Shown piece by piece: positions 1-64,000 of a DNA stretch of 64,000 bases. Below the pieces are notes generated by a model that ran no database searches, was not told where the DNA came from, and worked only from the letters and a program-made list of their open reading frames with translations. The position numbers and the translations under genes are program-made. The stretch spans positions 1 through 64,000 of the IMG/VR virus record IMGVR_UViG_2894097338_000001; one strand, 5' to 3'. How positions within the stretch are numbered: the first letter of the stretch is position 1; each line of letters opens with the position of its first letter. The stretch comes from a virus. Taxonomy: Duplodnaviria > Caudoviricetes.

Positions 1-158
1 AAAAAATCGTTGCTGTTGTCTTAGAAGGTCAAGCAATTGTCAATGACACTGATGCATTAGCACGTACTGACTTACAAAATGAGTTTGTTACATTGAAAAA
101 AATGGGTATCCAAGTTGGTCAAGTATCTGTTTATGGAATGTACAAAATCACTAAATAA
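1..158 (+). CDS. C-terminal end of probable major capsid protein (partial)
   Basis: Frame from position 3 reads KIVAVVLEGQ...VSVYGMYKITK-stop; highly expressed codon usage; lies upstream of head-tail genes. Confidence 0.6.
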   Translation, partial: KIVAVVLEGQAIVNDTDALARTDLQNEFVTLKKMGIQVGQVSVYGMYKITK

Positions 159-173
159 GCCATAAGTATTTAC

Positions 174-197
174 ATCTAGGGATTAATTTCCCTAGAT
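174..197 (+). terminator. Stem-loop after capsid gene (attenuator/terminator)
   Basis: ATCTAGGGA-N6-TCCCTAGAT inverted repeat, weak U tract. Confidence 0.5.
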
Positions 198-229
198 ATT
201 ATCGAAAAAAGAGAGGGCGAGGAATTAAA

Positions 230-775
230 ATGACAAGAAAAAGAATTGATAAAGATACGGAAATTACGGTAATGAGCACAGTTAGAAACGGAAGCTTTCA
301 TTACAGTAATAAAACAGGAACAGTTGTGATTGATTTACAAGAAAACGGAGACGATGACTTCATTGACTTTGCATCACTGAAACAAATGTCATCACGTAGT
401 AAGTCTATATTAGGCGACTTTGAGTTATTAATTACTGGAGTAGAAGATGATGACCTAACGATCGAAGATGTTGTTAGAGAGCTTAGATTGGATGATGGTT
501 ACAAGGAATTGGCCTCTATTACTGGATCAAAAGATATGCTAATTGAACAAGAGAATGTTGAGAAATTCCTAGTGGAATGTGAATCAGAAGACTTGGAAAA
601 GATTATGAATAGCAAGAAAAGCAAAATCGGTAAGTTTTTAATTAGAGAAGCTGTTTATCTTCATAAAGAAGGTATTTTAAATGATTTTAATAAAATGAAT
701 ATTGTTGCGGAGGCGGCTGGTATTAAGTCTGATGACGTTTCATCATTCTGGGCTGACGTTGCATCTTCTAAGTAA
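230..775 (+). CDS. Phage virion morphogenesis protein, function unknown
   Basis: 181 aa ORF, GAGGA RBS, follows capsid gene as in SPbeta-like phages. Confidence 0.6.
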   Translation: MTRKRIDKDTEITVMSTVRNGSFHYSNKTGTVVIDLQENGDDDFIDFASLKQMSSRSKSILGDFELLITGVEDDDLTIEDVVRELRLDDGYKELASITGSKDMLIEQENVEKFLVECESEDLEKIMNSKKSKIGKFLIREAVYLHKEGILNDFNKMNIVAEAAGIKSDDVSSFWADVASSK

Positions 776-790
776 GAAGGAGGTGACAAA

Positions 791-1225
791 ATGACAGCAA
801 CCAAATTTGAGGGTGTTTATGATCTATTTCTATCACAAATAGATGATTATGGATTGGCGCAATCCGAAGAGAGCGTTGTGGAGGATGTCTTACAAAAATA
901 TCTATTAAATGGATATCTTCACATATATTCAGTTCTTGGTGATGTAAACCTTTCTACAGAAAGCAAGGCATTTTCAAGAGAGTTGACAATGATTGAGAAG
1001 CTGCTATTCGCCAAGGCGATGAAATTAGAATGGGTTGGAGAGAAGCTTAATAGTGAAGAGCTTATGCGCAAAGAGATCGGAGATCGAGATTATCATGCAG
1101 TTCAAGGTGTGGCTTATATAAAAGAGCTAAGAGGACTGTATGCAGCACACAGCGAAGAGTTAAGTAGATCCAAGATTGATTACACGTATAACAATGAAGA
1201 CATGTTTAAGGAGCTGCTTAACTAA
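791..1225 (+). CDS. Probable head-tail connector
   Basis: 144 aa helical ORF, AGGAGGTGA RBS, synteny. Confidence 0.55.
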   Translation: MTATKFEGVYDLFLSQIDDYGLAQSEESVVEDVLQKYLLNGYLHIYSVLGDVNLSTESKAFSRELTMIEKLLFAKAMKLEWVGEKLNSEELMRKEIGDRDYHAVQGVAYIKELRGLYAAHSEELSRSKIDYTYNNEDMFKELLN

Positions 1226-2214
1226 TGGTTAATTCAATTCAAAAGTATAAGAGTAGAATCAAAGGCTATGGCGATAATCACTATGATAGAACACTCCTTA
1301 GAAAGTCTAGAGGTTTTGAAACATATTTCAAGAATGCCTTGAACAAAGAGGAGTGCGAAATAGATGGAGATAGTACATTTGCTGTATTCCAGGATCACTC
1401 ACAGTCCAACAATAAAGACTTGTCCGATGATAAGTATGTAATCTTGCCAAACTCAACAGTGTGTAATGTAGGTAGTTACATTGTATGGAGAGACTCTAAA
1501 TGGTTGGTGTTTACAGAAGAGTTTAAAACAATTCCAACTCATCAACAGCTGAAAATCAAAGAAGTTAACGAAGAGATTAGATGGATTGATGATAATGGAA
1601 AAATTGTAAATAACGGAAATGGCTGGGGAGCTTATGTTCAAAACCAGACGCTATATACGCTTGGTGTTAGTTTTACTGGGAATAATATCGCTGTAGTAAA
1701 TGCCAAAATGATGATGTATATGCAAGACAATGAGCAAACTAAGACATTGAAAGTTCAAGACAGAGTTTTCATTGGAGATAACGTCTATAACGTAATGTTC
1801 ATGGATAACGTATCTAGAAAAGGTCTAATAAACTACTTATTGGAACAGGATACGATATCGGAAACATACGATAATACAGAGCTTAGAATTGCTGATTACT
1901 ATCGAAAGAAAAAGGATGATCAAGAAAAAGAAGATCCGTCTGGAGAAGAGATAGCAATAATTGGCGACGAAAAACTAAGGATCGGTAGAACATATGTCTT
2001 TAAATCTAGTAAAGATGATCAAGTTGAAGAGTGGATTATTGAATCACTTGGAGGTACCACATCACCTTTTACTATTCAAGAAAAAGACAGCACAACTATG
2101 ACTCTAAGAGTCAAAGATGACGCTAGGTTAGTTGGAACAATAGCAAATTTAATTGTCAAAACTAAGAATAGCGGAATCGTAAGTAAGAATCTTAAAATAA
2201 TTAGTCGGTTTTAA
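1225..2214 (+). CDS. Probable head-tail adaptor/closure protein with C-terminal Ig-like region
   Basis: 329 aa, TAATG coupling, synteny with SPbeta-like neck genes. Confidence 0.55.
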   Translation: MVNSIQKYKSRIKGYGDNHYDRTLLRKSRGFETYFKNALNKEECEIDGDSTFAVFQDHSQSNNKDLSDDKYVILPNSTVCNVGSYIVWRDSKWLVFTEEFKTIPTHQQLKIKEVNEEIRWIDDNGKIVNNGNGWGAYVQNQTLYTLGVSFTGNNIAVVNAKMMMYMQDNEQTKTLKVQDRVFIGDNVYNVMFMDNVSRKGLINYLLEQDTISETYDNTELRIADYYRKKKDDQEKEDPSGEEIAIIGDEKLRIGRTYVFKSSKDDQVEEWIIESLGGTTSPFTIQEKDSTTMTLRVKDDARLVGTIANLIVKTKNSGIVSKNLKIISRF

Positions 2215-2231
2215 AGGATGGTGAGATAAGA

Positions 2232-2774
2232 ATGGGACGAATTGAAAAAATGAACGTGCCGAAGAGAGGTAAACGGTCTGGAGCGTTGATGAATATCACA
2301 AGATGGAAAATGGATATCCTAGACACGCTTAGAAAAGATGACGAAATTTCGAAACTGCTTTTCTATGACTCAGAAGATGCTTTGAGTAGAAAAACTTTAA
2401 CAGATGATCAGCAAGTCGATTTGGTTAACTCAAAATTAATTGGCTACAGATATGTACCAGAGGTTGTTGAAAAGACTGGCAGCTATATTTCAATCGGCAT
2501 ATCACATTTCGAACCCCAGGAGTCATTTAGGCAATTTAGTGATGACTACGTTATGGGTTATATCACATTTTATATTCTTTGCGACATGGCAATTATGAAT
2601 ACAGAAGACGGATATAGGAACGACCTTTTGGCTGCCAGGGTTTATGACTTGTTCCAAGAGAGTTCAGAATATGGGATGGGTACATTGAGATTAGACACAG
2701 CCCTGGAGTTATGGACTCAGAATAATAAATTTGGAGGATACACTTTGTCATTCAAGGTGGTGGACTTCAAGTGA
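2232..2774 (+). CDS. Probable tail terminator/completion protein
   Basis: 180 aa ending GYTLSFKVVDFK, upstream of tail tube. Confidence 0.55.
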   Translation: MGRIEKMNVPKRGKRSGALMNITRWKMDILDTLRKDDEISKLLFYDSEDALSRKTLTDDQQVDLVNSKLIGYRYVPEVVEKTGSYISIGISHFEPQESFRQFSDDYVMGYITFYILCDMAIMNTEDGYRNDLLAARVYDLFQESSEYGMGTLRLDTALELWTQNNKFGGYTLSFKVVDFK

Positions 2775-3535
2775 GTTATGAAATTGATAAATATGACCTG
2801 CTATTCCAAACAAGCATACCAATCAGCGATTATATTTCATTTAAAAATCCAACTGTAGAAGAGGTTGCTAAGGGATCAAATTTTACTAAATATAGCAGCA
2901 TATTTGTAACGAGTACAAGGGAAATGTTTTCTCAGTTCCCAGAGGTAGATGAGTTAGAACTGCGATATCCAACGATTAGAAGTATCTTGATTGACAAGGA
3001 AATGCAGGATAATAACTTTCTAGGAATGTATTTTGGTGAAGGAAAGGTAACTGGTAAAGAGCTACTTTTTGAATCACTTGAGTATTGGACTGGAATAAAA
3101 AAAGAGAAATTTAAACTCTTAGCAAATGGAAAAATCATCTGCACTTCGCCAGAGTGGATTATAGACGAAGAAGAGTTTAAGAATATAGCAGAATTAGTTT
3201 CTATGATTACATCATACGAACCTAACAGTGATTTTATAGCACCTCTTAATATGACTCCAACCAGACACAAGGTATGGATGAATATGTATAAGGGTAGGCT
3301 AAAGAGACTGAAAAGAAGCAAAGGAACACTGGCAGATAAAATACTGGTTTTATCAATCAGTAATAATAGTTATCTGCCAATTAATGAGATAAGAAAAATG
3401 ACGTACTTTCATTTTTGTAAACTAAGTATCTTGCTTTCGGAGAAAGAAGGTTATGAACTCAGATGGATGTTAAATGCTTCTCCAAACTTTGAGACGGATA
3501 CTAAGATAGCACATTGGAAGGAAACCATAATTTAA
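2771..3535 (+). CDS. Phage structural/assembly protein
   Basis: 254 aa, GTGA overlap with previous gene. Confidence 0.55.
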   Translation: MSYEIDKYDLLFQTSIPISDYISFKNPTVEEVAKGSNFTKYSSIFVTSTREMFSQFPEVDELELRYPTIRSILIDKEMQDNNFLGMYFGEGKVTGKELLFESLEYWTGIKKEKFKLLANGKIICTSPEWIIDEEEFKNIAELVSMITSYEPNSDFIAPLNMTPTRHKVWMNMYKGRLKRLKRSKGTLADKILVLSISNNSYLPINEIRKMTYFHFCKLSILLSEKEGYELRWMLNASPNFETDTKIAHWKETII

Positions 3536-3562
3536 AAAATACACTATAGAGGTGAAGGAAAA

Positions 3563-4672
3563 ATGGCAATTTACGGTATGAAAGATGCATCAAACATGAT
3601 CTTGTTTGATAAAAAGACTGGTCGCCCAGCAATGTTTATTAACTACGCTAACGCGACTTCAAGTGAGTGGTCTGCTGAGGCAGTATACGCTACTAAGAAA
3701 GGTACAAAAGCTATTCGTTGGGATGCTGCTCGTGAAGGTGTTTTAACAGTTGAGACAGAATTATTCTCATTAGAATTATTAGCTTTAGTAATGGGTTCTG
3801 ACGTTGAGAACGGAACTTCTGGAGTTATCCAACGTAAACCAATTACATTAGATTCAACTCGTCAATTCAATTTAGGTGAAGGAAAAAACATTGTAGGAAG
3901 TTCAGTATCAGTTGTACCAGTTGACGCTGACTACGTTGATCACATTGGTCAACCATTACAAAACCGCACTTCTGATATTTCTAAAGTGCCAGCAATTACC
4001 AACAACGTTGTTGTTACTGCAATTGACAAGTCGGCAAAAATCACTTGGGCTACTTCTAAGTTAGCTGATTCTTATGATATTTTCCGTAACGACGAAAAAG
4101 TTGGTAACGTGGAGGCTACATCATTTACTGATAGTGGATTAGATCCAGAAACTGAATACACTTATGTAATCAAAGCTGTAAACACAATTGGTGTTTCTGC
4201 ACCATCTGCTCAAGTAAAAGCTACAACTGCTGCAGAAGGAACTTCAACTGGTAAGCCAGTTCGTGCTACAGAAGAAGACATCGAGAAAGCTTTAGCTGTA
4301 GAAGGTAAGTTACATGATGTTGGAGAAGGATTAGCGACATTTACTTTCGAAGAGGGGAAAGTAATCTTTGATAAAAACGCATTCCCTGGAGAGCATTATG
4401 CTATCTACTTTGAAGAAATGGTTCCTGGAGTGCGCAAGTTAACAATTGCTGCAGATAAATTCCCTGGTAACTACGGAATCATTGCAGACGCTCAAATCCG
4501 TGAGCAAGAAACAGGAATTGACAACTTGGTTCAAATGCACTTCAAAAATGCTAAACCACAACCTAACTTTACGTTAACGCAAAGTTCGACAGAGCCAACA
4601 AGCTTGTCTATCACGTTTGACTTGTTCCCAGACAACGAAAACATCTTAGCTGACATGAAAGTGATCGACTAA
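3563..4672 (+). CDS. Major tail tube protein with internal fibronectin type III domain
   Basis: MAIYGMKD start, FKNAKPQPNFTLT end, internal FN3 signature (ITW..YDIFRN..FTDSGLDPETEYTYVIKAVN); highly expressed codon bias. Confidence 0.8.
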   Translation: MAIYGMKDASNMILFDKKTGRPAMFINYANATSSEWSAEAVYATKKGTKAIRWDAAREGVLTVETELFSLELLALVMGSDVENGTSGVIQRKPITLDSTRQFNLGEGKNIVGSSVSVVPVDADYVDHIGQPLQNRTSDISKVPAITNNVVVTAIDKSAKITWATSKLADSYDIFRNDEKVGNVEATSFTDSGLDPETEYTYVIKAVNTIGVSAPSAQVKATTAAEGTSTGKPVRATEEDIEKALAVEGKLHDVGEGLATFTFEEGKVIFDKNAFPGEHYAIYFEEMVPGVRKLTIAADKFPGNYGIIADAQIREQETGIDNLVQMHFKNAKPQPNFTLTQSSTEPTSLSITFDLFPDNENILADMKVID

Positions 4673-4684
4673 GAAGAACAACCT

Positions 4685-4718
4685 GGACTCTCGAAGTAAT
4701 GTTTGAGAGTCCTTTTTA
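4685..4718 (+). terminator. Rho-independent terminator
   Basis: GGACTCTCGAA..TTTGAGAGTCC followed by TTTTT. Confidence 0.8.
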
Positions 4719-4741
4719 TCGAAAGATAAGGAGGACTGTTT

Positions 4742-7315
4742 ATGAAACCAGTAGTTAAATACTTATTAAACGGCGAATACCACTACGCTACAGTTAAGGA
4801 CATTGGCGATATAGAGAAGTTAAAAACAAAAGTTAAAACTGATATCGTTTCAGCCATAAATGAGTTAGCGATTGGTGGCGGGAACAGTGAAGTTATAAAG
4901 GATCTAAATGATAAGCTTGTTGAGATCGAAAACGGATTGGGAGATCTAAAAGTAGAAATCGGCAGCGGAGGATTAAACGAAAAGCAAAAAGAGCAGATAG
5001 AAGGCCTTTTAAAAGAGATACCTCAAGTAGACTATGAAAAAATTAATGCCGAGATAGAGAAGCGAATGGAGGAAACTAAGCAGGAGATAGCTCAAACAAC
5101 TGAGTTTATTAAAAATGAAGTTTCTGCAGCTAAGGAGCAAATATCCGATACAAAAGCAGGTCTGGACGAGGCAAGGAAAGATCTTTCAGAAGTTAAACTT
5201 AACTATAATGAGGTTACTGAAAAGTACAACGAGGTAACTGGAGAGCTTGAAAAGACCGTAAAAAGTAGTCAATTTGACCTATTAGAAACACAAGTTTCCG
5301 AAAACGAGAAGACTCTTAAAGAAACAGTAGACGGTGTAAAGGATTCAATCAAGAGAAAAGAATGGGATATAGCACAAGATCGCGTAACTACTTTGGAAAA
5401 TTCTGTTGAAAAAACAGCAGAAGGTTTAAAGAAGACGATGACTAAAGAAGAGGTTCGAAAAGAAATCAATCTTATTGATACATATCGACCTAACTTAATC
5501 ATGGGGACTTTAGACTGGACTGGATGGAATCAAGATTCTTCATCTGGAGTGGAAATTCTTCAAGAAACATATCAGCATTGCACGGTTGCTTCTATTAACA
5601 GCTCTGCAAAAATGATCTCCGCTGTAAGCGATTTGGTGCAGGGAAGAACGTATCAAGCTAGCGTGTGGGCTAAGATTACTAAAGGCGGAAAGTCTAACGT
5701 TGCAGTTACAATTTCTGGCTCTAACAAAGTTTCAGTCACAGAGACACTAAGCGTTGACGACAACAAGGATGTAAGTGAAACATGGAGACGATACAGTGTA
5801 GCTATCGTAGCTCCAGACAATGGAACTTGTACAATTAGTTTCCAGTCAAGTGGGCTGTCGACATCACACAAAATGTTCCTAGCTGGATCAAAACTAGAGG
5901 ATGGATCAAATGCGACTGGATGGAATGTTCATCTAAATGATAGCTATGAATCAGTTAAGAAATTGAGCCATACAGTAAAAGAAAATGCCGATGGTGTAAA
6001 AAGTGTTACTGAGAGTGTATCTGAAACCAAAAAGGGTATAGAGAAAAACACTCATGAGATAGAAACGTTGTCAGACTCTCAAAAGGAAACAATCAAAAAG
6101 GTAGAGGATGTTGACGGAGAAACTAAGAGATTAAGCAATGAGTTAGTTAAGACAGCCGAATCCCTAGAGTCAAAAATCACCAGAGAAGATATGACAGAGA
6201 TTTTTGACGGCATGGAAAACGGCAATGTTAACTTAATATCTAATAGTAATTTTTTTAATGACAAAGCTAACTGGACTGCAGGAAAAGAGTGGAATGTAGT
6301 AGGTAAAGCTGGTAGAAACTATATTTACACTAGTAGAAGCGGTTTAACTGCTGATATGGAGTTATCTGTATTTAGCGAATATATTCCAGTAAAACAAGAT
6401 GCGAAGATGAGTTTTGGCTTAGACATGTTCATTGATGACATCAGTAAGTACGACGTTAAAAAGCCAGTTAGAATTGAGTTATACGACAAGTCGAATAATA
6501 GGTTGCACTTCAAAGATTATCAATTAAGCGAGTTGATAAGCGTATCTGTTAATGGTCATAATTCAAGACTTGGTGGAATACTTGTGGCAGATAGAAAAGA
6601 TGTGGCAAAAGCTAGAATTAGACTATCCCTTCAAAGAAACGGCGGAATTGGATTTACTAATGTATCTGTAAAAATTGGATCAATCACAGATAAGTCTTGG
6701 ATGCCGTCACCTGGAGATAGCGGAGTAATAATAGCCAAGCTAGAAACAGCAATCTCTCAAAAAGCAGATGGTGTTGAGATAAAAAACGTCAAAGAAGAAT
6801 TAGACAAAACAAACAGTAGCGTCAAGCTTATGGATACTCAGTGGAAATTAGAGGCTGGAAAAATTTCTCAGAAGATAGAGAAAGTGGAAGGAGACACCGT
6901 CTCAAAATCCGAATTAGAGAATACCTCTAAGGGGTTTAAAAAAGAAATTTCAGAGGTAGCGACAGCTGTAGAGAGGCGAATTAAAGAGATAGAGTTAACA
7001 CCTGGAGAAGATGCATATAACATTCAAATTATATCATCACAGGGTTCAATTTTCAGAAATGGAAATGGTAGAACAAAGTTATTTGCCTTTGTTTATAAGG
7101 GGTCAAAGGACATTACAGAGGATTTAAACTCGGCATGTTTTATATGGAATAGAGCATCACAAGATAAAGATTCAGACAAGATTTGGAACGACAAGTATGC
7201 TGGCGGAAGAAAAAGCATAGAGATAACGAACGAAGATGTTTATAAGAGGGCAACATTTAGCTGCTCAATAGACATGGAACTATCGGAAAAAATACTAAAA
7301 ACTAAGGAGCAATAA
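4742..7315 (+). CDS. Tail fibre/minor tail protein with coiled coils and carbohydrate-binding-like domains
   Basis: 857 aa; coiled coils alternate with NLIxxS-initiated beta domains ending W.P...D; N-terminal LKT..K.DIVSAINEL motif. Confidence 0.7.
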   Translation: MKPVVKYLLNGEYHYATVKDIGDIEKLKTKVKTDIVSAINELAIGGGNSEVIKDLNDKLVEIENGLGDLKVEIGSGGLNEKQKEQIEGLLKEIPQVDYEKINAEIEKRMEETKQEIAQTTEFIKNEVSAAKEQISDTKAGLDEARKDLSEVKLNYNEVTEKYNEVTGELEKTVKSSQFDLLETQVSENEKTLKETVDGVKDSIKRKEWDIAQDRVTTLENSVEKTAEGLKKTMTKEEVRKEINLIDTYRPNLIMGTLDWTGWNQDSSSGVEILQETYQHCTVASINSSAKMISAVSDLVQGRTYQASVWAKITKGGKSNVAVTISGSNKVSVTETLSVDDNKDVSETWRRYSVAIVAPDNGTCTISFQSSGLSTSHKMFLAGSKLEDGSNATGWNVHLNDSYESVKKLSHTVKENADGVKSVTESVSETKKGIEKNTHEIETLSDSQKETIKKVEDVDGETKRLSNELVKTAESLESKITREDMTEIFDGMENGNVNLISNSNFFNDKANWTAGKEWNVVGKAGRNYIYTSRSGLTADMELSVFSEYIPVKQDAKMSFGLDMFIDDISKYDVKKPVRIELYDKSNNRLHFKDYQLSELISVSVNGHNSRLGGILVADRKDVAKARIRLSLQRNGGIGFTNVSVKIGSITDKSWMPSPGDSGVIIAKLETAISQKADGVEIKNVKEELDKTNSSVKLMDTQWKLEAGKISQKIEKVEGDTVSKSELENTSKGFKKEISEVATAVERRIKEIELTPGEDAYNIQIISSQGSIFRNGNGRTKLFAFVYKGSKDITEDLNSACFIWNRASQDKDSDKIWNDKYAGGRKSIEITNEDVYKRATFSCSIDMELSEKILKTKEQ

Positions 7316-7319
7316 TAAT

Positions 7320-8435
7320 ATGGCACAAGTAATATCAACAGGACAGATAACGATCGTAGATTTATACGATGCACCAGCGCTAAATGCATGGATCAGCTCT
7401 TCGCAGACGACGAGACAAACATATAACAATACAACACTAACATATTCACCAAACTATGCTACAACGCCACAAAAATTAACTTTAAACCTAACGAGGGCAG
7501 GTGGCACGGGGTCACTACTTGGAGAAGATGTGTCTGGAGTTAAGTGGACTAAAATTGTTGGCGATAAATCTACGGAGATTACATCGACGACAGAAGAAGA
7601 CATTGAGTTCAAAGGATCGACAAACAATAGCGTATTAACAACTAAAACAAATGTTCCGACAGCAAATAATGCAATTATTTGGAAAGTAGAGGGTATTTGG
7701 ACTGATCCTAATACATCATTGCCGATTAGCTTCCAAGCAACTATTGACTTGACTCTAGTTCAGTTGGCCAAAGCTTCTATCATTCCAAACGTTTACGCAC
7801 CGAATGGAGATTTCTTTAGAAATAATACACCATCAAGTTTAAAAGTTAACTGTGATTTATACAAAGATGGATCTATCTCATCTGGGAACAAGAAGTTTAA
7901 ATGGTTTGCAGCAGACTCAAAAGTAGTAATATCCCAAGATGCCGACGCTGGTGTTGGTTGGAGAAAAATCACAGCAATAACTGGAACATCTGGAGAGACT
8001 GTCAATACTGGATTCGATGTTTCAACGACGTCACAAGGAGTTCTCACAGTATTCCCAGATGCGGTCATCAACTCTCAAACATATCTGGTAGTTTTAACCG
8101 ACTCTGCGGGAGGCACAAGCGGACAAAAAGTTAAGCAATATATAACTTTAAAAGACATGGACGATCCTATTATGACAACGGTAGAGTCGACTAATGGAAA
8201 CATTTTAAAGAATGGTTCTGGATCAACAATCTTAACTGCAAGGCTGTTTCAAAACGGAGAAGAGATAGACTCAGATGGTAAAAAATACACTTACAAATGG
8301 ACTAAATGGGAAGATGGAAAAATGATTCCAACATTTGGAGGAGCTGGCACAGCCCACAAGTTAGGCAAGAGTCTAACGGTAGGTAATGCTGACGTTAACT
8401 CAAAAGCAAACTTTAAGGTGGAGGTAGAGGCGTAA
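7320..8435 (+). CDS. Minor tail protein, beta-rich (Ig-like)
   Basis: 371 aa, Thr/Ser-rich, GQITIVDLYD start typical of siphophage tail proteins. Confidence 0.65.
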   Translation: MAQVISTGQITIVDLYDAPALNAWISSSQTTRQTYNNTTLTYSPNYATTPQKLTLNLTRAGGTGSLLGEDVSGVKWTKIVGDKSTEITSTTEEDIEFKGSTNNSVLTTKTNVPTANNAIIWKVEGIWTDPNTSLPISFQATIDLTLVQLAKASIIPNVYAPNGDFFRNNTPSSLKVNCDLYKDGSISSGNKKFKWFAADSKVVISQDADAGVGWRKITAITGTSGETVNTGFDVSTTSQGVLTVFPDAVINSQTYLVVLTDSAGGTSGQKVKQYITLKDMDDPIMTTVESTNGNILKNGSGSTILTARLFQNGEEIDSDGKKYTYKWTKWEDGKMIPTFGGAGTAHKLGKSLTVGNADVNSKANFKVEVEA

Positions 8436-8578
8436 TGAAAGAATATAAAGCGAGAATCATGATTGAAAACGAACTTAAAACCATCACATACGAAACAAGC
8501 GAAAATCCAATAGAATACCTATGGGGTAGATATGGTATGGATAGCTATATTGACTACATTGAGGAAGTTGTAGACTAA
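8435..8578 (+). CDS. Small hypothetical protein (47 aa, not in ORF track)
   Basis: MKEYKARIMI...IEEVVD-stop; TAATG coupling, GGAGG RBS; fills the gap exactly. Confidence 0.65.
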   Translation: MKEYKARIMIENELKTITYETSENPIEYLWGRYGMDSYIDYIEEVVD

Positions 8579-8579
8579 T

Positions 8580-10952
8580 ATGACTAGAGTAATATCTAGA
8601 GGAGAAATGACCATTGCAAATATTAGCGATGGTCGTGACTCTTATCTACATAGAGCGTGGTCTAATTCTAGTGATGGAGGATTGGACTTTACAACAAAGT
8701 TTGTTGAAGATATGCGTTTTATTGGTACATATGTTAGTGACAATGAAAAACAAAGCAACAATCCAAAGGACTATGATTGGACTCCTTTATTCGATAATGT
8801 TGTTGTCGGGGGAAGAAACCTTTTTATAAGATCAACAGCTACTGAGCAGTTTTTGAATACAAATAACATTCCAGGAACAGGTGATGAGCAAAATCTTCTA
8901 TCTGACTTTATACAAGTTGACGAATCGACCAGTTATATCTATCAGATATGGACGAAGATAGATGGCAAACTACTTCAAAACTGGAGCGCATGGACTTTCT
9001 ATGACAAGGATAAAAAACCAATAGGTGCTAGAAATTCTAAATACTATGGAAATACTCCTAAAGATAGTGAGACATATGATTCGATTGTAATAAAAACTCC
9101 AGAAAATGCGAAGTATATAAGAATTGGATCAAGATACTTAAAAAATGGAAAGTTTAAATTTGAGAAAGGTAATGTTCCTACCGATTGGTCTCCTGCACCA
9201 GAGGATATGGCAACCAATGACGATTTTAAAGACACATCTACAAAAATCAGTAAATTGGAGCAAGACTCAACAGGTTTCAAGCAAACAGTCGCAGAGGTTT
9301 CAAGCAAAGTTGACGGTATGGAGATAGGTTCAGTCAACCTAATTTCAGATAGCGATAAGGAATGGACAGGTTATAGTAGAGAGTTTTTTACAACTTTTGA
9401 CTTAGCTCCTATTTTTGAAAAATATGGATTAGACAAAACGTACTCGTTGTCTTTGGATCTTAAATCGAAAAATACATCAAAGACGAATGTAATTCAAGTA
9501 TACATGCAAAATGGAAGTGGAACCAAATATAGCTTTGTAAATAAAACAGTTTCAGTAACTGAAAGTTACAAGCGATATAAGTTTGAATCGTTAAAGCCAT
9601 TAATTAGCAAAAAAGATGAAACGAAAGCTCTACTTGCATTCTACGGTACATATGATACTGGAAATATGCCTGTTGTAAAGAACATAAAGCTAGAAATAGG
9701 TACAAAATCGACAGACTGGACGCCAGCCATTGATGACATGGCAACGCAAAATTCTCTATCTGAATCGAATAAAAAGATATCATCATTAGAACAGACTGCT
9801 AACGGTTTTAAGCAAGAAGTTGAACAGGTAAAAAAAGATAATCAAGCAAATAAAACTCAAATTGAACAAACGGCCAAAGAAGTTACAAGCAAACTTTCAA
9901 GTGTCGAGAAGAAAGTCGATGGTATTGAAATTGGTGCTACAAACTTAATACTAGACTCAACGGGCAGACATATTGGTTTATATGGGTTCAATGGTGGATG
10001 GGATAAAACTGAGAATGTTACTGTTGATGAGTGGAAAACTAAAAAAGCCCATGGCTTTAAAGGTAAGGGATCAACTAAACAAATTTTTGCAACTTTTAAC
10101 ACAAACAAGGGTGATCCTGAAAAAGTTACAAAGAATGGTGTTTCCTATGTACATTCCATATACATCAAGAACAATCATGAAAAAAACAACCTCATCCTTT
10201 CAAATAACATGGGAAACAATGTTTGGGTTAAACCAAAGGAAATAAAAAGAGTTGTTATCTATGGGACAGGTACTGGTGGAGCTCATCTGCAGTTAAACTT
10301 TATGACTGACAAGGCAGGGGATGAGATTGACTTTGTTTATTTCAAGCCAATGATTGCAGAGGGGACAGTTGTTTCTGACTGGCATCCAGCACCAGAGGAC
10401 GTGTTAAATGAAATAGACGTTTTAAGAAAAGATGTCGAATTTAAGCTAACACCAGATGAAATTTACGGTATGGTTTCTAGCTCATCTGAATACCAGGAAT
10501 ACATGAGTGACATGGCCACCAGCGAAGAGTTCGATGAAGCCAGGTCGGAATTAGATAAACTACATGATGTTATGGACGGAGAAAATGGCCTAGTAACAAG
10601 GTTCGGTAAGTTTGAACAAACGACGAATGAATTTGGAGTTACCCTTGGTGATATTGTTCAGCAGGTCGGAAGCAATAATAAAGAGATTGAAGACATGCTT
10701 CATTTCATGACATTTAAACGTGGAGAGAAACCTAATGACGCTTTTATGAGTATAGGATCAAGCGCTGACTCAATGGAGGTAAGAATTGGTAGAGGTAAAA
10801 TATCATTCTTTGATGGTGGTGTAGAAGTTGCTTACTTCTCAAAACAACAGTTGTATATCAAAAAAGGTATTATGACAGACTCGTTCCAGGTTGGATCTCA
10901 CATATTCGAAAACAAAGGTAACGGAAGTACAGTTTTAACATTCTCTGAATAG
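8580..10952 (+). CDS. Tail fibre/host-specificity protein with three variable CBM-like domains
   Basis: 790 aa; repeated (G/I)G..NL...S and DW.PA..D motifs flank three domains; C-terminal gp58-like region. Confidence 0.75.
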   Translation: MTRVISRGEMTIANISDGRDSYLHRAWSNSSDGGLDFTTKFVEDMRFIGTYVSDNEKQSNNPKDYDWTPLFDNVVVGGRNLFIRSTATEQFLNTNNIPGTGDEQNLLSDFIQVDESTSYIYQIWTKIDGKLLQNWSAWTFYDKDKKPIGARNSKYYGNTPKDSETYDSIVIKTPENAKYIRIGSRYLKNGKFKFEKGNVPTDWSPAPEDMATNDDFKDTSTKISKLEQDSTGFKQTVAEVSSKVDGMEIGSVNLISDSDKEWTGYSREFFTTFDLAPIFEKYGLDKTYSLSLDLKSKNTSKTNVIQVYMQNGSGTKYSFVNKTVSVTESYKRYKFESLKPLISKKDETKALLAFYGTYDTGNMPVVKNIKLEIGTKSTDWTPAIDDMATQNSLSESNKKISSLEQTANGFKQEVEQVKKDNQANKTQIEQTAKEVTSKLSSVEKKVDGIEIGATNLILDSTGRHIGLYGFNGGWDKTENVTVDEWKTKKAHGFKGKGSTKQIFATFNTNKGDPEKVTKNGVSYVHSIYIKNNHEKNNLILSNNMGNNVWVKPKEIKRVVIYGTGTGGAHLQLNFMTDKAGDEIDFVYFKPMIAEGTVVSDWHPAPEDVLNEIDVLRKDVEFKLTPDEIYGMVSSSSEYQEYMSDMATSEEFDEARSELDKLHDVMDGENGLVTRFGKFEQTTNEFGVTLGDIVQQVGSNNKEIEDMLHFMTFKRGEKPNDAFMSIGSSADSMEVRIGRGKISFFDGGVEVAYFSKQQLYIKKGIMTDSFQVGSHIFENKGNGSTVLTFSE

Positions 10953-10992
10953 ATTAATTAGAATTTAGATAAAATAAAAGGAGAGATATAAT

Positions 10993-13017
10993 TTGGCTTT
11001 AAGTGGAGTTATAAATGGAACATTTAGTGGAACGGCAGCTACTAATGTGAAACCAGTATTAGAGTGGAAGGCAACGCAAAATATTTCCAATAATACATCT
11101 GCCGTAACAGTCTCTTTAGTTTTTATAAAATCAAATAGCTACTGGTATCCATACAACTTAGGAGGACATAATGTCGCTATTACTATAAATGGTAATAACG
11201 CAACATCTAGTAGAGCTATTGATATGAGAAATACAAGTAGACAAGTAATATGGAGCAGAACTGTTACAGTCCCCCATAATGCGGACGGAACAAAAAGCTT
11301 GAATATTGGTGGGTCTGGCTCAACTGGTATCAACCTTGGGAGTTACAATGTAAATGGAAGTATTACTCTAAATACTATCCCCAGAAGTTCTAGTATGTCT
11401 GTCTCACCAACCTCTCTTAATTTTGGTGAGACTGTTAAATTCAATATTTCTAGAGCAAGTGGATCGTTCACCCACTTAATTAATTATAATATCAACGGTA
11501 CTAGTGGTAATGCAGTAGCCAAAACGAATAGCACGACTCCAACATGGACTATACCGCTAGACTTGATGAAGCATTGCACCACAGCAACATCTATAAACGT
11601 AACGCTGTGGCTAGATACATATAACGGAAACTCAAAGATAGGTGTTAAACAATACTCTGTAAAAGTAAATATTCCAGCATCTGTTACTCCAACAATCTCT
11701 CTATTCTCTACAGTTGAGAAGAATACAAAAATTTCAACACTTGGATTAGCTGCTAACAATTTTCTACAGGGTAACTCTCAGATAGAATGCACTAGTAGCG
11801 CCTCCTCTCAATATGGAGCGTCTATTGTTAAATCTACAATCGATATAACTGGTTTTTCTAGTATTAACAGTGGGAATACAGTAGTGAACTTAGCTGGAAT
11901 GACTGGACAAGTTGGTGCAAAAACAGCCAAGCTAACTGTAACAGACTCAAGGGGGAGAACAGCTGAATCTAGTAAGGAAATTACAATTCATGCATATGAG
12001 CCACCTAAGATTAACAGCTTCAACGCAGAGAGAAAAGGTACAAATATAGTAGTTACTAAGTCATGTACATACTCTGAAGTTGGATCAAATACCATTTCTT
12101 ACTCGCTAACAAGAACTGGTGGGGCGACTGGCAGCGTAGGAGATATAACACATGATACAAATACATATACATTTGGTGGATATGCAGTAGATAAATCATA
12201 TGAGATTACAATGGAGATATCCGATAAGTTAAATAGCGCGTCTGGAATTGTCATTGTCGGAACTGATAAACAACTAATGCATATTGATCGAGATAATGGG
12301 ATAGGGATCGGAAAGTATAGAGAGAACGGGATACTAGATGTGTCTGGCGATGTTTATATTGATGGAAAATTAAATCTGTCAAATGGATTCGAGTCAGTAT
12401 ACATTCCATCAAATTCAGATTTGGATAACTATAACAATGTAGGTTTTTACTATAATCCATCAAATGCGGAGGCTAAAACTATAAAAAATACTCCAGAAAA
12501 TTGGTCATTCTCACTGCTAGTAGAAAAACATGCTGGGGTAAGGCAAACACTTTCTATTTATCATGATGAGTTTCCAAGAACTTATGTTAGAAATTTCTAC
12601 GAAGGTGTCTGGGGGAAATGGAGACATCTTGGAGGATTTTACAAACAGGAAGAGATAGAGCCAGCGTCTGGATTCACGAAATACGGCACTGGAAGTGGAT
12701 CTAGCAACACTCCTTTGGTGATTAGAATGGGGAGTGTTGTAATGTTAACTGGAGCCTTTTCAAATACATCCGTAATAAATGGGAATAACACTATAAAAAT
12801 GGGGACAATACCGAAATGGGCTCGCCCAGATGGAAATATAATTGCCAGAAGCAAAAACCAGGCGTCTGGAGGCAACAGCCATTGGGTAGCTGTCGGATCT
12901 GATGGAACTATTAGCACTTCGAGGCATGGTTCTTCTGGCCAGTGGACTAATGCGAATGTTGGATCTTATTTAACCATAGATATGATGTATCTTGTAGAAA
13001 ATTCTGATAGTTATTAG
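10993..13017 (+). CDS. DUF859-like siphophage minor structural/receptor-binding protein with pyocin-knob-like C-terminus
   Basis: 674 aa; V.V.HNADGTKS, L.TIPR.S, TDSRGRT motifs; DLDNY...G.Y and YVRN..G.W..W region. Confidence 0.75.
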   Translation: MALSGVINGTFSGTAATNVKPVLEWKATQNISNNTSAVTVSLVFIKSNSYWYPYNLGGHNVAITINGNNATSSRAIDMRNTSRQVIWSRTVTVPHNADGTKSLNIGGSGSTGINLGSYNVNGSITLNTIPRSSSMSVSPTSLNFGETVKFNISRASGSFTHLINYNINGTSGNAVAKTNSTTPTWTIPLDLMKHCTTATSINVTLWLDTYNGNSKIGVKQYSVKVNIPASVTPTISLFSTVEKNTKISTLGLAANNFLQGNSQIECTSSASSQYGASIVKSTIDITGFSSINSGNTVVNLAGMTGQVGAKTAKLTVTDSRGRTAESSKEITIHAYEPPKINSFNAERKGTNIVVTKSCTYSEVGSNTISYSLTRTGGATGSVGDITHDTNTYTFGGYAVDKSYEITMEISDKLNSASGIVIVGTDKQLMHIDRDNGIGIGKYRENGILDVSGDVYIDGKLNLSNGFESVYIPSNSDLDNYNNVGFYYNPSNAEAKTIKNTPENWSFSLLVEKHAGVRQTLSIYHDEFPRTYVRNFYEGVWGKWRHLGGFYKQEEIEPASGFTKYGTGSGSSNTPLVIRMGSVVMLTGAFSNTSVINGNNTIKMGTIPKWARPDGNIIARSKNQASGGNSHWVAVGSDGTISTSRHGSSGQWTNANVGSYLTIDMMYLVENSDSY

Positions 13018-13033
13018 AAAAGGGAGTGTTTAT

Positions 13034-13453
13034 ATGAATGGACTGATCGAAATTAAAGGGGATGACTTTACTAGAATATTTCTTGAAGAAATGTACGAAT
13101 CTCAAAAAAATGGAGCGTTAAGCGAGTTTGTCCTAGTAAACAGAATAGCATTTTTAAAAAATATTATAGATGATAGCCATATTGAATTTGATAAAATAAT
13201 TGAAATATCAAGTCATCTTTCAGAAATTGACGACAAAGACTCTTATGAGGTTTTTATAGCAGACTTCTTGCTTGGTAAAGAGATAAACGTTGAAAAATAT
13301 ATCAAAAAAGAAGAAAGCGTAAATGTTTTAGATGAAATAGAAAACTTAAAAGAAAGATTGAGAGTGGCGTCAATAGAAAATAAAGATTTGGAGAATCAAG
13401 TCAAGCAATCTCAAGAGCTAGTAATGGAAGCAATTGATTTGATATTATCATAA
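13034..13453 (+). CDS. Fibre-associated acidic/coiled-coil protein (XkdW-like position)
   Basis: 139 aa; stop codon coincides with the IS110 junction. Confidence 0.6.
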   Translation: MNGLIEIKGDDFTRIFLEEMYESQKNGALSEFVLVNRIAFLKNIIDDSHIEFDKIIEISSHLSEIDDKDSYEVFIADFLLGKEINVEKYIKKEESVNVLDEIENLKERLRVASIENKDLENQVKQSQELVMEAIDLILS

Positions 13454-13558
13454 AACAAAGCTAGCTATTAAATAGTCAAGTGAAAGTTATTAAATACTTT
13501 TTGATTTTGATATTTATTTTTAAGCAACTTAAATAAACCTAAAAATAATAGAAAAAAA

Positions 13559-14776
13559 TTAATTTACATCTATATTTTTAGGTAAATGAACTTCATAAGG
13601 CTTGTTTTGAGTCCAAACAGCAAAAATGATGTTAACCATTTTTCTTGAAACAGCACCAACTGCAGTACCATGTGATTTACCACGTTGTTTTAATTTTTGG
13701 TAATAGATGGATAAAGCAGGGTCATGAAACGCTGCAATAAAAGCAGCTTGCCAAATGGCTCGCCTAAGATAGGGAGACCCACGTTTAGACAGTTTGTTTT
13801 TAGTTCCTGTGAAATCACCAGATTGATGAACTGAGGCGTCTAAACCGGCAAAAGCAAGTAATTGACTAGGTTTTTTGAAACGATTGATATCTCCAATTTC
13901 GCCCATAATCACTGCAGCTGTAATGTCACCAATTCCAGTAATTGTAGTTAAGTAATTGTCCTGTGTTGCAATAATTTCATGGATTTCAGATTCAATTTGG
14001 ATAATTTGCCGTTCAATTAATCTAATCTGTTCCAGCATTATCTGAATCTCAAGTTTAAAGACGTCTGCAGCAATTGAAATTCCAAAGGAATTAGAAGCAA
14101 GTTCTTTAAGTTTCATTACTTTCTTTTCAGAACGCTCTATGCCAAACCTCTTTTTACTCGCTAGATGAATTGTTTCAATTAACAACTCAGTATCTAGTTG
14201 AAGAATATCTTCAGGTAATGGCGAATTTAGAAGGATTTCAGTGGAAGACGAACCAAAAATATCAGAAAAAATCTTTTCATATTCTGGAAAAACTTGATCT
14301 AAGCAAGTAATAATTTTTCTCTTTAAGTCAGATGAACTATCTACCAAACTATATCGGAAACGCTCCAGTTGTTTTAAACGAAAGATGTCTTCCGTAGGTA
14401 AAGACGTTTTCTCAGGCAAATCCATTCTAATTACTTGAGCAATCAGTACAGCATCAATGGCATCAGTTTTAGTTTTTCTGATATAAAAATCTCGAAGAAC
14501 ATCTGATTGAATAGGATTAAAAGCAGTTACTGAAAAATCTAAGTCATTTAAAAAAGAATAAATAGCTAACCAATAATGACCTGTGGCTTCCATTCCAATC
14601 ATTGCATTATCAACATTAACATCGTGTTTATTAAAGAAATTAAGAAGTTCCAGACTCCCTTTTTTAGTATTTGTAATTCTTAATGTTTTACCAATAGGGG
14701 ATCCTTTTTCATCAACTAAAGCAACTTCATGATTTCTTTTACCAATGTCAATACCAACAAAGAACATAAAAATCAA
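13559..14776 (-). CDS. IS110 transposase/recombinase (DEDD RuvC-like + Tnp20)
   Basis: GIDIGK, MEATGHYW, KTDAIDA, GIG..TAA..GEIGDI.RF, AGL..SVHQSG, SKRGSPYLR motifs intact. Confidence 0.95.
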   Translation of the reverse strand: MIFMFFVGIDIGKRNHEVALVDEKGSPIGKTLRITNTKKGSLELLNFFNKHDVNVDNAMIGMEATGHYWLAIYSFLNDLDFSVTAFNPIQSDVLRDFYIRKTKTDAIDAVLIAQVIRMDLPEKTSLPTEDIFRLKQLERFRYSLVDSSSDLKRKIITCLDQVFPEYEKIFSDIFGSSSTEILLNSPLPEDILQLDTELLIETIHLASKKRFGIERSEKKVMKLKELASNSFGISIAADVFKLEIQIMLEQIRLIERQIIQIESEIHEIIATQDNYLTTITGIGDITAAVIMGEIGDINRFKKPSQLLAFAGLDASVHQSGDFTGTKNKLSKRGSPYLRRAIWQAAFIAAFHDPALSIYYQKLKQRGKSHGTAVGAVSRKMVNIIFAVWTQNKPYEVHLPKNIDVN

Positions 14777-14794
14777 TTCCTTTCATTAGGATTT

Positions 14795-14962
14795 GTCAGA
14801 TAGTAAGCTACCCTCTATGACTCTTGGACGACATAGCCTCGTTAGATATTCAGAAACGTTGTTCTATCTAGCTCATACATGTACTAGTCTCAAGAGTAGA
14901 GGCATCAATCTTTCGAAGGAAGACAGGGCTTCAAGGAGGTGACGGATGACCTCTATCTGCTT
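14795..14962 (-). ncRNA. Candidate IS110 bridge/seek RNA
   Basis: Non-coding region upstream of transposase folds by eye: CAGATAG/CTATCTG outer stem, TAGAGG-CATC/GATG-CCTCTA arm whose loop has TCACCTCCTTG, CTCTTG/CAAGAG arm with TAGATA/TATCTA inner stem. Confidence 0.65.
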
Positions 14963-15047
14963 AATACAATTCTAAAACACAAAGTGATTTGAATATACAT
15001 AGAATCAAAAAATGATTCTAATAATACTATACGAGGAGGTGAAATAA

Positions 15048-15212
15048 ATGGATAGAAAAGGAAACATGGAAAGATTTCCAAATCTTATAATGATGTACGC
15101 AGACCACGTAATGAGGGGGACAAGATCTATAGATAGCGTACCAGAAAAGATTAGAGAAGACGTATCTTTTGTTGTCGAAGAGGCAACAAAAAAGCAAGCA
15201 AGCGAGTTTTAG
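15048..15212 (+). CDS. Small fibre-associated protein (CD1375/XkdX-like, 54 aa, not in ORF track)
   Basis: GAGGAGGTGA RBS; ..YADHVMRGTRSIDSVPEKIREDV.. pattern. Confidence 0.75.
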   Translation: MDRKGNMERFPNLIMMYADHVMRGTRSIDSVPEKIREDVSFVVEEATKKQASEF

Positions 15213-15326
15213 TATATGCAATAACTTTCGCTATAGGTTTAATTACAGGAATTACATTTATGATTTAGTCTTTTAGTATATAGCGAAAAGTATTTTAGTA
15301 AAAGGGATCTTCTAAGGGAGATAGAA

Positions 15327-15812
15327 ATGTACGGAATGGTTAGTAAATTAATAATTGGAACTATCCAAAAGATGTCTACATTGACATTTTTTGACCATTT
15401 AATTGTTTTTGGTATAAGTATATCAAGTCTATTAATAGGAAGTTGGACTGATGCTATGAGCCTGTTAATTTTGTTACAATTGATAGATGTTGCAACTGGG
15501 TTAACAAAGGGTAAGAGAGGAAGAAAGCTGTCTTCAAGTGAGTTAAAAAAAGGTGCTAAGTCTAAGTTCGGAGGATGGCTATATATTATAGTAGGTAATG
15601 CAATAGACGGCCTTCTAACATTCGGCACCCCAGTTGCAAAAACATTCGTTGTATCATACTTAATTGTTATGGAATTAATGAGTATTGTTGAGAATGCAGA
15701 AGAGCTTGGGGCACCAGGAGCACCAAAATTTATCACAAAATACCTAGACAGTGCCAAGAGCCAGTTAGATAATGGCAAGAATCCTAATGAAAAAGATTCG
15801 GATACAAAATAA
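15327..15812 (+). CDS. Holin (phage holin family 4-like)
   Basis: Three hydrophobic segments, LIDVATG..K, ELMSIVENAEELG motif. Confidence 0.85.
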   Translation: MYGMVSKLIIGTIQKMSTLTFFDHLIVFGISISSLLIGSWTDAMSLLILLQLIDVATGLTKGKRGRKLSSSELKKGAKSKFGGWLYIIVGNAIDGLLTFGTPVAKTFVVSYLIVMELMSIVENAEELGAPGAPKFITKYLDSAKSQLDNGKNPNEKDSDTK

Positions 15813-15816
15813 ATTA

Positions 15817-15854
15817 GCATAAGTATTGACAACATAATATTTTTGGTATAGTAT
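15817..15854 (+). promoter_or_regulatory. Sigma-A-like promoter containing 17-bp phage element
   Basis: GCATAAGTATTGACAAC then TG-N-TATAGT (15847) or TAGTAT (15849). Confidence 0.7.
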
Positions 15855-15943
15855 TATGTTATGGGCGATAAAGAAGAGAGATATTGCGTCTTTCTTCTTT
15901 TTCTAAAAGCCATAACTAATTACAACATAGGAGTGAGAGAAGA

Positions 15944-16690
15944 ATGGTACAATTTAAAACACTTCGCAATGGCGAAGGGGAGGAAAGACGAGTTCGTGAG
16001 GTGTGCTCATCTGGAAATATGTCGGTCATTGTTTATGAGCCGAGCAAAGAAGATGTGAATACACTTTTACGTATGCAGGAGGATATGATCGAAACAGATT
16101 CTAGTGGTGAGGTTAAAATCAAGGTTGGTGAGTCACAAATGATTCGAGAAATCTATCCACTTTTAACAGATTTAGAAGGATTTGAAGACTTGACTGATGA
16201 GGAGATTGAGGACATCACAGATAATCCATCAATTGCTTTAATCCAGGCGACATCTGTAATTACTCAGATTATTCTGGAAGTTTATAAAATAACGATTTTA
16301 TCAGTTCGTCAACAAATGGTAGAACAGGATTTCGAATTTGAGACATTCCGTTTCAATCAACATGCAGCACAAAAAATTATGACAACTGTTTCAGCTCTCG
16401 ACGGAATTGATGGAATCGAGAAGCGAACGAAAGAAGCAGAAAAGGAGTTAGATGAATTATCAGCTCGACGTCACGAAAAAGAAATGGCAAAAATCTTTGA
16501 AGAGACACAGGGATTTTTAGAAATTGAAGAAGCATCAAATGCCGCTAAAAAGTCGGAGGGGACAACGACAGAAAAGAAAATCACTTCAAGCGTACCAATG
16601 ACAGCACCATTAAGTCCTGGTGATGAAACTCCAGAGGACGTTATCAAACGAATGAACAAAACGTTTGATATCAACGTGAATAACGACTAA
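15944..16690 (+). CDS. Probable tail assembly chaperone
   Basis: 248 aa acidic helical protein upstream of tape measure. Confidence 0.5.
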   Translation: MVQFKTLRNGEGEERRVREVCSSGNMSVIVYEPSKEDVNTLLRMQEDMIETDSSGEVKIKVGESQMIREIYPLLTDLEGFEDLTDEEIEDITDNPSIALIQATSVITQIILEVYKITILSVRQQMVEQDFEFETFRFNQHAAQKIMTTVSALDGIDGIEKRTKEAEKELDELSARRHEKEMAKIFEETQGFLEIEEASNAAKKSEGTTTEKKITSSVPMTAPLSPGDETPEDVIKRMNKTFDINVNND

Positions 16691-17187
16691 TGAATGTAAT
16701 GTCGGTCGGCGAACTTCATGCTCAATTAGCTGGTGATATTGCATCGGCGGTTGAGGGTGAAGTTAAGGCTTACTGTGAACAGGTTTTAAGAAAACACATA
16801 ATGAGAAGTGTATATAGCGGTGGCGGATCTCAGTATTACAATCGTACATATCAGTTCTTAAATGCGGTAGAGGTTACTGACGTCCATAAGAGTGGATCAT
16901 CGGTGAGCTTTAAAATAACCATAAACTCGTCAAAGATGGGGATAGCCAGCTCGTTAGGTAAAGGATTTAACGTGCATATGGGTTTTCCATCAAGAGGTGG
17001 AGGAATGGGAGCAAATATGACTGATGGTTTGGCCGAAGTGTTAAACGACGGTATTACAAGTAGGATTGTACCACGGAGAAAAGCTGCAAGATTCTTTGAG
17101 AGTGCTACATCTGAATTAGATGGATCACTAGCTGGAAAACTTGCTGGTGCTTTGAGGGCAAGAGGTTGGGAAGCTCGTGTAATTTAA
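16690..17187 (+). CDS. HK97 gp10-like tail completion protein
   Basis: 165 aa; Y.RT..F.N and PR..ARFFE motifs. Confidence 0.55.
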   Translation: MNVMSVGELHAQLAGDIASAVEGEVKAYCEQVLRKHIMRSVYSGGGSQYYNRTYQFLNAVEVTDVHKSGSSVSFKITINSSKMGIASSLGKGFNVHMGFPSRGGGMGANMTDGLAEVLNDGITSRIVPRRKAARFFESATSELDGSLAGKLAGALRARGWEARVI

Positions 17188-17204
17188 TATAAGGAGCGAT
17201 TACA

Positions 17205-18269
17205 TTGAGTGAAGAAAAAGAACTAACCTACAAAAGCAAGGCTACAAGAAAAAGGATTCGATATGCTACAAAGGCAAGGATGGAGCAAATCAATCCAGGC
17301 AACATTAAAGAGTATCAAAGATATTTAAAAACTAGCATTGTTAAAAATAGAGACGTTGCTAAAACTACATATAAAGTATACGAGAGTAATTTCAACATCT
17401 TCCTTTGCTTTATTATGGAGCGTTGGGATAACTTTGATATTTTAGATGAAGAGTTCCTAGATGAAAACATGATTGATGTAATGGAGGATTATATTGTATT
17501 TCTCCAGGAGGAACTTGGAAACAACAAAAAGACAATTAATAATAAAATCGCCGCAGTATCTTCATTTTATATGTGGGCTGCGAAACGTAGAAAAATTAAA
17601 AGCCATCCATTCGAAAATAAACTTGATCGAATGAAGGGTGCCAATGATGAAAAGATCATTGCAGAGTATTTCCTGTCACTTGAAGAAATAGAAGAGATTA
17701 GCCAAGAGCTGTCACTTGTAGATGAAGAAGGTGCGACGGACTATGATAAGCAAGATCAGATCATGTGGCATGTTGCTTACGACTCAGCTTGTCGAATCGG
17801 TGCATTAAAAGGGTTAAAGATTAGTAATCTAGACCTTGAAGGCAATAGATTTGTTGGAGTTCGTGAGAAGCGTGGGAAGATTGTAAGTGTTCCATTTACG
17901 GATGAAACCAGGGCATTACTAGAACAATTCGTTGAGTACAGAGAAGCTAAGGGAGTCGATTGTGACGAGCTATTCTTTGTACAATTAGGTGGCGAATGGA
18001 AAGGAATGTCTACGCAATCGATTTATAACAGAGTAGTTAAGATTGGTCATATTGTCGGGCTAGGAGATTTCCGCCCACACTGTATTAGAAAAAGCCGTAT
18101 TAACCAAGTTGCTAAATTCGATATTAACTTGGCGAAGACATTAGCTAACCATGAGTCGCTGGACACGACATCTAGATTCTATACAGAGAAGAAAGACCAG
18201 TCCGAAACACTCGATTCGATAATCGAATTAGAGAGAAAAGGGAGTAAGAAAAATAGCGAAACACACTAA
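17205..18269 (+). CDS. Tyrosine recombinase in tail region (SPbeta YomM-like position)
   Basis: Full catalytic set: ACRIG, EKRGK, HCIR, ANH, FY. Confidence 0.9.
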   Translation: MSEEKELTYKSKATRKRIRYATKARMEQINPGNIKEYQRYLKTSIVKNRDVAKTTYKVYESNFNIFLCFIMERWDNFDILDEEFLDENMIDVMEDYIVFLQEELGNNKKTINNKIAAVSSFYMWAAKRRKIKSHPFENKLDRMKGANDEKIIAEYFLSLEEIEEISQELSLVDEEGATDYDKQDQIMWHVAYDSACRIGALKGLKISNLDLEGNRFVGVREKRGKIVSVPFTDETRALLEQFVEYREAKGVDCDELFFVQLGGEWKGMSTQSIYNRVVKIGHIVGLGDFRPHCIRKSRINQVAKFDINLAKTLANHESLDTTSRFYTEKKDQSETLDSIIELERKGSKKNSETH

Positions 18270-18293
18270 TTAAAAGGTGGTGTGATTCACTAA

Positions 18294-21200
18294 ATGGCAA
18301 AAACCGTTGGAATTGATGTAAAAATTGACCTGCCTTCAAAATCAAAATTGGAGGCCGATCTTAAGAAAAAATGGAGTGGCATGAAGAATGACATTGACCT
18401 AAAAATCAATGTTCAAGCTGATAAAAACAGTCTTGCCAAAATGGGTTCACAGATAAATAACTACTTTAAAGGACGAGAGTTTGGAGTAGATATTAAAGTA
18501 GACTTAAAGAATGGTCAAAAGAAACTTCAAGAGTTTACGACTATGTACAAGGATTTCAGAAAAGAGTTTGAAAAAGGCTTAGAAATGAAATTCAATCCAA
18601 GTAAGACTTTAGATAAAAGTTTTCAAGAACTTGTTTCTGGGAAATCTCAAAAGCTTCATGAATCGCAGCAGAAAAACGGAGATTATATCAAAGCTTTAAT
18701 GAAAGATTCTGGCTCAATGAGTAAAGTGACTCAGCAGACAATTAAAGAACAAATCAAGACGGCAGATGATGCATTACATAATCTTGAAAAGGTAACTACT
18801 CAAGTAAATGCATTTAAAAAGGAAGTTAAGAGTTCTGTAGATGGAGAAGTTGTAAAAACCGACACATATACAGATAAGATTGCTGGTATCAAAGCTGTAA
18901 TTGATTACACTAAAGAGGTTGGAAGGCTTGAAAGAGATAACCTAACTGCTTCTAAAGAGGTAGTCGCAGCAAATAATAAAATCATCGAACTTAACAAGCG
19001 CGCCATTAATGGATTAAAACAGGATTATAAGAATACATTCGGCGAAGACATTACTAAAAATATGGAAGTTGCAAAAGCTGAGGCATCAGCTCAATCTAAT
19101 ATAGCTATTCAAAAGGCTTTAATCCAGAAAGAGCAACAGGCAGCCATAGATAAGCAGAGACAGGCGACATTAAGTGAAGTTGTTAAGCTTGAAAATGAAA
19201 TTTACGGACTTGCAAAGAAACAGCAGAGCGCTGGTTCAGATGAGAGCGCTGCTTATGATAAACAGATTGCAAAAGTTCGGGAAAAGAGCAATGCTCTAAA
19301 AATGCAAACTGGTATTATGAAAAATCTTACCAAAGAACAAAGAGCTGCTTATGACTCTCTTCGTGCTGATAATAAGTCGACACTGGACTTCAATAAATCT
19401 CTAATGAATGCCAAGAGTGCAGATAAAGCAAGAGTGAACGCTCAAAAGGCTGCACTTCAAGATATGAAGAGGGATTTAAAAGAAATTCAAAAACTTGAAC
19501 AAAAAGCCGACGATATTCGTGCAAAGAAAACAGTTGGTGGAGCAACGGTAAAAGAAAATGACAACCTCAGAATGCTTGAATCTGAGTTGGCTGTTCGCAA
19601 AAAGATATACGATCAAGAGCTAAAATCGCATAATAAAAAGGGTAACATCACAAAATCTGGAGACGCGGAACTTAAGTCTCTAGAGAAAAAGTATGATGCT
19701 ACCAAGAAAATAACTCAAGCTAGAGCGTCAGAAGAAGCCTCTATTCGAAAAGAACAAAATGCATTTAAGTCACTTGAAGCAAGTATTAAAAAAGTGTCTA
19801 GTCTTAAAAAGGATTTAGGTAAAGCTGGAACTAAAGAGTCTAGCTATATAAATGAGGTTATCAAAGGCGAAGAAGCTAAACAGGCTGCAATAGAGAAATC
19901 TATTACTGCTCAGAAAAAGTTCAACAAGGCTAAACTGGAAGAGGTACAAGCAACAAGAAAAGCCTCTTATGAAGAAGCTGAACAGTCGGCTACAAGAAGT
20001 CAACTTAGTGGACAAGATAGTAAGCAGGGTAAGAAGAAATTTAACTCTGTTGTAAACATTGATCCAATTCGAGTGGCTCAAACGGCCAAAAGAGCATTTA
20101 TGACTGTCTATGACAGCTTAGCGAAAGTTGACGAGCAGGTAGTTAATATTCAAAAGGTTGCTGATGTTCCTACAAAAGTGTTAAATGACTTTAATGCTGG
20201 GTTGTATGATCAAGCCGCAGCTGTCGGTAAGTCAGCTGATGAATATGCTGGATCGGTAGCAAGATGGTTAACGACTGGTAAGACACTTTCAGAGTCTAAC
20301 GAGCTTGCCAAAGTTTCGGTAATGGGTTCATTTGTAGGTAATATTGATGAAGAAGACATGGTTAATTATATGGCCGTTCCACTTAATGCTTATAAGGATA
20401 GTGCCCTGGAAGCCACAGATGTTATCAATGCAATGAACGAAGTTTCTAATAATAACGCCATAGAAATGGAACATCTTGGAGCTGCATACTCAAGAGCGGC
20501 AGCAACAGCATCGACCGCTGGAACTTCATTTGCACAACTTACTGGTATGATTACGGCAGGTCAAGAGTCAACAAGAGCTGGAGGAGAAAAAATCGGTACT
20601 GCCCTAAGAGCAATCGATATCAACTTCGGTAAAATGTCTTCTGGTATGACAAAGGCCGACAAAGAAAGAAGTGCCTGGTTTGCTAGCAAGGGTATTGCAT
20701 TAAAAGATGAGAATAACGAATTAAGATCAACATATGACATCTTAAGCGACTTGTCTTCTAAATGGGGAGAGCTTGATGGCGATGATAGAACAACAGCCAC
20801 AACGTATGCGGCAGGTAAAAACCACGCAGCGATCCTACAAGGTATTGTTAAGAACTGGGATGCAGCACAGAAAGCAACTGCCGAGGCTCAAGATCAAATC
20901 AATCTGGCAAATAAAGAGGGTGGATCTGCCTTCAAAGAGTTCGAGAGTCAACAAGATTCTATTCAGTACAAAACGGCTCAACTAACAGCAGAATGGCAGA
21001 AGTTCTTGCATACAATAGCTGGTGGTAGAGAGGGCGTTAATGGGGTTTTAGGAATCCTTACTGACGGCTTGGCAAAAGCCAATGAATTAGCATCTAATGA
21101 CCAGTTTATGGGATTTGTTAAAAATGCTTTAAAACTTGGTGGAGCCTATCTTGGATTGAAGATGGTTAACAAGGGATTTGGAGCAATTGGAGACACTATG

Positions 21201-24200
21201 GGCGGAGTCGTTGGAAACCTAAGCGTAATTTCTGGAATTATAGGTGGAGGAAAAGGCGGCAAGCTATTAGGAGCGTTCAGCAAAGGCGGAGGAAAAATGT
21301 TCGGCGGTATGGCGACTGGTCTTGGATCAGTAATCGGACTGTTCGGTAAATTTATACCTTTCCTAAATATTGCATTAATTGGAATGACTGCACTTCAAAT
21401 GGCTGGCGTTGATGTATTTGGAGGTATTGGACGTGCCATAAATGATATGGGCGGCAGCATGGCCAAGACAAAACGAAAAGTTTCCGAGTATAGAAAAGAG
21501 CAAGAAAAGCTTAACGAGGTCGTTAAGGATGGACTTGATTCTGCTAGAACATACAAAAAGGTTGAAGATACTAAAACTAATCTAGATAAGACCATTAAAG
21601 ACAAGCGTAAAAAACTGGAAGAGGAAACTAAGCTTGCAGAGCAAGAAGGAAGAGATAAGCCAGTTCAAAGAATCAGCTTCACAGAAGGTGAGTTTGAAGG
21701 ATACAAGAAACAAATCGAAGATCTTGCTGGTGAGTACGGACTTGATATCAAAGTTGATAGTAATAATATTGACGAGATTCTTGAAAAAATGGCGGAAGTT
21801 GAGCGATCAGCTAAGAGAATTAATGCTGAAAAAGGTAAAGAATTAAATAAAGCTGTTAAGAAGAGTACGAAGTATACTGGTAATGATATACTTTCTGAAC
21901 TTGACGAAAAACATGAGCTACCAATTGGGGCTGCCGAAGAACAGAAGAAGATTATCCAGGGCTGGAGTCAAGCTGTAAATGAAGGTACTATGACTTATGG
22001 CGAAATGGCCAAGAATGTAACTCAGATGATGCAGCAAAATCTATTTACGCCAGAGCAGCAGAAGTGGATGTCTCCAGAAGCAGCAAAGGTTGCCGAAGAG
22101 AATACTAAAAGGATGAACGACCTACTTGGTCAGAGGAGCGATTTAGTCGCAAGCGCAAAAGATAATGTGCTTCCTCCTGCTTTAAACAAAGAGTCTGTTA
22201 GACTAATGGCAACAGAACTTAGAAGTATTGATACTAGAAAAACTGCTTTAGAAGGTGTAAATAAAGTAATTGAAAATGGTGGAGTTCTATCAAAAGAACA
22301 GCACGAATTGATTAAAACACTAGATCCTGGAGGTAAATTCTTGTCAATTTCAAATGACACTGCGGCATGGGGTGAGAATACAGAAAATGTCAAGAAGTCA
22401 CTAGAGGGATTGAACGCCGAACTAGACAAGACTGGTGGAGCCGTCGAGAATAGCGTAAGAAAATACGCAAAAGAAAGTCTCGGATATACCGATGAAGAGA
22501 TAAATAATTTAGTAAACAGTATGCGAGGTGCAAAAGCCGCATATGTTGCAGAGCTAGCCACATGGGGTGACGAAGGAAAGTCTATACTTGGTGTAACTCA
22601 GAGATTCGCCGAAGAGACTGGAAATAACTGGGGGAAGGTTCTTGCAGATATGCAAGCCGACATAGATGGTCTATCTACAGCTGATAAGGAGCTGGCGATA
22701 AAATTCAACCTAGTTAAGGAAGACGGCTTTGTAAACATAGAAGAACTTGATAACTTCTATAACCTTCCAGAGTCCGTTGCCAAACAGTTTGAGTTGGTTG
22801 TTGAAGGAACTGGCGAAGTTGATATAGAAAAGGCCTTAGACTTTAGTCAAAAGCTAGCAGCTATAGACGACGCAGATTTATTCAAGAAAATAGACATAGA
22901 GGTTGACGGTGCGTCAGATGGAATATTAACAATTGACGAATTGGTTCAAAATATGGATAAACTGAGCGCTAACGAGATCATGAGCCTAATGATGAAACTG
23001 GAAGTAGATGAAACTGATGCATTATCTATTATACAGGAAATTACAGGGATGGAACTTAATCCGAAGGTTGTCGGAGATACATCTGGTATTAAGAACGACA
23101 TCATATCGGCCGCAGAGAACACTGAGGCTACAGCAAAAGTGAATGCGGAGATTGACAGTCGAACAACAAGTGGTTTGTCAACACAAATTACGGCAGCCCT
23201 AATGGATACGTCTGTTAAAATTCCAGTCGAACCAGAGGCTAAATTTGCCTTAGACTTTGCAAGCAAATTGAATATTGCTGCCACACCTCCGCCACCAATA
23301 AAAATTCCAGTTGGAGTTGACGGAGATCAAGCCGCAAGTGAATTACAGGGTGTTGTCGGAGTTATGGAGAGCTCAGCTGGCGAAGTTGAAGTTGTGGTTA
23401 CAGCAGACGGGCAAACAGCAGAAAGCACGCTTGCTAACATAGAAAAAAAAGCCGTCACAGTTGATGAGTCAGATCCAAATGTGCTTATCATGGCGGATGG
23501 AAGTAAGTTTTACACAGTCGCATCAAATGTTCAAACGCAAGTATCAACACTGGACGGAAAGGTTGTTAATATAACATTTAAGGGTGTCGAAGATGCTTCG
23601 TTAACATCGTTAAAAGCACTAGCTGCTTCTGGCGTTACAGTAAAAGGCAAAGGAAGTAAATCAATTGCTGCCTCCATAGGTCAAAGCATTGCATCATCAT
23701 TCTCTACTGGTGCACAGGCTGTAGGTCAAGCTGTCGAAGGTGCTAACAAGTCAATGTCCAAAGGATCTGGATCTAAAGGTAATCCTAGATATGCAAACGA
23801 CAAGATTAGTCAAGACGTTTGGAGATATTGGAGCAAAGAGCTATTTAACGGACTTCCAATCGAAAATTCTATGGAGAAACTAAAACATTCAATAGATGCC
23901 GCAAAAGATAATGAAACTAAACTTATCTCCCTTTATAAGCAACAAATTTCGTTGACACAGCAACAAATTAGACATAACGAAGATATGAAGAGAGCCAAAC
24001 AGGATGAAATGAATGCAATTCTTTCAGACTTGAGAAAGCAAGGATTCAAAACTAGCGGCAACAAGGTGACAAACCTAGGTCATGCGAAGAGTATAAAGGG
24101 CGAAGATGCTGTTACATTGGCTAATGAAAACCTTAATAAGTACAAAGATCTTTATAATCAAATCAACGACCTAAATAGTAAGATACTTAGCCTTCAACAC

Positions 24201-26579
24201 GACAAGACTAAGATAAACGATGACATTAAGTCAGCTGAGAAATCTAAAGAGGCAAAAGCTCTAGACGGTAGATTTAAGAAAACTGATGCATTACTAACGG
24301 CGATTAAGAACAATACGGATATATCAAACAAAAAGATATCTCTAATTGATGACGCTGATTTCGAGCTTAAACTTACAATGAACGAAGAAGGATTAAATAT
24401 GAGTAAGAATAGTATATCTCTTCTTACTGATGAGTTTAATTCTTTATCTAAAATGTATGTTAAGCACGATGAAAATGCGGAAAATGTCAAAGGCAAGCTA
24501 GAGGATCTTAAGACAGAGATATTAAATAATGCAGATGCTATTATAGAATATAACTCTAGAATAAAAGATATACAGATGGATAGATTAAACAGCGACCTAG
24601 ATAAATTCTCAAGCATCATGGAGAGAAATTTAGGTAAAGTAAAATCAAACATCGAAAACCTCAAAGAAGGCTTGATGAGCGACACATCATTTGGTGACCT
24701 TGGAACAGCAAGTTTTGACAAGCTTGACTTAAGTAGAAAGACAAAACTTGAGAAGCAGTTTGAAGAAAGACTCGCACTGGAAGCTAGATTGAATGAAGCC
24801 CTCGATGGATATTCTAAAAAGAACATCGATAGAACTGCAAAGGTATCTAATCAAGTACTTACAATTGAGAAGAATAAATATGATCAATTGTTGAAAATGC
24901 AGTCAGACTTCTCTAATGGCAAAGTATCAAAGGTAAATTCCATAAAACCTTCTGATGTCTTAGGAAAAACAAGCGTAGAGAAAGACGGAAGTTATACCGC
25001 ATGGACTAAATCATTAGAGAAGGTAAACAATGATTATACGAAGGCATATAGTCAAATGTCTAAAAGATACGATGAAGCTATTAAGAACGCCAAAACACAG
25101 GCGGAGAAGGACTCAATTACTCATGGCTTCATCGTAGAGCAACTAAAACTTCAAGAGGATATGTATCGTAAGATAATTCAAGTTAACAAGGAAGCTGCAG
25201 AGCAAGCCAATGAAATGTTAAATGATACAGGATTGACAACCTCTCAAAGAGAGTCACTTGAGGGATCATTAGCCGATTACCAGGATGCGATAACAGAAGC
25301 CCAAAACTCAATCAAGGAAGCAGTAAAAAGCAGATATGAATTAGAGTTCGATTTAATGGACAAGCTTGCTGAAAAGGCCTCAGATTACACGGAAGAGATT
25401 GAATACCTGTTATCTATACAAGAAGCCATAAGTAAAGACAACAGCGGTAAAACTGGTCTTCTAGAGGCAATTTACGAATCTAAAATAAATGAGTACGGCT
25501 CTGCCAGATCTAGTCTAGCTAAATTGCTTGAGGAGCAAAAGAAGGTTGGAGAAGGCAGCTATGAATGGAAGATTCTTCAAGATAGAATTGATGATGTTAG
25601 AGGAAGCTTGAAAGACCTAACAGTTGATATTTTAGAAGCTAATAAGGACTTGATGGAAAATCGTTTAGATGTTCTACAGGACGACATTGCAAAAGGCATG
25701 TTTGATGGAAAAACATTAAAACAATGGGAAAACTTCAAAGATAAATGGGTTACAGGGATTGAAAAAGAGTTAGAGCTCGACAAGGTTAGAAGAAGAGCAA
25801 TTGATTTAGAGAGTGATCTCTATGATAAAAAGCTTGAGGCGCTAGACAGACAGGAAGCTGTTTCTAAGAAAGATCTAGAGTATCTAGATAAACAATTGAC
25901 TGTATTAGAGCTTCAAGAAAAGCTGGATAACCTTAATAATGAGCGAGACGTTCAGACACTTGTTAGAAATGACGATGGTACGTGGGACTGGCAATATGTT
26001 GCTAATCAGACAGAAATCGACAAGGTAAAAGAGGACTTAGAAAAAGCAGAATTAGATTTGATTGACTTTAAAAACGATCAAAGAAAAGACTACTTCAAAG
26101 ATCTTTCTGATATCTTGGATCAAGCAAGGGATGGAGAATTTAGCTCTGAGGATGATTTAATGAATGCCTTAAATGACTTGAAAAAAGCATACGGCTTTGT
26201 ATTAGATGATATCCCTGGAATTGACACTGGAGACTTCGATGAAATTCTTAGAATTTACGGAGAGTACCTAAACAGTAATAAGGACATTATTTCTGGAATG
26301 GGTGACGGTGAAATAAGTAAAGAATATGAAGCACTTGTTGACAAGGTTGGCCTTAGATTTGAGGAAGGATTCAGAAATATTGCAGATGAACTTGGCAATA
26401 TCATATCAGAATCTCTTAAATCAGCTTTACAGTCGGCTGTAGTCAGCGAAGGAAATGGAAGCTATTTAATCGAACGTCAGATACTGGAATTTCCTAATGT
26501 TAAAGATACTGATGGGTTTAGAGAAGTTCTTGAAACATTACCAGCTGCAACTAAGCAGAAGATTCATGGCAAGGAATAA
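18294..26579 (+). CDS. Tail tape measure protein
   Basis: 2761 aa helical; TP901-type core (INAMNEVSNNNAI..GEKIGTALRAI), Gly-rich hydrophobic segment. Confidence 0.92.
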   Translation: MAKTVGIDVKIDLPSKSKLEADLKKKWSGMKNDIDLKINVQADKNSLAKMGSQINNYFKGREFGVDIKVDLKNGQKKLQEFTTMYKDFRKEFEKGLEMKFNPSKTLDKSFQELVSGKSQKLHESQQKNGDYIKALMKDSGSMSKVTQQTIKEQIKTADDALHNLEKVTTQVNAFKKEVKSSVDGEVVKTDTYTDKIAGIKAVIDYTKEVGRLERDNLTASKEVVAANNKIIELNKRAINGLKQDYKNTFGEDITKNMEVAKAEASAQSNIAIQKALIQKEQQAAIDKQRQATLSEVVKLENEIYGLAKKQQSAGSDESAAYDKQIAKVREKSNALKMQTGIMKNLTKEQRAAYDSLRADNKSTLDFNKSLMNAKSADKARVNAQKAALQDMKRDLKEIQKLEQKADDIRAKKTVGGATVKENDNLRMLESELAVRKKIYDQELKSHNKKGNITKSGDAELKSLEKKYDATKKITQARASEEASIRKEQNAFKSLEASIKKVSSLKKDLGKAGTKESSYINEVIKGEEAKQAAIEKSITAQKKFNKAKLEEVQATRKASYEEAEQSATRSQLSGQDSKQGKKKFNSVVNIDPIRVAQTAKRAFMTVYDSLAKVDEQVVNIQKVADVPTKVLNDFNAGLYDQAAAVGKSADEYAGSVARWLTTGKTLSESNELAKVSVMGSFVGNIDEEDMVNYMAVPLNAYKDSALEATDVINAMNEVSNNNAIEMEHLGAAYSRAAATASTAGTSFAQLTGMITAGQESTRAGGEKIGTALRAIDINFGKMSSGMTKADKERSAWFASKGIALKDENNELRSTYDILSDLSSKWGELDGDDRTTATTYAAGKNHAAILQGIVKNWDAAQKATAEAQDQINLANKEGGSAFKEFESQQDSIQYKTAQLTAEWQKFLHTIAGGREGVNGVLGILTDGLAKANELASNDQFMGFVKNALKLGGAYLGLKMVNKGFGAIGDTMGGVVGNLSVISGIIGGGKGGKLLGAFSKGGGKMFGGMATGLGSVIGLFGKFIPFLNIALIGMTALQMAGVDVFGGIGRAINDMGGSMAKTKRKVSEYRKEQEKLNEVVKDGLDSARTYKKVEDTKTNLDKTIKDKRKKLEEETKLAEQEGRDKPVQRISFTEGEFEGYKKQIEDLAGEYGLDIKVDSNNIDEILEKMAEVERSAKRINAEKGKELNKAVKKSTKYTGNDILSELDEKHELPIGAAEEQKKIIQGWSQAVNEGTMTYGEMAKNVTQMMQQNLFTPEQQKWMSPEAAKVAEENTKRMNDLLGQRSDLVASAKDNVLPPALNKESVRLMATELRSIDTRKTALEGVNKVIENGGVLSKEQHELIKTLDPGGKFLSISNDTAAWGENTENVKKSLEGLNAELDKTGGAVENSVRKYAKESLGYTDEEINNLVNSMRGAKAAYVAELATWGDEGKSILGVTQRFAEETGNNWGKVLADMQADIDGLSTADKELAIKFNLVKEDGFVNIEELDNFYNLPESVAKQFELVVEGTGEVDIEKALDFSQKLAAIDDADLFKKIDIEVDGASDGILTIDELVQNMDKLSANEIMSLMMKLEVDETDALSIIQEITGMELNPKVVGDTSGIKNDIISAAENTEATAKVNAEIDSRTTSGLSTQITAALMDTSVKIPVEPEAKFALDFASKLNIAATPPPPIKIPVGVDGDQAASELQGVVGVMESSAGEVEVVVTADGQTAESTLANIEKKAVTVDESDPNVLIMADGSKFYTVASNVQTQVSTLDGKVVNITFKGVEDASLTSLKALAASGVTVKGKGSKSIAASIGQSIASSFSTGAQAVGQAVEGANKSMSKGSGSKGNPRYANDKISQDVWRYWSKELFNGLPIENSMEKLKHSIDAAKDNETKLISLYKQQISLTQQQIRHNEDMKRAKQDEMNAILSDLRKQGFKTSGNKVTNLGHAKSIKGEDAVTLANENLNKYKDLYNQINDLNSKILSLQHDKTKINDDIKSAEKSKEAKALDGRFKKTDALLTAIKNNTDISNKKISLIDDADFELKLTMNEEGLNMSKNSISLLTDEFNSLSKMYVKHDENAENVKGKLEDLKTEILNNADAIIEYNSRIKDIQMDRLNSDLDKFSSIMERNLGKVKSNIENLKEGLMSDTSFGDLGTASFDKLDLSRKTKLEKQFEERLALEARLNEALDGYSKKNIDRTAKVSNQVLTIEKNKYDQLLKMQSDFSNGKVSKVNSIKPSDVLGKTSVEKDGSYTAWTKSLEKVNNDYTKAYSQMSKRYDEAIKNAKTQAEKDSITHGFIVEQLKLQEDMYRKIIQVNKEAAEQANEMLNDTGLTTSQRESLEGSLADYQDAITEAQNSIKEAVKSRYELEFDLMDKLAEKASDYTEEIEYLLSIQEAISKDNSGKTGLLEAIYESKINEYGSARSSLAKLLEEQKKVGEGSYEWKILQDRIDDVRGSLKDLTVDILEANKDLMENRLDVLQDDIAKGMFDGKTLKQWENFKDKWVTGIEKELELDKVRRRAIDLESDLYDKKLEALDRQEAVSKKDLEYLDKQLTVLELQEKLDNLNNERDVQTLVRNDDGTWDWQYVANQTEIDKVKEDLEKAELDLIDFKNDQRKDYFKDLSDILDQARDGEFSSEDDLMNALNDLKKAYGFVLDDIPGIDTGDFDEILRIYGEYLNSNKDIISGMGDGEISKEYEALVDKVGLRFEEGFRNIADELGNIISESLKSALQSAVVSEGNGSYLIERQILEFPNVKDTDGFREVLETLPAATKQKIHGKE

Positions 26580-26582
26580 TTA

Positions 26583-26615
26583 TACTCCAGAAGAGTTAGT
26601 CTCTTCTGGGTATTT
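26583..26615 (+). terminator. Rho-independent terminator/attenuator
   Basis: CCAGAAGAG-N5-CTCTTCTGG then GTATTT. Confidence 0.65.
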
Positions 26616-26635
26616 AATTGAAAGGAGAATAATCA

Positions 26636-27721
26636 ATGCAACCATATCTAAATCCAATAGCTAATTTTGATGCTAAAAACGATTATCAATTTACGTATTT
26701 GTATCTTGGATCTAGTCGGGTATTAAAAAACGAAGTAAAGATTAGGGAAGCTAAGGATGGCTCTGATCCAATATATAGTCGCATATCGACTAAGTTTGAC
26801 AAAAGTCACATCGTTCCAAAGGGATCTTTGGAGAACGGGAAAACGTATTGGGCTAGTATTAGAGTAGAAGTAGATGGTGAGTTTACGGAATGGTCTCCAG
26901 AGGTTTCGTTTTTATGTTTAGCCACTCCATCATTGAAGTTTGATAGTTTAGACAATGAGAACTATATTTTTAATGATGATATTATGATGCAGGTCATATA
27001 TCGCCAGGAGCAAGGCGAACGCATCGAAACATTTCAATTTACATTACTAGATCAAAACAAACAGGCTATAACGAAGTATCCAGTTAGGATTCCAGATACT
27101 ACCACACCAAATGTTTTACAAGAAAGAATGACCAACCTAGTAAAAGGTAGGCTGTACTACGTAGGTATCAGACTTAGAACCAAAAATGGAATCAACCATT
27201 ATGAAGATCATGAGTTTATACCACAGTTTATAACACCAGCACTTGAGGGTATTGTCGTAGCTGAGGCGCAGCCAGAAAATGGACAGGTTTTAGTTCAGTC
27301 TTACTTGAAACAACTTCTTGGAACGCAGGTTAAGCCATCTGTTCCTGGAATGGATATAGCGAATGACGTGGCTTACAGTTACTGGAAAGATGAATGGATT
27401 ATAATTCCAAAAGAAAAACCTTTGATGTATACAAGGTTAGGAATGGCAAAGGCCAGTGACTGGGTGGCAAAGGTTTGGTGCGAAAATATCCCTAATGGAG
27501 TAATGTTAGACTTCGCAAAAGAAGACAATGGTCATCCTCATATAAAATTCATAAAGCATGATGACTATATTACTTGTGAGAAGGAGCTTGGAGGAATTAA
27601 GTCTCGAACAAAATCAAATACTATCAAAAATCTTAAGCTTGGAAAATTCTACCTTTATATAAAGGTAATTGAGTACAGAGTTCAGATGACAATAGTACCT
27701 TATGAGGTGGATGAAATATGA
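26636..27721 (+). CDS. Baseplate/distal tail protein with FN3-like repeats
   Basis: 361 aa after TMP; LENGKTY and LVKGRLY FN3-like motifs. Confidence 0.6.
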   Translation: MQPYLNPIANFDAKNDYQFTYLYLGSSRVLKNEVKIREAKDGSDPIYSRISTKFDKSHIVPKGSLENGKTYWASIRVEVDGEFTEWSPEVSFLCLATPSLKFDSLDNENYIFNDDIMMQVIYRQEQGERIETFQFTLLDQNKQAITKYPVRIPDTTTPNVLQERMTNLVKGRLYYVGIRLRTKNGINHYEDHEFIPQFITPALEGIVVAEAQPENGQVLVQSYLKQLLGTQVKPSVPGMDIANDVAYSYWKDEWIIIPKEKPLMYTRLGMAKASDWVAKVWCENIPNGVMLDFAKEDNGHPHIKFIKHDDYITCEKELGGIKSRTKSNTIKNLKLGKFYLYIKVIEYRVQMTIVPYEVDEI

Positions 27722-28683
27722 TTATAGATTACAATTATTTCGGGGTAGGACTTCATGGAAATGTATTTGATACGGCAATTTCTACAGCTGAGCTTGACGA
27801 AGTCACGATGGGAGCTGGTCTATGGGACGAGTTATTTATCAGTGTTGACACTAAGATAGGTCAAGAAATGCTAAAACCTAAGCATTGGCAGCTAAAAACT
27901 ATCATGGATGCTAAATTCAAAGGAAGTTTGGAGGCTGGATCACTTGGAGCAGATGGACATGTCGTAACTAAGATACAGTTATATAGAAGGGATATAAACA
28001 AGACGAACGAGTGGCTTCTCGTTGGTATGTGGGATTATGATGAAGACTTTAACGTCTACTCATTCGTGGATAGATTGGCCGAGAATCAAGCAAACTACGA
28101 GTACGCGATCTTGCCAGTAGCTGACAAAATACTTGGAGATTTGACTCAGACTAACAAGTCTGTACGCGTAGAGTATGATGGGGTGTTTATATCAGATCTT
28201 CAAAATAACTTCAAAGTTGAGTACGATCTCAAGAAAGACACTGTGACACATGTTAAGAATTATTCAGAAATGCAAACTTTAAATGGAAGATACCCTATTG
28301 TTGTATCTGGAAACCAAAACTATAGAACTAGCAGTATGAGCTTCTTACCATTAACTGATGAGCAGATTAACTCAAGAGGAACAAAGATAAACGGTAGAAG
28401 TGAAAGAGAGTTGAGAGAGAGTATAGTTAATTTCCTTCAAAAAGGTGGAGCTAAGGTTATCAGAAATAGCAATGGTGATATGACAGTTGCTGCTGTGCAT
28501 TCTGTTACCGAAACACCAAGAGAGGGAAATCTAGAAGATCTTTCTGATATTTCTTTTAACTATGTAGAAATCGGAGAACTGGAATATGAAACAATGTCCA
28601 AAGGTGGATTAATTGGATCAGCTGGTAAGTCTAAGTATACATTCGATGAAGATGGGGAAATAATTTGGAACAATGGAGGATAA
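27718..28683 (+). CDS. Distal tail (Dit-like) protein
   Basis: 321 aa; TLNGRYP..NY.T, FL..K.IR..GD, ISFNYVEIG features. Confidence 0.6.
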   Translation: MIIDYNYFGVGLHGNVFDTAISTAELDEVTMGAGLWDELFISVDTKIGQEMLKPKHWQLKTIMDAKFKGSLEAGSLGADGHVVTKIQLYRRDINKTNEWLLVGMWDYDEDFNVYSFVDRLAENQANYEYAILPVADKILGDLTQTNKSVRVEYDGVFISDLQNNFKVEYDLKKDTVTHVKNYSEMQTLNGRYPIVVSGNQNYRTSSMSFLPLTDEQINSRGTKINGRSERELRESIVNFLQKGGAKVIRNSNGDMTVAAVHSVTETPREGNLEDLSDISFNYVEIGELEYETMSKGGLIGSAGKSKYTFDEDGEIIWNNGG

Positions 28684-28686
28684 TAC

Positions 28687-30804
28687 ATGAGCATGAGTCA
28701 CGACGAACCTGTACTATTAACAAAACAATATAAGGATCATACAATACCTAACGCTGTTGACAGTCTTAGGTATGAAGACCTTCCTTTTAATGCATATAGC
28801 GTGCACTCTCAGCCTATCAGAAACCTGGATGTTACAATCCAGGTTTTAGATGAGGCCACCGACACTGTATTGGAGACGGTATCTGGAAGGTGTGAAAGTG
28901 GAAACATAAGAGTAGAGAGCTCTTCATTAATTAGGAGAACTGGAAGTTTAGAGGTTCAATTTGATCCAGACTTCTTTCCTTCTGCAAGCAGCCTAGTATG
29001 GTTTGGAAGGATTTTTAGAGTATATGTAGGTATAAAAGATCTAAGTATGATTGATCATACAGTTAACTTCTTGCTTGGTACGTTTTATGCTGATAAAGCT
29101 GGAGTGTCTGTAGATGCTGCTACATCGAGTATAACAATTGGACTTGAGGATAAAATGGGAAGATTCGAGAGCGACGAGCTTGAGAACATGATTAAAATCT
29201 CTCCAGGAACGCCTATATCAGAAACCATTAGAAAAGTAATGGAGGATCTTGGCGAAACAAAATTTGGGTATATCCAGGAAAGCCTGCCATCTGAAACGGT
29301 TCCTTATACTATGGAATTTGGTATAGGGGAAGAAAAGATCGAGATAATTAGCAAGCTAAGAGATATGTATATGGACTATACATGTGGCTATAATACAAAA
29401 GGAGAATTTGAGTTTTACAAAATATCTGTACAAAAGGAAACTGAGTTTGAGCATCCAAAATGGTCATTTTCGAATGATGCGATAGATGGAAAAGACTTGA
29501 TGATAGAGTTCAAAGAGGATTACGTATTAAAAGACATAAGGAACAGAGTTCTTGTTGTCGGTGAAATGAGCGATAAAACTGGCATTACAGCCAATGGAGA
29601 AGTGAGGATAACTGATGCGAAGAATCCGTTTAATGTTGATGCTATAGGAACAAGAACTAAGGTTATCACAGAGTCTAAGTATGTCACAGATGATCAGTGT
29701 TACTCTAGAGCAAAATTTGAAATATGGAAAGTATCTAACTTCCAGGAGAAATGTGAAATATCTGCCGTTCCTATATATCTATTAGATGTTAACGATATTA
29801 TAGAGGTTCCAAACCCTATAACTGGTGTTAAATCAAGGTATTTAATAGACAGCTTTTCACTAGATCTAAAAGTAGATGGAAAAATGAGTATCTCAGCTCA
29901 TAAACTATATTATACTGGCGTAGAGTACGGAGAAGCGTTCAAACCTCTTGTCAATGCCTTTATGGTAGGTATTAATAATTATGGCTGGTTATCTCTTGCG
30001 GAAGAGAGAATTAAAGATGTGTTTAATATTAGCGGAAGTGGGAATGCTACTATTGTAGTTAGGTTTGTGGATATGGAGCTTGGAGGAGAGCAAGCCAGTG
30101 TTACTTCTTACGGAACAACTAAAAATCAAACACTTCAAATAGATTTAGCAGACTTTAGCAAGCTTGACTTTGAAAGCGAAAGTGGAGCAAACGGAAGAAG
30201 TGAGGCTGATTATGCAGACAGAGTTTTAGGACATGAAATGTTTCATGCCGTTACGAACGATTACCTTGGCCATGATACGATGTTAGATATACCTATATGG
30301 TTTAAAGAAGGGTTTGCAGAGTTTTTACATGGTGGAAAAGATCGATATAAATTAGCATATCCAAAGGTCGAAAAGTCCAAGAAAAAAAGTCAACTAATCG
30401 AATTAGCTGAAAAACAATTGAATGGATTGTTTGAGGGATCAAGCGAAGATTATGTGGCAGCGTATCTAATAGCTATCGCAATTTATAATTTGTGTGATAG
30501 TAAAATGTGGAGTGGAATCATTACTAATCTTAGAGGCATTAAGAATCCAGGAATAAACTTCTTGTATAAGCTTCTACCGATTGCTGACGATAACGACAAA
30601 GTTAAATCATTGGTTATGAATGAGATAAGAACAATGGATAAGGTTTGGAATCTACTAGATGATGAGTCGGATAAAGATACTATGTCTGTTGGGGGTGTAC
30701 ATTTTATGAATCTATATGGAGTTCCGCTAACTGCAGAAACAGTGTTTAATAATTCTAATGCCACAACAGATTCCATCGGATTTAAAATAAAAAAAGATAA
30801 TTAA
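28687..30804 (+). CDS. Baseplate hub (DUF5048-like) fused to zinc metallopeptidase
   Basis: N-terminal hub (RRT.SL, L.DKM, IRNRVLVVG, P.Y.LDVND.I); C-terminal HEMFH (30232-30246) plus WFKEGFAEF. Confidence 0.75.
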   Translation: MSMSHDEPVLLTKQYKDHTIPNAVDSLRYEDLPFNAYSVHSQPIRNLDVTIQVLDEATDTVLETVSGRCESGNIRVESSSLIRRTGSLEVQFDPDFFPSASSLVWFGRIFRVYVGIKDLSMIDHTVNFLLGTFYADKAGVSVDAATSSITIGLEDKMGRFESDELENMIKISPGTPISETIRKVMEDLGETKFGYIQESLPSETVPYTMEFGIGEEKIEIISKLRDMYMDYTCGYNTKGEFEFYKISVQKETEFEHPKWSFSNDAIDGKDLMIEFKEDYVLKDIRNRVLVVGEMSDKTGITANGEVRITDAKNPFNVDAIGTRTKVITESKYVTDDQCYSRAKFEIWKVSNFQEKCEISAVPIYLLDVNDIIEVPNPITGVKSRYLIDSFSLDLKVDGKMSISAHKLYYTGVEYGEAFKPLVNAFMVGINNYGWLSLAEERIKDVFNISGSGNATIVVRFVDMELGGEQASVTSYGTTKNQTLQIDLADFSKLDFESESGANGRSEADYADRVLGHEMFHAVTNDYLGHDTMLDIPIWFKEGFAEFLHGGKDRYKLAYPKVEKSKKKSQLIELAEKQLNGLFEGSSEDYVAAYLIAIAIYNLCDSKMWSGIITNLRGIKNPGINFLYKLLPIADDNDKVKSLVMNEIRTMDKVWNLLDDESDKDTMSVGGVHFMNLYGVPLTAETVFNNSNATTDSIGFKIKKDN

Positions 30805-30805
30805 G

Positions 30806-30843
30806 ACATAAGTATTTACAACAGGAACATTCGGTGATATAAT
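30806..30843 (+). promoter_or_regulatory. Sigma-A-like promoter containing 17-bp element
   Basis: ACATAAGTA-TTTACA-N17-TATAAT with extended TG. Confidence 0.8.
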
Positions 30844-30873
30844 TAATTAGAGAGTTAAGTAAGGAGAGTTAAC

Positions 30874-31593
30874 ATGGTAAGTAGAAGCAAGTTTCCAGAG
30901 GGTGTCGATGAGTTTACAGAGCTTTTCGATCTACCTTATGACAAATTAAAGTCAGCTCAAAGATTGACTCAGCTTAAGATTCAACCTAAGTTGACGAATG
31001 ACGAGCAAAACGAGTTAGCTACACTTTCTGCAGAATTAGAGGAATATATGATTACTCCAGAAGTGTGGAACAAGTTTGCCGACTCTTTGGTGGCAGTTGA
31101 ACAGTTCTTTTATGATAATGTTCAAGGGTTCATTGAGGACAAGCAAAAAATCTGGGACTCTTATATCAAGCAGTTTCTATTTGTCGGAGTTTGGACTACA
31201 GGAAAGTCTTATAAATTCCAAAATATGGTAATTGGTGATAATGGAGATCTATTTTTATGCAGCAAGGATCATGTATCTAATGATTCTAACAAGCCTACAA
31301 AATCAGATATGTGGGTTAGAATATCTTCGAAAGGAGATACTGGAGCGATTGGTTTAAACGCATTCTACAAAGGTGACTGGAATGAAGCCACTACCTATAA
31401 AATAGGTGATGCAGTAAGTCATGAGAGAGAGAACTGGTTAAAACCTCTAGTCTATATCTCAAAAAAAGATAATAACGTTGGTGTAAACCCTCAAACTAAT
31501 GGTGAGAGTTGGATGTTATATTCTGAAACATATGTTGGAGATAGTAGGCCAAAAGGAGCAGGTGCAGGATTGCACTTTATCAAAGAATTGTAG
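30874..31593 (+). CDS. Baseplate/fibre protein with CBM5/12-like repeats
   Basis: S.FPE.VD.F start; G.W....Y..GD.V repeats. Confidence 0.6.
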   Translation: MVSRSKFPEGVDEFTELFDLPYDKLKSAQRLTQLKIQPKLTNDEQNELATLSAELEEYMITPEVWNKFADSLVAVEQFFYDNVQGFIEDKQKIWDSYIKQFLFVGVWTTGKSYKFQNMVIGDNGDLFLCSKDHVSNDSNKPTKSDMWVRISSKGDTGAIGLNAFYKGDWNEATTYKIGDAVSHERENWLKPLVYISKKDNNVGVNPQTNGESWMLYSETYVGDSRPKGAGAGLHFIKEL

Positions 31594-31604
31594 GAGTGAA
31601 TTAA

Positions 31605-32000
31605 ATGAATAATTCAGAGGCACAAAAGGTGTTACTCCAGGCGATGCAAGATATCGTAGATGCAACAATTTCTAAAGTTTCAACGACTAACTCAGTTATT
31701 GGCGCGGTCGTTGAAATGCCGAAAGGCTATGATATCAAAGTTGAGATTAATGGACAGCTTCACGAATGCTTACTACCAGAAAATCTGCACTCATGGATTC
31801 AAAAGGATGACATTGTTATCATCCAGGACTTGTATAATGATGGTAGAAAAATGGTTGTAACTGGCAAAACTGGAGCTATTCAAAGATCTCCTTCATTAGT
31901 TTTCTCGAATGAAGAGTCTGGAAAGTTAGTTAGCGGTGTAGATGGGGCATTTGAAAATGGGAAACGCCTGGACGCTAATCTTACTGTAGAAGGAGAGTAA
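31605..32000 (+). CDS. Small tail protein (OB-fold-like)
   Basis: 131 aa in tail tip cluster. Confidence 0.5.
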   Translation: MNNSEAQKVLLQAMQDIVDATISKVSTTNSVIGAVVEMPKGYDIKVEINGQLHECLLPENLHSWIQKDDIVIIQDLYNDGRKMVVTGKTGAIQRSPSLVFSNEESGKLVSGVDGAFENGKRLDANLTVEGE

Positions 32001-32003
32001 TAA

Positions 32004-33320
32004 ATGGTTAACATTAAAAATGCAGCATACGACGTTACTGGAAAAGTTGAACAAGAAGACGTCAGATATCATTTCCAAACAAACGCAGGTATGCTAACAG
32101 TTCTCGATGAGAAGAATGAAATCGTCGGCAATCTATCAGACCTATTAATGAAGGGTATTCCATTAGATGGCGTAGATTATAAGACTTTAAAGCTAAAAGG
32201 ATTGTATGGTATTACTAATATCAAAGGTATAGATCCTGGGTTGAAAATAGAGGTTAATAAAATGAGCCTTTTATCAGTCACTCCTTATGGAGAAATCAAC
32301 AATCCAAAAATTGTGGTCTATAAATTAATCACATCTGATGGACGAGTTTTTGACAATGTAATGAATGACGGAAAAGAAGTCGGATGGACATCTGGCGGGA
32401 AAGAGTTAGAAGCTACGTTGACAGAAATCAAAAATGTAACTGGTAGTATCGATGATTTAAAGACTACTAACAAAGATAGTTTAGCATCGGCAATAAATGA
32501 AGTTCATGATGCCTCTAGGAAAAATAAAGAAGCTCTCAAAAAGCACGAAGAGGACTACGCGGAGTTTAAAAAGCACAATCATGATGATCATTACATAAAG
32601 CGATCTGGTGGTAATATCAAAGGAACCATAAGTATTGATAATAACGTTGATGTAAATGCCAAAAATGCTAGAAATGAAGAGGTTCGAGTAGCACATGTTT
32701 CAGCAACAGATCTTTTTAGTTTAGGTAATAAGAAGCTTGGACTTGATTTACTTGGTAATGGAGACTTTAAATACAATGGAAAAAAAGTTTGGACTGAGGT
32801 CAATCATGGAAAAGATAGCGGTTTAGATGCCGATAAAATCGGTGGTGTAAGCTATAAAAAAATACCGATACTCGATAGTTCTAATACGTTTGAGGAAAAT
32901 ATCACTATTAAGAAGTCTTTAATTGCCAAGGATTTTAAGCTTGGAGAAAAGGCTAATATCTCAGCAGATGACAATGGTCGAATCACAATTAAAACAGGCG
33001 GCCTTAATACTGTGGCGTTTGAAACAAATGGACAGATGACAGCAATGAATCATATTCTAATGAATGCCAAGAACAACGAAGTTGGCTTTAAGTTAGCATT
33101 AGATAATGACGAAGTTGGTAAAGGTATGGGATTCTATAGAAACGGTGGAAGTAGGTATCTTGGTGTTTACAATTGGAGTAAAGGTAAGCGACTTGCGTAT
33201 TTTAGCGACACCGATGAAAGACTCTATCTCGATCAATCTATTTCTATTCAAGGAAGAAAACTATATTTACAAAGTGGTCAGCCACCAGTCGGTAAGGCTG
33301 GAGATATCTGGATTAAGTAA
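32004..33320 (+). CDS. Tail fibre protein
   Basis: LKTTNKDSLASAINEV, HNHDDHY, N.G..SGLDADK.GG fibre motifs. Confidence 0.75.
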   Translation: MVNIKNAAYDVTGKVEQEDVRYHFQTNAGMLTVLDEKNEIVGNLSDLLMKGIPLDGVDYKTLKLKGLYGITNIKGIDPGLKIEVNKMSLLSVTPYGEINNPKIVVYKLITSDGRVFDNVMNDGKEVGWTSGGKELEATLTEIKNVTGSIDDLKTTNKDSLASAINEVHDASRKNKEALKKHEEDYAEFKKHNHDDHYIKRSGGNIKGTISIDNNVDVNAKNARNEEVRVAHVSATDLFSLGNKKLGLDLLGNGDFKYNGKKVWTEVNHGKDSGLDADKIGGVSYKKIPILDSSNTFEENITIKKSLIAKDFKLGEKANISADDNGRITIKTGGLNTVAFETNGQMTAMNHILMNAKNNEVGFKLALDNDEVGKGMGFYRNGGSRYLGVYNWSKGKRLAYFSDTDERLYLDQSISIQGRKLYLQSGQPPVGKAGDIWIK

Positions 33321-33332
33321 GGAGGTTGACTA

Positions 33333-33995
33333 ATGGCAGGTATTTATAGAAGTGATGGTAAGAAATGGCATGAAACCACCGACGTTTTTAGAAGTGACGG
33401 TAAAAGGTGGATTAAAGCAGAAGTTATGAGAAGTAACGGAAAAGGTTTTAGTAAGATAAGCGAGCAAAGATACGTTAAAACATTTGAGTGTACCTGGAGT
33501 CAAAGTTATGGTGGCTCTGGAACACAGAAACCAAACTGGCTTGGTGGCAATACAATTTGTCACCAAGGTCGATATGGAGCTCCTTATACGGCGGAATATG
33601 ATTGGGGTATTCAAAAATCCATGATTGGATTTGATCATGCGGCAATCAGAAGAGAGTTAGCTGGTGCCAGGATAGAAAAAGTTGAAGTATATCTTAGAAA
33701 TGAACATTTCTGGTACTTTGCTGGAGGATATTCCGTACTTGGTTATCATAACTCGGCAAGTAGGCCTAATACGTTTCAGTATACAAAAAACCAAGTTAGA
33801 AAAGATTACTACAAAGGTCGTGGAGAAGCTAAATGGTTAGTAATGCCGAATGAGCTTGGCAATTTATTAAGAGACAACAAGGCGAAAGGGTTAATACTCT
33901 ATGCGCCAACAACTATTCTAGATTATTATGGGTACTTTTATGGTGCGGGCGGTGGATCTAGTCGTCCGAAAATAAGAATCACCTATGTAAAATAA
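33333..33995 (+). CDS. Tail fibre tip/receptor-binding protein
   Basis: RSDGK.W repeats then globular domain ending PKIRITY. Confidence 0.6.
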   Translation: MAGIYRSDGKKWHETTDVFRSDGKRWIKAEVMRSNGKGFSKISEQRYVKTFECTWSQSYGGSGTQKPNWLGGNTICHQGRYGAPYTAEYDWGIQKSMIGFDHAAIRRELAGARIEKVEVYLRNEHFWYFAGGYSVLGYHNSASRPNTFQYTKNQVRKDYYKGRGEAKWLVMPNELGNLLRDNKAKGLILYAPTTILDYYGYFYGAGGGSSRPKIRITYVK

Positions 33996-34010
33996 AAACA
34001 AAGGAGGAAT

Positions 34011-34370
34011 TTGAAAATGATTCAAATTCAAGAAGCAGTAGTAAATTTAGTAGTAGCAGGAGTTGTAGGTGTAATCACCTATGCAGCGCAACGTGTAGGA
34101 TCATATTTTAACGCTAAAGGAATTGACAAAAAACTTAATTCTAAGAGAGCGTCAATTGACATTGCAGTTAACGCGGTTGAGCAGATTGCTAAAAATGAAG
34201 GAATCGACAACAAGTTCGAAGAAGCTAAAGATCAAGCTATTGAGATTTTACGCGCCAATGGTCTTAAAATTTCAGAAGTAGAGCTTAACGCTATGATCGA
34301 GGACTCTGTTGCGGCAATGAAAAATGGATACGTAGCTGGTTTAAATAAAAACGAAATGGGGGTGGCATAA
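34011..34370 (+). CDS. Holin (LL-H-like)
   Basis: One N-terminal TM, AVNAVEQ..K.EEA..IE..V..MK pattern, upstream of lysin. Confidence 0.8.
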   Translation: MKMIQIQEAVVNLVVAGVVGVITYAAQRVGSYFNAKGIDKKLNSKRASIDIAVNAVEQIAKNEGIDNKFEEAKDQAIEILRANGLKISEVELNAMIEDSVAAMKNGYVAGLNKNEMGVA

Positions 34371-34371
34371 T

Positions 34372-34590
34372 ATGTTTGAAATTAATGACATCGTAACACC
34401 TGTCGACTTACAAAAGGTTTTAGATGACAAGTATCTATCACCTCGTAGCAAAGCTATCATCGAAGAAAGCAGCAATAAGGCAGTCGTTAATCAAATTCAA
34501 GATGGTTTAATCTATGTTAGTTATTTCAATACGGCTGGGGACGATCGTATTACACAGGTTTACAAACCAGAAGAATTAAAATTAGTCTAA
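34372..34590 (+). CDS. Hypothetical protein (SH3-like)
   Basis: 72 aa, F..NDIV ... Y.PEELKLV. Confidence 0.6.
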   Translation: MFEINDIVTPVDLQKVLDDKYLSPRSKAIIEESSNKAVVNQIQDGLIYVSYFNTAGDDRITQVYKPEELKLV

Positions 34591-34649
34591 GGGTATAAGG
34601 TGAAATAGGGAACTTCTTTCAAATAAAAATTCGAAAGAGGTAATATTGA

Positions 34650-35780
34650 ATGGCAAATTGGAATGGAGTTCCTTACAAAGCACAACTAGTAGCATCAAGT
34701 AAATGGGGTACAAAATGTCCCTACGCATTAAACGCAAAGAAAATCACAATCCACAACACGGATAATAGCGCTACAGCTCAAAATGAAGCAGATTATCATA
34801 ACGGAAACTGGAATGAAACATCGTTTCATATCGCTGTAGATGACGTTCAAGCAGTGCAGGTTATTCCTTTTAATCGTAATGCTTGGGCTTCTGGTGATGG
34901 TGGTAATGGGTACGGTAATAGAAACACGATTCATATTGAAATCTGTAAAAACTATGACCGAAACCGTAATACAACTAACTTACTTGCTGGACAACAATCT
35001 CAGTATGTAAAAGCAGAAGCAAATGCAGTGAAAATTGCTGCAGCAATTATGGTTCAAGAAGGAATTGCAGCTCATCCAGATAACGTTAAGCGTCACTATG
35101 ACTGGAACGGTAAATGGTGTCCTTCTAAGATTCTTAATGAAGGAAGATGGAACACGGTACGTGCTTTAATCGTTGCAGAAACTCAAAGATTGAGCGGAAA
35201 ACCTGTTACACCAGCACCAAAACCAACTGCTCCTAAACCTGTAGCACCGTCTACTGGATTAAAACGTGGAACGATTGCTAAATGGGCTACTCATTATCAA
35301 ACTGGTCAAAAAATCAGCCCGTTTGTAATTGGAAAAGCTTACAATATTATTCAAACTAAAAATGTAAGTCAATCTAAAAGTAAGAAAGCTTACCTAATGG
35401 CAGGGATTATGAGTTGGGTATTAGAGCAGGATCTTGTTGAATCTGGCATTAACATTGCAGCCAAACCGTCAACTCCAGCACCAAAACCAGCTGTAACTGA
35501 TCGTTGGATTTCTAAAAAGGGGACAGCAGTAATTACAACTCCAGTTGGAATTAAATTACGAGGAACATCTTCTGGAGATCATGCAAATCCAATTAATCTT
35601 GGTCAACTAGCCCTACTTCCAAAAGGTAGTTCAGTTGTTTATGACAAGATTCTTGTTCAAAAAAATGGACATGTTTGGGTTAGACAACCAAGAAGTGGCG
35701 GATATGGATGGATGCCAGTATCTGATACTAAAAATGGTGTTGCAACTGGCGGTTACTGGGTGTCTGGTGTTTCAATCTAG
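34650..35780 (+). CDS. Endolysin, N-acetylmuramoyl-L-alanine amidase with two cell-wall-binding domains
   Basis: ITIHNT, SFHIAVDD, IEIC, H..W.GK.CP motifs; two PAPKP linkers; C-terminal SH3-like GHVWV. Confidence 0.92.
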   Translation: MANWNGVPYKAQLVASSKWGTKCPYALNAKKITIHNTDNSATAQNEADYHNGNWNETSFHIAVDDVQAVQVIPFNRNAWASGDGGNGYGNRNTIHIEICKNYDRNRNTTNLLAGQQSQYVKAEANAVKIAAAIMVQEGIAAHPDNVKRHYDWNGKWCPSKILNEGRWNTVRALIVAETQRLSGKPVTPAPKPTAPKPVAPSTGLKRGTIAKWATHYQTGQKISPFVIGKAYNIIQTKNVSQSKSKKAYLMAGIMSWVLEQDLVESGINIAAKPSTPAPKPAVTDRWISKKGTAVITTPVGIKLRGTSSGDHANPINLGQLALLPKGSSVVYDKILVQKNGHVWVRQPRSGGYGWMPVSDTKNGVATGGYWVSGVSI

Positions 35781-35799
35781 TTAAAAGCAAGTCTTCTAT

Positions 35800-35841
35800 A
35801 AGGGGGGTGGGTACCAATTTACCTTGACTCCCTCCTTTTTA
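35800..35841 (+). terminator. Probable terminator of late operon
   Basis: AGGGGGGTGGGTA..TACC..CTCCCTCC imperfect stem then TTTTT. Confidence 0.55.
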
Positions 35842-35896
35842 TACCTTCTATATTTTTGAAACATAAGTATCTACATCATTTTTTATCTTTGTTCTC

Positions 35897-35925
35897 TTGA
35901 CAAAGGGAACGTTTGTTCGTAAAAT
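35897..35925 (+). promoter_or_regulatory. SOS promoter: sigma-A promoter with LexA (Cheo) box in spacer
   Basis: TTGACA-N17-TAAAAT with GAAC-GTTT-GTTC at 35907-35918. Confidence 0.85.
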
Positions 35926-36002
35926 GAGAACATAGAAAATTTAATTTGCGGCTGGGATTGTCTGTTGAGTTTTCTGAATATCTTAAGGAACGAGGTTTTT
36001 TA

Positions 36003-36191
36003 ATGGAAAAATACTCTATTGATGCGAGCTTAGAATTTAAAATGATGAACTATATGGTTCACCAAATGACACATATAAACTTTGCTGCTATTATTCTAGT
36101 TGATCAGATAGCAAAAAGTGATGATTATGACGAGGACGTGATAAAAACTGCAAAGGATATAGTCAAAATGTCTGACCTGGCTTATATATAG
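36003..36191 (+). CDS. Small SOS-controlled hypothetical protein (62 aa from ATG)
   Basis: GAGG RBS before ATG 36003; only ORF downstream of the LexA-box promoter. Confidence 0.6.
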   Translation: MEKYSIDASLEFKMMNYMVHQMTHINFAAIILVDQIAKSDDYDEDVIKTAKDIVKMSDLAYI

Positions 36192-36299
36192 TAATTATTT
36201 AAACGTGTTATGTAAACCAAGTATGATATCAAAATCTAAATATTGGGTTAAAATGCTTATTATATAGGTGTTTTACCCCTCTTTTATTTTTTTAAAACT

Positions 36300-36327
36300 A
36301 CTTCGTATAATATATCTTATGTAAACC
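36300..36327. other. dif-like XerC/XerD recombination site
   Basis: ACTTCGTATAA-TATATC-TTATGTAAACC, 11-6-11 architecture close to Firmicutes dif. Confidence 0.85.
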
Positions 36328-36519
36328 AACTAAATAAAAACCTAATATTTTAGAAAATATAGTGTTCAGAGAAGGTTTTTAACCGATTTAAAAAATTTAG
36401 ATGAGTAGTTAGTAGTTCTGTGTTAAAAAGAATCAGAATCCTCTTGTAGTAATTACTGGCGAAGTGTATCAAAGTCAGTCACCTAATTTTTTGTTTAAAT
36501 ATGGTCTATTGGTATTATA

Positions 36520-36552
36520 AAAAAGCTCTTAGAAAAATGAATTTCCAAGAGC
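36520..36552 (-). terminator. Terminator of Fic gene
   Basis: GCTCTT.GAAA..TTTC.AAGAGC stem preceded by A run on + strand. Confidence 0.6.
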
Positions 36553-36618
36553 ATAGTATTATTAGTTTAGATATTACTTTAAATATAATTTATTTATATT
36601 TTGTATCAGGCCATCTTA

Positions 36619-37866
36619 TTAATTAAATAGATTTGTTATAGAGGAGACTGCTCTATAAGTTACTGGCTTTTCCCCTATCTGTTCAATGAGGCCTTTCTCT
36701 AAAAGAACTGCTTCTATTTTTCTCATCATATAAGGAGAGATATCTTCATCGACAGAATCAATAATATCTCTTCGTGATAATACTTCTCCAGGATAGTAAA
36801 GTAAATGGTCAAAATATTTTTGAAAGACTTCAAAGGCAAAAGGAACATCTAATAGTTCTTTTTGATAGTTAACTTTAGCTTGATAGCGTAACTGATTATT
36901 TTGTTTTAATTCAAAAACTATTTCTTTTTGAATATCTAAAAGTAATTCTAATAACGCTATAACAAAGAATGTTCCTTCACCAAAATTGTCTTCTTCAGAA
37001 ATGGTTAAAAAAGCTTTTTCGTATTTAGGACGATTTGTTTTAACTGCTCGAGACATAAGTAAACTAGAAACAATATCCAATTCTTTTGCTAAGTAATTAG
37101 ATAAGATAAAACGACCTACACGACCTACACGACCATTACCATCAAAGAATGGGTGAATGTATTCAAACATGTAATGAGAAATAATGATTTTTAGTATATT
37201 GGGAAATTCTTCATCCGGCATATTAATAAAATTAAGCATCGTTGCTAGTTGCTGTTCAATTTTGTCAGGATCTTCACCAAAATGCACTGCTCCACTTGTT
37301 CCACCAACTTGAACAGAATCAGTTCTAAAGAGTGAAAACTCATCTAATTGATTATCAGAATCAACTTCTGGAGATACTAAGTCATCGTAAATTAAACGAA
37401 TATCAGCTGGAGTTTGGATTAATTTACTCTCACCATTAGCAATTTCAGAATAAAGTTTACTAAGACCATAAAAACGATGACTTTCATCGTTTTTTTTGAT
37501 GGCTTGAATAGCTTCACCTAGTTCCTTACGAGTACTTTTAACACCTTCGTATTCGTTCGTTGATTGCATTTCTTCTATGAGTAAATAGTGTAAGTAATCA
37601 TCAATTTGCTTCTTAGAAAGATGTTCCAAGAGAACAGATAGCTTCGTTGATTCCTTATGACATTCGCTTACCAAGTATGTTAGCTTAGGTAGATTATTGA
37701 GGAAAAGATTGTATTCAGTCCCTTTAATCTTAAATCCAATTTTTTTGTTCATGGGGCTAATTATAAAATTAGTTTTCATTGATGAATAAGAGTTAAATCT
37801 TTTATGATATTCTTCTTTGACATCAATAGTTGTATATTTTGACTTGTAAATTTCATTATAAGACAT
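36619..37866 (-). CDS. Fic-domain protein with C-terminal winged helix
   Basis: HPFFDGNGRVGR motif; N-terminal inhibitory-type STNEYEG; C-terminal wHTH-like segment. Confidence 0.92.
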   Translation of the reverse strand: MSYNEIYKSKYTTIDVKEEYHKRFNSYSSMKTNFIISPMNKKIGFKIKGTEYNLFLNNLPKLTYLVSECHKESTKLSVLLEHLSKKQIDDYLHYLLIEEMQSTNEYEGVKSTRKELGEAIQAIKKNDESHRFYGLSKLYSEIANGESKLIQTPADIRLIYDDLVSPEVDSDNQLDEFSLFRTDSVQVGGTSGAVHFGEDPDKIEQQLATMLNFINMPDEEFPNILKIIISHYMFEYIHPFFDGNGRVGRVGRFILSNYLAKELDIVSSLLMSRAVKTNRPKYEKAFLTISEEDNFGEGTFFVIALLELLLDIQKEIVFELKQNNQLRYQAKVNYQKELLDVPFAFEVFQKYFDHLLYYPGEVLSRRDIIDSVDEDISPYMMRKIEAVLLEKGLIEQIGEKPVTYRAVSSITNLFN

Positions 37867-37880
37867 AAAAGAACACCTCT

Positions 37881-37929
37881 ATCGTTAAAAATGTAACTAT
37901 ATTTTAACGATATAATCTTGGTTTGTCAA
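37881..37929 (-). promoter_or_regulatory. Fic promoter with overlapping inverted repeat
   Basis: TTGACA-N17-TAAAAT on - strand; ATCGTTAAAA-N11-TTTTAACGAT covers the -10. Confidence 0.75.
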
Positions 37930-37936
37930 TTTATAT

Positions 37937-37979
37937 AAAAAATCTCTGATTCATTTTTATAATGAACCAGAGATTTTTT
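37937..37979 (-). terminator. Terminator of WxL operon (bidirectional)
   Basis: AAAAATCTCTG.TTCATT..AATGAA.CAGAGATTTTT. Confidence 0.8.
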
Positions 37980-37988
37980 AATAGATTA

Positions 37989-39026
37989 TTAGATTTTTTT
38001 TCTTCTTTTCTTTTTCTTTATTTTTTGTTTTAGCTGTTTATTTTTCCAAATTAAATAAAAAACTAAACCAATAAAAGTAATCAGAACTAGTGACAGTATA
38101 ATTGTAGACCACGGTAAACTTTTTTCTTCTTTAGAAGCAACATTTGAATTATTTAATTTGTTTGCTTCTTCTTTTTCTACAGAAAATTGAAGAGTTTCAT
38201 CCCAAACATTATTACCGGACTTTACTTTAATTTGTGCGTTGTAGTCCCCTGCTAAAAATTTTTTATCATTTATTGGGATAACAAATGAAAATAAACTATT
38301 GGGAGCAATTTTTATAGAATTTTGCTCTCCTTTCATAAAGGTTTGTTCTTTATATTTAATATCATAAGTGAGTGTTACATCTTTTATATATGTGGCTGTA
38401 ACATTTTCCATATTGACTTCAATCGCATTACGTTCGTTATTATGAATAGCTTTAGCATCATTAAAAATAATATTTGGTGTAATCTCTTTTGTACTATTAC
38501 TCAGTAAAATAGCAATTTCCCTCGAGAGAATATTACGAATTGTATTTGTTGCCTCAGATTGAGGGATTTCTATTACGTATAAGGCGCCAGCTAAAGTACC
38601 AGAAAATTCATTTTTAGGCATTTTTACGGTTAAAGTTACTTCCTTTTTTTCGCTGGGGGCTAAATTTACCTCTTTATCACTAAGAGTGATTAATTCTTCA
38701 ATGTTGTAAGGAGCGGTTTTTGAATTATCCTTGTTAGCTCCAGAATACTCAACAACACCATTTTGATTAGTTATAGCTTTATTTATTGAAAGGTTTAATT
38801 TGATTTTTTCGTTAGAATTATTTTCTAAGATAACTGTTAAATGTTCTTCTTGCTCGGGTTTTAATAACAAATCAAAATATGATACATCTTTATTAATTTG
38901 ATATTCTGATGGAGCCTTCTTAATATCGAATTTGTTAAGAACATTATCTGCTAAAGCTATATTAATTGGAAGGATAAATAAGAGTAATAATAAACCTATC
39001 AATGGGTAACACTTTTTAATGTTCAT
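37989..39026 (-). CDS. DUF916/DUF3324 WxL-interacting membrane protein
   Basis: Signal peptide, SYFDL.L.P, A.TN.NG.VEY, C-terminal TM with basic tail. Confidence 0.9.
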   Translation of the reverse strand: MNIKKCYPLIGLLLLLFILPINIALADNVLNKFDIKKAPSEYQINKDVSYFDLLLKPEQEEHLTVILENNSNEKIKLNLSINKAITNQNGVVEYSGANKDNSKTAPYNIEELITLSDKEVNLAPSEKKEVTLTVKMPKNEFSGTLAGALYVIEIPQSEATNTIRNILSREIAILLSNSTKEITPNIIFNDAKAIHNNERNAIEVNMENVTATYIKDVTLTYDIKYKEQTFMKGEQNSIKIAPNSLFSFVIPINDKKFLAGDYNAQIKVKSGNNVWDETLQFSVEKEEANKLNNSNVASKEEKSLPWSTIILSLVLITFIGLVFYLIWKNKQLKQKIKKKKRRKKI

Positions 39027-39064
39027 AAGATTACACCAAATCCTTTTTATATTTTAATTGTTGA

Positions 39065-39796
39065 TTAAGGTGTTTCAGAAACAACCCAGTTAATATCGGC
39101 AGTATATAAAGCTGTTTCTTTTACAGTATTTGCAGGGATTTCCAACTCAAATTTATCTAGTTTGAGTTTGGTCATTCCTGCACCATTGCCAGCAGAAGCT
39201 GTTAAAAGACTTACTTCTTGGTTAGTTGGTGCAATATTTACAATAGAATTAGGAACACTAATACCTGTTGTAGAAATATTGTTCCATAAGTCACCAGTAG
39301 TAATAGATAATAATGTAGAACCTAAATTTTTTGTAGGAGTAGCAGCTATTGCAAATGGTTTCTCTTGTTTAACTTTAACTTCCCAGTTACCTTCTTCAGT
39401 ACGATTATCTTCAACAAGTAAAGCGCTCACTGTTTGACTAGCTGAATTGTAAGCAGCTGACAACTCATCAAAATCGGTTAATCCTGTCGTATCTACATTT
39501 TTAGCAATCCATTTTTCTTTAGCTGTCGTTTGATTGATATGATATCCGAAGTTTAAATTTTTAGGTAAACGACTGTTCATATTTCCACCAGGTTGTTCAA
39601 CTTCTGGTAGCCCAGTCTCAGGATCGATAGGTTTTGTAGGATCTGTTGGGTCGACAGGGTTAGGATCGATAGTTAAGGCCCCTGTTCCGTACTCAATCTT
39701 ACCTTCAGTATTTGCATTTTGAGCTGCCAATGTAGTAGAACTAAATAGGATACATCCACTTAATAATCCTGTTATTAATAAAATTCTTTTTTTCAT
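39065..39796 (-). CDS. Small WxL-domain surface protein
   Basis: Signal peptide, NLNFG, V.DNR...W.V.V.Q, YTADINWVVSETP end. Confidence 0.9.
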   Translation of the reverse strand: MKKRILLITGLLSGCILFSSTTLAAQNANTEGKIEYGTGALTIDPNPVDPTDPTKPIDPETGLPEVEQPGGNMNSRLPKNLNFGYHINQTTAKEKWIAKNVDTTGLTDFDELSAAYNSASQTVSALLVEDNRTEEGNWEVKVKQEKPFAIAATPTKNLGSTLLSITTGDLWNNISTTGISVPNSIVNIAPTNQEVSLLTASAGNGAGMTKLKLDKFELEIPANTVKETALYTADINWVVSETP

Positions 39797-40101
39797 TTTA
39801 AATTCCTCCTTAATTGGTATATAGCATAAAAAAATAGTAAAAAGCCAATCAACGACATGCTATAATTAATAGTGTCATTTGTTTGAAGTAACCTTTGTTT
39901 GTTTTTATTTACATCAGAAGTAATTATTGTTTTTGGAAATGATGAGATAGTATCTTCTTTTTCCTCTACCGGTGGTACAAGTGGCTTGCTTTCTTCTGTA
40001 TTTCCCTCAAAAAATTGAATTTGCCCTTCAGTTGTAGTTGCTTCTAATTTTAGAGGGAATAAGAAGATTAATAAGATGATAAATAGATAATTTTTCTTCA
40101 T
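39793..40101 (-). CDS. Small LPXTG-like anchored protein of WxL cluster
   Basis: Signal peptide, LLQTND sorting-like motif, TM, basic tail. Confidence 0.75.
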   Translation of the reverse strand: MKKNYLFIILLIFLFPLKLEATTTEGQIQFFEGNTEESKPLVPPVEEKEDTISSFPKTIITSDVNKNKQRLLQTNDTINYSMSLIGFLLFFYAIYQLRRNLK

Positions 40102-40112
40102 AAACTCCCCTC

Positions 40113-41537
40113 CTAAGGTCCATTAGATGCAGTCCAAATAAATTGTGCTTGATAGACACCTTCGTCTTTCTTTAGATTTTTAGGTATAAATAGTTTGAAT
40201 GTTTTAATATCAAATTGTAGAGAACCTCTTCTATCTAAAGTGTTTAACTCGAGTAGTACTTTTTCGTTTTGATCTGTAATTTCTAAGTAATCCGCAGTGT
40301 TTGTAAATGGGTAATTAATGTCTGTGTCTTCAAATCCTGTATATGTTAGCTCACCCCCATATAATTTTAAAATAGAATTTTGTAAAGCAGATTGTTGATT
40401 TTTCCAATTAGATGTTTGTTTTACTTTGATTTGCCAGTTCTTTTCCCCAGACGTCGTATCTGTTAATGAAATTTTTCCTGTTGTAGGGGCGTCTTCTTGT
40501 TCACCTGTACTAGTTGCTATCCATTCCTCGTTATTGAGTGTTTGAATAGTATGTTTTCCAAAATTTAAATTAGTAGGTAAGGCCATGTCAGAATAACTTT
40601 CTTGTTTAAGTGCTTTTAAATATATTGAGCTAAGACTGTTTGAATCTTTAAAAACATCCAATTCAATGACTTCAGTTTGTACAATATGCATATGGAAGTC
40701 TTTTTTTGATATACCGTTAATATCTCCATAAATATCATGTTGAGGTTTATTTATGGTTGTTGGGAATACAACTTCTGTATTACTTAAAATAGAAGCATTA
40801 GCTAGGCTATCTAGCAATTCCGCAGATGGATTAGCAAGTGCATTTGATAAGTTATTTATTGCTGTTGTAAGGGGGCCAATTAACGCTCCTATTAAAATAT
40901 TTCCAGATAGTCCTTTTAAAATGTTTTGTAGCTCAACTACAACACCTTGTAAATTATGAATAATGGCTGATACAAGTCCTGTTTCATAGTCAATTAATAA
41001 ATATGAACCATGATTTAAAATATCAGCTGTATATGAAAGTCTGCCTAAATTAAACAGCCTATCAAGTAAAGCGGAAATTTGTTTAGAGATTGGAAGAACC
41101 AACCCTAAGATTCCTAGGATATCTTTTAATAATTTTGAAATAGTCCCCAATAAACCACCAATTACAGGTGCTTTTTCACTTAATAGGACATCGACTTCAA
41201 TTTTTGCTTGTCCATTAGGAGAAACTTCTCCTATTAATTCTTCGGGAATAACTAAAATCACTTGCTTTTGTCCGTTTAGTATATTTACATCAGTAAGTGC
41301 TTGGCCAGTGACCTTAAAATCAACATTTTTTTTATTTGAAATTGGATCAAAAATGAGTGGTGCTTGGTAAGTAGAATTTGAATTATTTGTACTAACCTGA
41401 TTAGTAAATAGTTCAATACCGATTAAAGACGTTTGCGCATAAGAAATACTTGACAGTAAAAAAATATTTGAAATTAGCAATAACAAGAATACAACAACAA
41501 TTTTTTTCTTTTTTTCATCTGATAAAAGTGTTATCAC
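40113..41537 (-). CDS. Large WxL-domain protein with putative adhesive domain
   Basis: Signal peptide, Leu-rich central domain, NLNFG ... YQAQFIWTASNGP end; AGGAGGTGA RBS. Confidence 0.85.
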   Translation of the reverse strand: MITLLSDEKKKKIVVVFLLLLISNIFLLSSISYAQTSLIGIELFTNQVSTNNSNSTYQAPLIFDPISNKKNVDFKVTGQALTDVNILNGQKQVILVIPEELIGEVSPNGQAKIEVDVLLSEKAPVIGGLLGTISKLLKDILGILGLVLPISKQISALLDRLFNLGRLSYTADILNHGSYLLIDYETGLVSAIIHNLQGVVVELQNILKGLSGNILIGALIGPLTTAINNLSNALANPSAELLDSLANASILSNTEVVFPTTINKPQHDIYGDINGISKKDFHMHIVQTEVIELDVFKDSNSLSSIYLKALKQESYSDMALPTNLNFGKHTIQTLNNEEWIATSTGEQEDAPTTGKISLTDTTSGEKNWQIKVKQTSNWKNQQSALQNSILKLYGGELTYTGFEDTDINYPFTNTADYLEITDQNEKVLLELNTLDRRGSLQFDIKTFKLFIPKNLKKDEGVYQAQFIWTASNGP

Positions 41538-41924
41538 AAAGTTCTCACCTCCTTTTGAATAAACTGTATTTTAAGGATAGAATAACATCATATATCGAAT
41601 AAATCAACACAATAATAAAATAAGTGGATAAAGTATAGTTGTGATAGAGCTTGAACCAGACTTCCTTATAGAGGTTACACGATTGAATGTGTTTTGCATC
41701 AGAAAGCCTCCCCTCTAAATATAGGCGGTTATGAATGAGCATATCTATATTAAATACCTCCGTTAGTTATATTATATCATAATATTAAGTAATAAAAAGA
41801 TAAGGCATCGTGTATAAGACCTTATCTAAAATATTAAATATTAATCAGCTTACTTATTATTAGAGCTATGAATAATATACCCTGTATAACAAAGAATGCC
41901 TTTAGGAGCGATTTATAATCTAGA

Positions 41925-42623
41925 TTAATCATTATATTTCTGTAGCTCTGCAACGAAAGCCTCCTCAGACTTTCCTCCATAATCTAATCCAAGTTCGTCA
42001 ACAACATAGCTGCTATAGAAGTTATCTTTATTTAATTTAGTCCAGGACGCTCTATTTCTATCTAAATCCTTCTGATTAAGTCTAGCCATGTGGTAGAAGT
42101 TGTCTCCTCCAGCGTATAGCTGCATATAATCTCTTTTCCCTCCAGTTGTAAGTTTAGCAAATCCCTGCTCTTTGGAAACAGAAACTCTATCTTTAACTAG
42201 ATCTCCATATTTAATAACGTGCAGAGAAGGCTCTAGTTCATCAGATCCTACAATCGTAAACTCTGCGTGGAATCCAGATCCGTCTAGAGAATCTGCTATA
42301 GTTGACTCTCCGTCTGGTTTAAATTCAATCCTTCTAGATTTAATAATTATATCATCTTCCAGTATAGAAGATATGTGGTAGATCTTTACCTCATCATCGC
42401 TTTTGCTAGCACCAATCCAGTACCCAGCCATATTATCTATGTCAATTTTTTCTGCATTGGCCTTCTCCTGGTTAATCTTATTCATTGTCTCTGTATACTT
42501 ACCATCAATGCTCTTTCTGGCTGCTTCGACCTTGTTGATTTTAATAGCAGAGAAGGCCACTACAGCTATTAATGACAAACTTAATACTATTAATGCAATG
42601 TCTTTAATTTTAATGTTTTTCAT
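41925..42623 (-). CDS. Membrane-anchored extracellular protein, function unknown
   Basis: ATG at 42623 (MKNIKIKDIALIVLSLS..), N-terminal TM, short coiled coil, own promoter. Confidence 0.7.
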   Translation of the reverse strand: MKNIKIKDIALIVLSLSLIAVVAFSAIKINKVEAARKSIDGKYTETMNKINQEKANAEKIDIDNMAGYWIGASKSDDEVKIYHISSILEDDIIIKSRRIEFKPDGESTIADSLDGSGFHAEFTIVGSDELEPSLHVIKYGDLVKDRVSVSKEQGFAKLTTGGKRDYMQLYAGGDNFYHMARLNQKDLDRNRASWTKLNKDNFYSSYVVDELGLDYGGKSEEAFVAELQKYND

Positions 42624-42657
42624 ACCATCCCTCTTTCCTGTTATATATCTTAATTCA

Positions 42658-42687
42658 ATTATATTAAAAACCATAAGTATTGTCAAC
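42658..42687 (-). promoter_or_regulatory. Consensus sigma-A promoter with 17-bp element in reverse orientation
   Basis: TTGACA-ATACTTATGGTTTTTAA-TATAAT on - strand. Confidence 0.85.
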
Positions 42688-42712
42688 AAACCTATATACT
42701 TTTAGGTAAAAT

Positions 42713-42736
42713 AAAAACTCCCTATAAAGGGAGTTA
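42713..42736 (-). terminator. Terminator of early operon
   Basis: AACTCCCT-ATAA-AGGGAGTT with A run on + strand. Confidence 0.7.
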
Positions 42737-42740
42737 ATAA

Positions 42741-42989
42741 TTAAAAGCTAGCAGCTATTTTTCTAAGCTTATCTGGGCTAAAACCTTGGAATGCCTCAAA
42801 GCCAGGTGCATCAATTACAGGAACTCCTTTGAACCCCATAACCTCTTTAACCATTCTCAAAGCTTTCTCATCTTGATCAACGTAGATAAAATCAATTTTA
42901 TCCATGTCGAAATTCATTCCCTTTAAAACCATGATAGACATTTTGCATTGACGGCAGTTGTCTTTTGTGTAAAATTTAATCTTTTCCAA
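42741..42989 (-). CDS. nrdH: NrdH-like glutaredoxin
   Basis: YTK.NCRQC, G...VPVI, GF.PDKL. Confidence 0.85.
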   Translation of the reverse strand: MEKIKFYTKDNCRQCKMSIMVLKGMNFDMDKIDFIYVDQDEKALRMVKEVMGFKGVPVIDAPGFEAFQGFSPDKLRKIAASF

Positions 42990-43022
42990 TTAATAAAAAC
43001 CTCTTTTCATTATTTTATTGTT

Positions 43023-43982
43023 TTAAAATCCTAGTGGCCATTGTTGACCTTTTCCGCCTGCAGCTCTTGCGTGTCCTCCACCATTAAAGTTTTGAGCAAT
43101 TACGCTACAGTCAACATCTTCTTTAACACTTCTAAATGATAGCTTTACACCATTTCTAATTACGGCAAAGTCAATCAGCTCTCCAGTTGATGGATGTGTT
43201 AAATATAAACACATATGATTTCCTAGTTCACTGTGATATTGCTCTCCGTCAACAATTGCGAAGTGCATAGGTTTTCCTACAGTGAACATCGTATCAAAAT
43301 GAGCAATTTTCATTTTACTGTCGATGTATCGATCTTTTTTCTCCTGGTCGAGAACGAGTAAAAGCTTCTCAGATTCAGTAAAATTAAGATCCATATTGTT
43401 TGATAGGCGTTCAATGAATCTATCACGGCCAATCATCCAGAATAAATCATTCCATTGACCTGCGTGACCTTTAAACATATCATGTTCATTGTTTCGCCAA
43501 TCCCAAGTATCATATGATCTTACCATTTCTGATAGCATGAAGACTGAATAGTCTAACAGTCCTGCTTTAGAGAAATCCTTATAAACAAGTGATGTGCCAG
43601 ACATCTTTGAACCCTCATACTCCACCTTAATAATAAATCGAGGATCAACGTCAGTTAAAAACTCTGCAGTTTTATGGTGATCGTAACATTTAAAGTCAAT
43701 GTTATAAGCGTCTACCATTTTTACGATTTTTAAAGCAAGAGATCTGCTAGTTGGAGCAAGATCCATGATGTACATTCCATAAAATTCATGGTTTTCTGTA
43801 AGACTATCTAGAAATTCATAAATTTTGTCATCAATATTTCCATATTTACCAGTGTCGCAATACTCAATCTCATAATCGAACTCTCGACAATGCTTCTCAT
43901 TCATTAATCGTTTAAACACTTCTGGAGAAGCAACCCCATCTAAATCGACGTGCGTGAAAATCTTAATTTTATTTTTGTCCAT
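43023..43982 (-). CDS. DHH/DHHA1 phosphoesterase
   Basis: THVDLDG, DHHKT, YDTWDW, SFRS, GGGHARAAG. Confidence 0.9.
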   Translation of the reverse strand: MDKNKIKIFTHVDLDGVASPEVFKRLMNEKHCREFDYEIEYCDTGKYGNIDDKIYEFLDSLTENHEFYGMYIMDLAPTSRSLALKIVKMVDAYNIDFKCYDHHKTAEFLTDVDPRFIIKVEYEGSKMSGTSLVYKDFSKAGLLDYSVFMLSEMVRSYDTWDWRNNEHDMFKGHAGQWNDLFWMIGRDRFIERLSNNMDLNFTESEKLLLVLDQEKKDRYIDSKMKIAHFDTMFTVGKPMHFAIVDGEQYHSELGNHMCLYLTHPSTGELIDFAVIRNGVKLSFRSVKEDVDCSVIAQNFNGGGHARAAGGKGQQWPLGF

Positions 43983-44004
43983 TTTTTACCATCCCTTTAA
44001 ATTA

Positions 44005-44651
44005 TTATAAATTTCCAATTTCTTTTAATTTATCTTTGATTTGATTCATTACGTCTTCTGCAGCTTTAGGATCTTCTACAAAATCAAATTTATCTCCATC
44101 GATTTGAATCTTAGGACATACGTCAAAATCCTCAAACCATTTCTCATAACGATGATTTAATTCTTTGTAATAGTCGTATAATGAAGGATCATTTTGATTT
44201 GCTCAAAGTCGCGGCCACGTTTTTCAATTCGTTTTAACATTGTGTCAAACGATACTTTGATATGCACCAGCAAGTCTGGTTTTTTCTTGTATTTAAGGCC
44301 GTCAATTTCTTCAAGCATATTTGCCAAAAGATCATCATAAACCTTAACTTCGATATCATTAGCTCGTCCGAGATCGGCATTTAGATGAAATAGAAGACTG
44401 TCCTCGTAAATTGATCTATCTAATACATTGTTGTCGTGTGCCAAAGCTGTTTTAATGCTATCAAACCTCTTGTTTAAGAAGTAAATTTGTAATAGAAAAG
44501 CATATTTTTGTGGATCATCATAGAATAAAGGTAGTACCTCATTATCATCTACGCTTTCATAAAACACCTTTGTACCTAACTCCTCCGACATAATTCCTGC
44601 TAATGTACTCTTTCCAGCACCTATGCTACCCGCTAATACTAACACTGACAT
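44005..44651 (-). pseudogene. Deoxynucleoside kinase, frameshifted near 44192
   Basis: GSIGAGKST, LDRSIYED, RIEKRGRDFEQ; expected C-terminus (DPSLYDYYKEL..YEKWF..IDGDKFDFVED) continues in another frame to stop at 44005. Confidence 0.85.
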
Positions 44652-44692
44652 TCCATCCTCTCATTTCTCCATTTTTCTATAGTTGTAAATAC

Positions 44693-45025
44693 TTATGGTC
44701 TGTTTTTGTTTGGTTCCACCTGTAAGACAAGATCAATATAGTTTTTAATCTTGCGATAGTCACTTGTTGGATCAACTTCATCTTCAAATGTAAAATCTAA
44801 ACCAGTTTCTCCGCTTCTGATTGAATAATTTGATGTGTTAAACTCTTTTTCGGCAAAGATTGAAAAATGCTCGATTCCTTGATTATCTCCTGGTGCGACG
44901 TAAACCGCTCCGTTATCTGATACAAAAGCAACCATAGGAATTTCTTTCTGTTTTTTAACTTCACCTGGACACTTGTCTTTAAACCAATCCCATGACAGGA
45001 TTCCATAAACTTTTGTTGTCTTCAT
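44693..45025 (-). CDS. Hypothetical protein
   Basis: ATG 45025 (MKTTKVYG..); stop lies within 17-bp element. Confidence 0.6.
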   Translation of the reverse strand: MKTTKVYGILSWDWFKDKCPGEVKKQKEIPMVAFVSDNGAVYVAPGDNQGIEHFSIFAEKEFNTSNYSIRSGETGLDFTFEDEVDPTSDYRKIKNYIDLVLQVEPNKNRP

Positions 45026-45029
45026 ACTT

Positions 45030-45617
45030 TTACTTACCCTTCTTTTTAGTGTATTTTTCACACGTTTTGCTTCCAATGTTAAAGTCGATATTAGCCCTTC
45101 CATCTGTCGCATCCTTTAACACCTTGCATTTCCCTTCTCTAAAGAACCTGCAGGATGAACAATTTGAATTAATAAACTCTTCTCGTTGTTTTTTACTGTC
45201 GAAGAGGCCAACGTATTGAACCCTTCTCAAGACAAAATCGAACCCTGGATTGTCTTTATCGATCCATGCTCGATGTGTCCTTGCGTGAATATTAGAGTCG
45301 TCTTCGTATAAGTATCCGCTGAGAGCGTCCATTAATACTTTGTAATAGTTATTCGTATCTTCTCCAGCGCGCTCCAGTCTAAACCTAAGCTCTAAATACC
45401 AGTGTTGAGTCTTATCAGAAGTTAGATTAATATCCCACCCTTGAGATTTTATCTCCTTCTTAAGCTTATTGCGAAGATACTTTTTAAAGTCTTTAGACTC
45501 TTGTGACTCATACTGTTTAGGATAGCTATGACCACCTTTGGTTTCAACCTTATACTTGAGATAGTTGTTTATTGAAATAGGAAGAGCATCAAGCGACATC
45601 TTAAATTTCTCAGTCAA
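45030..45617 (-). CDS. RusA-like Holliday junction resolvase with Cys-rich tail
   Basis: P.S.NNY, D.NN..K..MDAL..Y.DDS motif. Confidence 0.8.
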   Translation of the reverse strand: MTEKFKMSLDALPISINNYLKYKVETKGGHSYPKQYESQESKDFKKYLRNKLKKEIKSQGWDINLTSDKTQHWYLELRFRLERAGEDTNNYYKVLMDALSGYLYEDDSNIHARTHRAWIDKDNPGFDFVLRRVQYVGLFDSKKQREEFINSNCSSCRFFREGKCKVLKDATDGRANIDFNIGSKTCEKYTKKKGK

Positions 45618-45636
45618 TTAATAGTTCCTCTACATA

Positions 45637-46167
45637 CTAAAAGCATACTTTTAAATATTCCGCTCTTTCCATTCTTGTTAAGTCTTTAAAAAATGCAAAT
45701 GCCTTATCCTTATCGTCAATTTTAATAGAGCTGAAAAGGTCATCGCCATTTGCTTTTCTTCTAACCACGTACGTATCATCTTCTTGAAGTAATTCGATGA
45801 TCAGACCATCTTTAAATCCGATTGCAACCTTGTCTAATACAGTCTCTTTATTTTTATCAAACTCTTTGTTAAAAGATGATATAATCTGAGCGAATAGCAT
45901 CATCGTTTTAGGATTGCTGTCAAATTCAATATCGTTACCGTTAACATCCCTAAAACATAATGGTGGTAGATCTAATAAAATCTGATCTCTATTTAATTTT
46001 CTATCTCTAACTCTTTTTAGGTCTTCTACATTAGCTGAGTATAGAGTTGTTCTCATACATTTTTGAACGTCGTATCTTATATAATCACCATCAACAACTT
46101 TTCCAGTTTGATCTACGATTAAAAAATCTAACTTAACTCCATAGATTGGTTCTAAGATTTTCTCCAT
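45637..46167 (-). CDS. Hypothetical protein
   Basis: AGGAG RBS before MEKILEP. Confidence 0.6.
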   Translation of the reverse strand: MEKILEPIYGVKLDFLIVDQTGKVVDGDYIRYDVQKCMRTTLYSANVEDLKRVRDRKLNRDQILLDLPPLCFRDVNGNDIEFDSNPKTMMLFAQIISSFNKEFDKNKETVLDKVAIGFKDGLIIELLQEDDTYVVRRKANGDDLFSSIKIDDKDKAFAFFKDLTRMERAEYLKVCF

Positions 46168-46181
46168 TATATTTCTCCTTT

Positions 46182-46349
46182 TTATAAGCAAAGATCATCT
46201 TTGATTTTTTTATCCATTTCTCTCAAGTCTGAAATTAACGACTTGTAAAGCATTTTAGCAGAATCTTCGTCCATAAAATCAACTGACTCCAGTGGATGCT
46301 CCATTAATAAATCTTTCATTTCTTCGTTTACTCTTTCTAATTCTCTCAT
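46182..46349 (-). CDS. Small hypothetical protein (55 aa, not in track)
   Basis: AGGAG RBS; MRELERVNEE..DDLCL-stop. Confidence 0.55.
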   Translation of the reverse strand: MRELERVNEEMKDLLMEHPLESVDFMDEDSAKMLYKSLISDLREMDKKIKDDLCL

Positions 46350-46393
46350 CTTTTTCTCTCCTTTTATATTTATAAAATCTCCGTTTTATCATC

Positions 46394-46543
46394 CTACTTA
46401 TAAGGAAGTGCTAGCAATTTTGATCGGCTACCAACTTCCTCAACAGCAGAATTAAAATGTTTCAAATTGATATTATTTTTAACTCGAATACATCCGTTGA
46501 TGTACTCTAAAATTTTGAATGTTGCCATATTTTTAAAATCCAT
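46394..46543 (-). CDS. Small hypothetical protein (49 aa, not in track)
   Basis: AAAGGA RBS; MDFKNMATFK..LPYK-stop; follows promoter at 46587-46617. Confidence 0.45.
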   Translation of the reverse strand: MDFKNMATFKILEYINGCIRVKNNINLKHFNSAVEEVGSRSKLLALPYK

Positions 46544-46623
46544 TCGTGCGTCCTTTCTTTATATCCTCTGTTCATTAATAGAATACCATCCGCCTTATTA
46601 GTTGTCAATACTTATGGTTAATA

Positions 46624-49600
46624 TTAATCAGATAGTTTTTTAAACTTTGAATTACTTGAGTTGCTTAGATCGAAGTCCTTAAGTCTCGTGAACAAGTCAC
46701 TAAAATTAGTTCTCTTCTCTTTGACAAAAGTCTGTTTGACAGCTTTCTTGAAACTTCTTGGTGAAGTTATTAGAATCAGATACTCACTAGCCCGCGTCAT
46801 TCCAGTATATAGTAATTCTCTTGTATTTAATAGATAATGAAATGGCAGCGCGAATATAACGTATTTGATTGTAGAACCTTGAGATTTATGAACTGTAATA
46901 GCATAGCCAAGCTCAATATGTTCAAAGTGCGACTCCAGGACGTTAACAATTCCAATACCTTCAAAATCAATGACTAAGATGTCTTGTTTATCTGTATGAA
47001 TAATTTGCTTAACGGTACCAGTATTTCCATTAAATATTGGACATGGGTTTCCATGAACATCATACATCTTCTTATTGTTTCTCATGTTGATTACTTTCTC
47101 TCCAACATGAACAAAATAGCAACTATCCTCGTCTGCTCCGTCTCTATTTAATTTAATATCTGAGTCAGATTTAGGTTTCTTGTAACCTTTCCTCTTGATG
47201 GTGATATACTCTCCATCCAGGACACCTTTGTTAATCAAAACTCTTTGAGCGAACTTATTGAGATCCCACGTAGATGTTTTACCAGTTGCTTTTGTAGAAC
47301 ACAGGATTTGAACATCGTTAATGTCGTGCTCTTCAATTAGCTTTCTAAAATTAAGCATCACATGTCTAGAAATTTGATCTTCGTCTTTAGGATCAACAAA
47401 AATATACTCTAGATCCTGGTTTTCTCCATAGACTTTAGAACCAATATCAAACTTTAACTCCGTAGGTTTAACTCCATTACGGATTGCAATAGAATGAGTA
47501 ATAATTGCAGACTTCTGAGCCTGTCTATGAATCTGAGTTAATAATTGACTAGGCATTTTACCAGTCTTAATTAATCCAGCCATAATCCCAACTCCAATAC
47601 TTTCAAGCTGCCCCATATCTCCTAACATAATAAGTTTTGCCCCATCTGGTGTAGCTTTTAATACGTCTAAAAACATGAAGATATCAACCATCGACATTTC
47701 ATCAATTACTACAACATCTACAAGCATTTTGTTGTCTTTGTTGTATACGAACCCGCCAGTAATTGGATCTACTACCAGCATAGAATGCAGTGTTGTAGCT
47801 TCTTTTCCAGTAATTAAAAACATATTGTTTGCAGCCTTACCAGATAATGCCCCTTGCTTATACGTCATTCCAGCCTCATTTACTATAGATATGAAGCCAT
47901 TTAGTGTGGATGTGTTATGTGTAACTATATAGTCATTTGTTAGATATAGATGCTCATCATTGTCTACCATGATACACATCATTTCAACCTCTTCTTCCAT
48001 TTCCTCTATATCAACAATGCTTACGCGATCATATCTTTTTCGCTTGACAAAATTTAATGCCTCGATCGCCGTTCTTTTTTTATGCGTATTTCTAAAAAGA
48101 AGCTCCTTCTTATCGTTACTTGTTAGTATATTCAGATTATATTCTATATTCTTCTTATTAGCGCGGTTGGTTTCAGAAACGTTGGACTGTATTCCGAGAG
48201 ACAGCAATACCTCTTGAACATCATATGCAAGCTGCCTGCTATTAGTCGAATACCTTACATTATATCTACCCTCTGCCTTCGAGATACTCCCGTCTGTATC
48301 AAACAAACCTTGTATCAAGGCATATCTTTGATCAATACTACCCATTTTATACTCGATGGGTATTGATTTGTGAATTGAAGTTCTTAATATTTCTGGATAT
48401 TTGGAAAACAACTCTTCTGTCTGGTATCTGTATATCGTATTAATCTGCATATGCCCAAATGAATCCTCTCTTAGTACGGATTTGGGCTTATCAAAATAGA
48501 AATGCCAATTATAATTTTTTGTACTATTTCTTCTATAGTCATTACATCCTATGAGTTTTGAAACCTCTGCCACTACGTCTTCGTCATTACTAGACAGAGT
48601 TAATGCTTTACTTGTACAACTACCGTCACCCAAAAATGCTCCAAGGACATATGGATCAACGCTAAGGTCGCGCTCCCTAAATTCTACAGCTTTATTAGTA
48701 GGAATTTTAAATTTACAATTTCGTTCGCCATTTGAGTAGTTATACAGTCCAGAATCAATGATTTCTCTAAGTGTTCTAGTCTTAAGATTTCCTTTGGATG
48801 TATATGTACTCCATAAATGCTCATCATTAGAAGTTGTCGTTCTTCCGTCTGATAGAGTAATTTTATAATTCTTCTTAAGACCTTGAGGGAATATCTGAGT
48901 TACCATTGTTGGCCTTCCATGTCTATCAAAAATATAGTCGCCAGGCTTCAAGTCTCCAAACCTCCTCATACCTCCAGGAGTCGGAATGATAATGTCCACA
49001 TCCTGCGCCTTCCCTGTCCCGCCATACCCTTGAAGCAAGAATACGTTTTTAGCTATCATCATCTTAATTGATTTTTGCTGCTCTTCACTAAATTTCCAAC
49101 CTTGAGCCTTTTGTACATGTTTAATGACCTTTGCACTGTCTATCAGCCTTTTCAGATTCTTGTTTTCTGAATTTAATAATCTGTTTATTTCATCACACAC
49201 AGCTAATTCAGTTGCCAAAGCCTTAGATGATGTAATTCTAAGCTCTTTGTCCAGTCTATAAACAACATAATTAACGTTTGTTTTTACATGTTCAACAGCC
49301 CACTTAACATCTGCATTGAAAATATTCTCCTTCACCTTGCCAACAAAGTCTTTTGCCGTGATCCACGTATGACCTTCACTATGAAGCTCTTCAAATAGAT
49401 ATTTTATATAAGCCTTGATACGTCTTTTGTCGTTAGGCTTGTTTTCTGGATTATTCAAGAATACAGCGTCAGCTCTCTTAAATCCGTATCCTGGGATTTG
49501 TGTTAATACAAAAGGATCGGCCTCTACCATCATGATAGCTTGCTCGATTCCTCCAAGAGACTTACAAATCTTTTTAACTTGATCCATGCTCAGCTTATAT

Positions 49601-50088
49601 TTTGCAAAAGAAATATATGCTGATGAAAAGTCTTTTTGATTCTCGTAGGATTCAATAAGCTTTTCTGCCGTAGCTAGTCCGATACCCTCAGCCTCCATTA
49701 ACTTCTCAATATCAGCCTCTTCCAACATCTTTATAGGATTGTCGGATACTTCATACAATGCTTTAATCTTAGCTTTCGATAAGATCATGCCAAGAAACTC
49801 TTCTTGTTCTTTTGAACTAGCCGTCATCAAGTCCTTAAATTGACTAAAGGCAATAGGATTAAATGAATCTGGATAGTTTTTATCTCCAGCATTTATCCCC
49901 TTGATATTAAACTCTTTGCCGAGTTCTACTAGGTAGTTACCTTTAACAGAAAATGTTCTAGGTGCCTCGCCTTTTACTCGTTCAAATTTGGCAATCACAA
50001 AGCTTTCCTTACTATAGAGGATCGCTACACATTTTGCAGTGCAGTCGATCTCCTCATATGTTTTGTTTCTATCTACTAATTCATTCAA
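46624..50088 (-). CDS. recD2: RecD2-like SF1B helicase interrupted by an intein
   Basis: HhH repeats, GYGGTGK/T Walker A, DEMSMVD, LGD..QL, IHRQA, YAITVHKSQGS, YTGMTRA. Confidence 0.93.
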   Translation of the reverse strand: MNELVDRNKTYEEIDCTAKCVAILYSKESFVIAKFERVKGEAPRTFSVKGNYLVELGKEFNIKGINAGDKNYPDSFNPIAFSQFKDLMTASSKEQEEFLGMILSKAKIKALYEVSDNPIKMLEEADIEKLMEAEGIGLATAEKLIESYENQKDFSSAYISFAKYKLSMDQVKKICKSLGGIEQAIMMVEADPFVLTQIPGYGFKRADAVFLNNPENKPNDKRRIKAYIKYLFEELHSEGHTWITAKDFVGKVKENIFNADVKWAVEHVKTNVNYVVYRLDKELRITSSKALATELAVCDEINRLLNSENKNLKRLIDSAKVIKHVQKAQGWKFSEEQQKSIKMMIAKNVFLLQGYGGTGKAQDVDIIIPTPGGMRRFGDLKPGDYIFDRHGRPTMVTQIFPQGLKKNYKITLSDGRTTTSNDEHLWSTYTSKGNLKTRTLREIIDSGLYNYSNGERNCKFKIPTNKAVEFRERDLSVDPYVLGAFLGDGSCTSKALTLSSNDEDVVAEVSKLIGCNDYRRNSTKNYNWHFYFDKPKSVLREDSFGHMQINTIYRYQTEELFSKYPEILRTSIHKSIPIEYKMGSIDQRYALIQGLFDTDGSISKAEGRYNVRYSTNSRQLAYDVQEVLLSLGIQSNVSETNRANKKNIEYNLNILTSNDKKELLFRNTHKKRTAIEALNFVKRKRYDRVSIVDIEEMEEEVEMMCIMVDNDEHLYLTNDYIVTHNTSTLNGFISIVNEAGMTYKQGALSGKAANNMFLITGKEATTLHSMLVVDPITGGFVYNKDNKMLVDVVVIDEMSMVDIFMFLDVLKATPDGAKLIMLGDMGQLESIGVGIMAGLIKTGKMPSQLLTQIHRQAQKSAIITHSIAIRNGVKPTELKFDIGSKVYGENQDLEYIFVDPKDEDQISRHVMLNFRKLIEEHDINDVQILCSTKATGKTSTWDLNKFAQRVLINKGVLDGEYITIKRKGYKKPKSDSDIKLNRDGADEDSCYFVHVGEKVINMRNNKKMYDVHGNPCPIFNGNTGTVKQIIHTDKQDILVIDFEGIGIVNVLESHFEHIELGYAITVHKSQGSTIKYVIFALPFHYLLNTRELLYTGMTRASEYLILITSPRSFKKAVKQTFVKEKRTNFSDLFTRLKDFDLSNSSNSKFKKLSD
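47914..49008 (-). mobile_element. Class 3 intein with LAGLIDADG homing endonuclease (365 aa)
   Basis: In Walker A (GTGK/AQDV...VTHN/TSTL); Ala1, HLW, MCIMV, THN; LGAFLGDGS and QGLFDTDGS. Confidence 0.92.
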
Positions 50089-50109
50089 TCGTTCATACCT
50101 CCCCAGGTG

Positions 50110-50484
50110 CTACATATTAATCATTGCATTTTTTAAAGTTGACTCAGACATGTTATATACTTCCATGTCAAGTCCGCTAATAATAGCAACACTATCTTCG
50201 CCTTCTACAAGGCCGCAAATGATACTTTCTGGAGTAACCCCCAATGTGTCTAAGTTTAAAAGCGTAAATTCTCCATTGTTTTTTGCATAGACAAAATCTA
50301 CACCAGACTTAACAATGAAATCAGATACGTCAAAACCATTATTTAACTTTACTTTTGCTGCTTCTTTTTCTGTCTTCGCTAATAAGTTTTCTTTGTTCAC
50401 GTAGTTTCTCTTCCCTCTGTAAATATGGCTTAACAGTGTGCGCTGAATCTCTAACTTTTCTTGCCTCGTCAATAGAAAGATCAT
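50110..50484 (-). CDS. Hypothetical protein, start uncertain
   Basis: Open frame filling gap before recD2; 5' part overlaps next gene. Confidence 0.4.
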   Translation of the reverse strand: MIFLLTRQEKLEIQRTLLSHIYRGKRNYVNKENLLAKTEKEAAKVKLNNGFDVSDFIVKSGVDFVYAKNNGEFTLLNLDTLGVTPESIICGLVEGEDSVAIISGLDMEVYNMSESTLKNAMINM

Positions 50485-50644
50485 GCTCCATAGTTATATG
50501 GGCAATGGTTAAAACATTCCCAGTGTGTTCACATAACGGGCATTTAACCTTAATCTCATTGATATTGAAGTTTTTGATTGACACATCTAATTCACCATTT
50601 ATGTCATAATTTGATATATTGCTTGTTATAGCTGATTCGATCAT
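50339..50644 (-). CDS. Zinc-finger protein
   Basis: CPLC..H....H; GGAGG RBS. Confidence 0.65.
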   Translation of the reverse strand: MIESAITSNISNYDINGELDVSIKNFNINEIKVKCPLCEHTGNVLTIAHITMEHDLSIDEARKVRDSAHTVKPYLQREEKLREQRKLISEDRKRSSKSKVK

Positions 50645-50684
50645 TATTGTATATCCTCCAGATACCTCCTCTTGTTGTAAAAAC

Positions 50685-51119
50685 TTATGGCGTAATTGAT
50701 TTAATAAAAATGGCCACGAACATCATTTTGGTAATGCTAACCATCACGGCTGGCAACGAATACTCTGATTCAATTAATTTCAGAGATAGTTTAAGCGGAC
50801 TTTTCTCTTTAGAAGATTGCATTGCTCTTCTATATTGAACAAATGATGCAATCACTGTAAATACAACAAATGCGACCACTGGCATTGTAAAACCAACTGT
50901 AGCTGATAAAAGCAATAGGTAAGCCAAGTCAAATACTAGCGAGATAGCAACTGCCGCCATCATAAGATTGCTGTGGTTTTTATACCCACTTTTTGAAACG
51001 CTTTTCGTTAAATCTTCTACCAGTTCAAGCTTTTTCTTATCTCCAAGAATAAACCTTGCTACTTTTCTAATTCCAAAATAATAAACCGCCATACTTGCGA
51101 TTAAAAATAATACTTTCAT
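50685..51119 (-). CDS. Membrane protein
   Basis: Four hydrophobic segments; stop within 17-bp element. Confidence 0.7.
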   Translation of the reverse strand: MKVLFLIASMAVYYFGIRKVARFILGDKKKLELVEDLTKSVSKSGYKNHSNLMMAAVAISLVFDLAYLLLLSATVGFTMPVVAFVVFTVIASFVQYRRAMQSSKEKSPLKLSLKLIESEYSLPAVMVSITKMMFVAIFIKSITP

Positions 51120-51140
51120 TTCAAATCTCCATTTCTATTT

Positions 51141-51353
51141 TTAGTTTCTTTTGTGTAGATAGTTTTCGAATGCATGTTCTAAGAAGCATGAATCTTCACA
51201 GAACTTTTCATTGTCATCTGATTCTAGGTATTCATAACTCTCATAAATACTTTGACCACAATGTTCGCAAACACCTACTCGATTTTCTCTAATCTCTACA
51301 GGCTCGATGTTCCATAGAGCGTTTTTAAGAGCTTGTTCGTTATCGAATGGCAT
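51141..51353 (-). CDS. Small zinc-binding protein (YqaI-like)
   Basis: GGAGG RBS before MPFDN; CEHCG..FC...C. Confidence 0.65.
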   Translation of the reverse strand: MPFDNEQALKNALWNIEPVEIRENRVGVCEHCGQSIYESYEYLESDDNEKFCEDSCFLEHAFENYLHKRN

Positions 51354-51500
51354 AGTTATCCTCCAGTTAAGTTTAAAAGCTCCCTGGTGAGTGCTGCTCT
51401 TTCTTCGTCTGAGTTGCACTCTTTTATTTCCTTCTTAACCCTTGCTACCTCTTTATTAAATGAATCAACCAACTTGCCAATGAAGTTGGATAGATTTCTA

Positions 51501-51863
51501 TTAGCCTCCATACAGGTCACTGACCTTTTTCTTAGGCCTTTTAGCTTTCTGGCTGCTAGTCAATTTGCTGCATTCACCATATTTTTCAGATAAAACCCAG
51601 TATTTTGAGTCCAGGTTAGCATATTGACTAACAACTGTTTTATCTTTGATAGGCGCTGTAGTTTCTTTGATTGTCCCGTCAATAGAAACTGAAATATAAT
51701 CCGTTGCCTTATAAGTTGTCTTGTCTACAACTCTTATTACAGCGAGGTCGTTTTTGTCTGGAAAGAATCCAACAACTTGCGCCCCTTTATTCTCCTCTAG
51801 TAACTTAGCTCTGAGATTTTTGATAATTGTCTTTTGATCAATTAACTCCCAATTCTCTGCCAA
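51501..51863 (-). CDS. Hypothetical protein
   Basis: 120 aa, AGGAG RBS. Confidence 0.6.
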   Translation of the reverse strand: MAENWELIDQKTIIKNLRAKLLEENKGAQVVGFFPDKNDLAVIRVVDKTTYKATDYISVSIDGTIKETTAPIKDKTVVSQYANLDSKYWVLSEKYGECSKLTSSQKAKRPKKKVSDLYGG

Positions 51864-51880
51864 AATATCACTCCTTGCTT

Positions 51881-53221
51881 TTAGCTTTCGTAAGAAACGT
51901 CATCGACTGTTTTATCCATTCGAATACGCTGAACTGTCGGGAATCGCAATCCTTTCCCACCATCATCATTAGTAGTTTCACCTTGATATTGAATCTCAAT
52001 GATTTTTCCAATGATTAACTCTGGCTGCGACCAGAAGTCAATTCGTTGTTTGTCAGTCCATCCACTGCCGATATCGACCGTGAAGTCTTTAAATCTACAA
52101 ACAACTCCTCCCATCAATCCCTCGTTCTTCTTACCTTTTTCACCTTCGTATACATCGATTACTTCGATATCTGCATACTTAAACTTTTTAACTTTAAGCA
52201 ATCCTGCAGATCTTTTGGTTACATATTTAGCACTCGCCATATTTACCATTAGACCTTCCCAGCCACCTGGAATAGCAATACTATTAAGTAATTCTTCTAC
52301 CTTCTCAACATCACCGCCCTCATATACTTTTTCAACCAGTTGAACTGATAGATCGTCTGGGTATGTAAGTTCTTCACACCAATGTCTACGATCTTCATAA
52401 ACATCTTCCGACTCGTCGTTTTTAAACTCGTCTGCAGGAATAATTTCGAATGCATGGAGGGATACCCCAGATTTTAAACCTTTCTTCTTAAGTTCTTTAC
52501 CAGTTGCCTGGAACCACTCAGTTTCGTCCATATCTTTACGATCAGTTAAAAGAGCCTCCCCATCAATCACAATTCCATTTTTAAATCGCTCCATAGTATC
52601 AAGCTTGTTTACATTAACGAAGTTTAAGATGTTAGTCTCTAACTCATCAAAACCTTCAAGCTTCTTGCCTTTTCTTGTATAAAAAGAGACTTTGAACTTA
52701 TTCATGTTTACAATTGCAACCATGCGATGACCATCAAGTTTTCTTGTTAAAAAGAACTTCTTACCTTTTAATTTTGCTGCATGTTTTTCATATGGATGAG
52801 CTAACATTACACCAAAGACTGGAATGAATTTTTTATCAAAAGCCTTGTTGATCGTGCTAGATGTAACACCGCATTTGTATGTTTTTGTAAAGAACGCTTT
52901 TAGGAACGTTTGAGTTTCTTCTCCGAAGCTGCTAATAAAGTGTTTTAAATTAACAACCACCTGCTCTCTACCAGTATTGTTATCCATTACATATTTCATT
53001 GCTTCACGAATGTTTGCTAAGTCGATATTAGGTTTAAGATCTGATTCCTTGTCGAACTTCTTAATTGCAATACCAGTTGTAATCATATCGTTGTATAAAA
53101 AGTACAACATTTGACCAAATAGTTTATTGTCTTTGTTCTCGCGAATTAAATTCTCTTTTTCGATCTTTCCTTTTGCTGCTTCCACCTGTTTGAATGTTTC
53201 GATAGCTTCTTTAAATTGCAT
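51881..53221 (-). CDS. lig: ATP-dependent DNA ligase
   Basis: KLDGHR, IDGE, EGLMV, LLKVK, IGSG, LRFP motifs; start MQFKE after GGAGG. Confidence 0.93.
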   Translation of the reverse strand: MQFKEAIETFKQVEAAKGKIEKENLIRENKDNKLFGQMLYFLYNDMITTGIAIKKFDKESDLKPNIDLANIREAMKYVMDNNTGREQVVVNLKHFISSFGEETQTFLKAFFTKTYKCGVTSSTINKAFDKKFIPVFGVMLAHPYEKHAAKLKGKKFFLTRKLDGHRMVAIVNMNKFKVSFYTRKGKKLEGFDELETNILNFVNVNKLDTMERFKNGIVIDGEALLTDRKDMDETEWFQATGKELKKKGLKSGVSLHAFEIIPADEFKNDESEDVYEDRRHWCEELTYPDDLSVQLVEKVYEGGDVEKVEELLNSIAIPGGWEGLMVNMASAKYVTKRSAGLLKVKKFKYADIEVIDVYEGEKGKKNEGLMGGVVCRFKDFTVDIGSGWTDKQRIDFWSQPELIIGKIIEIQYQGETTNDDGGKGLRFPTVQRIRMDKTVDDVSYES

Positions 53222-53408
53222 GTTTGTTTTCCTCCAATGCTTGATATAATTCTTCTGCCTGTTCAATTTCACAACCAAGTTTTACTTTAATAGTGTAAGG
53301 ACTGAATAGAACTCCAACGTTAATATATTCGCTTCGCACGTCTGTCATTGCCTTGTATTGTTCCTCTGTATACCATGTATCTCTGAATCTAATGTCTAAA
53401 TCTACCAT
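53211..53408 (-). CDS. Hypothetical protein
   Basis: 65 aa coupled to neighbours. Confidence 0.5.
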   Translation of the reverse strand: MVDLDIRFRDTWYTEEQYKAMTDVRSEYINVGVLFSPYTIKVKLGCEIEQAEELYQALEENKHAI

Positions 53409-53716
53409 TTCTTTCTCCCATTCTTATTAAACAAACCTCCAAAAGACGTCTGTCTGTTAACTTTTACTACTTCCTCATCGGCGTCATCTACTCTGATTTC
53501 ACCCATCATTTTTTCAATATCTTCGTCCGACATACCTCCACTAACAATGCCTACGTCTGATACTGGTACTAATACAATCTCCTTCTTACGTTCGTGTAGA
53601 CCATTCATGCATACTGTTACCCTGGAGAATGACTCTGCTGCTTCTTTTGCAGAAACTCCAGCTCCAGCTGCCCAGGTAAAATCCTTAGACGATCTATCCT
53701 CTGATTTCTCTCTCAT
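53402..53716 (-). CDS. Hypothetical protein
   Basis: 104 aa, AGGAGG RBS. Confidence 0.6.
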   Translation of the reverse strand: MREKSEDRSSKDFTWAAGAGVSAKEAAESFSRVTVCMNGLHERKKEIVLVPVSDVGIVSGGMSDEDIEKMMGEIRVDDADEEVVKVNRQTSFGGLFNKNGRKKW

Positions 53717-53739
53717 ATAAGTCCTCCTGTTGTATAAAC

Positions 53740-53949
53740 TTATGGTTCATAGTTAAAAACTCTCTCGATGACACCTAATAATACGTCCAGGTCATCTGTT
53801 TGTAGATATCTGATATCATACTCAACCTCTCCGTTAACGTGAGTGAATGTAAGTATAGAGTATTGATATTCTGAATTGGGTGTCTCTACAGCATTAACAC
53901 CCCATCCGTTCTTAAATTCAATGTGGCATATGTCTTTATTGCCTTTCAC
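53740..53949 (-). CDS. Hypothetical protein
   Basis: 69 aa; stop within 17-bp element. Confidence 0.55.
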   Translation of the reverse strand: MKGNKDICHIEFKNGWGVNAVETPNSEYQYSILTFTHVNGEVEYDIRYLQTDDLDVLLGVIERVFNYEP

Positions 53950-54188
53950 TTTAGATCACCACCGCTAGTTATTTCACCATCTACGGCCTGTATTGTAAGT
54001 CTTAGTGGTGATTCTGAATAAAATCCTTCGCTTATCTCTCTGCGAACAATCTTGATCCAAACACCTTCGTCCACTTTAGATGGAACAGCTCCAATTTTTG
54101 ATAGGTAACTTTCAGCATCTTTGACATCCTCTGCTGTATAAATCTCCTTTATGATATGCTTTGACTTAGCTATAACTGCGCATTTCAT
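53946..54188 (-). CDS. Hypothetical protein
   Basis: 80 aa, GTGA overlap. Confidence 0.55.
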   Translation of the reverse strand: MKCAVIAKSKHIIKEIYTAEDVKDAESYLSKIGAVPSKVDEGVWIKIVRREISEGFYSESPLRLTIQAVDGEITSGGDLK

Positions 54189-54194
54189 GTTAAA

Positions 54195-54653
54195 TCACAA
54201 GCTAAAAATGTGGATGGTCAGATTAGCTTTTAAAGCTTCTACTTCAATTATACGTTTAACGATCTTCCAATCTCCGCCAGCAAGGCCACAACCAATTAAG
54301 TGAGGCATTCCAATCTTCTTATTGTTGAGACCAGATTTATTAATGTCTCTAAAAATCTTCTTTAAACTATTCATAAACGCTGAGTAATCTGTTTGCTTTC
54401 CTCTTCCATAGTTATATTGTCCATATAAATTATAAATGACCTGGCTGCTTCTTGTTTCGCACTTGCTAAACTCACCCAGTCTTTTAGGTGATCCGATTGG
54501 AATATGAAACTTCCTATCTGCCACAAGTACCTCTGGGTATCTAGCTTTAAGTTGTGCAGCAATTCCAGCTCCCATCTTAGCGAAACAGTTGGCCTGGTGA
54601 ATCATAATGTCGCAATCTTGATATAGCAAGTTGCCTTGTTTTTCAATAATCAT
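54195..54653 (-). CDS. Macrodomain protein (Poa1p/DarG-like ADP-ribose hydrolase)
   Basis: GNLL..IHQANCF..MGAGIA, NLYGQ, MP.IGCGLAGGDW; start MIIEK after AAGGAG. Confidence 0.9.
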   Translation of the reverse strand: MIIEKQGNLLYQDCDIMIHQANCFAKMGAGIAAQLKARYPEVLVADRKFHIPIGSPKRLGEFSKCETRSSQVIYNLYGQYNYGRGKQTDYSAFMNSLKKIFRDINKSGLNNKKIGMPHLIGCGLAGGDWKIVKRIIEVEALKANLTIHIFSL

Positions 54654-54776
54654 TATTTGATCTCCTTTATTTGTTTTTCTTGATATATCTAATATACTAC
54701 TTAACAATTTAGTTGTCAATACTTATGGTAAATAAAATGTGTGTTTTATCCATTAAAATAAAAAGAAGATCTAGCA

Positions 54777-55241
54777 CTATGCCAGGTCTTCTTCTGATTG
54801 CTCTACTATTTGTTGTAATCGATCTTGAATTATTGCCTCTATAGCATCCTCTAATTGTAATACTTCAATTAAAGACAGTTCTAATTCAGCAATATATTCT
54901 GGAGAAAGTTTACCTTTCTTTTCTCCAAGCGCGCTTCTGTTTACACAATTTAGTTGCTCCATTTTTAATATCGATTCTTTGTCCAAGTATGACTCCGTGT
55001 CTGGAAGAATAACATCTGTGCTAATTGTGTTCTTTCTTACATTACTGCCATTGTACAAAGATGTAATTGGCGCAGCTATTACTGTTTTTCTTGGAAATGT
55101 ACAGTCATAAAGGACGACTCCCCTATGAACACCCTGCATTACAAAGCCGCCTTTTCCTTGAGGAAAATCGATCATAAAAACGTCGCCTTTCTTAAAGTTG
55201 CGCATGTCATTATTTTCTTCTTCTGTATATCTATTGGCCAA
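54777..55241 (-). CDS. PemK/MazF-family protein
   Basis: KGDVF.IDF..Q.G.HR.VVL..APITS..S....EQL..V.R..L..K.G.L. Confidence 0.8.
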   Translation of the reverse strand: MANRYTEEENNDMRNFKKGDVFMIDFPQGKGGFVMQGVHRGVVLYDCTFPRKTVIAAPITSLYNGSNVRKNTISTDVILPDTESYLDKESILKMEQLNCVNRSALGEKKGKLSPEYIAELELSLIEVLQLEDAIEAIIQDRLQQIVEQSEEDLA

Positions 55242-55244
55242 GTA

Positions 55245-55448
55245 TTAACCCTCCACACTCCAAGATTCTAAAGATTGCTTTCTATGAAGTCTAGCCAATG
55301 ATTCCTTGGCAGCTTCCTTGTCGGTTGGATTTCCAGAGTATAAAGCGCTGTAATTTACACCGTTTCTATCACTTCTGCTCTTCAAGGCTTTAGCGTAAAC
55401 ATCCGCTTTTCTATTAACTGATGGTTTTAGTTGAATTACTTTACCCAT
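55245..55448 (-). CDS. Small protein, candidate antitoxin
   Basis: 67 aa directly upstream of MazF-like gene; own promoter TTGATT-N17-TATAAT (55482-55510). Confidence 0.5.
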   Translation of the reverse strand: MGKVIQLKPSVNRKADVYAKALKSRSDRNGVNYSALYSGNPTDKEAAKESLARLHRKQSLESWSVEG

Positions 55449-55521
55449 ATTAACCCCTCCTTCGTCCTATCTTATAGTGTAATTATAAACCTTTTTACGT
55501 GTTTAATCAAGAAGACGAGTT

Positions 55522-55758
55522 TTACATTGAGTTATAATTATCAAAGACTCGACCGATTGAGTATATTGCAAGTATTGAGAAGATAGCAGCGATTATTATT
55601 CTTCCAATCTCAAATGAGATAATAAAACTAAAACCGATAGATCCAACTGCTACACCTACCACAAACGCAGAGAACATGAAAATAGATGCAATCATAAGTA
55701 GTATCCCATTAAATACAAAACGCGTTGCCATTTTTAACTTTTTCAAATTGTGATCCAA
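55522..55758 (-). CDS. Small membrane protein
   Basis: Two TM segments. Confidence 0.55.
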   Translation of the reverse strand: MDHNLKKLKMATRFVFNGILLMIASIFMFSAFVVGVAVGSIGFSFIISFEIGRIIIAAIFSILAIYSIGRVFDNYNSM

Positions 55759-55795
55759 CCGCCGTTCCTCATGAATAGTTTTCTAAAATACTGTT

Positions 55796-56386
55796 TTACT
55801 TTTTCCATCGGTATCCCTCCATTTCATTTATTCTCACTGACAGATCGGTGCCTAAGTATGATTTAACTGCTTCAATCATCTTGATGTAGCTACCTCCATT
55901 GAACTTACCTCTAAAGCAATCAACGTTAAGAATATTCATATTAACTACAGGTGAGTTCTGCAGGTATTTGAATATAATAATCGGATTGGCTGCATTGTGA
56001 ACCTGGATAACAACACGTTCGCCCTCTAGTCGGCAATCAAAACCATTAAAGGTTTGATTCCTTTTGCCTTCTTTATTTTCAAACTCACATGCCGTAATGT
56101 TTTCAATCTCACTCTTTAGAATCTTGTAAGGATACTGAGATCGCTCCTCGAAGTGATACTTAGCAGCTATCTTATTCTCTAGTTTTTGGTAAGCTTTAAC
56201 AACACTGTCTCCAGATGCCTCATACAGCAAGTTACGATTAATATTTAAAAACTTGACAGTAAACTTTTCGTTAATTACAGCACAGCCTCGCTTTGTTTGA
56301 ATGTGTTCTTCTTCAATAGTTCCATCGTGCTTCTCAAGAACCTTTTTGGTCATAGAGCCGATACGCTCAGATAACACAATACTCAT
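55796..56386 (-). CDS. Hypothetical protein
   Basis: 196 aa, AGGAG RBS. Confidence 0.6.
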   Translation of the reverse strand: MSIVLSERIGSMTKKVLEKHDGTIEEEHIQTKRGCAVINEKFTVKFLNINRNLLYEASGDSVVKAYQKLENKIAAKYHFEERSQYPYKILKSEIENITACEFENKEGKRNQTFNGFDCRLEGERVVIQVHNAANPIIIFKYLQNSPVVNMNILNVDCFRGKFNGGSYIKMIEAVKSYLGTDLSVRINEMEGYRWKK

Positions 56387-56407
56387 TTATATCATTCTCC
56401 TTTGATG

Positions 56408-56752
56408 TCAATACTTATGGTTTAACGTGCGCTTACTATCTTCAACCAGTCGAACTACTCTATTCTTCCACTCTTCCAGATCTCCAACTAACTCACTATA
56501 GACCAGGTTGAAGTTATCCATGTCCTGGTTTGAAGAAATAGGATTTTGTAAAAGATTACCGATTCCATTGAATCTTCTGGCTAATAAATCCTTTTGATCA
56601 AATAACGCAGCTCTTCTCGCAGCAATTTCGATATCTTCTTGATCTAAAAGTTTTTGAAATGCCAAACTACTAAAGTATCCAGAATCCTCAACTTTTTCTA
56701 CGCTACCAACATTATACTCCTTCATCAGTTGATTGAAATCCACCATTTCCAT
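56408..56752 (-). CDS. Hypothetical protein
   Basis: 114 aa; 3' end runs through 17-bp element. Confidence 0.6.
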   Translation of the reverse strand: MEMVDFNQLMKEYNVGSVEKVEDSGYFSSLAFQKLLDQEDIEIAARRAALFDQKDLLARRFNGIGNLLQNPISSNQDMDNFNLVYSELVGDLEEWKNRVVRLVEDSKRTLNHKY

Positions 56753-57020
56753 ACCTCTTTCCTAATCTAATCCTTGTCTTATCCTGCTTAACACCCATGA
56801 TAACAGCCTGCATACCCATTAGGTATCTTCCGCCAGTGTAAAATCTCTTGTAATATGGCTCCCAAAACTCTTTTTCAATCTGATTTCTAAGTCCTGGACA
56901 GTCACAGTGATACTTTGTACTGGTAAAAGTTGTATCTAACATAAGAACTTCTTGCCTAAAATCATTTGCTGGTAGCTTTTCATTAATGAGAATCTTAACT
57001 AGAAATCTAGTTCTTTTCAT
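56712..57020 (-). CDS. Hypothetical protein
   Basis: GAGG RBS before MKRTRF. Confidence 0.5.
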   Translation of the reverse strand: MKRTRFLVKILINEKLPANDFRQEVLMLDTTFTSTKYHCDCPGLRNQIEKEFWEPYYKRFYTGGRYLMGMQAVIMGVKQDKTRIRLGKRYGNGGFQSTDEGV

Positions 57021-57672
57021 ATTGTTTAACCTCTTTAGTAAATCTATATGCGATTTCACTATAGTCGGACTCAGACAATCTTGGATCTGCAGGAGTATCA
57101 AACCATTCACTTAAAGCTTTCAATCCAGCTCTTCCACATTTAAGGTGATTTGATCGAATCGATTTTAGCTTTTCAACTTCCTTGCAGATTAACTCCTCTT
57201 TTAACTCATCAATAGAGACTTCTTCAATTAAATCATTAATTTGTTCTTTTTCAGTTTTGTCTACGACACTCAATTCTAGGGTGCGATCATCCTCTTGTAA
57301 GTCTTCCTCTTTAACAAATACGCCATTAACCACTTTGCCTTTACGTTTTGCAATGACATTGTATGCAGCATTTAAGCAATCTAATGCATCCATTCCACTT
57401 TGTTGAGCAAGGATGATCAATGTAACGATTGAGTCACCAATCCCATCCATCAACTCTTCTTGGTCTCCTCGCGCTAATGCTGCGGCAACCTCACCAACTT
57501 CTTCAACAACTTTTAACATTTGCTTTGATGGATCATTCCTGTCGATGCCGCGGACTTTAGCCCATTCTTCAACCCTACCAAACAAGTCATTTTCTCGTGT
57601 ATTAATTTCTGTCCCATTCATTAATAAGCCTTCGTTACTTGTTTTTACATACCCTGTTGTAATTTCGATCAT
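57007..57672 (-). CDS. MazG-like NTP pyrophosphohydrolase with C-terminal extension
   Basis: WA..RG....P.KQ.LK..EE.GE...A..DGIGD..VTLI..AY.VI..RKG...NG.FVKE.DL. Confidence 0.88.
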   Translation of the reverse strand: MIEITTGYVKTSNEGLLMNGTEINTRENDLFGRVEEWAKVRGIDRNDPSKQMLKVVEEVGEVAAALARGDQEELMDGIGDSIVTLIILAQQSGMDALDCLNAAYNVIAKRKGKVVNGVFVKEEDLQEDDRTLELSVVDKTEKEQINDLIEEVSIDELKEELICKEVEKLKSIRSNHLKCGRAGLKALSEWFDTPADPRLSESDYSEIAYRFTKEVKQYEKN

Positions 57673-57983
57673 TTAATTATCTCTCCCTCTCCAAATTGTT
57701 TTACATAATTTTTAAACTCTTTTTTGTATTGATTAATTTGATCTGTTGTAGCTGGAATATAGTTTAGAATGCTATATTCTTCACTTATGAAACTTACACG
57801 AATAAGGCTCGATCTTCTCATAAATCTAACTTTTCTATGGTTGCTTTCAACAATTTTACCGTCTAAAACTTTAGTCTTTTGATTGACTCCGACCACTTTT
57901 CCAATGCCCAATCCAGATACATAAATATAATCATTGATTTCCAGACTCTCTTGAGTCCACGTTACCGTTGTTACTGACTTCAT
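57669..57983 (-). CDS. Hypothetical protein
   Basis: 104 aa, ATGA coupling. Confidence 0.6.
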   Translation of the reverse strand: MKSVTTVTWTQESLEINDYIYVSGLGIGKVVGVNQKTKVLDGKIVESNHRKVRFMRRSSLIRVSFISEEYSILNYIPATTDQINQYKKEFKNYVKQFGEGEIIK

Positions 57984-58411
57984 TGTTTACTCTCCTCCAT
58001 TTCTACCTTTTCAAACTTGTCAAAATCATCTTTTAAAATGTCGCGTGCTTGTTTTTCAGTCTTTTTTAGAGAGCCGTTTTTAGAACCTAGCACGTAACAA
58101 TAATTTTCATTGTCGGAGAATTTAAAACTTGTTAGATATCTTTCTTCTTCGAACCAAGCTGAATGTTCATTCTTCTTACGCCAGTAGTATTTCTTATTGT
58201 TCTCTGACTCAAACTTATATCCATTAAAAACCGCAAATGTAATATCGCTCCAATCGCGATCATTTTGAGCTATTGGCATACCAAACTTACCGCTTATTTT
58301 TGACAGTTCGGCTAGTTTAGAGATATAGTTGTACTTTTTTAACTTAAGCATTAATTCATCTGGAATAGATTCATTCATCCATATTGTTTTATTCTTATCA
58401 TCAATTCTCAT
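57980..58411 (-). CDS. DUF1642-like phage protein
   Basis: A..NGY..E..KYYW pattern. Confidence 0.55.
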   Translation of the reverse strand: MRIDDKNKTIWMNESIPDELMLKLKKYNYISKLAELSKISGKFGMPIAQNDRDWSDITFAVFNGYKFESENNKKYYWRKKNEHSAWFEEERYLTSFKFSDNENYCYVLGSKNGSLKKTEKQARDILKDDFDKFEKVEMEESKQ

Positions 58412-58728
58412 CTTAGCTCCTCCAATACTGTAACCGTTGCAGAGTATTGGATTGCTCCATCATACTCGTTGATATGTCTCTCAAATGTTATATGCCCCTT
58501 ATCCAGCATTTGCTGTGATAAGTCGATTGCCATTTGAGTTTTAATTGCATTAATGTGTGTTTCGGTTAATGGATGTCTACCTACCTTATATAACCCTCTT
58601 AGTTCGAAAATATTCTTCATTGTCGGATATTTAATTGGCTCAGAAATCGGTTTTAAGGGCTCTTCTACATGGGGGGTATACCCCGTTTTCTCATTTATAT
58701 ATTTTGCAAACTTATGTCTTAATTTCAT
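58408..58728 (-). CDS. Hypothetical protein
   Basis: 106 aa, AGGAGG RBS. Confidence 0.6.
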   Translation of the reverse strand: MKLRHKFAKYINEKTGYTPHVEEPLKPISEPIKYPTMKNIFELRGLYKVGRHPLTETHINAIKTQMAIDLSQQMLDKGHITFERHINEYDGAIQYSATVTVLEELR

Positions 58729-58742
58729 TATTTAGTCTCCTC

Positions 58743-59219
58743 CTAATATCGCGGCCTAATACTGTCGCATACTGACTGAATATACTCTCTATCCTCAGAA
58801 AACAATTCTACAATTTCATCGCTCCACTTAGAAACATCAGATCCATACTCTTCCTTAAACACTGCTATGTTTTGGAAAGTAGAATACTCTTCAAATGTAT
58901 TTTCACATATTGGACACAGTATACTGTCTTCTTTTGAAAATGAGCTGCACCTTCTAGCACACAACCTTTGTTTTTCAATATCATCTAGCATCTTTAAACT
59001 GTCTTCGCAGAATGATCTGAACTCCTCTATGTCCATTCCAATTCCTCTAGATATTCTACCCTGTTTAATTGATACAACAATGCTGTTATGCAGAGAAGAT
59101 CCAGCTACGATACGACCGCCATCACTTCTCTCTATTAAAACTTCATGTTTAACATGACCATTTTTTAACACCTTTTTCATAAAAATAATCCTCCATTCGA
59201 TAAAGTGGACTAAATCCAC
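58743..59219 (-). CDS. Hypothetical protein with Cys cluster
   Basis: C...C..CPIC; true start probably MKKVLK at 59180. Confidence 0.55.
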   Translation of the reverse strand: MDLVHFIEWRIIFMKKVLKNGHVKHEVLIERSDGGRIVAGSSLHNSIVVSIKQGRISRGIGMDIEEFRSFCEDSLKMLDDIEKQRLCARRCSSFSKEDSILCPICENTFEEYSTFQNIAVFKEEYGSDVSKWSDEIVELFSEDREYIQSVCDSIRPRY

Positions 59220-59656
59220 TATTCTACTTCGTTAGCCTCCAGTTTTCTAAACATATGAAAGTCTTCAACTAAGATGTTTAATGCCTCAGACTCTGTTATG
59301 TATGCAGCATCCTTCATGTCTTCTACCGTATCCGCAAAGTAGTTTTTCTCTGATGTTTGTGGATCATCTAAAAGAAAAACTGGTTGAATACAATTCTCTA
59401 ATGATAAAGCCCAGTAATACTTATCTTCTTCTATCTCATATCCGTTTACCCAGGCGCTGACTGCAATAAGGAATCTCCGATCATCTTCTTCTTGGCTGTC
59501 ATTGCTAAACAACCATCTTTGAACTGCTTTTGGCATAGGCTCATTGTCATTCCATGCAAATACTAGATTAAGATCGCATCCAGCTTCTTTTGTCTCTTTG
59601 ATATAATCTGCCATAAACCTTGGTATTAAAACTTTATTTCTTTCCATATTTATCAC
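59219..59656 (-). CDS. DUF1642-family phage protein
   Basis: KV.IPRFMADYI...K..AWVNGYEIEE.KYY. Confidence 0.75.
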   Translation of the reverse strand: MINMERNKVLIPRFMADYIKETKEAGCDLNLVFAWNDNEPMPKAVQRWLFSNDSQEEDDRRFLIAVSAWVNGYEIEEDKYYWALSLENCIQPVFLLDDPQTSEKNYFADTVEDMKDAAYITESEALNILVEDFHMFRKLEANEVE

Positions 59657-59666
59657 TCAACCTCTT

Positions 59667-59876
59667 CTAAACCTGTTTAGTTTTTAATTTATCGCCACAC
59701 ATTGGACAATACTTAATTGTTCCGCTGCAGCTAAATGAGCTATCTACTGAGTATGCATCGTAGCTAATCTTTAGTCTGTTCATACGAACGAATACTTTAA
59801 GTCTTGACGAAAAATATTCTCCGTCTTCAAACTCAACCACTTCAATCGCCTCTTCATTTTCACAGAATCCACACAT
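59667..59876 (-). CDS. Small zinc-ribbon phage protein
   Basis: MCGFC...IKYCPMCG.KL. Confidence 0.75.
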   Translation of the reverse strand: MCGFCENEEAIEVVEFEDGEYFSSRLKVFVRMNRLKISYDAYSVDSSFSCSGTIKYCPMCGDKLKTKQV

Positions 59877-59935
59877 AGACTTGCCCTCCTTCTGTCATTG
59901 ATGCCTCTTTATAAAAGACGCATTTTATTAACCGA

Positions 59936-60151
59936 TTATTTAAACTTTTTGTAACTTCGTTTTAAATCTTTTTTACGCACAATCTGCTCTATACCATCGG
60001 AATTACGAAATACCCTACCTCCAGTTTTTTGATAAATCTCACCAGTCCACATTACTACATCCCCAGTTTCAAATAAGTGAAAGCAAAATGGCTCTCCTTC
60101 TACAATCTCATATCTTCTATCCATATATTTCTTCTTTTGACGTTTATTCAT
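59936..60151 (-). CDS. Small basic phage protein
   Basis: MNKRQKKK start common in Firmicutes phages. Confidence 0.6.
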   Translation of the reverse strand: MNKRQKKKYMDRRYEIVEGEPFCFHLFETGDVVMWTGEIYQKTGGRVFRNSDGIEQIVRKKDLKRSYKKFK

Positions 60152-60443
60152 TTTTTTCACCATCATCTTTCTCTGGCACATTGTATCTTTTCGCCTCACC
60201 AGTGTGCAGGTCTATATACCCAATTTCTAGATAGGTAGAATCATTGCCTCTCAAACAATAGCGTGCAGTTTTTTCTAAGATGCCACTTTCTGATGGCGAT
60301 GTTTCTATAATAGACTCAATCCCACTGACGCATTCAGTGTCAAATAAGAGCCATAATTTAAGATGTGTATCTTCTACTGGAGCTGTTATGCAAGTGATAT
60401 CAGATATTTTAATATTTCTTGTTTTGTCTGCACTGCTAAGCAT
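60144..60443 (-). CDS. Hypothetical protein
   Basis: 99 aa coupled ORF. Confidence 0.5.
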   Translation of the reverse strand: MLSSADKTRNIKISDITCITAPVEDTHLKLWLLFDTECVSGIESIIETSPSESGILEKTARYCLRGNDSTYLEIGYIDLHTGEAKRYNVPEKDDGEKNE

Positions 60444-60456
60444 TTCATACCTCTTT

Positions 60457-60777
60457 CTACTGCTTCTTATAAGCAGCCTTTAATTTACTTCCTCTTGTAA
60501 ACATAATTTGTGTATACATGACAACCATTGGTTTCTTGTATTTCATTCTTATAGCCATGCCAACTGAAATCCAGTCACTTCCTGTATATTTCATTAACTT
60601 CCTCTTGGCAGCCAATCTGATGTAGTAATAATATATCTGTAGTGGGATTGCTATAATCCATAAGATAGACCAGACTAAAGTGTCGATTACAAGTCCCTGC
60701 TCGTAGATCGCATAGCCACAAATTCCAACGAATATTGTAATAGCAATGAATACATATAAAGCTGCGTATGTTAACAT
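60457..60777 (-). CDS. Membrane protein
   Basis: Two TM segments, GGAGG RBS. Confidence 0.6.
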   Translation of the reverse strand: MLTYAALYVFIAITIFVGICGYAIYEQGLVIDTLVWSILWIIAIPLQIYYYYIRLAAKRKLMKYTGSDWISVGMAIRMKYKKPMVVMYTQIMFTRGSKLKAAYKKQ

Positions 60778-61322
60778 GATTCCTCCAGTGAAGCCTCTAA
60801 TTCTAGAAGCTCTTCTTCTTTTTTATTTTTATATTTGTTTTTGGTTCGTTTATGGAAATAGGCTTCCTGTTCCTCAGTAGCAACTTTGAATGCTCCTTGA
60901 CCAGTGGTTAGAGACATATCATCTAATCTAAATGAGTAAGTTCTTCCATTGCCTTTTCTCTTCCAGTTTACATATTCAAGAGTTATGCCAAATTGTCCTA
61001 CATCTATAACCATTGCTAGCCATGATTCATCCCTTCCAAAGAAGTCGTTCTTCATAAACCAGATTGACCCAACTTCAATGTGCTCTCCCCATTTGTTCAT
61101 TCCATATGGTAAAACCTTCCAGCTATCGTTAAATTCTTCGTATGTTATATCAGATGTTTTAACTCTAGTTCCATCTTTACACCTAAGATTGACTCTGACC
61201 TCCTTGTGAGATCCGTTATCTCCTTTTGATGAAGTAACCATCGTTCCAGTTTCGCCTGTCTTCACATTTAAGGCTTCTCTACTTCTATACATTGATACAT
61301 ATTTTACAGCCATTAATTTCAC
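60771..61322 (-). CDS. Hypothetical protein
   Basis: 183 aa, AAGGA RBS. Confidence 0.6.
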   Translation of the reverse strand: MKLMAVKYVSMYRSREALNVKTGETGTMVTSSKGDNGSHKEVRVNLRCKDGTRVKTSDITYEEFNDSWKVLPYGMNKWGEHIEVGSIWFMKNDFFGRDESWLAMVIDVGQFGITLEYVNWKRKGNGRTYSFRLDDMSLTTGQGAFKVATEEQEAYFHKRTKNKYKNKKEEELLELEASLEESC

Positions 61323-61345
61323 TTCCTTTAAATCGATTCTAAGAT

Positions 61346-62008
61346 CTATTTGTGAATGATTACCCCTTTAGGTTTTGAACTTGCACCAGAATCTCCCTCT
61401 GACGACTTGCTATTTTTTACGAATTTACTTCTCAGCCATTTCCAAAAAGTATCGGTTTCTTTTAAGCGATTGTTTTCTTTTTCTAACTTTTCTAACTTAC
61501 TTTTTAATTCTGCAATATCCTTGTTCTTATATCGAACACTTGTGTCAAGACTTTTGTTCTCTCTAATAAACGATTGTCGTTGAAGTTTAAGGTGAGTAAC
61601 TGTATTTTTAAGTTCACCATTTTTAACAACCAGTAAACTATTAGCTTTATGAGCATTTAATAAGCTGGACTGAGTTACACCCAGGAACTCGATTGATCCA
61701 AGCTCGCTATTCACTGTAAAACCAGCAACTGGAACATCTAATACCTGTGCTAACAGTAATTCAATATTATCTACATAAACTTCTGTTTCTAATCTTGATT
61801 TAGAACTGCCTTTTAATGATCCCTTTTTAACATCGTTATATGTAACGACTTCAATATTTAACCCCATCATTTCAGCCTGTTCATAGATAAACTTTTGCTG
61901 TTGATGATCTGATACTAATATTGGCACGCCTCTTAAGGCTGCCTCTTTAATTACTCTTGTTGTCTTTCCTTCTGCTCTGCCACTTGTAAAAATTTTTAAC
62001 ATTCCCAT
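61346..62008 (-). CDS. P-loop-like domain plus coiled coil
   Basis: GRAEGKTT, VYVD, C-terminal heptads. Confidence 0.6.
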   Translation of the reverse strand: MGMLKIFTSGRAEGKTTRVIKEAALRGVPILVSDHQQQKFIYEQAEMMGLNIEVVTYNDVKKGSLKGSSKSRLETEVYVDNIELLLAQVLDVPVAGFTVNSELGSIEFLGVTQSSLLNAHKANSLLVVKNGELKNTVTHLKLQRQSFIRENKSLDTSVRYKNKDIAELKSKLEKLEKENNRLKETDTFWKWLRSKFVKNSKSSEGDSGASSKPKGVIIHK

Positions 62009-62028
62009 TCCTCCTAAGTTGTAAAAAA

Positions 62029-62355
62029 TTATGCTACATTAGAAAATGCTGTCATGCCATCGTCCGTTAATACGTACCACGCTACTTTTCTTCCAGTCGA
62101 ATTGTCTTTAACTTTGCCGCTAACTGCCACAAGTCCCGCTTTAACCAATTCATTCAAACGTGGATGAACTTGATTTCTCTCTGGTGTAGCGACCTTTCCT
62201 TCAAAATGTAGGTGAGCTGCTAATTGTTTAGCAGTTACACCATTTTGAAATTCGGTTTGCATTGTTTGAATAACTAACTTTTGACGTGTTTGAATCGCTC
62301 CAGTTTTCTCCATTAAAAACGAATTATTTCTAGTTGCAATCGTTGTTGAACTCAT
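62029..62355 (-). CDS. Winged-helix DNA-binding protein
   Basis: TAKQLA..RNQVHPRLNELVK.G.V...TGRKV..Y. Confidence 0.75.
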   Translation of the reverse strand: MSSTTIATRNNSFLMEKTGAIQTRQKLVIQTMQTEFQNGVTAKQLAAHLHFEGKVATPERNQVHPRLNELVKAGLVAVSGKVKDNSTGRKVAWYVLTDDGMTAFSNVA

Positions 62356-62368
62356 TTCTCTTTTCCTC

Positions 62369-62713
62369 CTATTTAACCTGTTCCAAGTGAATTGATTCTA
62401 ATGCACCAGTCTCATCATTAACCTCAAAGCTTGTCGCACCATAAATCTCATCGTTATAGTCCATATCAAGTTCGATTAATAAGACTGTAGGATTCTCCTT
62501 GTCTAATGCAGCTGCTACAATTCTGTTATCCGTCTCAAGTAATTGTCTACCAACCTTTTGAACCTCGTGATAGTATTTTAGAACCTTTTCTGGAATTTCC
62601 TCTCCAACCTCTTTGTAGCTGGTGAACTTTTCGTCCAGTAAGGCGACTGTTTCATGTAAAACCTCGTCGTTTAAAATTTTTGATTGTAAAACCTTTTTGA
62701 TCTCTGTATTCAT
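62369..62713 (-). CDS. Hypothetical protein
   Basis: 114 aa behind promoter at 62721-62751. Confidence 0.6.
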   Translation of the reverse strand: MNTEIKKVLQSKILNDEVLHETVALLDEKFTSYKEVGEEIPEKVLKYYHEVQKVGRQLLETDNRIVAAALDKENPTVLLIELDMDYNDEIYGATSFEVNDETGALESIHLEQVK

Positions 62714-62757
62714 AATATACTCTCCTTTATATAAGTTGTCAATACTTATGGTTAATT

Positions 62758-63957
62758 TTATTTATCTTTCTTTTTTGCATCGAATAATTTGTTCTTACGA
62801 ATAGATTTAAGTCGTTTAACCCAGTATTCCTTTTTGGTTTCTGATTTAACCCATTTAGATCCAACTAGCTCATTCTTAGGCTTGTTTTCTCCTTCTACAA
62901 TTTCAATTAAATCTCCTGGTTCAAAAGGAACATTATTGTAAAGCTTCGATCCGACCTTGATTTCAACCATTTTGCCATGTTTGATATTAAATACTCTGGC
63001 GGTTGTTCTCGTTTTTCTGACAATTATATCAGTAACAAAAGCATATTTTCCAGGAATGTGTTCGAATGATGTTGTAACTCGACCAGTGTAGAATAGTTCG
63101 TTCTCAAGTGTTTCTACGGCCTTATAGTCATCAATCTTTTTACTATTGAAAGCATCTAATATCATATTAAAGTTCTTGAATTTACCTGCATACGTTTTGT
63201 TTTTTGGTTTATATTTATTATTAAATAATTCATATGCAGTCATTAATTGTTTAGGATTTCCAAATTCTGAAAAGTAGTTTAATTTAATTAATGGCTCCAT
63301 ATTTCTCTTATCTAAAGATGGAAGTGGAGTACCAATGACTTCATACTTATCTGGATTGGCTTTAATATCCTTGTCTAGTGCCTTAACTTCCTCTTCTGTA
63401 TACGTTGTGTAAATTTCGTACAAACCTTTAACTTTACCATCAATTACTAAGCTTGTACCATCTTTGATACGAAGCATGAACTCAATCCAGTTTTTAAATT
63501 CTTCATCTTTTAATGAATATAAATCGTCTCCAGATCTCATATTACAGTTCTTAATAGGTGAGGTTCCTTGATAGATTGTTTTTGTTTCAGTATCCATGAA
63601 GTATTCACCTTTTGAATATCTGAATTTTGGTTTTTCTAGTTTAATATTTTTAGATTCAGCATATTCTAAAAGTTTAACCGTTTTCTCCTGATCTCCGCCC
63701 CATACAATTAAACCTGCAGTACAAAATTCAACTGGATAGTAGTATCGTAACCATGTACAGATATATCCAATATAGCTATATGCGGAGGCGTGATTAATGG
63801 AGAAGCCATAGTTTACTGAGTCTAGGAATACTTGTACAAAGCTGTCTGCAACTTCTGTAGCATGTTCTTCCGTATCTCCGTATTTTTCTACCATCGTTCT
63901 AATGAATGACGGTTTGATTTTAGGAACTTCTTCATCCATTATTTTATGATCCTTTTT
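62758..63957 (-). CDS. dnaE: DNA polymerase III alpha (DnaE), 3' exon
   Basis: YGFSINHASAYS...WLRYYYPVEF motif; frame opens at KKDHKIM after an upstream in-frame TAA. Confidence 0.88.
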   Translation of the reverse strand, partial: KKDHKIMDEEVPKIKPSFIRTMVEKYGDTEEHATEVADSFVQVFLDSVNYGFSINHASAYSYIGYICTWLRYYYPVEFCTAGLIVWGGDQEKTVKLLEYAESKNIKLEKPKFRYSKGEYFMDTETKTIYQGTSPIKNCNMRSGDDLYSLKDEEFKNWIEFMLRIKDGTSLVIDGKVKGLYEIYTTYTEEEVKALDKDIKANPDKYEVIGTPLPSLDKRNMEPLIKLNYFSEFGNPKQLMTAYELFNNKYKPKNKTYAGKFKNFNMILDAFNSKKIDDYKAVETLENELFYTGRVTTSFEHIPGKYAFVTDIIVRKTRTTARVFNIKHGKMVEIKVGSKLYNNVPFEPGDLIEIVEGENKPKNELVGSKWVKSETKKEYWVKRLKSIRKNKLFDAKKKDK

Positions 63958-64000
63958 CGATTGTTGTTAACCTGTAGCTTTTTATCTACAGCTCTGGAGG
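63958..64000 (-). ncRNA. 3' end of probable group I intron in dnaE (partial)
   Basis: CTGTAG-N8-CTACAG hairpin then ..AACAATCG ending in G immediately before AAAAAG (KK). Confidence 0.65.

What the first reader, a model, noticed from the sequence alone, without database searches (positions are those of the whole stretch)
13450..15045. IS110 whose candidate bridge RNA carries an anti-Shine-Dalgarno guide
Seen: the flank beside the IS end is ACGAGGAGGTGAA (15031-15043), the RBS of the next phage gene. The IS non-coding end contains CAAGGAGGTGAC (14932-14943), i.e. UCACCUCCUUG on the transposase strand, in the loop of a TAGAGG-CATC/GATG-CCTCTA stem. This matches the target TCACCTCCTCG at 10 of 11 nt, the difference being a G-U wobble. 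Known: IS110 elements choose targets via bridge/seek RNA loops, and UCACCUCCU is the 16S rRNA 3' anti-SD; IS900-type elements also insert near RBSs. Inference: the element is RNA-programmed to land just upstream of strong RBSs, an abundant near-intergenic target on hosts and phages. Alternative: the internal copy is an outward RBS for a 9-codon ORF at 14946.
Basis: partly seen in the sequence, partly recalled or inferred. Interest (0 to 1): 0.8.

Follow-up and report, generated by a model that had tools for sequence, protein, structure and literature searches.

The report
RBS-homing IS110 with bridge RNA
This is an ordinary-looking IS110 insertion sequence whose built-in guide RNA carries the same letters as the tail of 16S ribosomal RNA, which steers the element to ribosome-binding sites just in front of genes, here a prophage gene.

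Summary
An IS110-family element (body 13461-15033, with AG core copies at 13459-60 and 15034-35, recombinase on the minus strand) lies in a prophage, directly against the RBS of a small phage gene.

Its 5' non-coding end encodes a canonical two-loop bridge RNA. UCACCUCCU (14942-14934) is the left target guide.

Evidence:
- In 54 homologues this guide covaries with the left flank (0 of 10,000 permutations).
- The right target guide and both donor guides covary with their partners too.
- The stems show compensatory changes in 20 of 23 pairs.
- Ten different insertions of the same element lie at AG|GAGGT-like words (8 of 10 exact).
- One sister-species empty site reads AAAAG|GAGGT plus 7 nt plus ATG.

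- The real target half is flank plus CT core. The "CG" belongs to the IS, so no G-U wobble is needed.
- Exact 9-mer sites are few: 26 in the host genome.
- Several insertions hit look-alikes that are not gene starts.

The 9-codon ORF alternative is rejected.

Bridge RNAs (2024) and RBS targeting by IS900 are already known, so this is a new member of a known kind. The new points are the 16S-tail mimicry and the clade-wide RBS bias. I saw no transcription or activity data.

The parts
13459..13460 (.). Core dinucleotide copy (AG on +, CT on the recombinase strand) at the RE/right-target junction
   Evidence: All six A-end junctions of the identical element end in ..A|AG before CTAGCTATT. Contigs of other runs begin to match at 13457/13458.
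13461..15033 (-). Body of the IS110-family element (1573 bp; 1575 bp with one core)
   Evidence: 100% identical copies in G005 and G018 stop at these ends. Contigs of 4 public runs stop matching at 13457-58 and 15040-43. There is a single copy in the own genome.
13559..14767 (-). DEDD/RuvC-like plus Tnp recombinase gene, 402 aa from ATG 14767 (405 aa from TTG 14776)
   Evidence: PF01548 at 1.7e-41 and PF02371 at 4.2e-27. 7978 relatives were found among 8000 scored candidates, and sources name them IS110 family transposase.
13474..13479 (-). TTGACT, the -35 half of the promoter that forms only across the joined RE-LE circle junction
   Evidence: The script gives TTGACT, a 17-nt spacer and TATAGT across the core. 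The spacing is 17 nt in 46 of 54 homologues, 16 nt in 2, and not called in 6. The principle is described for IS110 elements in PMC11208160.
15026..15031 (-). TATAGT, the -10 half of the junction promoter, at the very start of the LE
   Evidence: The LE start (C/T/A)GTATAAT-like is conserved in homologues. No promoter above chance is found in the linear integrated form.
14898..14954 (-). [quoted passage not shown]
   Evidence: RNAalifold on 43 sequences. Helix 1 has compensatory changes in 6 of 8 pairs and helix 2 in 2 of 2.
14934..14942 (-). Left target guide UCACCUCCU (plus U at 14933). It has the same sense as left flank plus CT core and pairs with the sense strand of the downstream gene.
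   Evidence: In 54 homologues there are 1.48 mismatches per 7 flank positions with the own flank against 3.79 with other flanks, and 0 of 10,000 permutations reach this. It matches the window's own flank 9 of 9.
14910..14914 (-). Right target guide GAAAG, complementary to CT core plus TTC
   Evidence: In 61 homologues there are 0.39 mismatches per 3 non-core positions against 1.65, and 0 of 10,000 permutations reach this. The window's right flank reads CT-TTG on the recombinase strand, a 4 of 5 match.
14821..14896 (-). [quoted passage not shown]
   Evidence: Helices 3 and 4 have compensatory changes in 12 of 13 pairs. In the window's own row the outer stem is shifted by 2 nt relative to the MAFFT columns (read by hand).
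14868..14873 (-). Left donor guide AGCUAG, identical to the last six bases of the RE before the core (13461-13466 reverse-complemented)
   Evidence: The loop hexamer (AGCTGG, AGTTGG, AGCCGG, AGCTAG or AGTTAG) is found at the element's own RE end, behind TTGAY, in 71 of 78 homologues.
14838..14842 (-). Right donor guide ACGAG, complementary to CT core plus CGT at the LE start
   Evidence: The first LE base after the core is complementary to the matching loop base in 53 of 54 homologues (C with G 36, T with A 16, A with T 1).
15034..15035 (.). Second core copy (AG) at the LE/left-target junction
   Evidence: In the empty-site comparison the two flanks abut with a single AG.
15036..15047 (+). Left-target flank GAGGTGAAATAA. 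Together with the core it keeps the SD AGGAGGTGA of the next gene intact.
   Evidence: The ATG at 15048 lies 12 nt after the core.
15048..15212 (+). Targeted phage gene (54 aa, phrog_1382), followed by a holin gene at 15327-15812
   Evidence: PHROGs: phrog_1382 at 7.3e-11 and holin phrog_199 at 2.1e-13. The upstream tail protein is phrog_372 at 4.5e-104.

Best explanation
An intact IS110-group insertion sequence sits in a prophage between the tail genes and the lysis genes. Its left non-coding end encodes a canonical bridge RNA with two internal loops.

**Target loop.** Its 5' side, UCACCUCCU, pairs with the strand AGGAGGTGA. Its 3' side, GAAAG, pairs with CTTTC. Together they specify the word GAAAG-GAGGTGA read in the sense of the target gene. 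That is an extended Shine-Dalgarno sequence with the AG/CT core inside it.

**Donor loop.** AGCUAG and ACGAG recognise the element's own joined ends.

**Likely cycle.** Excision to a circle joins a -35 box in the RE to a -10 box in the LE. This switches on the bridge RNA and the recombinase. The recombinase then exchanges strands at the CT core.

**Consequences.** The element lands in one orientation, with the recombinase gene diverging from the targeted gene. Because the core is duplicated, the gene keeps its full SD.

**Shown here:** the anatomy, all four guide-partner matches and their covariation, the junctions, and one empty site.

**Inferred:** transcription, RNA-protein binding, and the recombination chemistry, all by analogy with IS621.
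For: - **Recombinase.** Both domains are present.
- **Boundaries and core.** They come from identical copies in two other genomes and from contigs of four public runs.
- **Empty site.** In sister species G016 the A-flank and B-flank of one G005 copy abut exactly, with a single AG. The site reads ..CCCAAAAG|GAGGTTTTCTTATG, in front of a GNAT gene.
- **Junctions.** Ten different LE-side junctions of the same element were read. Eight start GAGGT, one GGAGGT and one GTGGT. The next base is G in 5 of the 8, and A follows in 4 of those 5.
- **Left target guide against left flank.** Own-pair match is 93-94% at positions -6 to -4 (39-56% in cross pairs), 70% at -7, 56% at -8 and 48% at -9. None of 10,000 permutations reach this (n = 54).
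- **Right target guide against right flank.** 0 of 10,000 permutations reach the observed match (n = 61).
- **Donor guides.** The left donor guide equals the element's own RE end in 71 of 78. The right donor guide base is complementary in 53 of 54.
- **Structure.** 92% of cells are paired, against 41-48% when partners are slid. Compensatory changes occur in 20 of 23 pairs. None of 500 shuffles reach this.
- **Junction promoter.** TTGACT, 17 nt, TATAGT.
[quoted passage not shown] The core is CT and a promoter forms across the RE-LE junction (passages read).
- **RBS context in the clade.** 25 of 50 homologue insertions have a start codon with an ORF of at least 50 aa 3-20 nt beyond the core, against 14.7% at random positions.
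- **Relatives at phage RBSs.** A portal gene and a prohead protease gene in viral contigs, and a holin gene for ISBth13.
Against: - There is no direct RNA evidence. The RNA-library runs are contigs and may hold DNA.
- Single-sequence folding does not beat shuffles: z = -1.32 for 258 nt, and z = 0.31 for 168 nt with a different minimum-energy fold.
- Rfam gives only three chance-level hits.
- The own genome holds one copy, although 24 other exact AGGAGGTGA words are free.
- Of the six junctions with long flanks, three are not at recognisable gene starts: L011 has no ORF, L017 is a terminator-like hairpin, and L005 is GTGGTGA. The guide reads sequence, not function.
- One junction (L017) is out of register by one base.
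- The left donor guide does not continue across the core (AU against CU).
- No empty site was found for the window's own prophage, so its pre-insertion site is inferred.
- Homologue loci are related, and the LE boundary was set by a motif. This fixes the two core positions, which I excluded from the statistics.
Confidence: 0.87

Rival explanations
1. The guide works as described, but the Shine-Dalgarno likeness is a by-product. The clade's enzyme or RNA fixes the letters around the core (C-CT-TT). Any guide built on that frame looks like CUCCUU, so landing at RBSs would be incidental rather than a selected homing strategy.
For: - Positions -3, core, +1 and +2 barely vary: C at -3 in 52 of 54 guides, and own and cross match of 0.98 against 0.91.
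- GAAAG or AAAAG is the right target guide in 35 of 61.
- Sub-clades from halophilic Bacillales use GCCCC, GCGCC, GCAAC or CTCG guides and sit at non-RBS sites.
- Only 25 of 50 insertions are at clear gene starts.
- 3 of the 6 long-flank junctions of this element are not gene starts.
Against: - Positions -4 to -6 are freely programmable and covary, yet 22 of 78 guides end in CCUCCU and 37 end in CUCCU.
- Five elements with recombinases 47-57% identical to the window's by best segment (L040, L060, L093, L099) share the full UCACCUCCU.
- Gene-start context is 50% against 14.7% at random positions.
- IS900, an IS110-family member from another phylum, has the target motif CATGNNNNNNTCTCCTT (PMC8141618).
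Confidence: 0.3
2. The internal AAGGAGGTGA is an outward-facing RBS for the 9-codon ORF at 14946-14975 on the + strand.
For: The SD-to-ATG spacing is good (GGAGGTGACGG then ATG) and the frame is open for 9 codons.
Against: - The ATG is formed by the 5' arm of the target-loop outer stem.
- The four homologues with the same guide have no ATG there (L040, L060, L093, L099).
- In most homologues the loop is not SD-like at all, yet it still matches its own flank.
- No promoter-like site faces this way on the + strand near it.
Confidence: 0.02
3. The loop acts at the RNA level as a mimic of the 16S tail, for example by pairing with SD sequences of mRNAs or of the recombinase mRNA to regulate translation, rather than as a DNA guide.
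For: UCACCUCCUU is identical to 10 consecutive letters of the 16S rRNA segment GGAUCACCUCCUUU given for S. aureus in PMC13009471, section 29. L093 and L131 carry GAUCACCUCCUU.
Against: - The loop covaries with the DNA flank of each element, which an RNA-only role does not predict.
- Guides in many relatives are not anti-SD-like.
- The architecture and the other three guides fit the DNA-bridging model.
- A side effect on mRNAs is not excluded.
Confidence: 0.04

Closest known systems
IS621 (E. coli) bridge recombinase and bridge RNA (Durrant et al. 2024, PMC11208160; Hiraizumi et al. 2024, PMC11208158, abstract only seen)
   Same: - The same two recombinase domains.
- An LE-encoded RNA with a target loop and a donor loop.
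[quoted passage not shown]
- A CT core.
- A promoter rebuilt across the RE-LE junction.
   Different: - The target word differs. IS621's wild-type target is ATCAGGCCTAC; here it is the SD-like TCACCTC-CT-TTC.
- No Rfam hit.
- The left donor guide does not read through the core.
- Activity is untested here.
IS900 of Mycobacterium avium subsp. paratuberculosis (Doran et al. 1997, seen only as a reference; Conde et al. 2021, PMC8141618, passages read)
   Same: - An IS110-family member.
- Its target motif CATGNNNNNNTCTCCTT is the reverse complement of an RBS plus start codon.
- It rarely disrupts coding sequence.
- The CTCCTT half-site and the orientation relative to the start codon are the same as here.
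   Different: - IS900 is said to carry a 'hed' ORF spanning the complementary strand that borrows the host RBS. Here the + strand of the element holds only ORFs of 46-49 aa.
- The host phylum differs.
- The papers I read do not link the IS900 motif to a bridge-RNA loop.
ISBth13 (Bacillus thuringiensis plasmids), the nearest relative that carries an ISfinder-type name in annotations
   Same: - 48% amino-acid identity.
- The same LE layout.
- Guide CCACCUCCUU, right target guide GAAAG, left donor guide AGUUGG equal to its own RE end.
- Inserted at TCACCTC-CT in front of the TTG start of a phage holin gene on pIS56-39, with right flank CT-TTC.
   Different: It is a different element, with different ends (LE CGTATGAT). 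I read one copy only. One paper search for the name gave a single unrelated paper.
CazIS110-1 (Caloranaerobacter azorensis; bioRxiv 10.1101/2025.10.25.684509, passages read)
   Same: An IS110 element with a bridge RNA from a Bacillota host, shown to be active in vivo and in vitro.
   Different: I saw no sequence or target for it in the passages read, so its relation to this clade is unknown.

Membership tests
IS110 group of the IS110 family (bridge recombinase systems) | Recombinase with an N-terminal DEDD/RuvC-like domain and a C-terminal Tnp domain | tested here: met
   PF01548 at 1.7e-41 (residues 7-164) and PF02371 at 4.2e-27 (274-360).
IS110 group of the IS110 family (bridge recombinase systems) | Long non-coding left end upstream of the recombinase gene, encoding an RNA with two internal loops closed by stems | tested here: met
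   The LE is 266 nt (14768-15033). The consensus structure of 43 sequences has 23 pairs, 20 of them with compensatory changes. 92% of cells are paired against 41-48% when slid, and 0 of 500 shuffles reach this. Single-sequence folding alone is not significant.
IS110 group of the IS110 family (bridge recombinase systems) | The 5' side of loop 1 (left target guide) matches left flank plus core in the same sense over about 8-9 nt | tested here: met
   The window matches 9 of 9. Across 54 homologues there are 1.48 against 3.79 mismatches per 7 positions, and 0 of 10,000 permutations reach this. Covariation is strong at -4 to -7 and weak at -8 and -9.
IS110 group of the IS110 family (bridge recombinase systems) | The 3' side of loop 1 (right target guide) is complementary to core plus right flank over 4-7 nt | tested here: met
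   The window matches 4 of 5. Across 61 homologues there are 0.39 against 1.65 mismatches per 3 positions, and 0 of 10,000 permutations reach this.
IS110 group of the IS110 family (bridge recombinase systems) | Loop 2 guides match the element's own RE end and LE start (the donor) | tested here: met
   The left donor guide hexamer equals the own RE end in 71 of 78. The right donor guide base is complementary to the first LE base in 53 of 54. In the window, AGCUAG matches the RE end and ACGAG matches CT+CGT.
IS110 group of the IS110 family (bridge recombinase systems) | A core dinucleotide (CT) is present at both junctions and once in the empty site, with no other duplication | tested here: met
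   AG/CT lies at both ends in all junctions read. The G016 empty site has the two flanks abutting with one AG. The window's own empty site was not found.
IS110 group of the IS110 family (bridge recombinase systems) | A sigma-70-type promoter is rebuilt across the joined RE-LE | tested here: met
   By sequence only: TTGACT, 17 nt, TATAGT. The spacer is 17 nt in 46 of 54 homologues.
IS110 group of the IS110 family (bridge recombinase systems) | The RNA is transcribed, binds the recombinase and directs recombination | not testable with these tools
   Contigs from RNA libraries hold the element (X15, X16) but cannot show transcription.
IS1111 group (seekRNA in the right end, subterminal inverted repeats) | The guide RNA is encoded downstream of the recombinase gene | tested here: not met
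   The RE is only 98 nt (13461-13558), and all four guide segments lie in the LE. Subterminal inverted repeats were not searched for.
IS900-type RBS-targeting elements | The target is an RBS plus start codon on the strand opposite to the recombinase (CATGN6TCTCCTT) | tested here: met
   On the recombinase strand the window reads CAT, 8 nt, then TCACCTC-CT. 25 of 50 homologues lie at gene starts. The motif is from PMC8141618.
IS900-type RBS-targeting elements | A 'hed'-like ORF spans the complementary strand and uses the captured RBS | tested here: not met
   No + strand ORF longer than 49 aa lies inside 13461-15033.
Rfam RNA families | A match at the gathering score to a curated family | tested here: not met
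   Three hits, all with E of 0.35 or more and all far below their gathering scores.

The most novel reading that the evidence does not exclude
The two target guides together spell a 12-letter word. Its first 11 letters match the 16S rRNA 3' segment GGAUCACCUCCUUU quoted in PMC13009471. The twelfth letter, C, matches only by my recall of Bacillota 16S.

On this reading, the element and much of its Bacillota-wide clade use an rRNA-mimicking guide. It homes to the one short motif that every host and every phage must keep.

Because the core is duplicated, the insertion leaves the SD of the gene intact. The site is then a near-neutral, universal safe harbour.

That would explain 100%-identical copies in two genera, in five organism labels, and in prophages.

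Two corollaries follow:
- The 3' end of every 16S gene is a perfect target in the sense orientation.
- The free loop could pair with mRNA SD sequences.
Probability: 0.2. Interest if true: 0.7.

Novelty: new member of a known kind. Interest (0 to 1): 0.45.

Why it matters
This is a worked natural example of how a bridge RNA's programmable loops encode an ecological strategy. The guide copies the anti-Shine-Dalgarno tail of 16S rRNA. The element therefore finds conserved intergenic landing sites in chromosomes, plasmids and phages, in a fixed orientation, and without destroying the RBS of the gene it lands beside.

It also links the long-known RBS preference of IS900 to the 2024 bridge-RNA mechanism.

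It shows that the preference is common in a large Bacillota clade. 26 of 54 insertion sites read CTCCT, and 25 of 50 lie at gene starts.

For annotation, it gives exact boundaries and guide positions, which allow targets of relatives to be predicted.

For phage biology, such elements can split late operons of prophages. Here the split falls between the tail genes and the lysis genes.

Tried and rejected
**Things that led nowhere**
1. Rfam on 13000-15500 gave only chance-level hits.
2. Near and distant DNA searches of the element and of both flanks in the phage collection found nothing. A near search of the element in the plasmid collection also found nothing.
3. A search of the left flank in 36 family genomes found no empty site for the window's own prophage.
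4. A metagenome scan with a 20-base LE-end string gave one stretch that is a chance match in unrelated DNA. The same string found nothing in viral contigs.
Only 3 have the IS context; the other 99 were dropped as chance.
6. Single-sequence folds were not better than shuffles.
7. The promoter and terminator scan of the integrated element found 9 promoter-like sites against 7.9 expected, and 0 terminators.
8. Reads: all four runs are contigs. Cover in the RNA libraries X15 and X16 does not show transcription. No joints or empty-site forms were seen.
9. The 16S idea could not be tested. The own genome's contig C46 is 1665 withheld bases. None of the 231 loci has an N run beside an LE, but this is not a proper test.
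10. I considered that the loop-flank match is chance, and rejected it. I considered a preference for lysis cassettes (the window and ISBth13 both sit near holin genes), and rejected it because relatives sit at portal, prohead protease and GNAT genes.
11. Paper searches for bridge RNA with Shine-Dalgarno (8 papers), IS110 with RBS terms, and ISBth13 found no paper that links a bridge or seek RNA guide to SD targeting. The library is partial.
12. Supplements are closed and I did not open any. Supplementary Data 1 and the target logos of PMC11208160 (5,511 target-RNA pairs), and Supplementary Figure 2 of PMC8141618, may already show SD-like targets.

**Rows dropped before counts**
- Of 81 sources (80 loci plus the window), 3 had no donor-loop anchor or were too short.
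- Of the remaining 78, 16 had no C[TC]NGTAT LE motif in range. These include the CCTAGAATA/CCTATAAT subgroup.
- A further 7 had fewer than 9 nt of flank, and 1 had a guide without a terminal CT. That leaves 54.
- One search stopped with a script error and was repeated.
- One search was a malformed request, corrected.
Full report
**What is there.**
- A minus-strand ORF (13559-14767, or 14776 from a TTG) carries the two domains of IS110-family recombinases: PF01548 at 1.7e-41 and PF02371 at 4.2e-27.
- The neighbours are phage genes: a tail protein (10993-13017, phrog_372), a 54-aa phrog_1382 protein (15048-15212) and a holin (15327-15812). The element therefore sits in a prophage between the tail and lysis genes.
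- The own genome (2.88 Mb, 55 contigs) has this one copy only.

**Boundaries and core.**
- Copies 100% identical over about 1580 bases occur in two genomes of another genus of the same family. G005 has four LE-side and four RE-side contig-end junctions. G018 has one copy.
- On the + strand every RE-side junction reads ..A|AG|CTAGCTATT. Every LE-side junction reads ..CTATACG|AG|G...
- Contigs of four public runs stop matching at 13457-58 and 15040-43.
- The body is therefore 13461-15033, with the dinucleotide AG (CT on the recombinase strand) on both sides.
- For one G005 copy, the RE-side flank (L019) and the LE-side flank (L015) map onto adjacent bases of sister species G016. There is no gap and a single AG. 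The site reads ..CCCAAAAG|GAGGTTTTCTTATG in front of a GNAT acetyltransferase gene.
- That is a simple insertion at a textbook RBS with duplication of the core.
- No empty site was found for the window's own prophage.

**The loop is the left target guide of a bridge RNA.** I fetched 80 homologous loci (45-69% identity, best tblastn segment) from Bacillota and other genomes.

*Structure.*
- Their 5' non-coding ends align well.
- They share two stem-closed internal loops: 23 consensus pairs, 20 with compensatory changes.
- 92% of cells are paired against 41-48% when the partners are slid, and 0 of 500 shuffles reach the observed values.

*Left target guide.*
- In the first loop, the 9 letters before the conserved UUG(A/G)(A/G) were compared with the 9 letters that precede the conserved LE start.
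- Among 54 usable loci (dropped rows are listed under Tried and rejected), the guide has 1.48 mismatches in the 7 non-core positions against its own flank and 3.79 against other flanks. None of 10,000 permutations reach this.
- Own-pair match is 93-94% at positions -6 to -4, 70% at -7, and about 50% at -8 and -9.

*The other three guides.*
- The 3' side of the same loop is complementary to core plus right flank: 0.39 against 1.65 mismatches per 3 positions, n = 61, 0 of 10,000 permutations.
- In the second loop, the 5' hexamer equals the element's own RE end in 71 of 78.
- The 3' side is complementary to the LE start in 53 of 54.

*Fit to the published model.*
- These are the rules published for IS621: 5' sides pair with the bottom strand, 3' sides with the top strand, the core is CT and is included in the pairing (PMC11208160, passages read).
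- The RE carries TTGACT and the LE starts with TATAGT. Joined across the core they are 17 nt apart. The spacer is 17 nt in 46 of 54 homologues.
- This fits the junction promoter described for IS110 elements, and the lack of any promoter above chance in the integrated form.

**What the guide says, and where the element lands.**

*The specified word.*
- In the window the left target guide is UCACCUCCU (14942-14934) and the right target guide is GAAAG (14914-14910).
- Read in the sense of the target gene they specify GAAAG-GAGGTGA, an extended Shine-Dalgarno word.
- The guide is identical to 10 consecutive letters of the 16S rRNA segment GGAUCACCUCCUUU quoted for S. aureus in PMC13009471, section 29.
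- That the own organism's 16S ends likewise rests on general knowledge. Its 16S contig is withheld.

*LE-side junctions of this same element.*
- Ten different junctions are now known: GAGGTGAAAT (the window), GAGGTAGAAAT, GAGGTAGAAAC, GAGGTCGTTC, GGAGGTGACT, GTGGTGATTG, GAGGTGCAAAG, GAGGTGATAAG, GAGGTGATTTT and GAGGTGAAGAT.
- Specificity is therefore tight for AG|GAGGT and relaxes at the two 5'-most guide letters. The covariation profile shows the same.

*RE-side flanks.*
- Nine different ones were read. The base next to the core is T on the recombinase strand in 9 of 9. The second base is T in 5 of 9.

*Gene-start context.*
- Of the six junctions with long flanks, three are followed by a start codon and a long ORF: 54 aa in the window, 183 aa, and at least 494 aa.
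- Three are not: no ORF, a terminator-like hairpin, and a GTGGTGA word.
- In three of the four junctions known only from 15-30 loose letters, an ATG or TTG lies 4-6 nt after GAGGTGA. Those ORFs cannot be checked.

- The 11-mer used for the '10 of 11 with a G-U wobble' comparison includes two bases of the IS itself.
- With the core model, the guide matches the inferred pre-insertion site 10 of 10 in the same sense.
- Exact sites are not very abundant. AGGAGGTGA occurs 26 times in the genome, 15 of them at starts of ORFs of at least 40 aa. The count includes the copy inside the IS and the junction itself.
- The alternative of an outward RBS for the 9-codon ORF is rejected. Its ATG is part of the stem arm. 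It is missing in the four homologues with the same guide. The loop is not SD-like in many relatives, yet it still matches their flanks.

**The clade.**
- SD-like guides are common in this clade. 37 of 78 end in CUCCU, 22 in CCUCCU, and 5 carry the full UCACCUCCU.
- 26 of 54 insertion sites read CTCCT.
- 25 of 50 loci with at least 100 nt of flank have a start codon plus an ORF of at least 50 aa 3-20 nt beyond the core on the opposite strand. At random positions the figure is 14.7%.
- Related elements sit at the RBS of a portal gene and of a prohead protease gene in viral contigs.
- ISBth13 (48% identity) sits at the RBS of a holin gene on a B. thuringiensis plasmid. Its own guides match.
- Other sub-clades, from halophilic Bacillales, carry GC-rich guides and non-RBS sites. 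The letters are therefore programmable.
- Whether the SD bias is selected, or follows from nearly fixed letters around the core, remains open (rival 1).

**Consequences, by inference.**
- The guide fixes the orientation, so the recombinase gene always diverges from the targeted gene.
- The core is duplicated, so the gene keeps AGGAGGTGA in full (15034-15042).
- No terminator-like site was found in 13300-15300 on either strand, so read-through from upstream genes is conceivable.
- Identical copies in two genera and in runs labelled with five organism codes point to recent horizontal spread. A target motif shared by all hosts and their phages would ease such spread.

**Comparison with what is known.**
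- The element passes every sequence-level test for the IS110 group with a bridge RNA. Transcription and activity could not be tested.
- It is not of the IS1111 type, because its guides lie in the LE.
- RBS targeting in the family is old knowledge for IS900. Its motif is CATGNNNNNNTCTCCTT (PMC8141618). Doran et al. 1997 was seen as a reference only.
- The hed-type ORF of IS900 is absent here.
- My searches found no paper that ties SD targeting to a bridge-RNA guide or notes the identity with the 16S tail.
- The supplements of PMC11208160 could not be opened and may contain such logos.
- I therefore file this as a new member of a known kind. The finding is moderately interesting as a clean natural case.

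**Limits.**
- There is no RNA or activity evidence.
- Single-sequence folds are not significant.
- The homologues are related. The LE boundary in them was set by a motif that fixes the core letters, which I left out of the statistics.
- Only the 80 best-scoring of 583 confirmed relatives were kept.

Noticed in passing
window 10993-17187: Prophage late region: a tail protein (phrog_372), a 139-aa ORF with no family, the IS, a phrog_1382 small protein, and a holin (phrog_199). The IS separates the lysis genes from the tail genes. No outward promoter and no terminator was predicted inside it, so the effect on lysis-gene expression is open.
   Followed up: partly
L223 (NC_020381.1 19916-22900), 600-620 and 2270-2300: ISBth13 on B. 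thuringiensis plasmid pIS56-39 lies directly in front of the TTG start of a phage holin gene. It has guide CCACCUCCUU, right target guide GAAAG and right flank CT-TTC. Only this one copy was read; many plasmids carry 1-4 places.
   Followed up: partly
L131:2426-3805 and L193:357-1235 (viral contigs): Relatives of the element are inserted at the RBS of a portal gene (phrog_2739) and of a prohead protease gene (PF04586). The L131 guide region reads GAUCACCUCCUU, twelve letters of the 16S tail.
   Followed up: partly
L023, L024, L026, L034 and L032, L036, L037, L066 (left flanks): Sub-clades from halophilic Bacillales have GC-rich guides (GCCCC, GCGCC, CUCG, UUCC). Their flanks look like repeated, non-coding sequence rather than RBSs, for example ..CCGCAGCGGTG.. 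and ..GGAAGACT... These may be REP-like targets.
   Followed up: no
L042, L043, L044 (upstream of the recombinase gene): These three elements have an LE about 110 nt longer than the rest. The extra part holds a long hairpin between the LE start and the target loop.
   Followed up: no
window 14933-14942: The DNA that encodes the left target guide is itself a perfect left half-site plus core (9 of 9), followed by a poor right half-site (TGA instead of TTC). Every bridge-RNA element must carry such an internal half-site. A 2026 preprint title on half-match recombination (search listing only) may bear on this.
   Followed up: no
window 14777-14800 and homologues (columns 230-245): The recombinase genes' own RBSs in this clade are mostly (A/G)AGGTG without a preceding AG (window: AAAGGAAT). 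In the inverse orientation they would therefore lack the CT core or the GGAGG word. This may spare the element from targeting itself.
   Followed up: no
G000 contig C46; genomes G005, G018: Contig C46 of the own genome is 1665 withheld bases, presumably the collapsed rRNA gene. Copies of the IS are 100% identical between two genera of one family, and public runs with five organism codes hold it in full.
   Followed up: partly
window 777-786 and 41545-41554: Two further exact AAGGAGGTGA words lie in the window, both in front of ORFs (144 aa and 474 aa). Both are unoccupied.
   Followed up: partly

Follow-up and report, generated by a model that had tools for sequence, protein, structure and literature searches.

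What is a peptidase resembling that of proteolytic flagellins doing at the end of a phage tail protein? The question is raised by a gene at positions 28687..30804 (+) of a 64,000-nucleotide stretch of DNA from a tailed phage (hereafter, the window). The gene encodes 705 aa, and a ribosome-binding site, GGAGGA, can be read in the sequence at 28675..28680 (+), 6 nt before the ATG. Its product joins an N-terminal tail module (residues 1-414; 28687..29928, +), recognized by PHROG 1887, hhalign and Atlas models, to a C-terminal flagellinolysin-type gluzincin peptidase domain of ~290 aa (residues 415-705; 29929..30801, +), recognized by NF033876. Both halves occur together in 149 relatives.

Architecture of the fusion protein

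The initial annotation, made from the sequence alone, listed six motif strings for the C-terminal half, and all are found in the 705-aa protein: WLSLAEERIKDVF at residues 434-446, LQIDLADF at 483-490, YADRVLGHEMFHAV at 509-522, IPIWFKEGFAEFLHGGKDR at 535-553, DYVAAY at 588-593 and DTMSVGG at 664-670. The domain that it delimited is real; its start, given as 29930, was one base late, residue 415 beginning at 29929. The two halves of the fusion have diverged to an equal extent, with a mean pairwise identity of 45% for the tail module and 45% for the peptidase (Pearson r 0.89 over 703 pairs). Seven short matches could represent stand-alone or split forms, and six of them are probably fragments because they lie on contigs of ≤2.2 kb. 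The seventh, of 286 aa, lies on an 8.4-kb contig.

The N-terminal module matches PHROG 1887, annotated "tail protein", over residues 45-404 (E 4e-43) and Pfam DUF5048 (PF16467) over residues 314-407 (29626..29907, +; E 4.6e-11, 43.2 bits, above the gathering cut-off of 32.3). Stand-alone counterparts of about 390-400 aa exist in other phages. Geobacillus virus E3 (GVE3) gp45, of 396 aa, aligns to the module with an hhalign probability of 99.6% (E 8e-24), and tblastn finds gp36 of Thomasclavelia phage TR-TP1 at 23.5% identity. Atlas models of the module superpose on viral proteins of 375-464 aa with TM scores of 0.76-0.79. Homologues consisting of the N-module only were found in 5 of 401 sampled genomes, and among 50,697 cultured-phage records the module finds just six remote matches. 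An Atlas cluster includes a 908-aa relative that bears Ig-like domains in place of the peptidase. The initial annotation called the N-terminal part a baseplate hub, which makes it a putative hub at most: comparison by hhalign with the canonical hubs TP901-1 Tal, p2 ORF16 and 80alpha gp59 returned probabilities of ≤0.2%, which is weak counter-evidence since the targets were single sequences. A search of PDB sequences with the full-family profile gave nothing credible, the top match being a designed helical protein (E 0.002). Because the module bears no sequence likeness to canonical hubs, its assignment to the tail tip rests on gene order.

Identity of the peptidase domain

Searched alone, residues 432-695 match the NCBIfam flagellinolysin family NF033876 at E 2.9e-31 (109.3 bits), so the HExxH within them is not a chance occurrence. 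The alignment is confined to the inserted peptidase region (profile positions 51-309 of 384), and the whole 705-aa protein scores 106.1 bits, under the curated 205-bit equivalog cut-off. A phmmer search of 1.84 billion representatives returned 184 matches at E≤1e-3. Nine of the ten nearest non-fusion matches bear Flagellin_N, and three Bacillales relatives are flagellins by Pfam; the Flagellin_N scores of true flagellin relatives range from E 1e-32 to 1e-49. The 150 matches listed in an exhaustive search comprise 106 of flagellin type, 10 of tail type and 34 others. Homology to the flagellin inserts is full-length, the domain profile spanning ~5-290 of them (E 1e-75 to 1e-20), and identity to Bacillales flagellins is 33-40%. 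The Atlas model of the domain gives a TM score of 0.78 over 270 residues against a Flagellin_N/C cluster and about 0.6 against Peptidase_MA_2 clusters. NF033876, phmmer, Pfam and Atlas thus bear out the likeness to flagellinolysin that the initial annotation had proposed, flagellinolysins being the domain's closest relatives outside its own family. Other close relatives are RTX/Ig adhesin-like proteins and lectin and S-layer-like proteins.

The domain has no sequence match in the PDB at E≤1. The 50,697 cultured-phage records contain no DNA match and no tblastn match to the domain at E≤1e-5. Peptidase M9 (PF01752) reaches 12.6 bits (E 0.083), below its cut-off of 26, over residues 102-144 of the domain only. 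Judged from these profile and similarity searches, the C-terminal ~290 aa are a gluzincin domain of the flagellinolysin type, belonging to clan MA(E) and distantly related to the M9 collagenases.

Active site and metal sites

The gluzincin signature noted at the outset, HExxH plus a downstream Glu, is present as HEMFH at residues 516-520 and E541. The motif H516-E-M-F-H520 (30232..30246, +), which would supply the zinc-binding His pair and the catalytic Glu, occurs in 129/129 aligned domains. The motif E541-G-F-A-E545 (30307..30321, +) contains the predicted third zinc ligand, E541, and A544 of the hydrophobic basement. H516, E517, H520, E541 and Y589 are invariant in the 129 domains, and A544, E545, G549, R512, W538, D486 and D489 are near-universal. 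Among tail-type proteins whose sequence extends across the active site, all 144 keep HExxH and E(G/S)xAE, the catalytic residues being intact despite pairwise domain identities of 25-87%. In three true M9 collagenases, the residue aligned with E541 is the second Glu of WFEEGNAEF, which stands 28 residues past the second His and which we take, from ColG, to be the zinc ligand. The ExxA spacing also equals that of Glu262/Ala265 in FliA(H), as described in Eckhard 2017 (PMC5595980).

Two candidate calcium-site aspartates, in D486-L-A-D489 (30142..30153, +), precede the active site and were recognized by their conservation and spacing. Both are kept in 40/40 tail domains, and D486 and D489 are kept in 64/79 and 65/79 flagellin domains, respectively. 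Eckhard 2017 (PMC5595980) places a calcium-site Asp 27 residues ahead of the first His, and D489 stands at that spacing. These patterns of conservation point to an intact active site and a domain that is predicted to be a catalytically competent zinc endopeptidase, probably stabilized by calcium.

The tail gene block and the element

The fusion gene lies in a conserved tail gene block. The tape measure protein of 2761 aa (18294..26579, +; phrog_4211, E 2.9e-46; PF10145) is followed by two conserved tail-tip genes of 361 and 321 aa (26636..28683, +), which are collinear in 33/35 and 34/35 related loci, respectively. The 321-aa protein matches phrog_27355, and the 361-aa protein has no family match in PHROG or Pfam. 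Downstream of the fusion gene are four further tail-tip genes of 239, 131, 438 and 220 aa (30874..33995, +), whose order is kept in 31-33 of 35 loci. The protein of 239 aa is tail-fibre-like (phrog_26419, E 3.3e-30) and has a weak CBM5/12 match. Family matches identify the lysis genes at 34011..35780 (+) as a holin followed by an endolysin with Amidase_2 and SH3_5 domains. The eight-gene order (tape measure, 361, 321, fusion, 239, 131, 438, 220 aa) is collinear in 31-35 of the 35 loci, with the fusion gene third after the tape measure here and in 33/35. In GVE3, described as a siphovirus with a non-contractile 210-nm tail, and in Thomasclavelia TR-TP1, the bare tail module comes second after a large gene in the tape-measure position.

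The initial annotation had the protease replace the usual peptidoglycan hydrolase, which may be so. Pfam detects no wall hydrolase or other enzyme domain besides the endolysin in 21 tail-region proteins; a Pfam blank does not equal absence, and some further wall-degrading activity may be present. Pfam and a PDB sequence search found no lysin domain in the tape measure, and the PDB sequence search with the tape measure and the 361-, 321-, 438- and 239-aa neighbours gave nothing credible. One tail protein, of 857 aa (4742-7315), is linked through PHROG to a family that carries the annotation glycerophosphodiester phosphodiesterase.

Terminase, portal, holin and endolysin genes share the contig with the fusion gene, and the element is a real phage. 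Its contig is 122 kb long and carries partition genes as well as phage genes. Relatives of the element are closed circular replicons of 108-148 kb in Lactobacillales and Bacillus; a 135-kb element in Vagococcus fluvialis carries a relative.

A phage lineage misnamed as flagellin

The fusion is no one-off; it defines an entire lineage of phages that the databases already contain, for the most part under the erroneous label "flagellin". Hosts of the lineage include Vagococcus, Enterococcus, Limosilactobacillus, Ligilactobacillus, Dolosigranulum, Streptococcus and Bacillus. RefSeq and UniRef attach the label to relatives in Vagococcus, Enterococcus mundtii, Aerococcaceae, Limosilactobacillus reuteri, Liquorilactobacillus, Ligilactobacillus salivarius and Streptococcus suis, and the label is the one point in favour of reading the 705-aa protein as a flagellin. 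Pfam finds neither Flagellin_N (PF00669, at E≤1) nor Flagellin_C (PF00700) in the protein; NF033876 gives 106-109 bits, far under 205, and matches through the insert region alone; and the gene is placed between the tape measure and lysis genes. The host genome, which is 99.68% complete, contains no Flagellin_N match, and the RefSeq name is wrong because this host has no flagellin gene. The domain tests refute a flagellin identity, to which we assign virtually no probability. The error recurs in Enterococcus, Limosilactobacillus, Dolosigranulum, Streptococcus suis and the window's host, and is now corrected. The initial annotation knew of no account of this domain on a phage tail, and a literature search likewise found no paper describing one.

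Origin of the tail-borne domain

The 40 tail-borne domains sampled all group in a single clade (SH-aLRT 99), which adjoins the Bacillales flagellinolysins and then those of Clostridia. An AU test does not reject a family rooted on the tail stem, a topology whose likelihood is in fact the higher one; on the rooting, the AU test and the free quick trees give conflicting answers. We advance only tentatively, and consider rather doubtful, the proposal that the tail-borne domain is the source, or the sister of the source, of the protease inserted into flagellin, as opposed to a late flagellar copy. If it were true, proteolytic flagella would descend from a tail-tip protease of Bacillota phages, and phages would have helped to carry the module in its wide lateral spread.

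Proposed function and its alternatives

Our data show homology, an intact active site, lineage-wide conservation and a position in the tail gene block. We consider it somewhat better than an even chance that the 705-aa protein is a tail-tip structural protein with a virion-borne zinc protease acting on host envelope proteins. The phage, of ~122 kb, would be temperate and long-tailed and probably persists as a circular plasmid-like prophage. Residues 1-414 would be the assembly module that builds the protein into the distal tail, and the last 290 residues a zinc endopeptidase displayed at the tail end, as flagellin displays it on the filament. The protein is expected to be present in virions, with an active peptidase that would cleave proteins of the host cell envelope or matrix at adsorption and penetration. 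Cleavage would open the way to the wall or membrane; in other phages that infect Gram-positive bacteria, this is the work of wall-hydrolase domains at the C termini of tail-tip proteins. This reading suggests a phage lineage that cuts proteins during host attack. Surface or biofilm proteins, which the initial annotation proposed as targets, are putative substrates. Two reports (Eckhard et al. 2017, PMC5595980; Sci Rep 2020, PMC7643111) describe the inserts of the C. haemolyticum and H. gracilis flagellinolysins as active endopeptidases that depend on Zn/Ca and have a broad specificity; both prefer large hydrophobic P1′ residues, and the substitution E234A abolishes activity.

The lineage hosts have no obvious surface protein in common, so a universal substrate, such as wall peptides, fits at least as well. 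The domain could accordingly be a peptidoglycan endopeptidase that attacks the Gram-positive wall at its stem peptides or cross-bridges and stands in for M23, CHAP or NlpC/P60 enzymes. It occupies the C-terminal site of a tail-tip protein, where wall hydrolases are usually found; neither Pfam nor PDB sequence search turned up another wall hydrolase in the tail module; and wall peptides are a substrate shared by all lineage hosts. We nonetheless regard this function as unlikely, since the two flagellinolysins studied favour ordinary L-peptides with a large hydrophobic or aromatic residue at P1′, which wall peptides do not provide. To our knowledge, no M9-related or flagellinolysin-type enzyme acts on peptidoglycan. 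On the other side, an enterococcal survey (PMC10194240) names endopeptidase in its highlights as the commonest tail lysin.

The protease might instead act on the phage itself, processing the tape measure or another tail protein at assembly or ejection, or removing itself. Its gene lies three places after that of the 2761-aa tape measure, and other siphophages are known to process their tape measures and tail-tip proteins by proteolysis. Yet tails are built without the protease by the phages of GVE3 gp45 and TR-TP1 gp36 and by the N-module-only genomes, and the nearest relatives of the domain, on flagella and in the adhesin-, lectin- and S-layer-like proteins, are extracellular enzymes that face the environment; self-processing appears decidedly improbable. 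Distal tail proteins often have binding domains at this site, and the Ig-like domains of the 908-aa relative take the peptidase's place there, so that one could picture an adhesin or receptor binder in which catalysis is irrelevant or lost. Such a binder would not be expected to keep all catalytic and metal-binding residues in 144/144 site-covering sequences at 25-87% domain identity, and we consider this explanation very improbable.

Cleavage of host envelope proteins, the reading that we prefer, would widen what virions can remove. The tail-borne enzymes known from phages are polysaccharide depolymerases and wall hydrolases; a conserved endopeptidase of broad type at the tail end would add protein barriers, such as surface, matrix and exclusion proteins, and would offer research on Gram-positive biofilms a novel type of enzyme derived from phages. 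One mobile protease module links the flagellum and the phage tail, two extracellular nanomachines, and the origin of flagellinolysin becomes directly testable. The finding also marks a barely described lineage whose circular prophage-plasmids, of 108-148 kb, occur in lactic acid bacteria and Bacillus.

Comparison with known systems

The closest known counterparts are the flagellinolysins FliA(H) of Clostridium haemolyticum and HgrFlaMP of Hylemonella gracilis, which have the same peptidase domain over its whole ~290 aa. Flagellinolysins and the tail domain share HExxH, the third Glu, the ExxA basement and the calcium-site Asp, as well as R512, W538, Y589, Y593, D664-T665 and G670. Flagellinolysins display the enzyme on an extracellular polymeric organelle, as the tail protein would too. 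In contrast to flagellinolysins, the 705-aa protein lacks the flagellin D0/D1 helices and carries the domain at its C terminus, not as an insert; its carrier is a phage tail protein, its host has no flagellin gene, and the tail versions form their own clade.

The M9 collagenases ColG, ColH and ColQ1 share the gluzincin active site. In three Bacillus gaemokensis M9 enzymes, HEFTH and WFEEGNAEF align with HEMFH and WFKEGFAEF of the tail domain. Profile matches reach E 9e-7 to 2e-4. Flagellinolysin left type I collagen uncleaved, according to Eckhard 2017 (PMC5595980). The likeness to M9 collagenases is remote, as the PF01752 score below its cut-off shows, and Pfam detects no activator or accessory domains in the 705-aa protein.

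Tail-associated lysins (Tal) of Gram-positive siphophages likewise combine a tail-tip structural N-terminal module with a C-terminal enzyme. They are encoded just after the tape measure and distal tail genes, and the fusion gene may hold a comparable place. In TP901-1 and Tuc2009, the enzyme is a C-terminal M23 peptidase. The tail module described here differs in having no detectable likeness to TP901-1 Tal, p2 ORF16 or 80alpha gp59, and its enzyme is a gluzincin, which is no known wall hydrolase family. GVE3 gp45 and TR-TP1 gp36 (386 aa), annotated "tail protein" and DUF5047/DUF5048-like, are homologues of residues ~42-402 in the same kind of gene block. They stop where the peptidase starts in the fusion and stand second, not third, after the large gene.

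A parallel outside phages comes from Pseudomonas aeruginosa, whose VgrG2b is an evolved T6SS spike that ends in a gluzincin domain (Wood et al. 2019, PMC6899460). VgrG2b differs from the 705-aa protein in being a DUF4157 peptidase of a contractile secretion system and a toxin with a cognate immunity protein, in a Gram-negative setting. Both nevertheless join part of a phage tail or phage-tail-like puncturing device to a C-terminal zinc metallopeptidase, thermolysin-like in VgrG2b, and the same account has VgrG2b acting in the target cell envelope, an effect that a Glu-to-Ala substitution in its HExxH abolishes.

The fusion gene and its C-terminal domain

The fusion gene is an uninterrupted ORF of 705 aa at 28687-30804 (+), and GGAGGA can be read 6 nt upstream of its ATG. 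The motif strings listed by the initial annotation are all present in the protein, between residues 434 and 670; its start for the C-terminal domain (residues 415-705, hereafter the C-domain) was set one base beyond the codon boundary, residue 415 beginning at 29929. In Pfam, the C-domain gives weak, clan-level signals only (Peptidase_MA_2, E 0.011; Peptidase_M9, E 0.083). The NCBIfam flagellinolysin profile, NF033876, aligns with residues 432-695 (E 2.9e-31, 109 bits). Of its 384 positions, 51-309 are covered; these correspond to the inserted peptidase without the flagellin ends, and because these ends are unmatched the score stays below the equivalog cut-off of 205 bits. A true flagellin is excluded. 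Lacking the flagellin parts, the fusion protein also falls outside the flagellinolysin equivalog, and its M9 score, under the cut-off, places it outside that family too.

Searched exhaustively with phmmer, 1.84 billion representatives yielded 184 matches at E<=1e-3, of which 32 reach E<=1e-10 and 11 reach E<=1e-30. The best tier consists of proteins of ~700 aa with an architecture identical to that of the fusion protein. When the 10 next-best matches were tested in Pfam, Flagellin_N was found in nine, eight of which also carry Flagellin_C; the remaining one is an RTX-repeat protein. Sorting with a profile of the flagellin N-terminus, built from 11 Pfam-confirmed sequences, divides the 150 matches listed into 106 flagellin-type domains, 10 tail-type domains (those on proteins with the same N-terminal module), and 34 others, mostly fragments. 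A profile of the C-domain aligns to the flagellin inserts at positions ~5-290, and the homology therefore extends over the whole domain rather than the zinc site alone. In the ESM Atlas model of the fusion protein (mean pLDDT 0.76), residues 415-705 superimpose on a Flagellin_N/C cluster with a TM of 0.78 over 270 residues and on flagellin clusters carrying Peptidase_M9 with a TM of 0.68-0.74.

The active site was examined in an alignment of 129 domains (40 tail, 79 flagellin, 10 other). H516, E517, H520, E541, and Y589 are invariant, and G542, A544, E545, G549, R512, W538, D486, D489, and D664 are nearly so. Upon addition of three true M9 collagenases from Bacillus gaemokensis, HEFTH aligns to HEMFH and WFEEGNAEF to WFKEGFAEF, which identifies E541 as the counterpart of the third gluzincin ligand. 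The accessible text of Eckhard et al. (PMC5595980) describes a "basement" alanine, for Glu262/Ala265, and a calcium-site Asp; A544 corresponds to this alanine, and D489 is spaced like the Asp. Within a set of 149 proteins carrying the N-terminal tail module, the peptidase domain is present in every one. The active site is covered in 144 of them, and the strict pattern is matched by 141, the other three deviating solely at the aromatic position preceding the Glu. These data show that the C-domain is of the flagellinolysin type with a complete active site, and that this site is conserved throughout a phage lineage.

The N-module and the tail gene block

The N-module (residues 1-414) matches PHROG 1887, "tail protein", over residues 45-404 (E 4e-43) and DUF5048 over residues 314-407. 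It also occurs alone, as in Geobacillus virus E3 gp45 (396 aa; aligned to residues 42-402, hhalign probability 99.6%), in Thomasclavelia phage TR-TP1 gp36 (386 aa), and, as homologues of 390-502 aa, in 5 of the 401 genomes sampled from the host's class. Viral clusters in the ESM Atlas that resemble it are 375-464 aa long (TM 0.76-0.79), and one form of 908 aa bears Ig-like domains. Extra domains are therefore added at the C-terminus of this tail protein. Comparison of the N-module, a candidate baseplate hub, with TP901-1 Tal, p2 ORF16, and 80alpha gp59 by hhalign gave no match. The fusion protein cannot be placed with confidence among the canonical Tal proteins.

In the window, the tape measure gene (2761 aa) is followed by genes for 361 and 321 aa, the fusion gene, a tail-fibre-like gene of 239 aa, genes for 131, 438, and 220 aa, the holin gene, and an Amidase_2 endolysin gene. 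This block is collinear across 35 related loci, all of which encode both domains of the fusion. The 321-aa neighbour is present in 34 loci, the tape measure and the 361-, 239-, and 131-aa genes in 33 each, and the 438- and 220-aa genes in 32 and 31, respectively, with missed genes mostly at contig ends. The C-domain is fused to a tail structural module, and the fusion gene belongs to the tail-tip block of an element whose complement of virion and lysis genes is full.

Other features of the tail region were recorded. The length of the tape measure (18294-26579, +) implies a very long tail, and no lysin domain was detected in the protein by Pfam or by searching PDB sequences. Immediately upstream of its gene lies a tyrosine-recombinase/integrase-like ORF (17205-18269, +; PF00589, phrog_1), and an IS-type transposase (13559-14776, -; phrog_2199, E 4e-88) occupies the opposite strand within the tail genes. 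An 857-aa tail protein (4742-7315, +) contains CBM_4_9 and has a match, in its C-terminal stretch, to a PHROG carrying the annotation glycerophosphodiester phosphodiesterase; it may supply a second envelope-directed activity or a binding module.

Evolution of the fusion

Mean pairwise identity is 45% for the N-module and likewise for the C-domain, and the two are correlated with a Pearson r of 0.89 (703 pairs, 38 sequences). This fits a single old fusion, kept under selection, whose halves diverged in step. A domain tree was built from rows covering >=230 profile positions (129 rows, 281 columns; IQ-TREE quick search, LG+G4). Redundancy among tail rows was curbed by keeping only the 38 from alignment A2 and those with identifiers from L003 onward. 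All 40 tail domains group in a single clade (SH-aLRT 99), which adjoins three Bacillales flagellins (support 81) within a group that adds six more flagellins (support 97); four of these six belong to clusters with members that NCBI names "flagellinolysin" of Clostridia. Midpoint rooting and three free searches with an M9 outgroup place the root among other flagellins. On a 55-row set, however, keeping the tail rows with the M9 rows gives a tree whose log-likelihood exceeds that of the free quick tree by 35.6 and which the AU test does not reject (p-AU 0.918). The M9 branch is very long.

The element and its relatives

The window is the initial 64 kb of a 122,341-bp contig that also encodes a terminase large subunit, portal, DNA polymerase, helicases, ligase, a ParA-like partition gene, and a replication-initiator-like gene. 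The ParA-like, replication-initiator-like, terminase, and portal genes lie beyond the window, in stretches L124 (5769-8602 and 16115-19390) and L122 of this contig. It looks like a circular phage-plasmid; terminase and portal, near its far end, read on into the head and tail genes of the window. Relatives of the fusion gene occur on 33 IMG/VR contigs, the longest of 145 kb, and in 11 PLSDB records from Vagococcus fluvialis, Limosilactobacillus reuteri and mucosae, Ligilactobacillus salivarius, Bacillus wiedmannii, and B. velezensis. These records span 108-148 kb, and every one is typed as non-mobilizable. The two PLSDB relatives inspected are both closed circles. In the accessible text of a genome comparison (PMC9413892), the 135-kb V. 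fluvialis circles are presumed excised prophage and the fusion gene is not discussed. The element is sporadic: among 36 species of the host's family the gene is present only in the window's genome, and the full fusion was not found in 400 other sampled genomes of the host's class.

Between 36000 and 42000, G+C drops to 0.29-0.31 and the cumulative GC skew peaks, and this interval separates rightward structural and lysis genes from leftward replication genes; sharp GC-skew transitions are described for the 135-kb V. fluvialis relative (PMC9413892, accessible text). Separate ORFs at 62758-63939 (-) and at L122 1252-3357 (-) match positions 751-1068 and 42-746 of phrog_405 (DNA polymerase), with a 336-aa ORF between them (L122 166-1176, -). 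This arrangement looks like a split or interrupted polymerase gene, with a mobile intron, intein, or endonuclease gene as the possible interruption. In B. velezensis plasmid pBvelV314_2 (L127), a Pycsar effector and cyclase gene, an anti-phage defence, follows directly after the element's lysis genes (11955-12837).

The matching feature in the 11 plasmid records is annotated "flagellin" in five, "DUF5048" in one, and "hypothetical" in five. RefSeq/UniRef likewise apply "flagellin" to tail-family members from Enterococcus mundtii, Limosilactobacillus reuteri, Ligilactobacillus salivarius, Streptococcus suis, and Aerococcaceae, genera not known to be motile. Flagellin_N has no match in the window's host genome (99.68% complete). 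The name likely derives from the flagellinolysin-like domain, and counts of "flagellin" genes in genome papers may be affected.

Discussion

The flagellar versions are described, in the accessible text of the primary papers (PMC5595980, PMC7643111), as active Zn/Ca endopeptidases of broad, MMP-like specificity that favour a hydrophobic P1' residue; native collagen is not cleaved. We lean toward a role in infection. The distal end of the tail would carry the enzyme, probably as several copies, and ahead of DNA delivery these would act on host envelope proteins or on those of the surrounding matrix. Among 21 tail-region proteins, Pfam detects no enzyme besides the C-domain and the endolysin, which fits, without proving, the idea that the tail opens the envelope by means of this protease. 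That the domain instead cleaves wall peptides as an endopeptidase is unlikely, and a role in processing the phage's own proteins is more doubtful still. A purely binding function for this domain is highly improbable.

Literature on phage-tail metalloproteases, collagenases, and gluzincins yielded no description of the fusion architecture, supplementary tables lying outside the material covered, and no mention of "DUF5048" was found. In their accessible text, the two primary flagellinolysin papers (PMC5595980, PMC7643111) never use the word "phage", and an enterococcal tail-lysin survey (PMC10194240), outside its supplementary tables, lacks the words flagellin, metalloprotease, metallopeptidase, collagenase, and zinc. 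A protease acting from the tail in this way would operate in the manner of Tal-type tail-tip proteins that have an enzyme at the C-terminus. The fusion also resembles VgrG2b, an evolved T6SS spike that, from the accessible text (PMC6899460), carries a different gluzincin. Tail-tip enzyme fusions are already known; what appears to be new is the class of enzyme fused.
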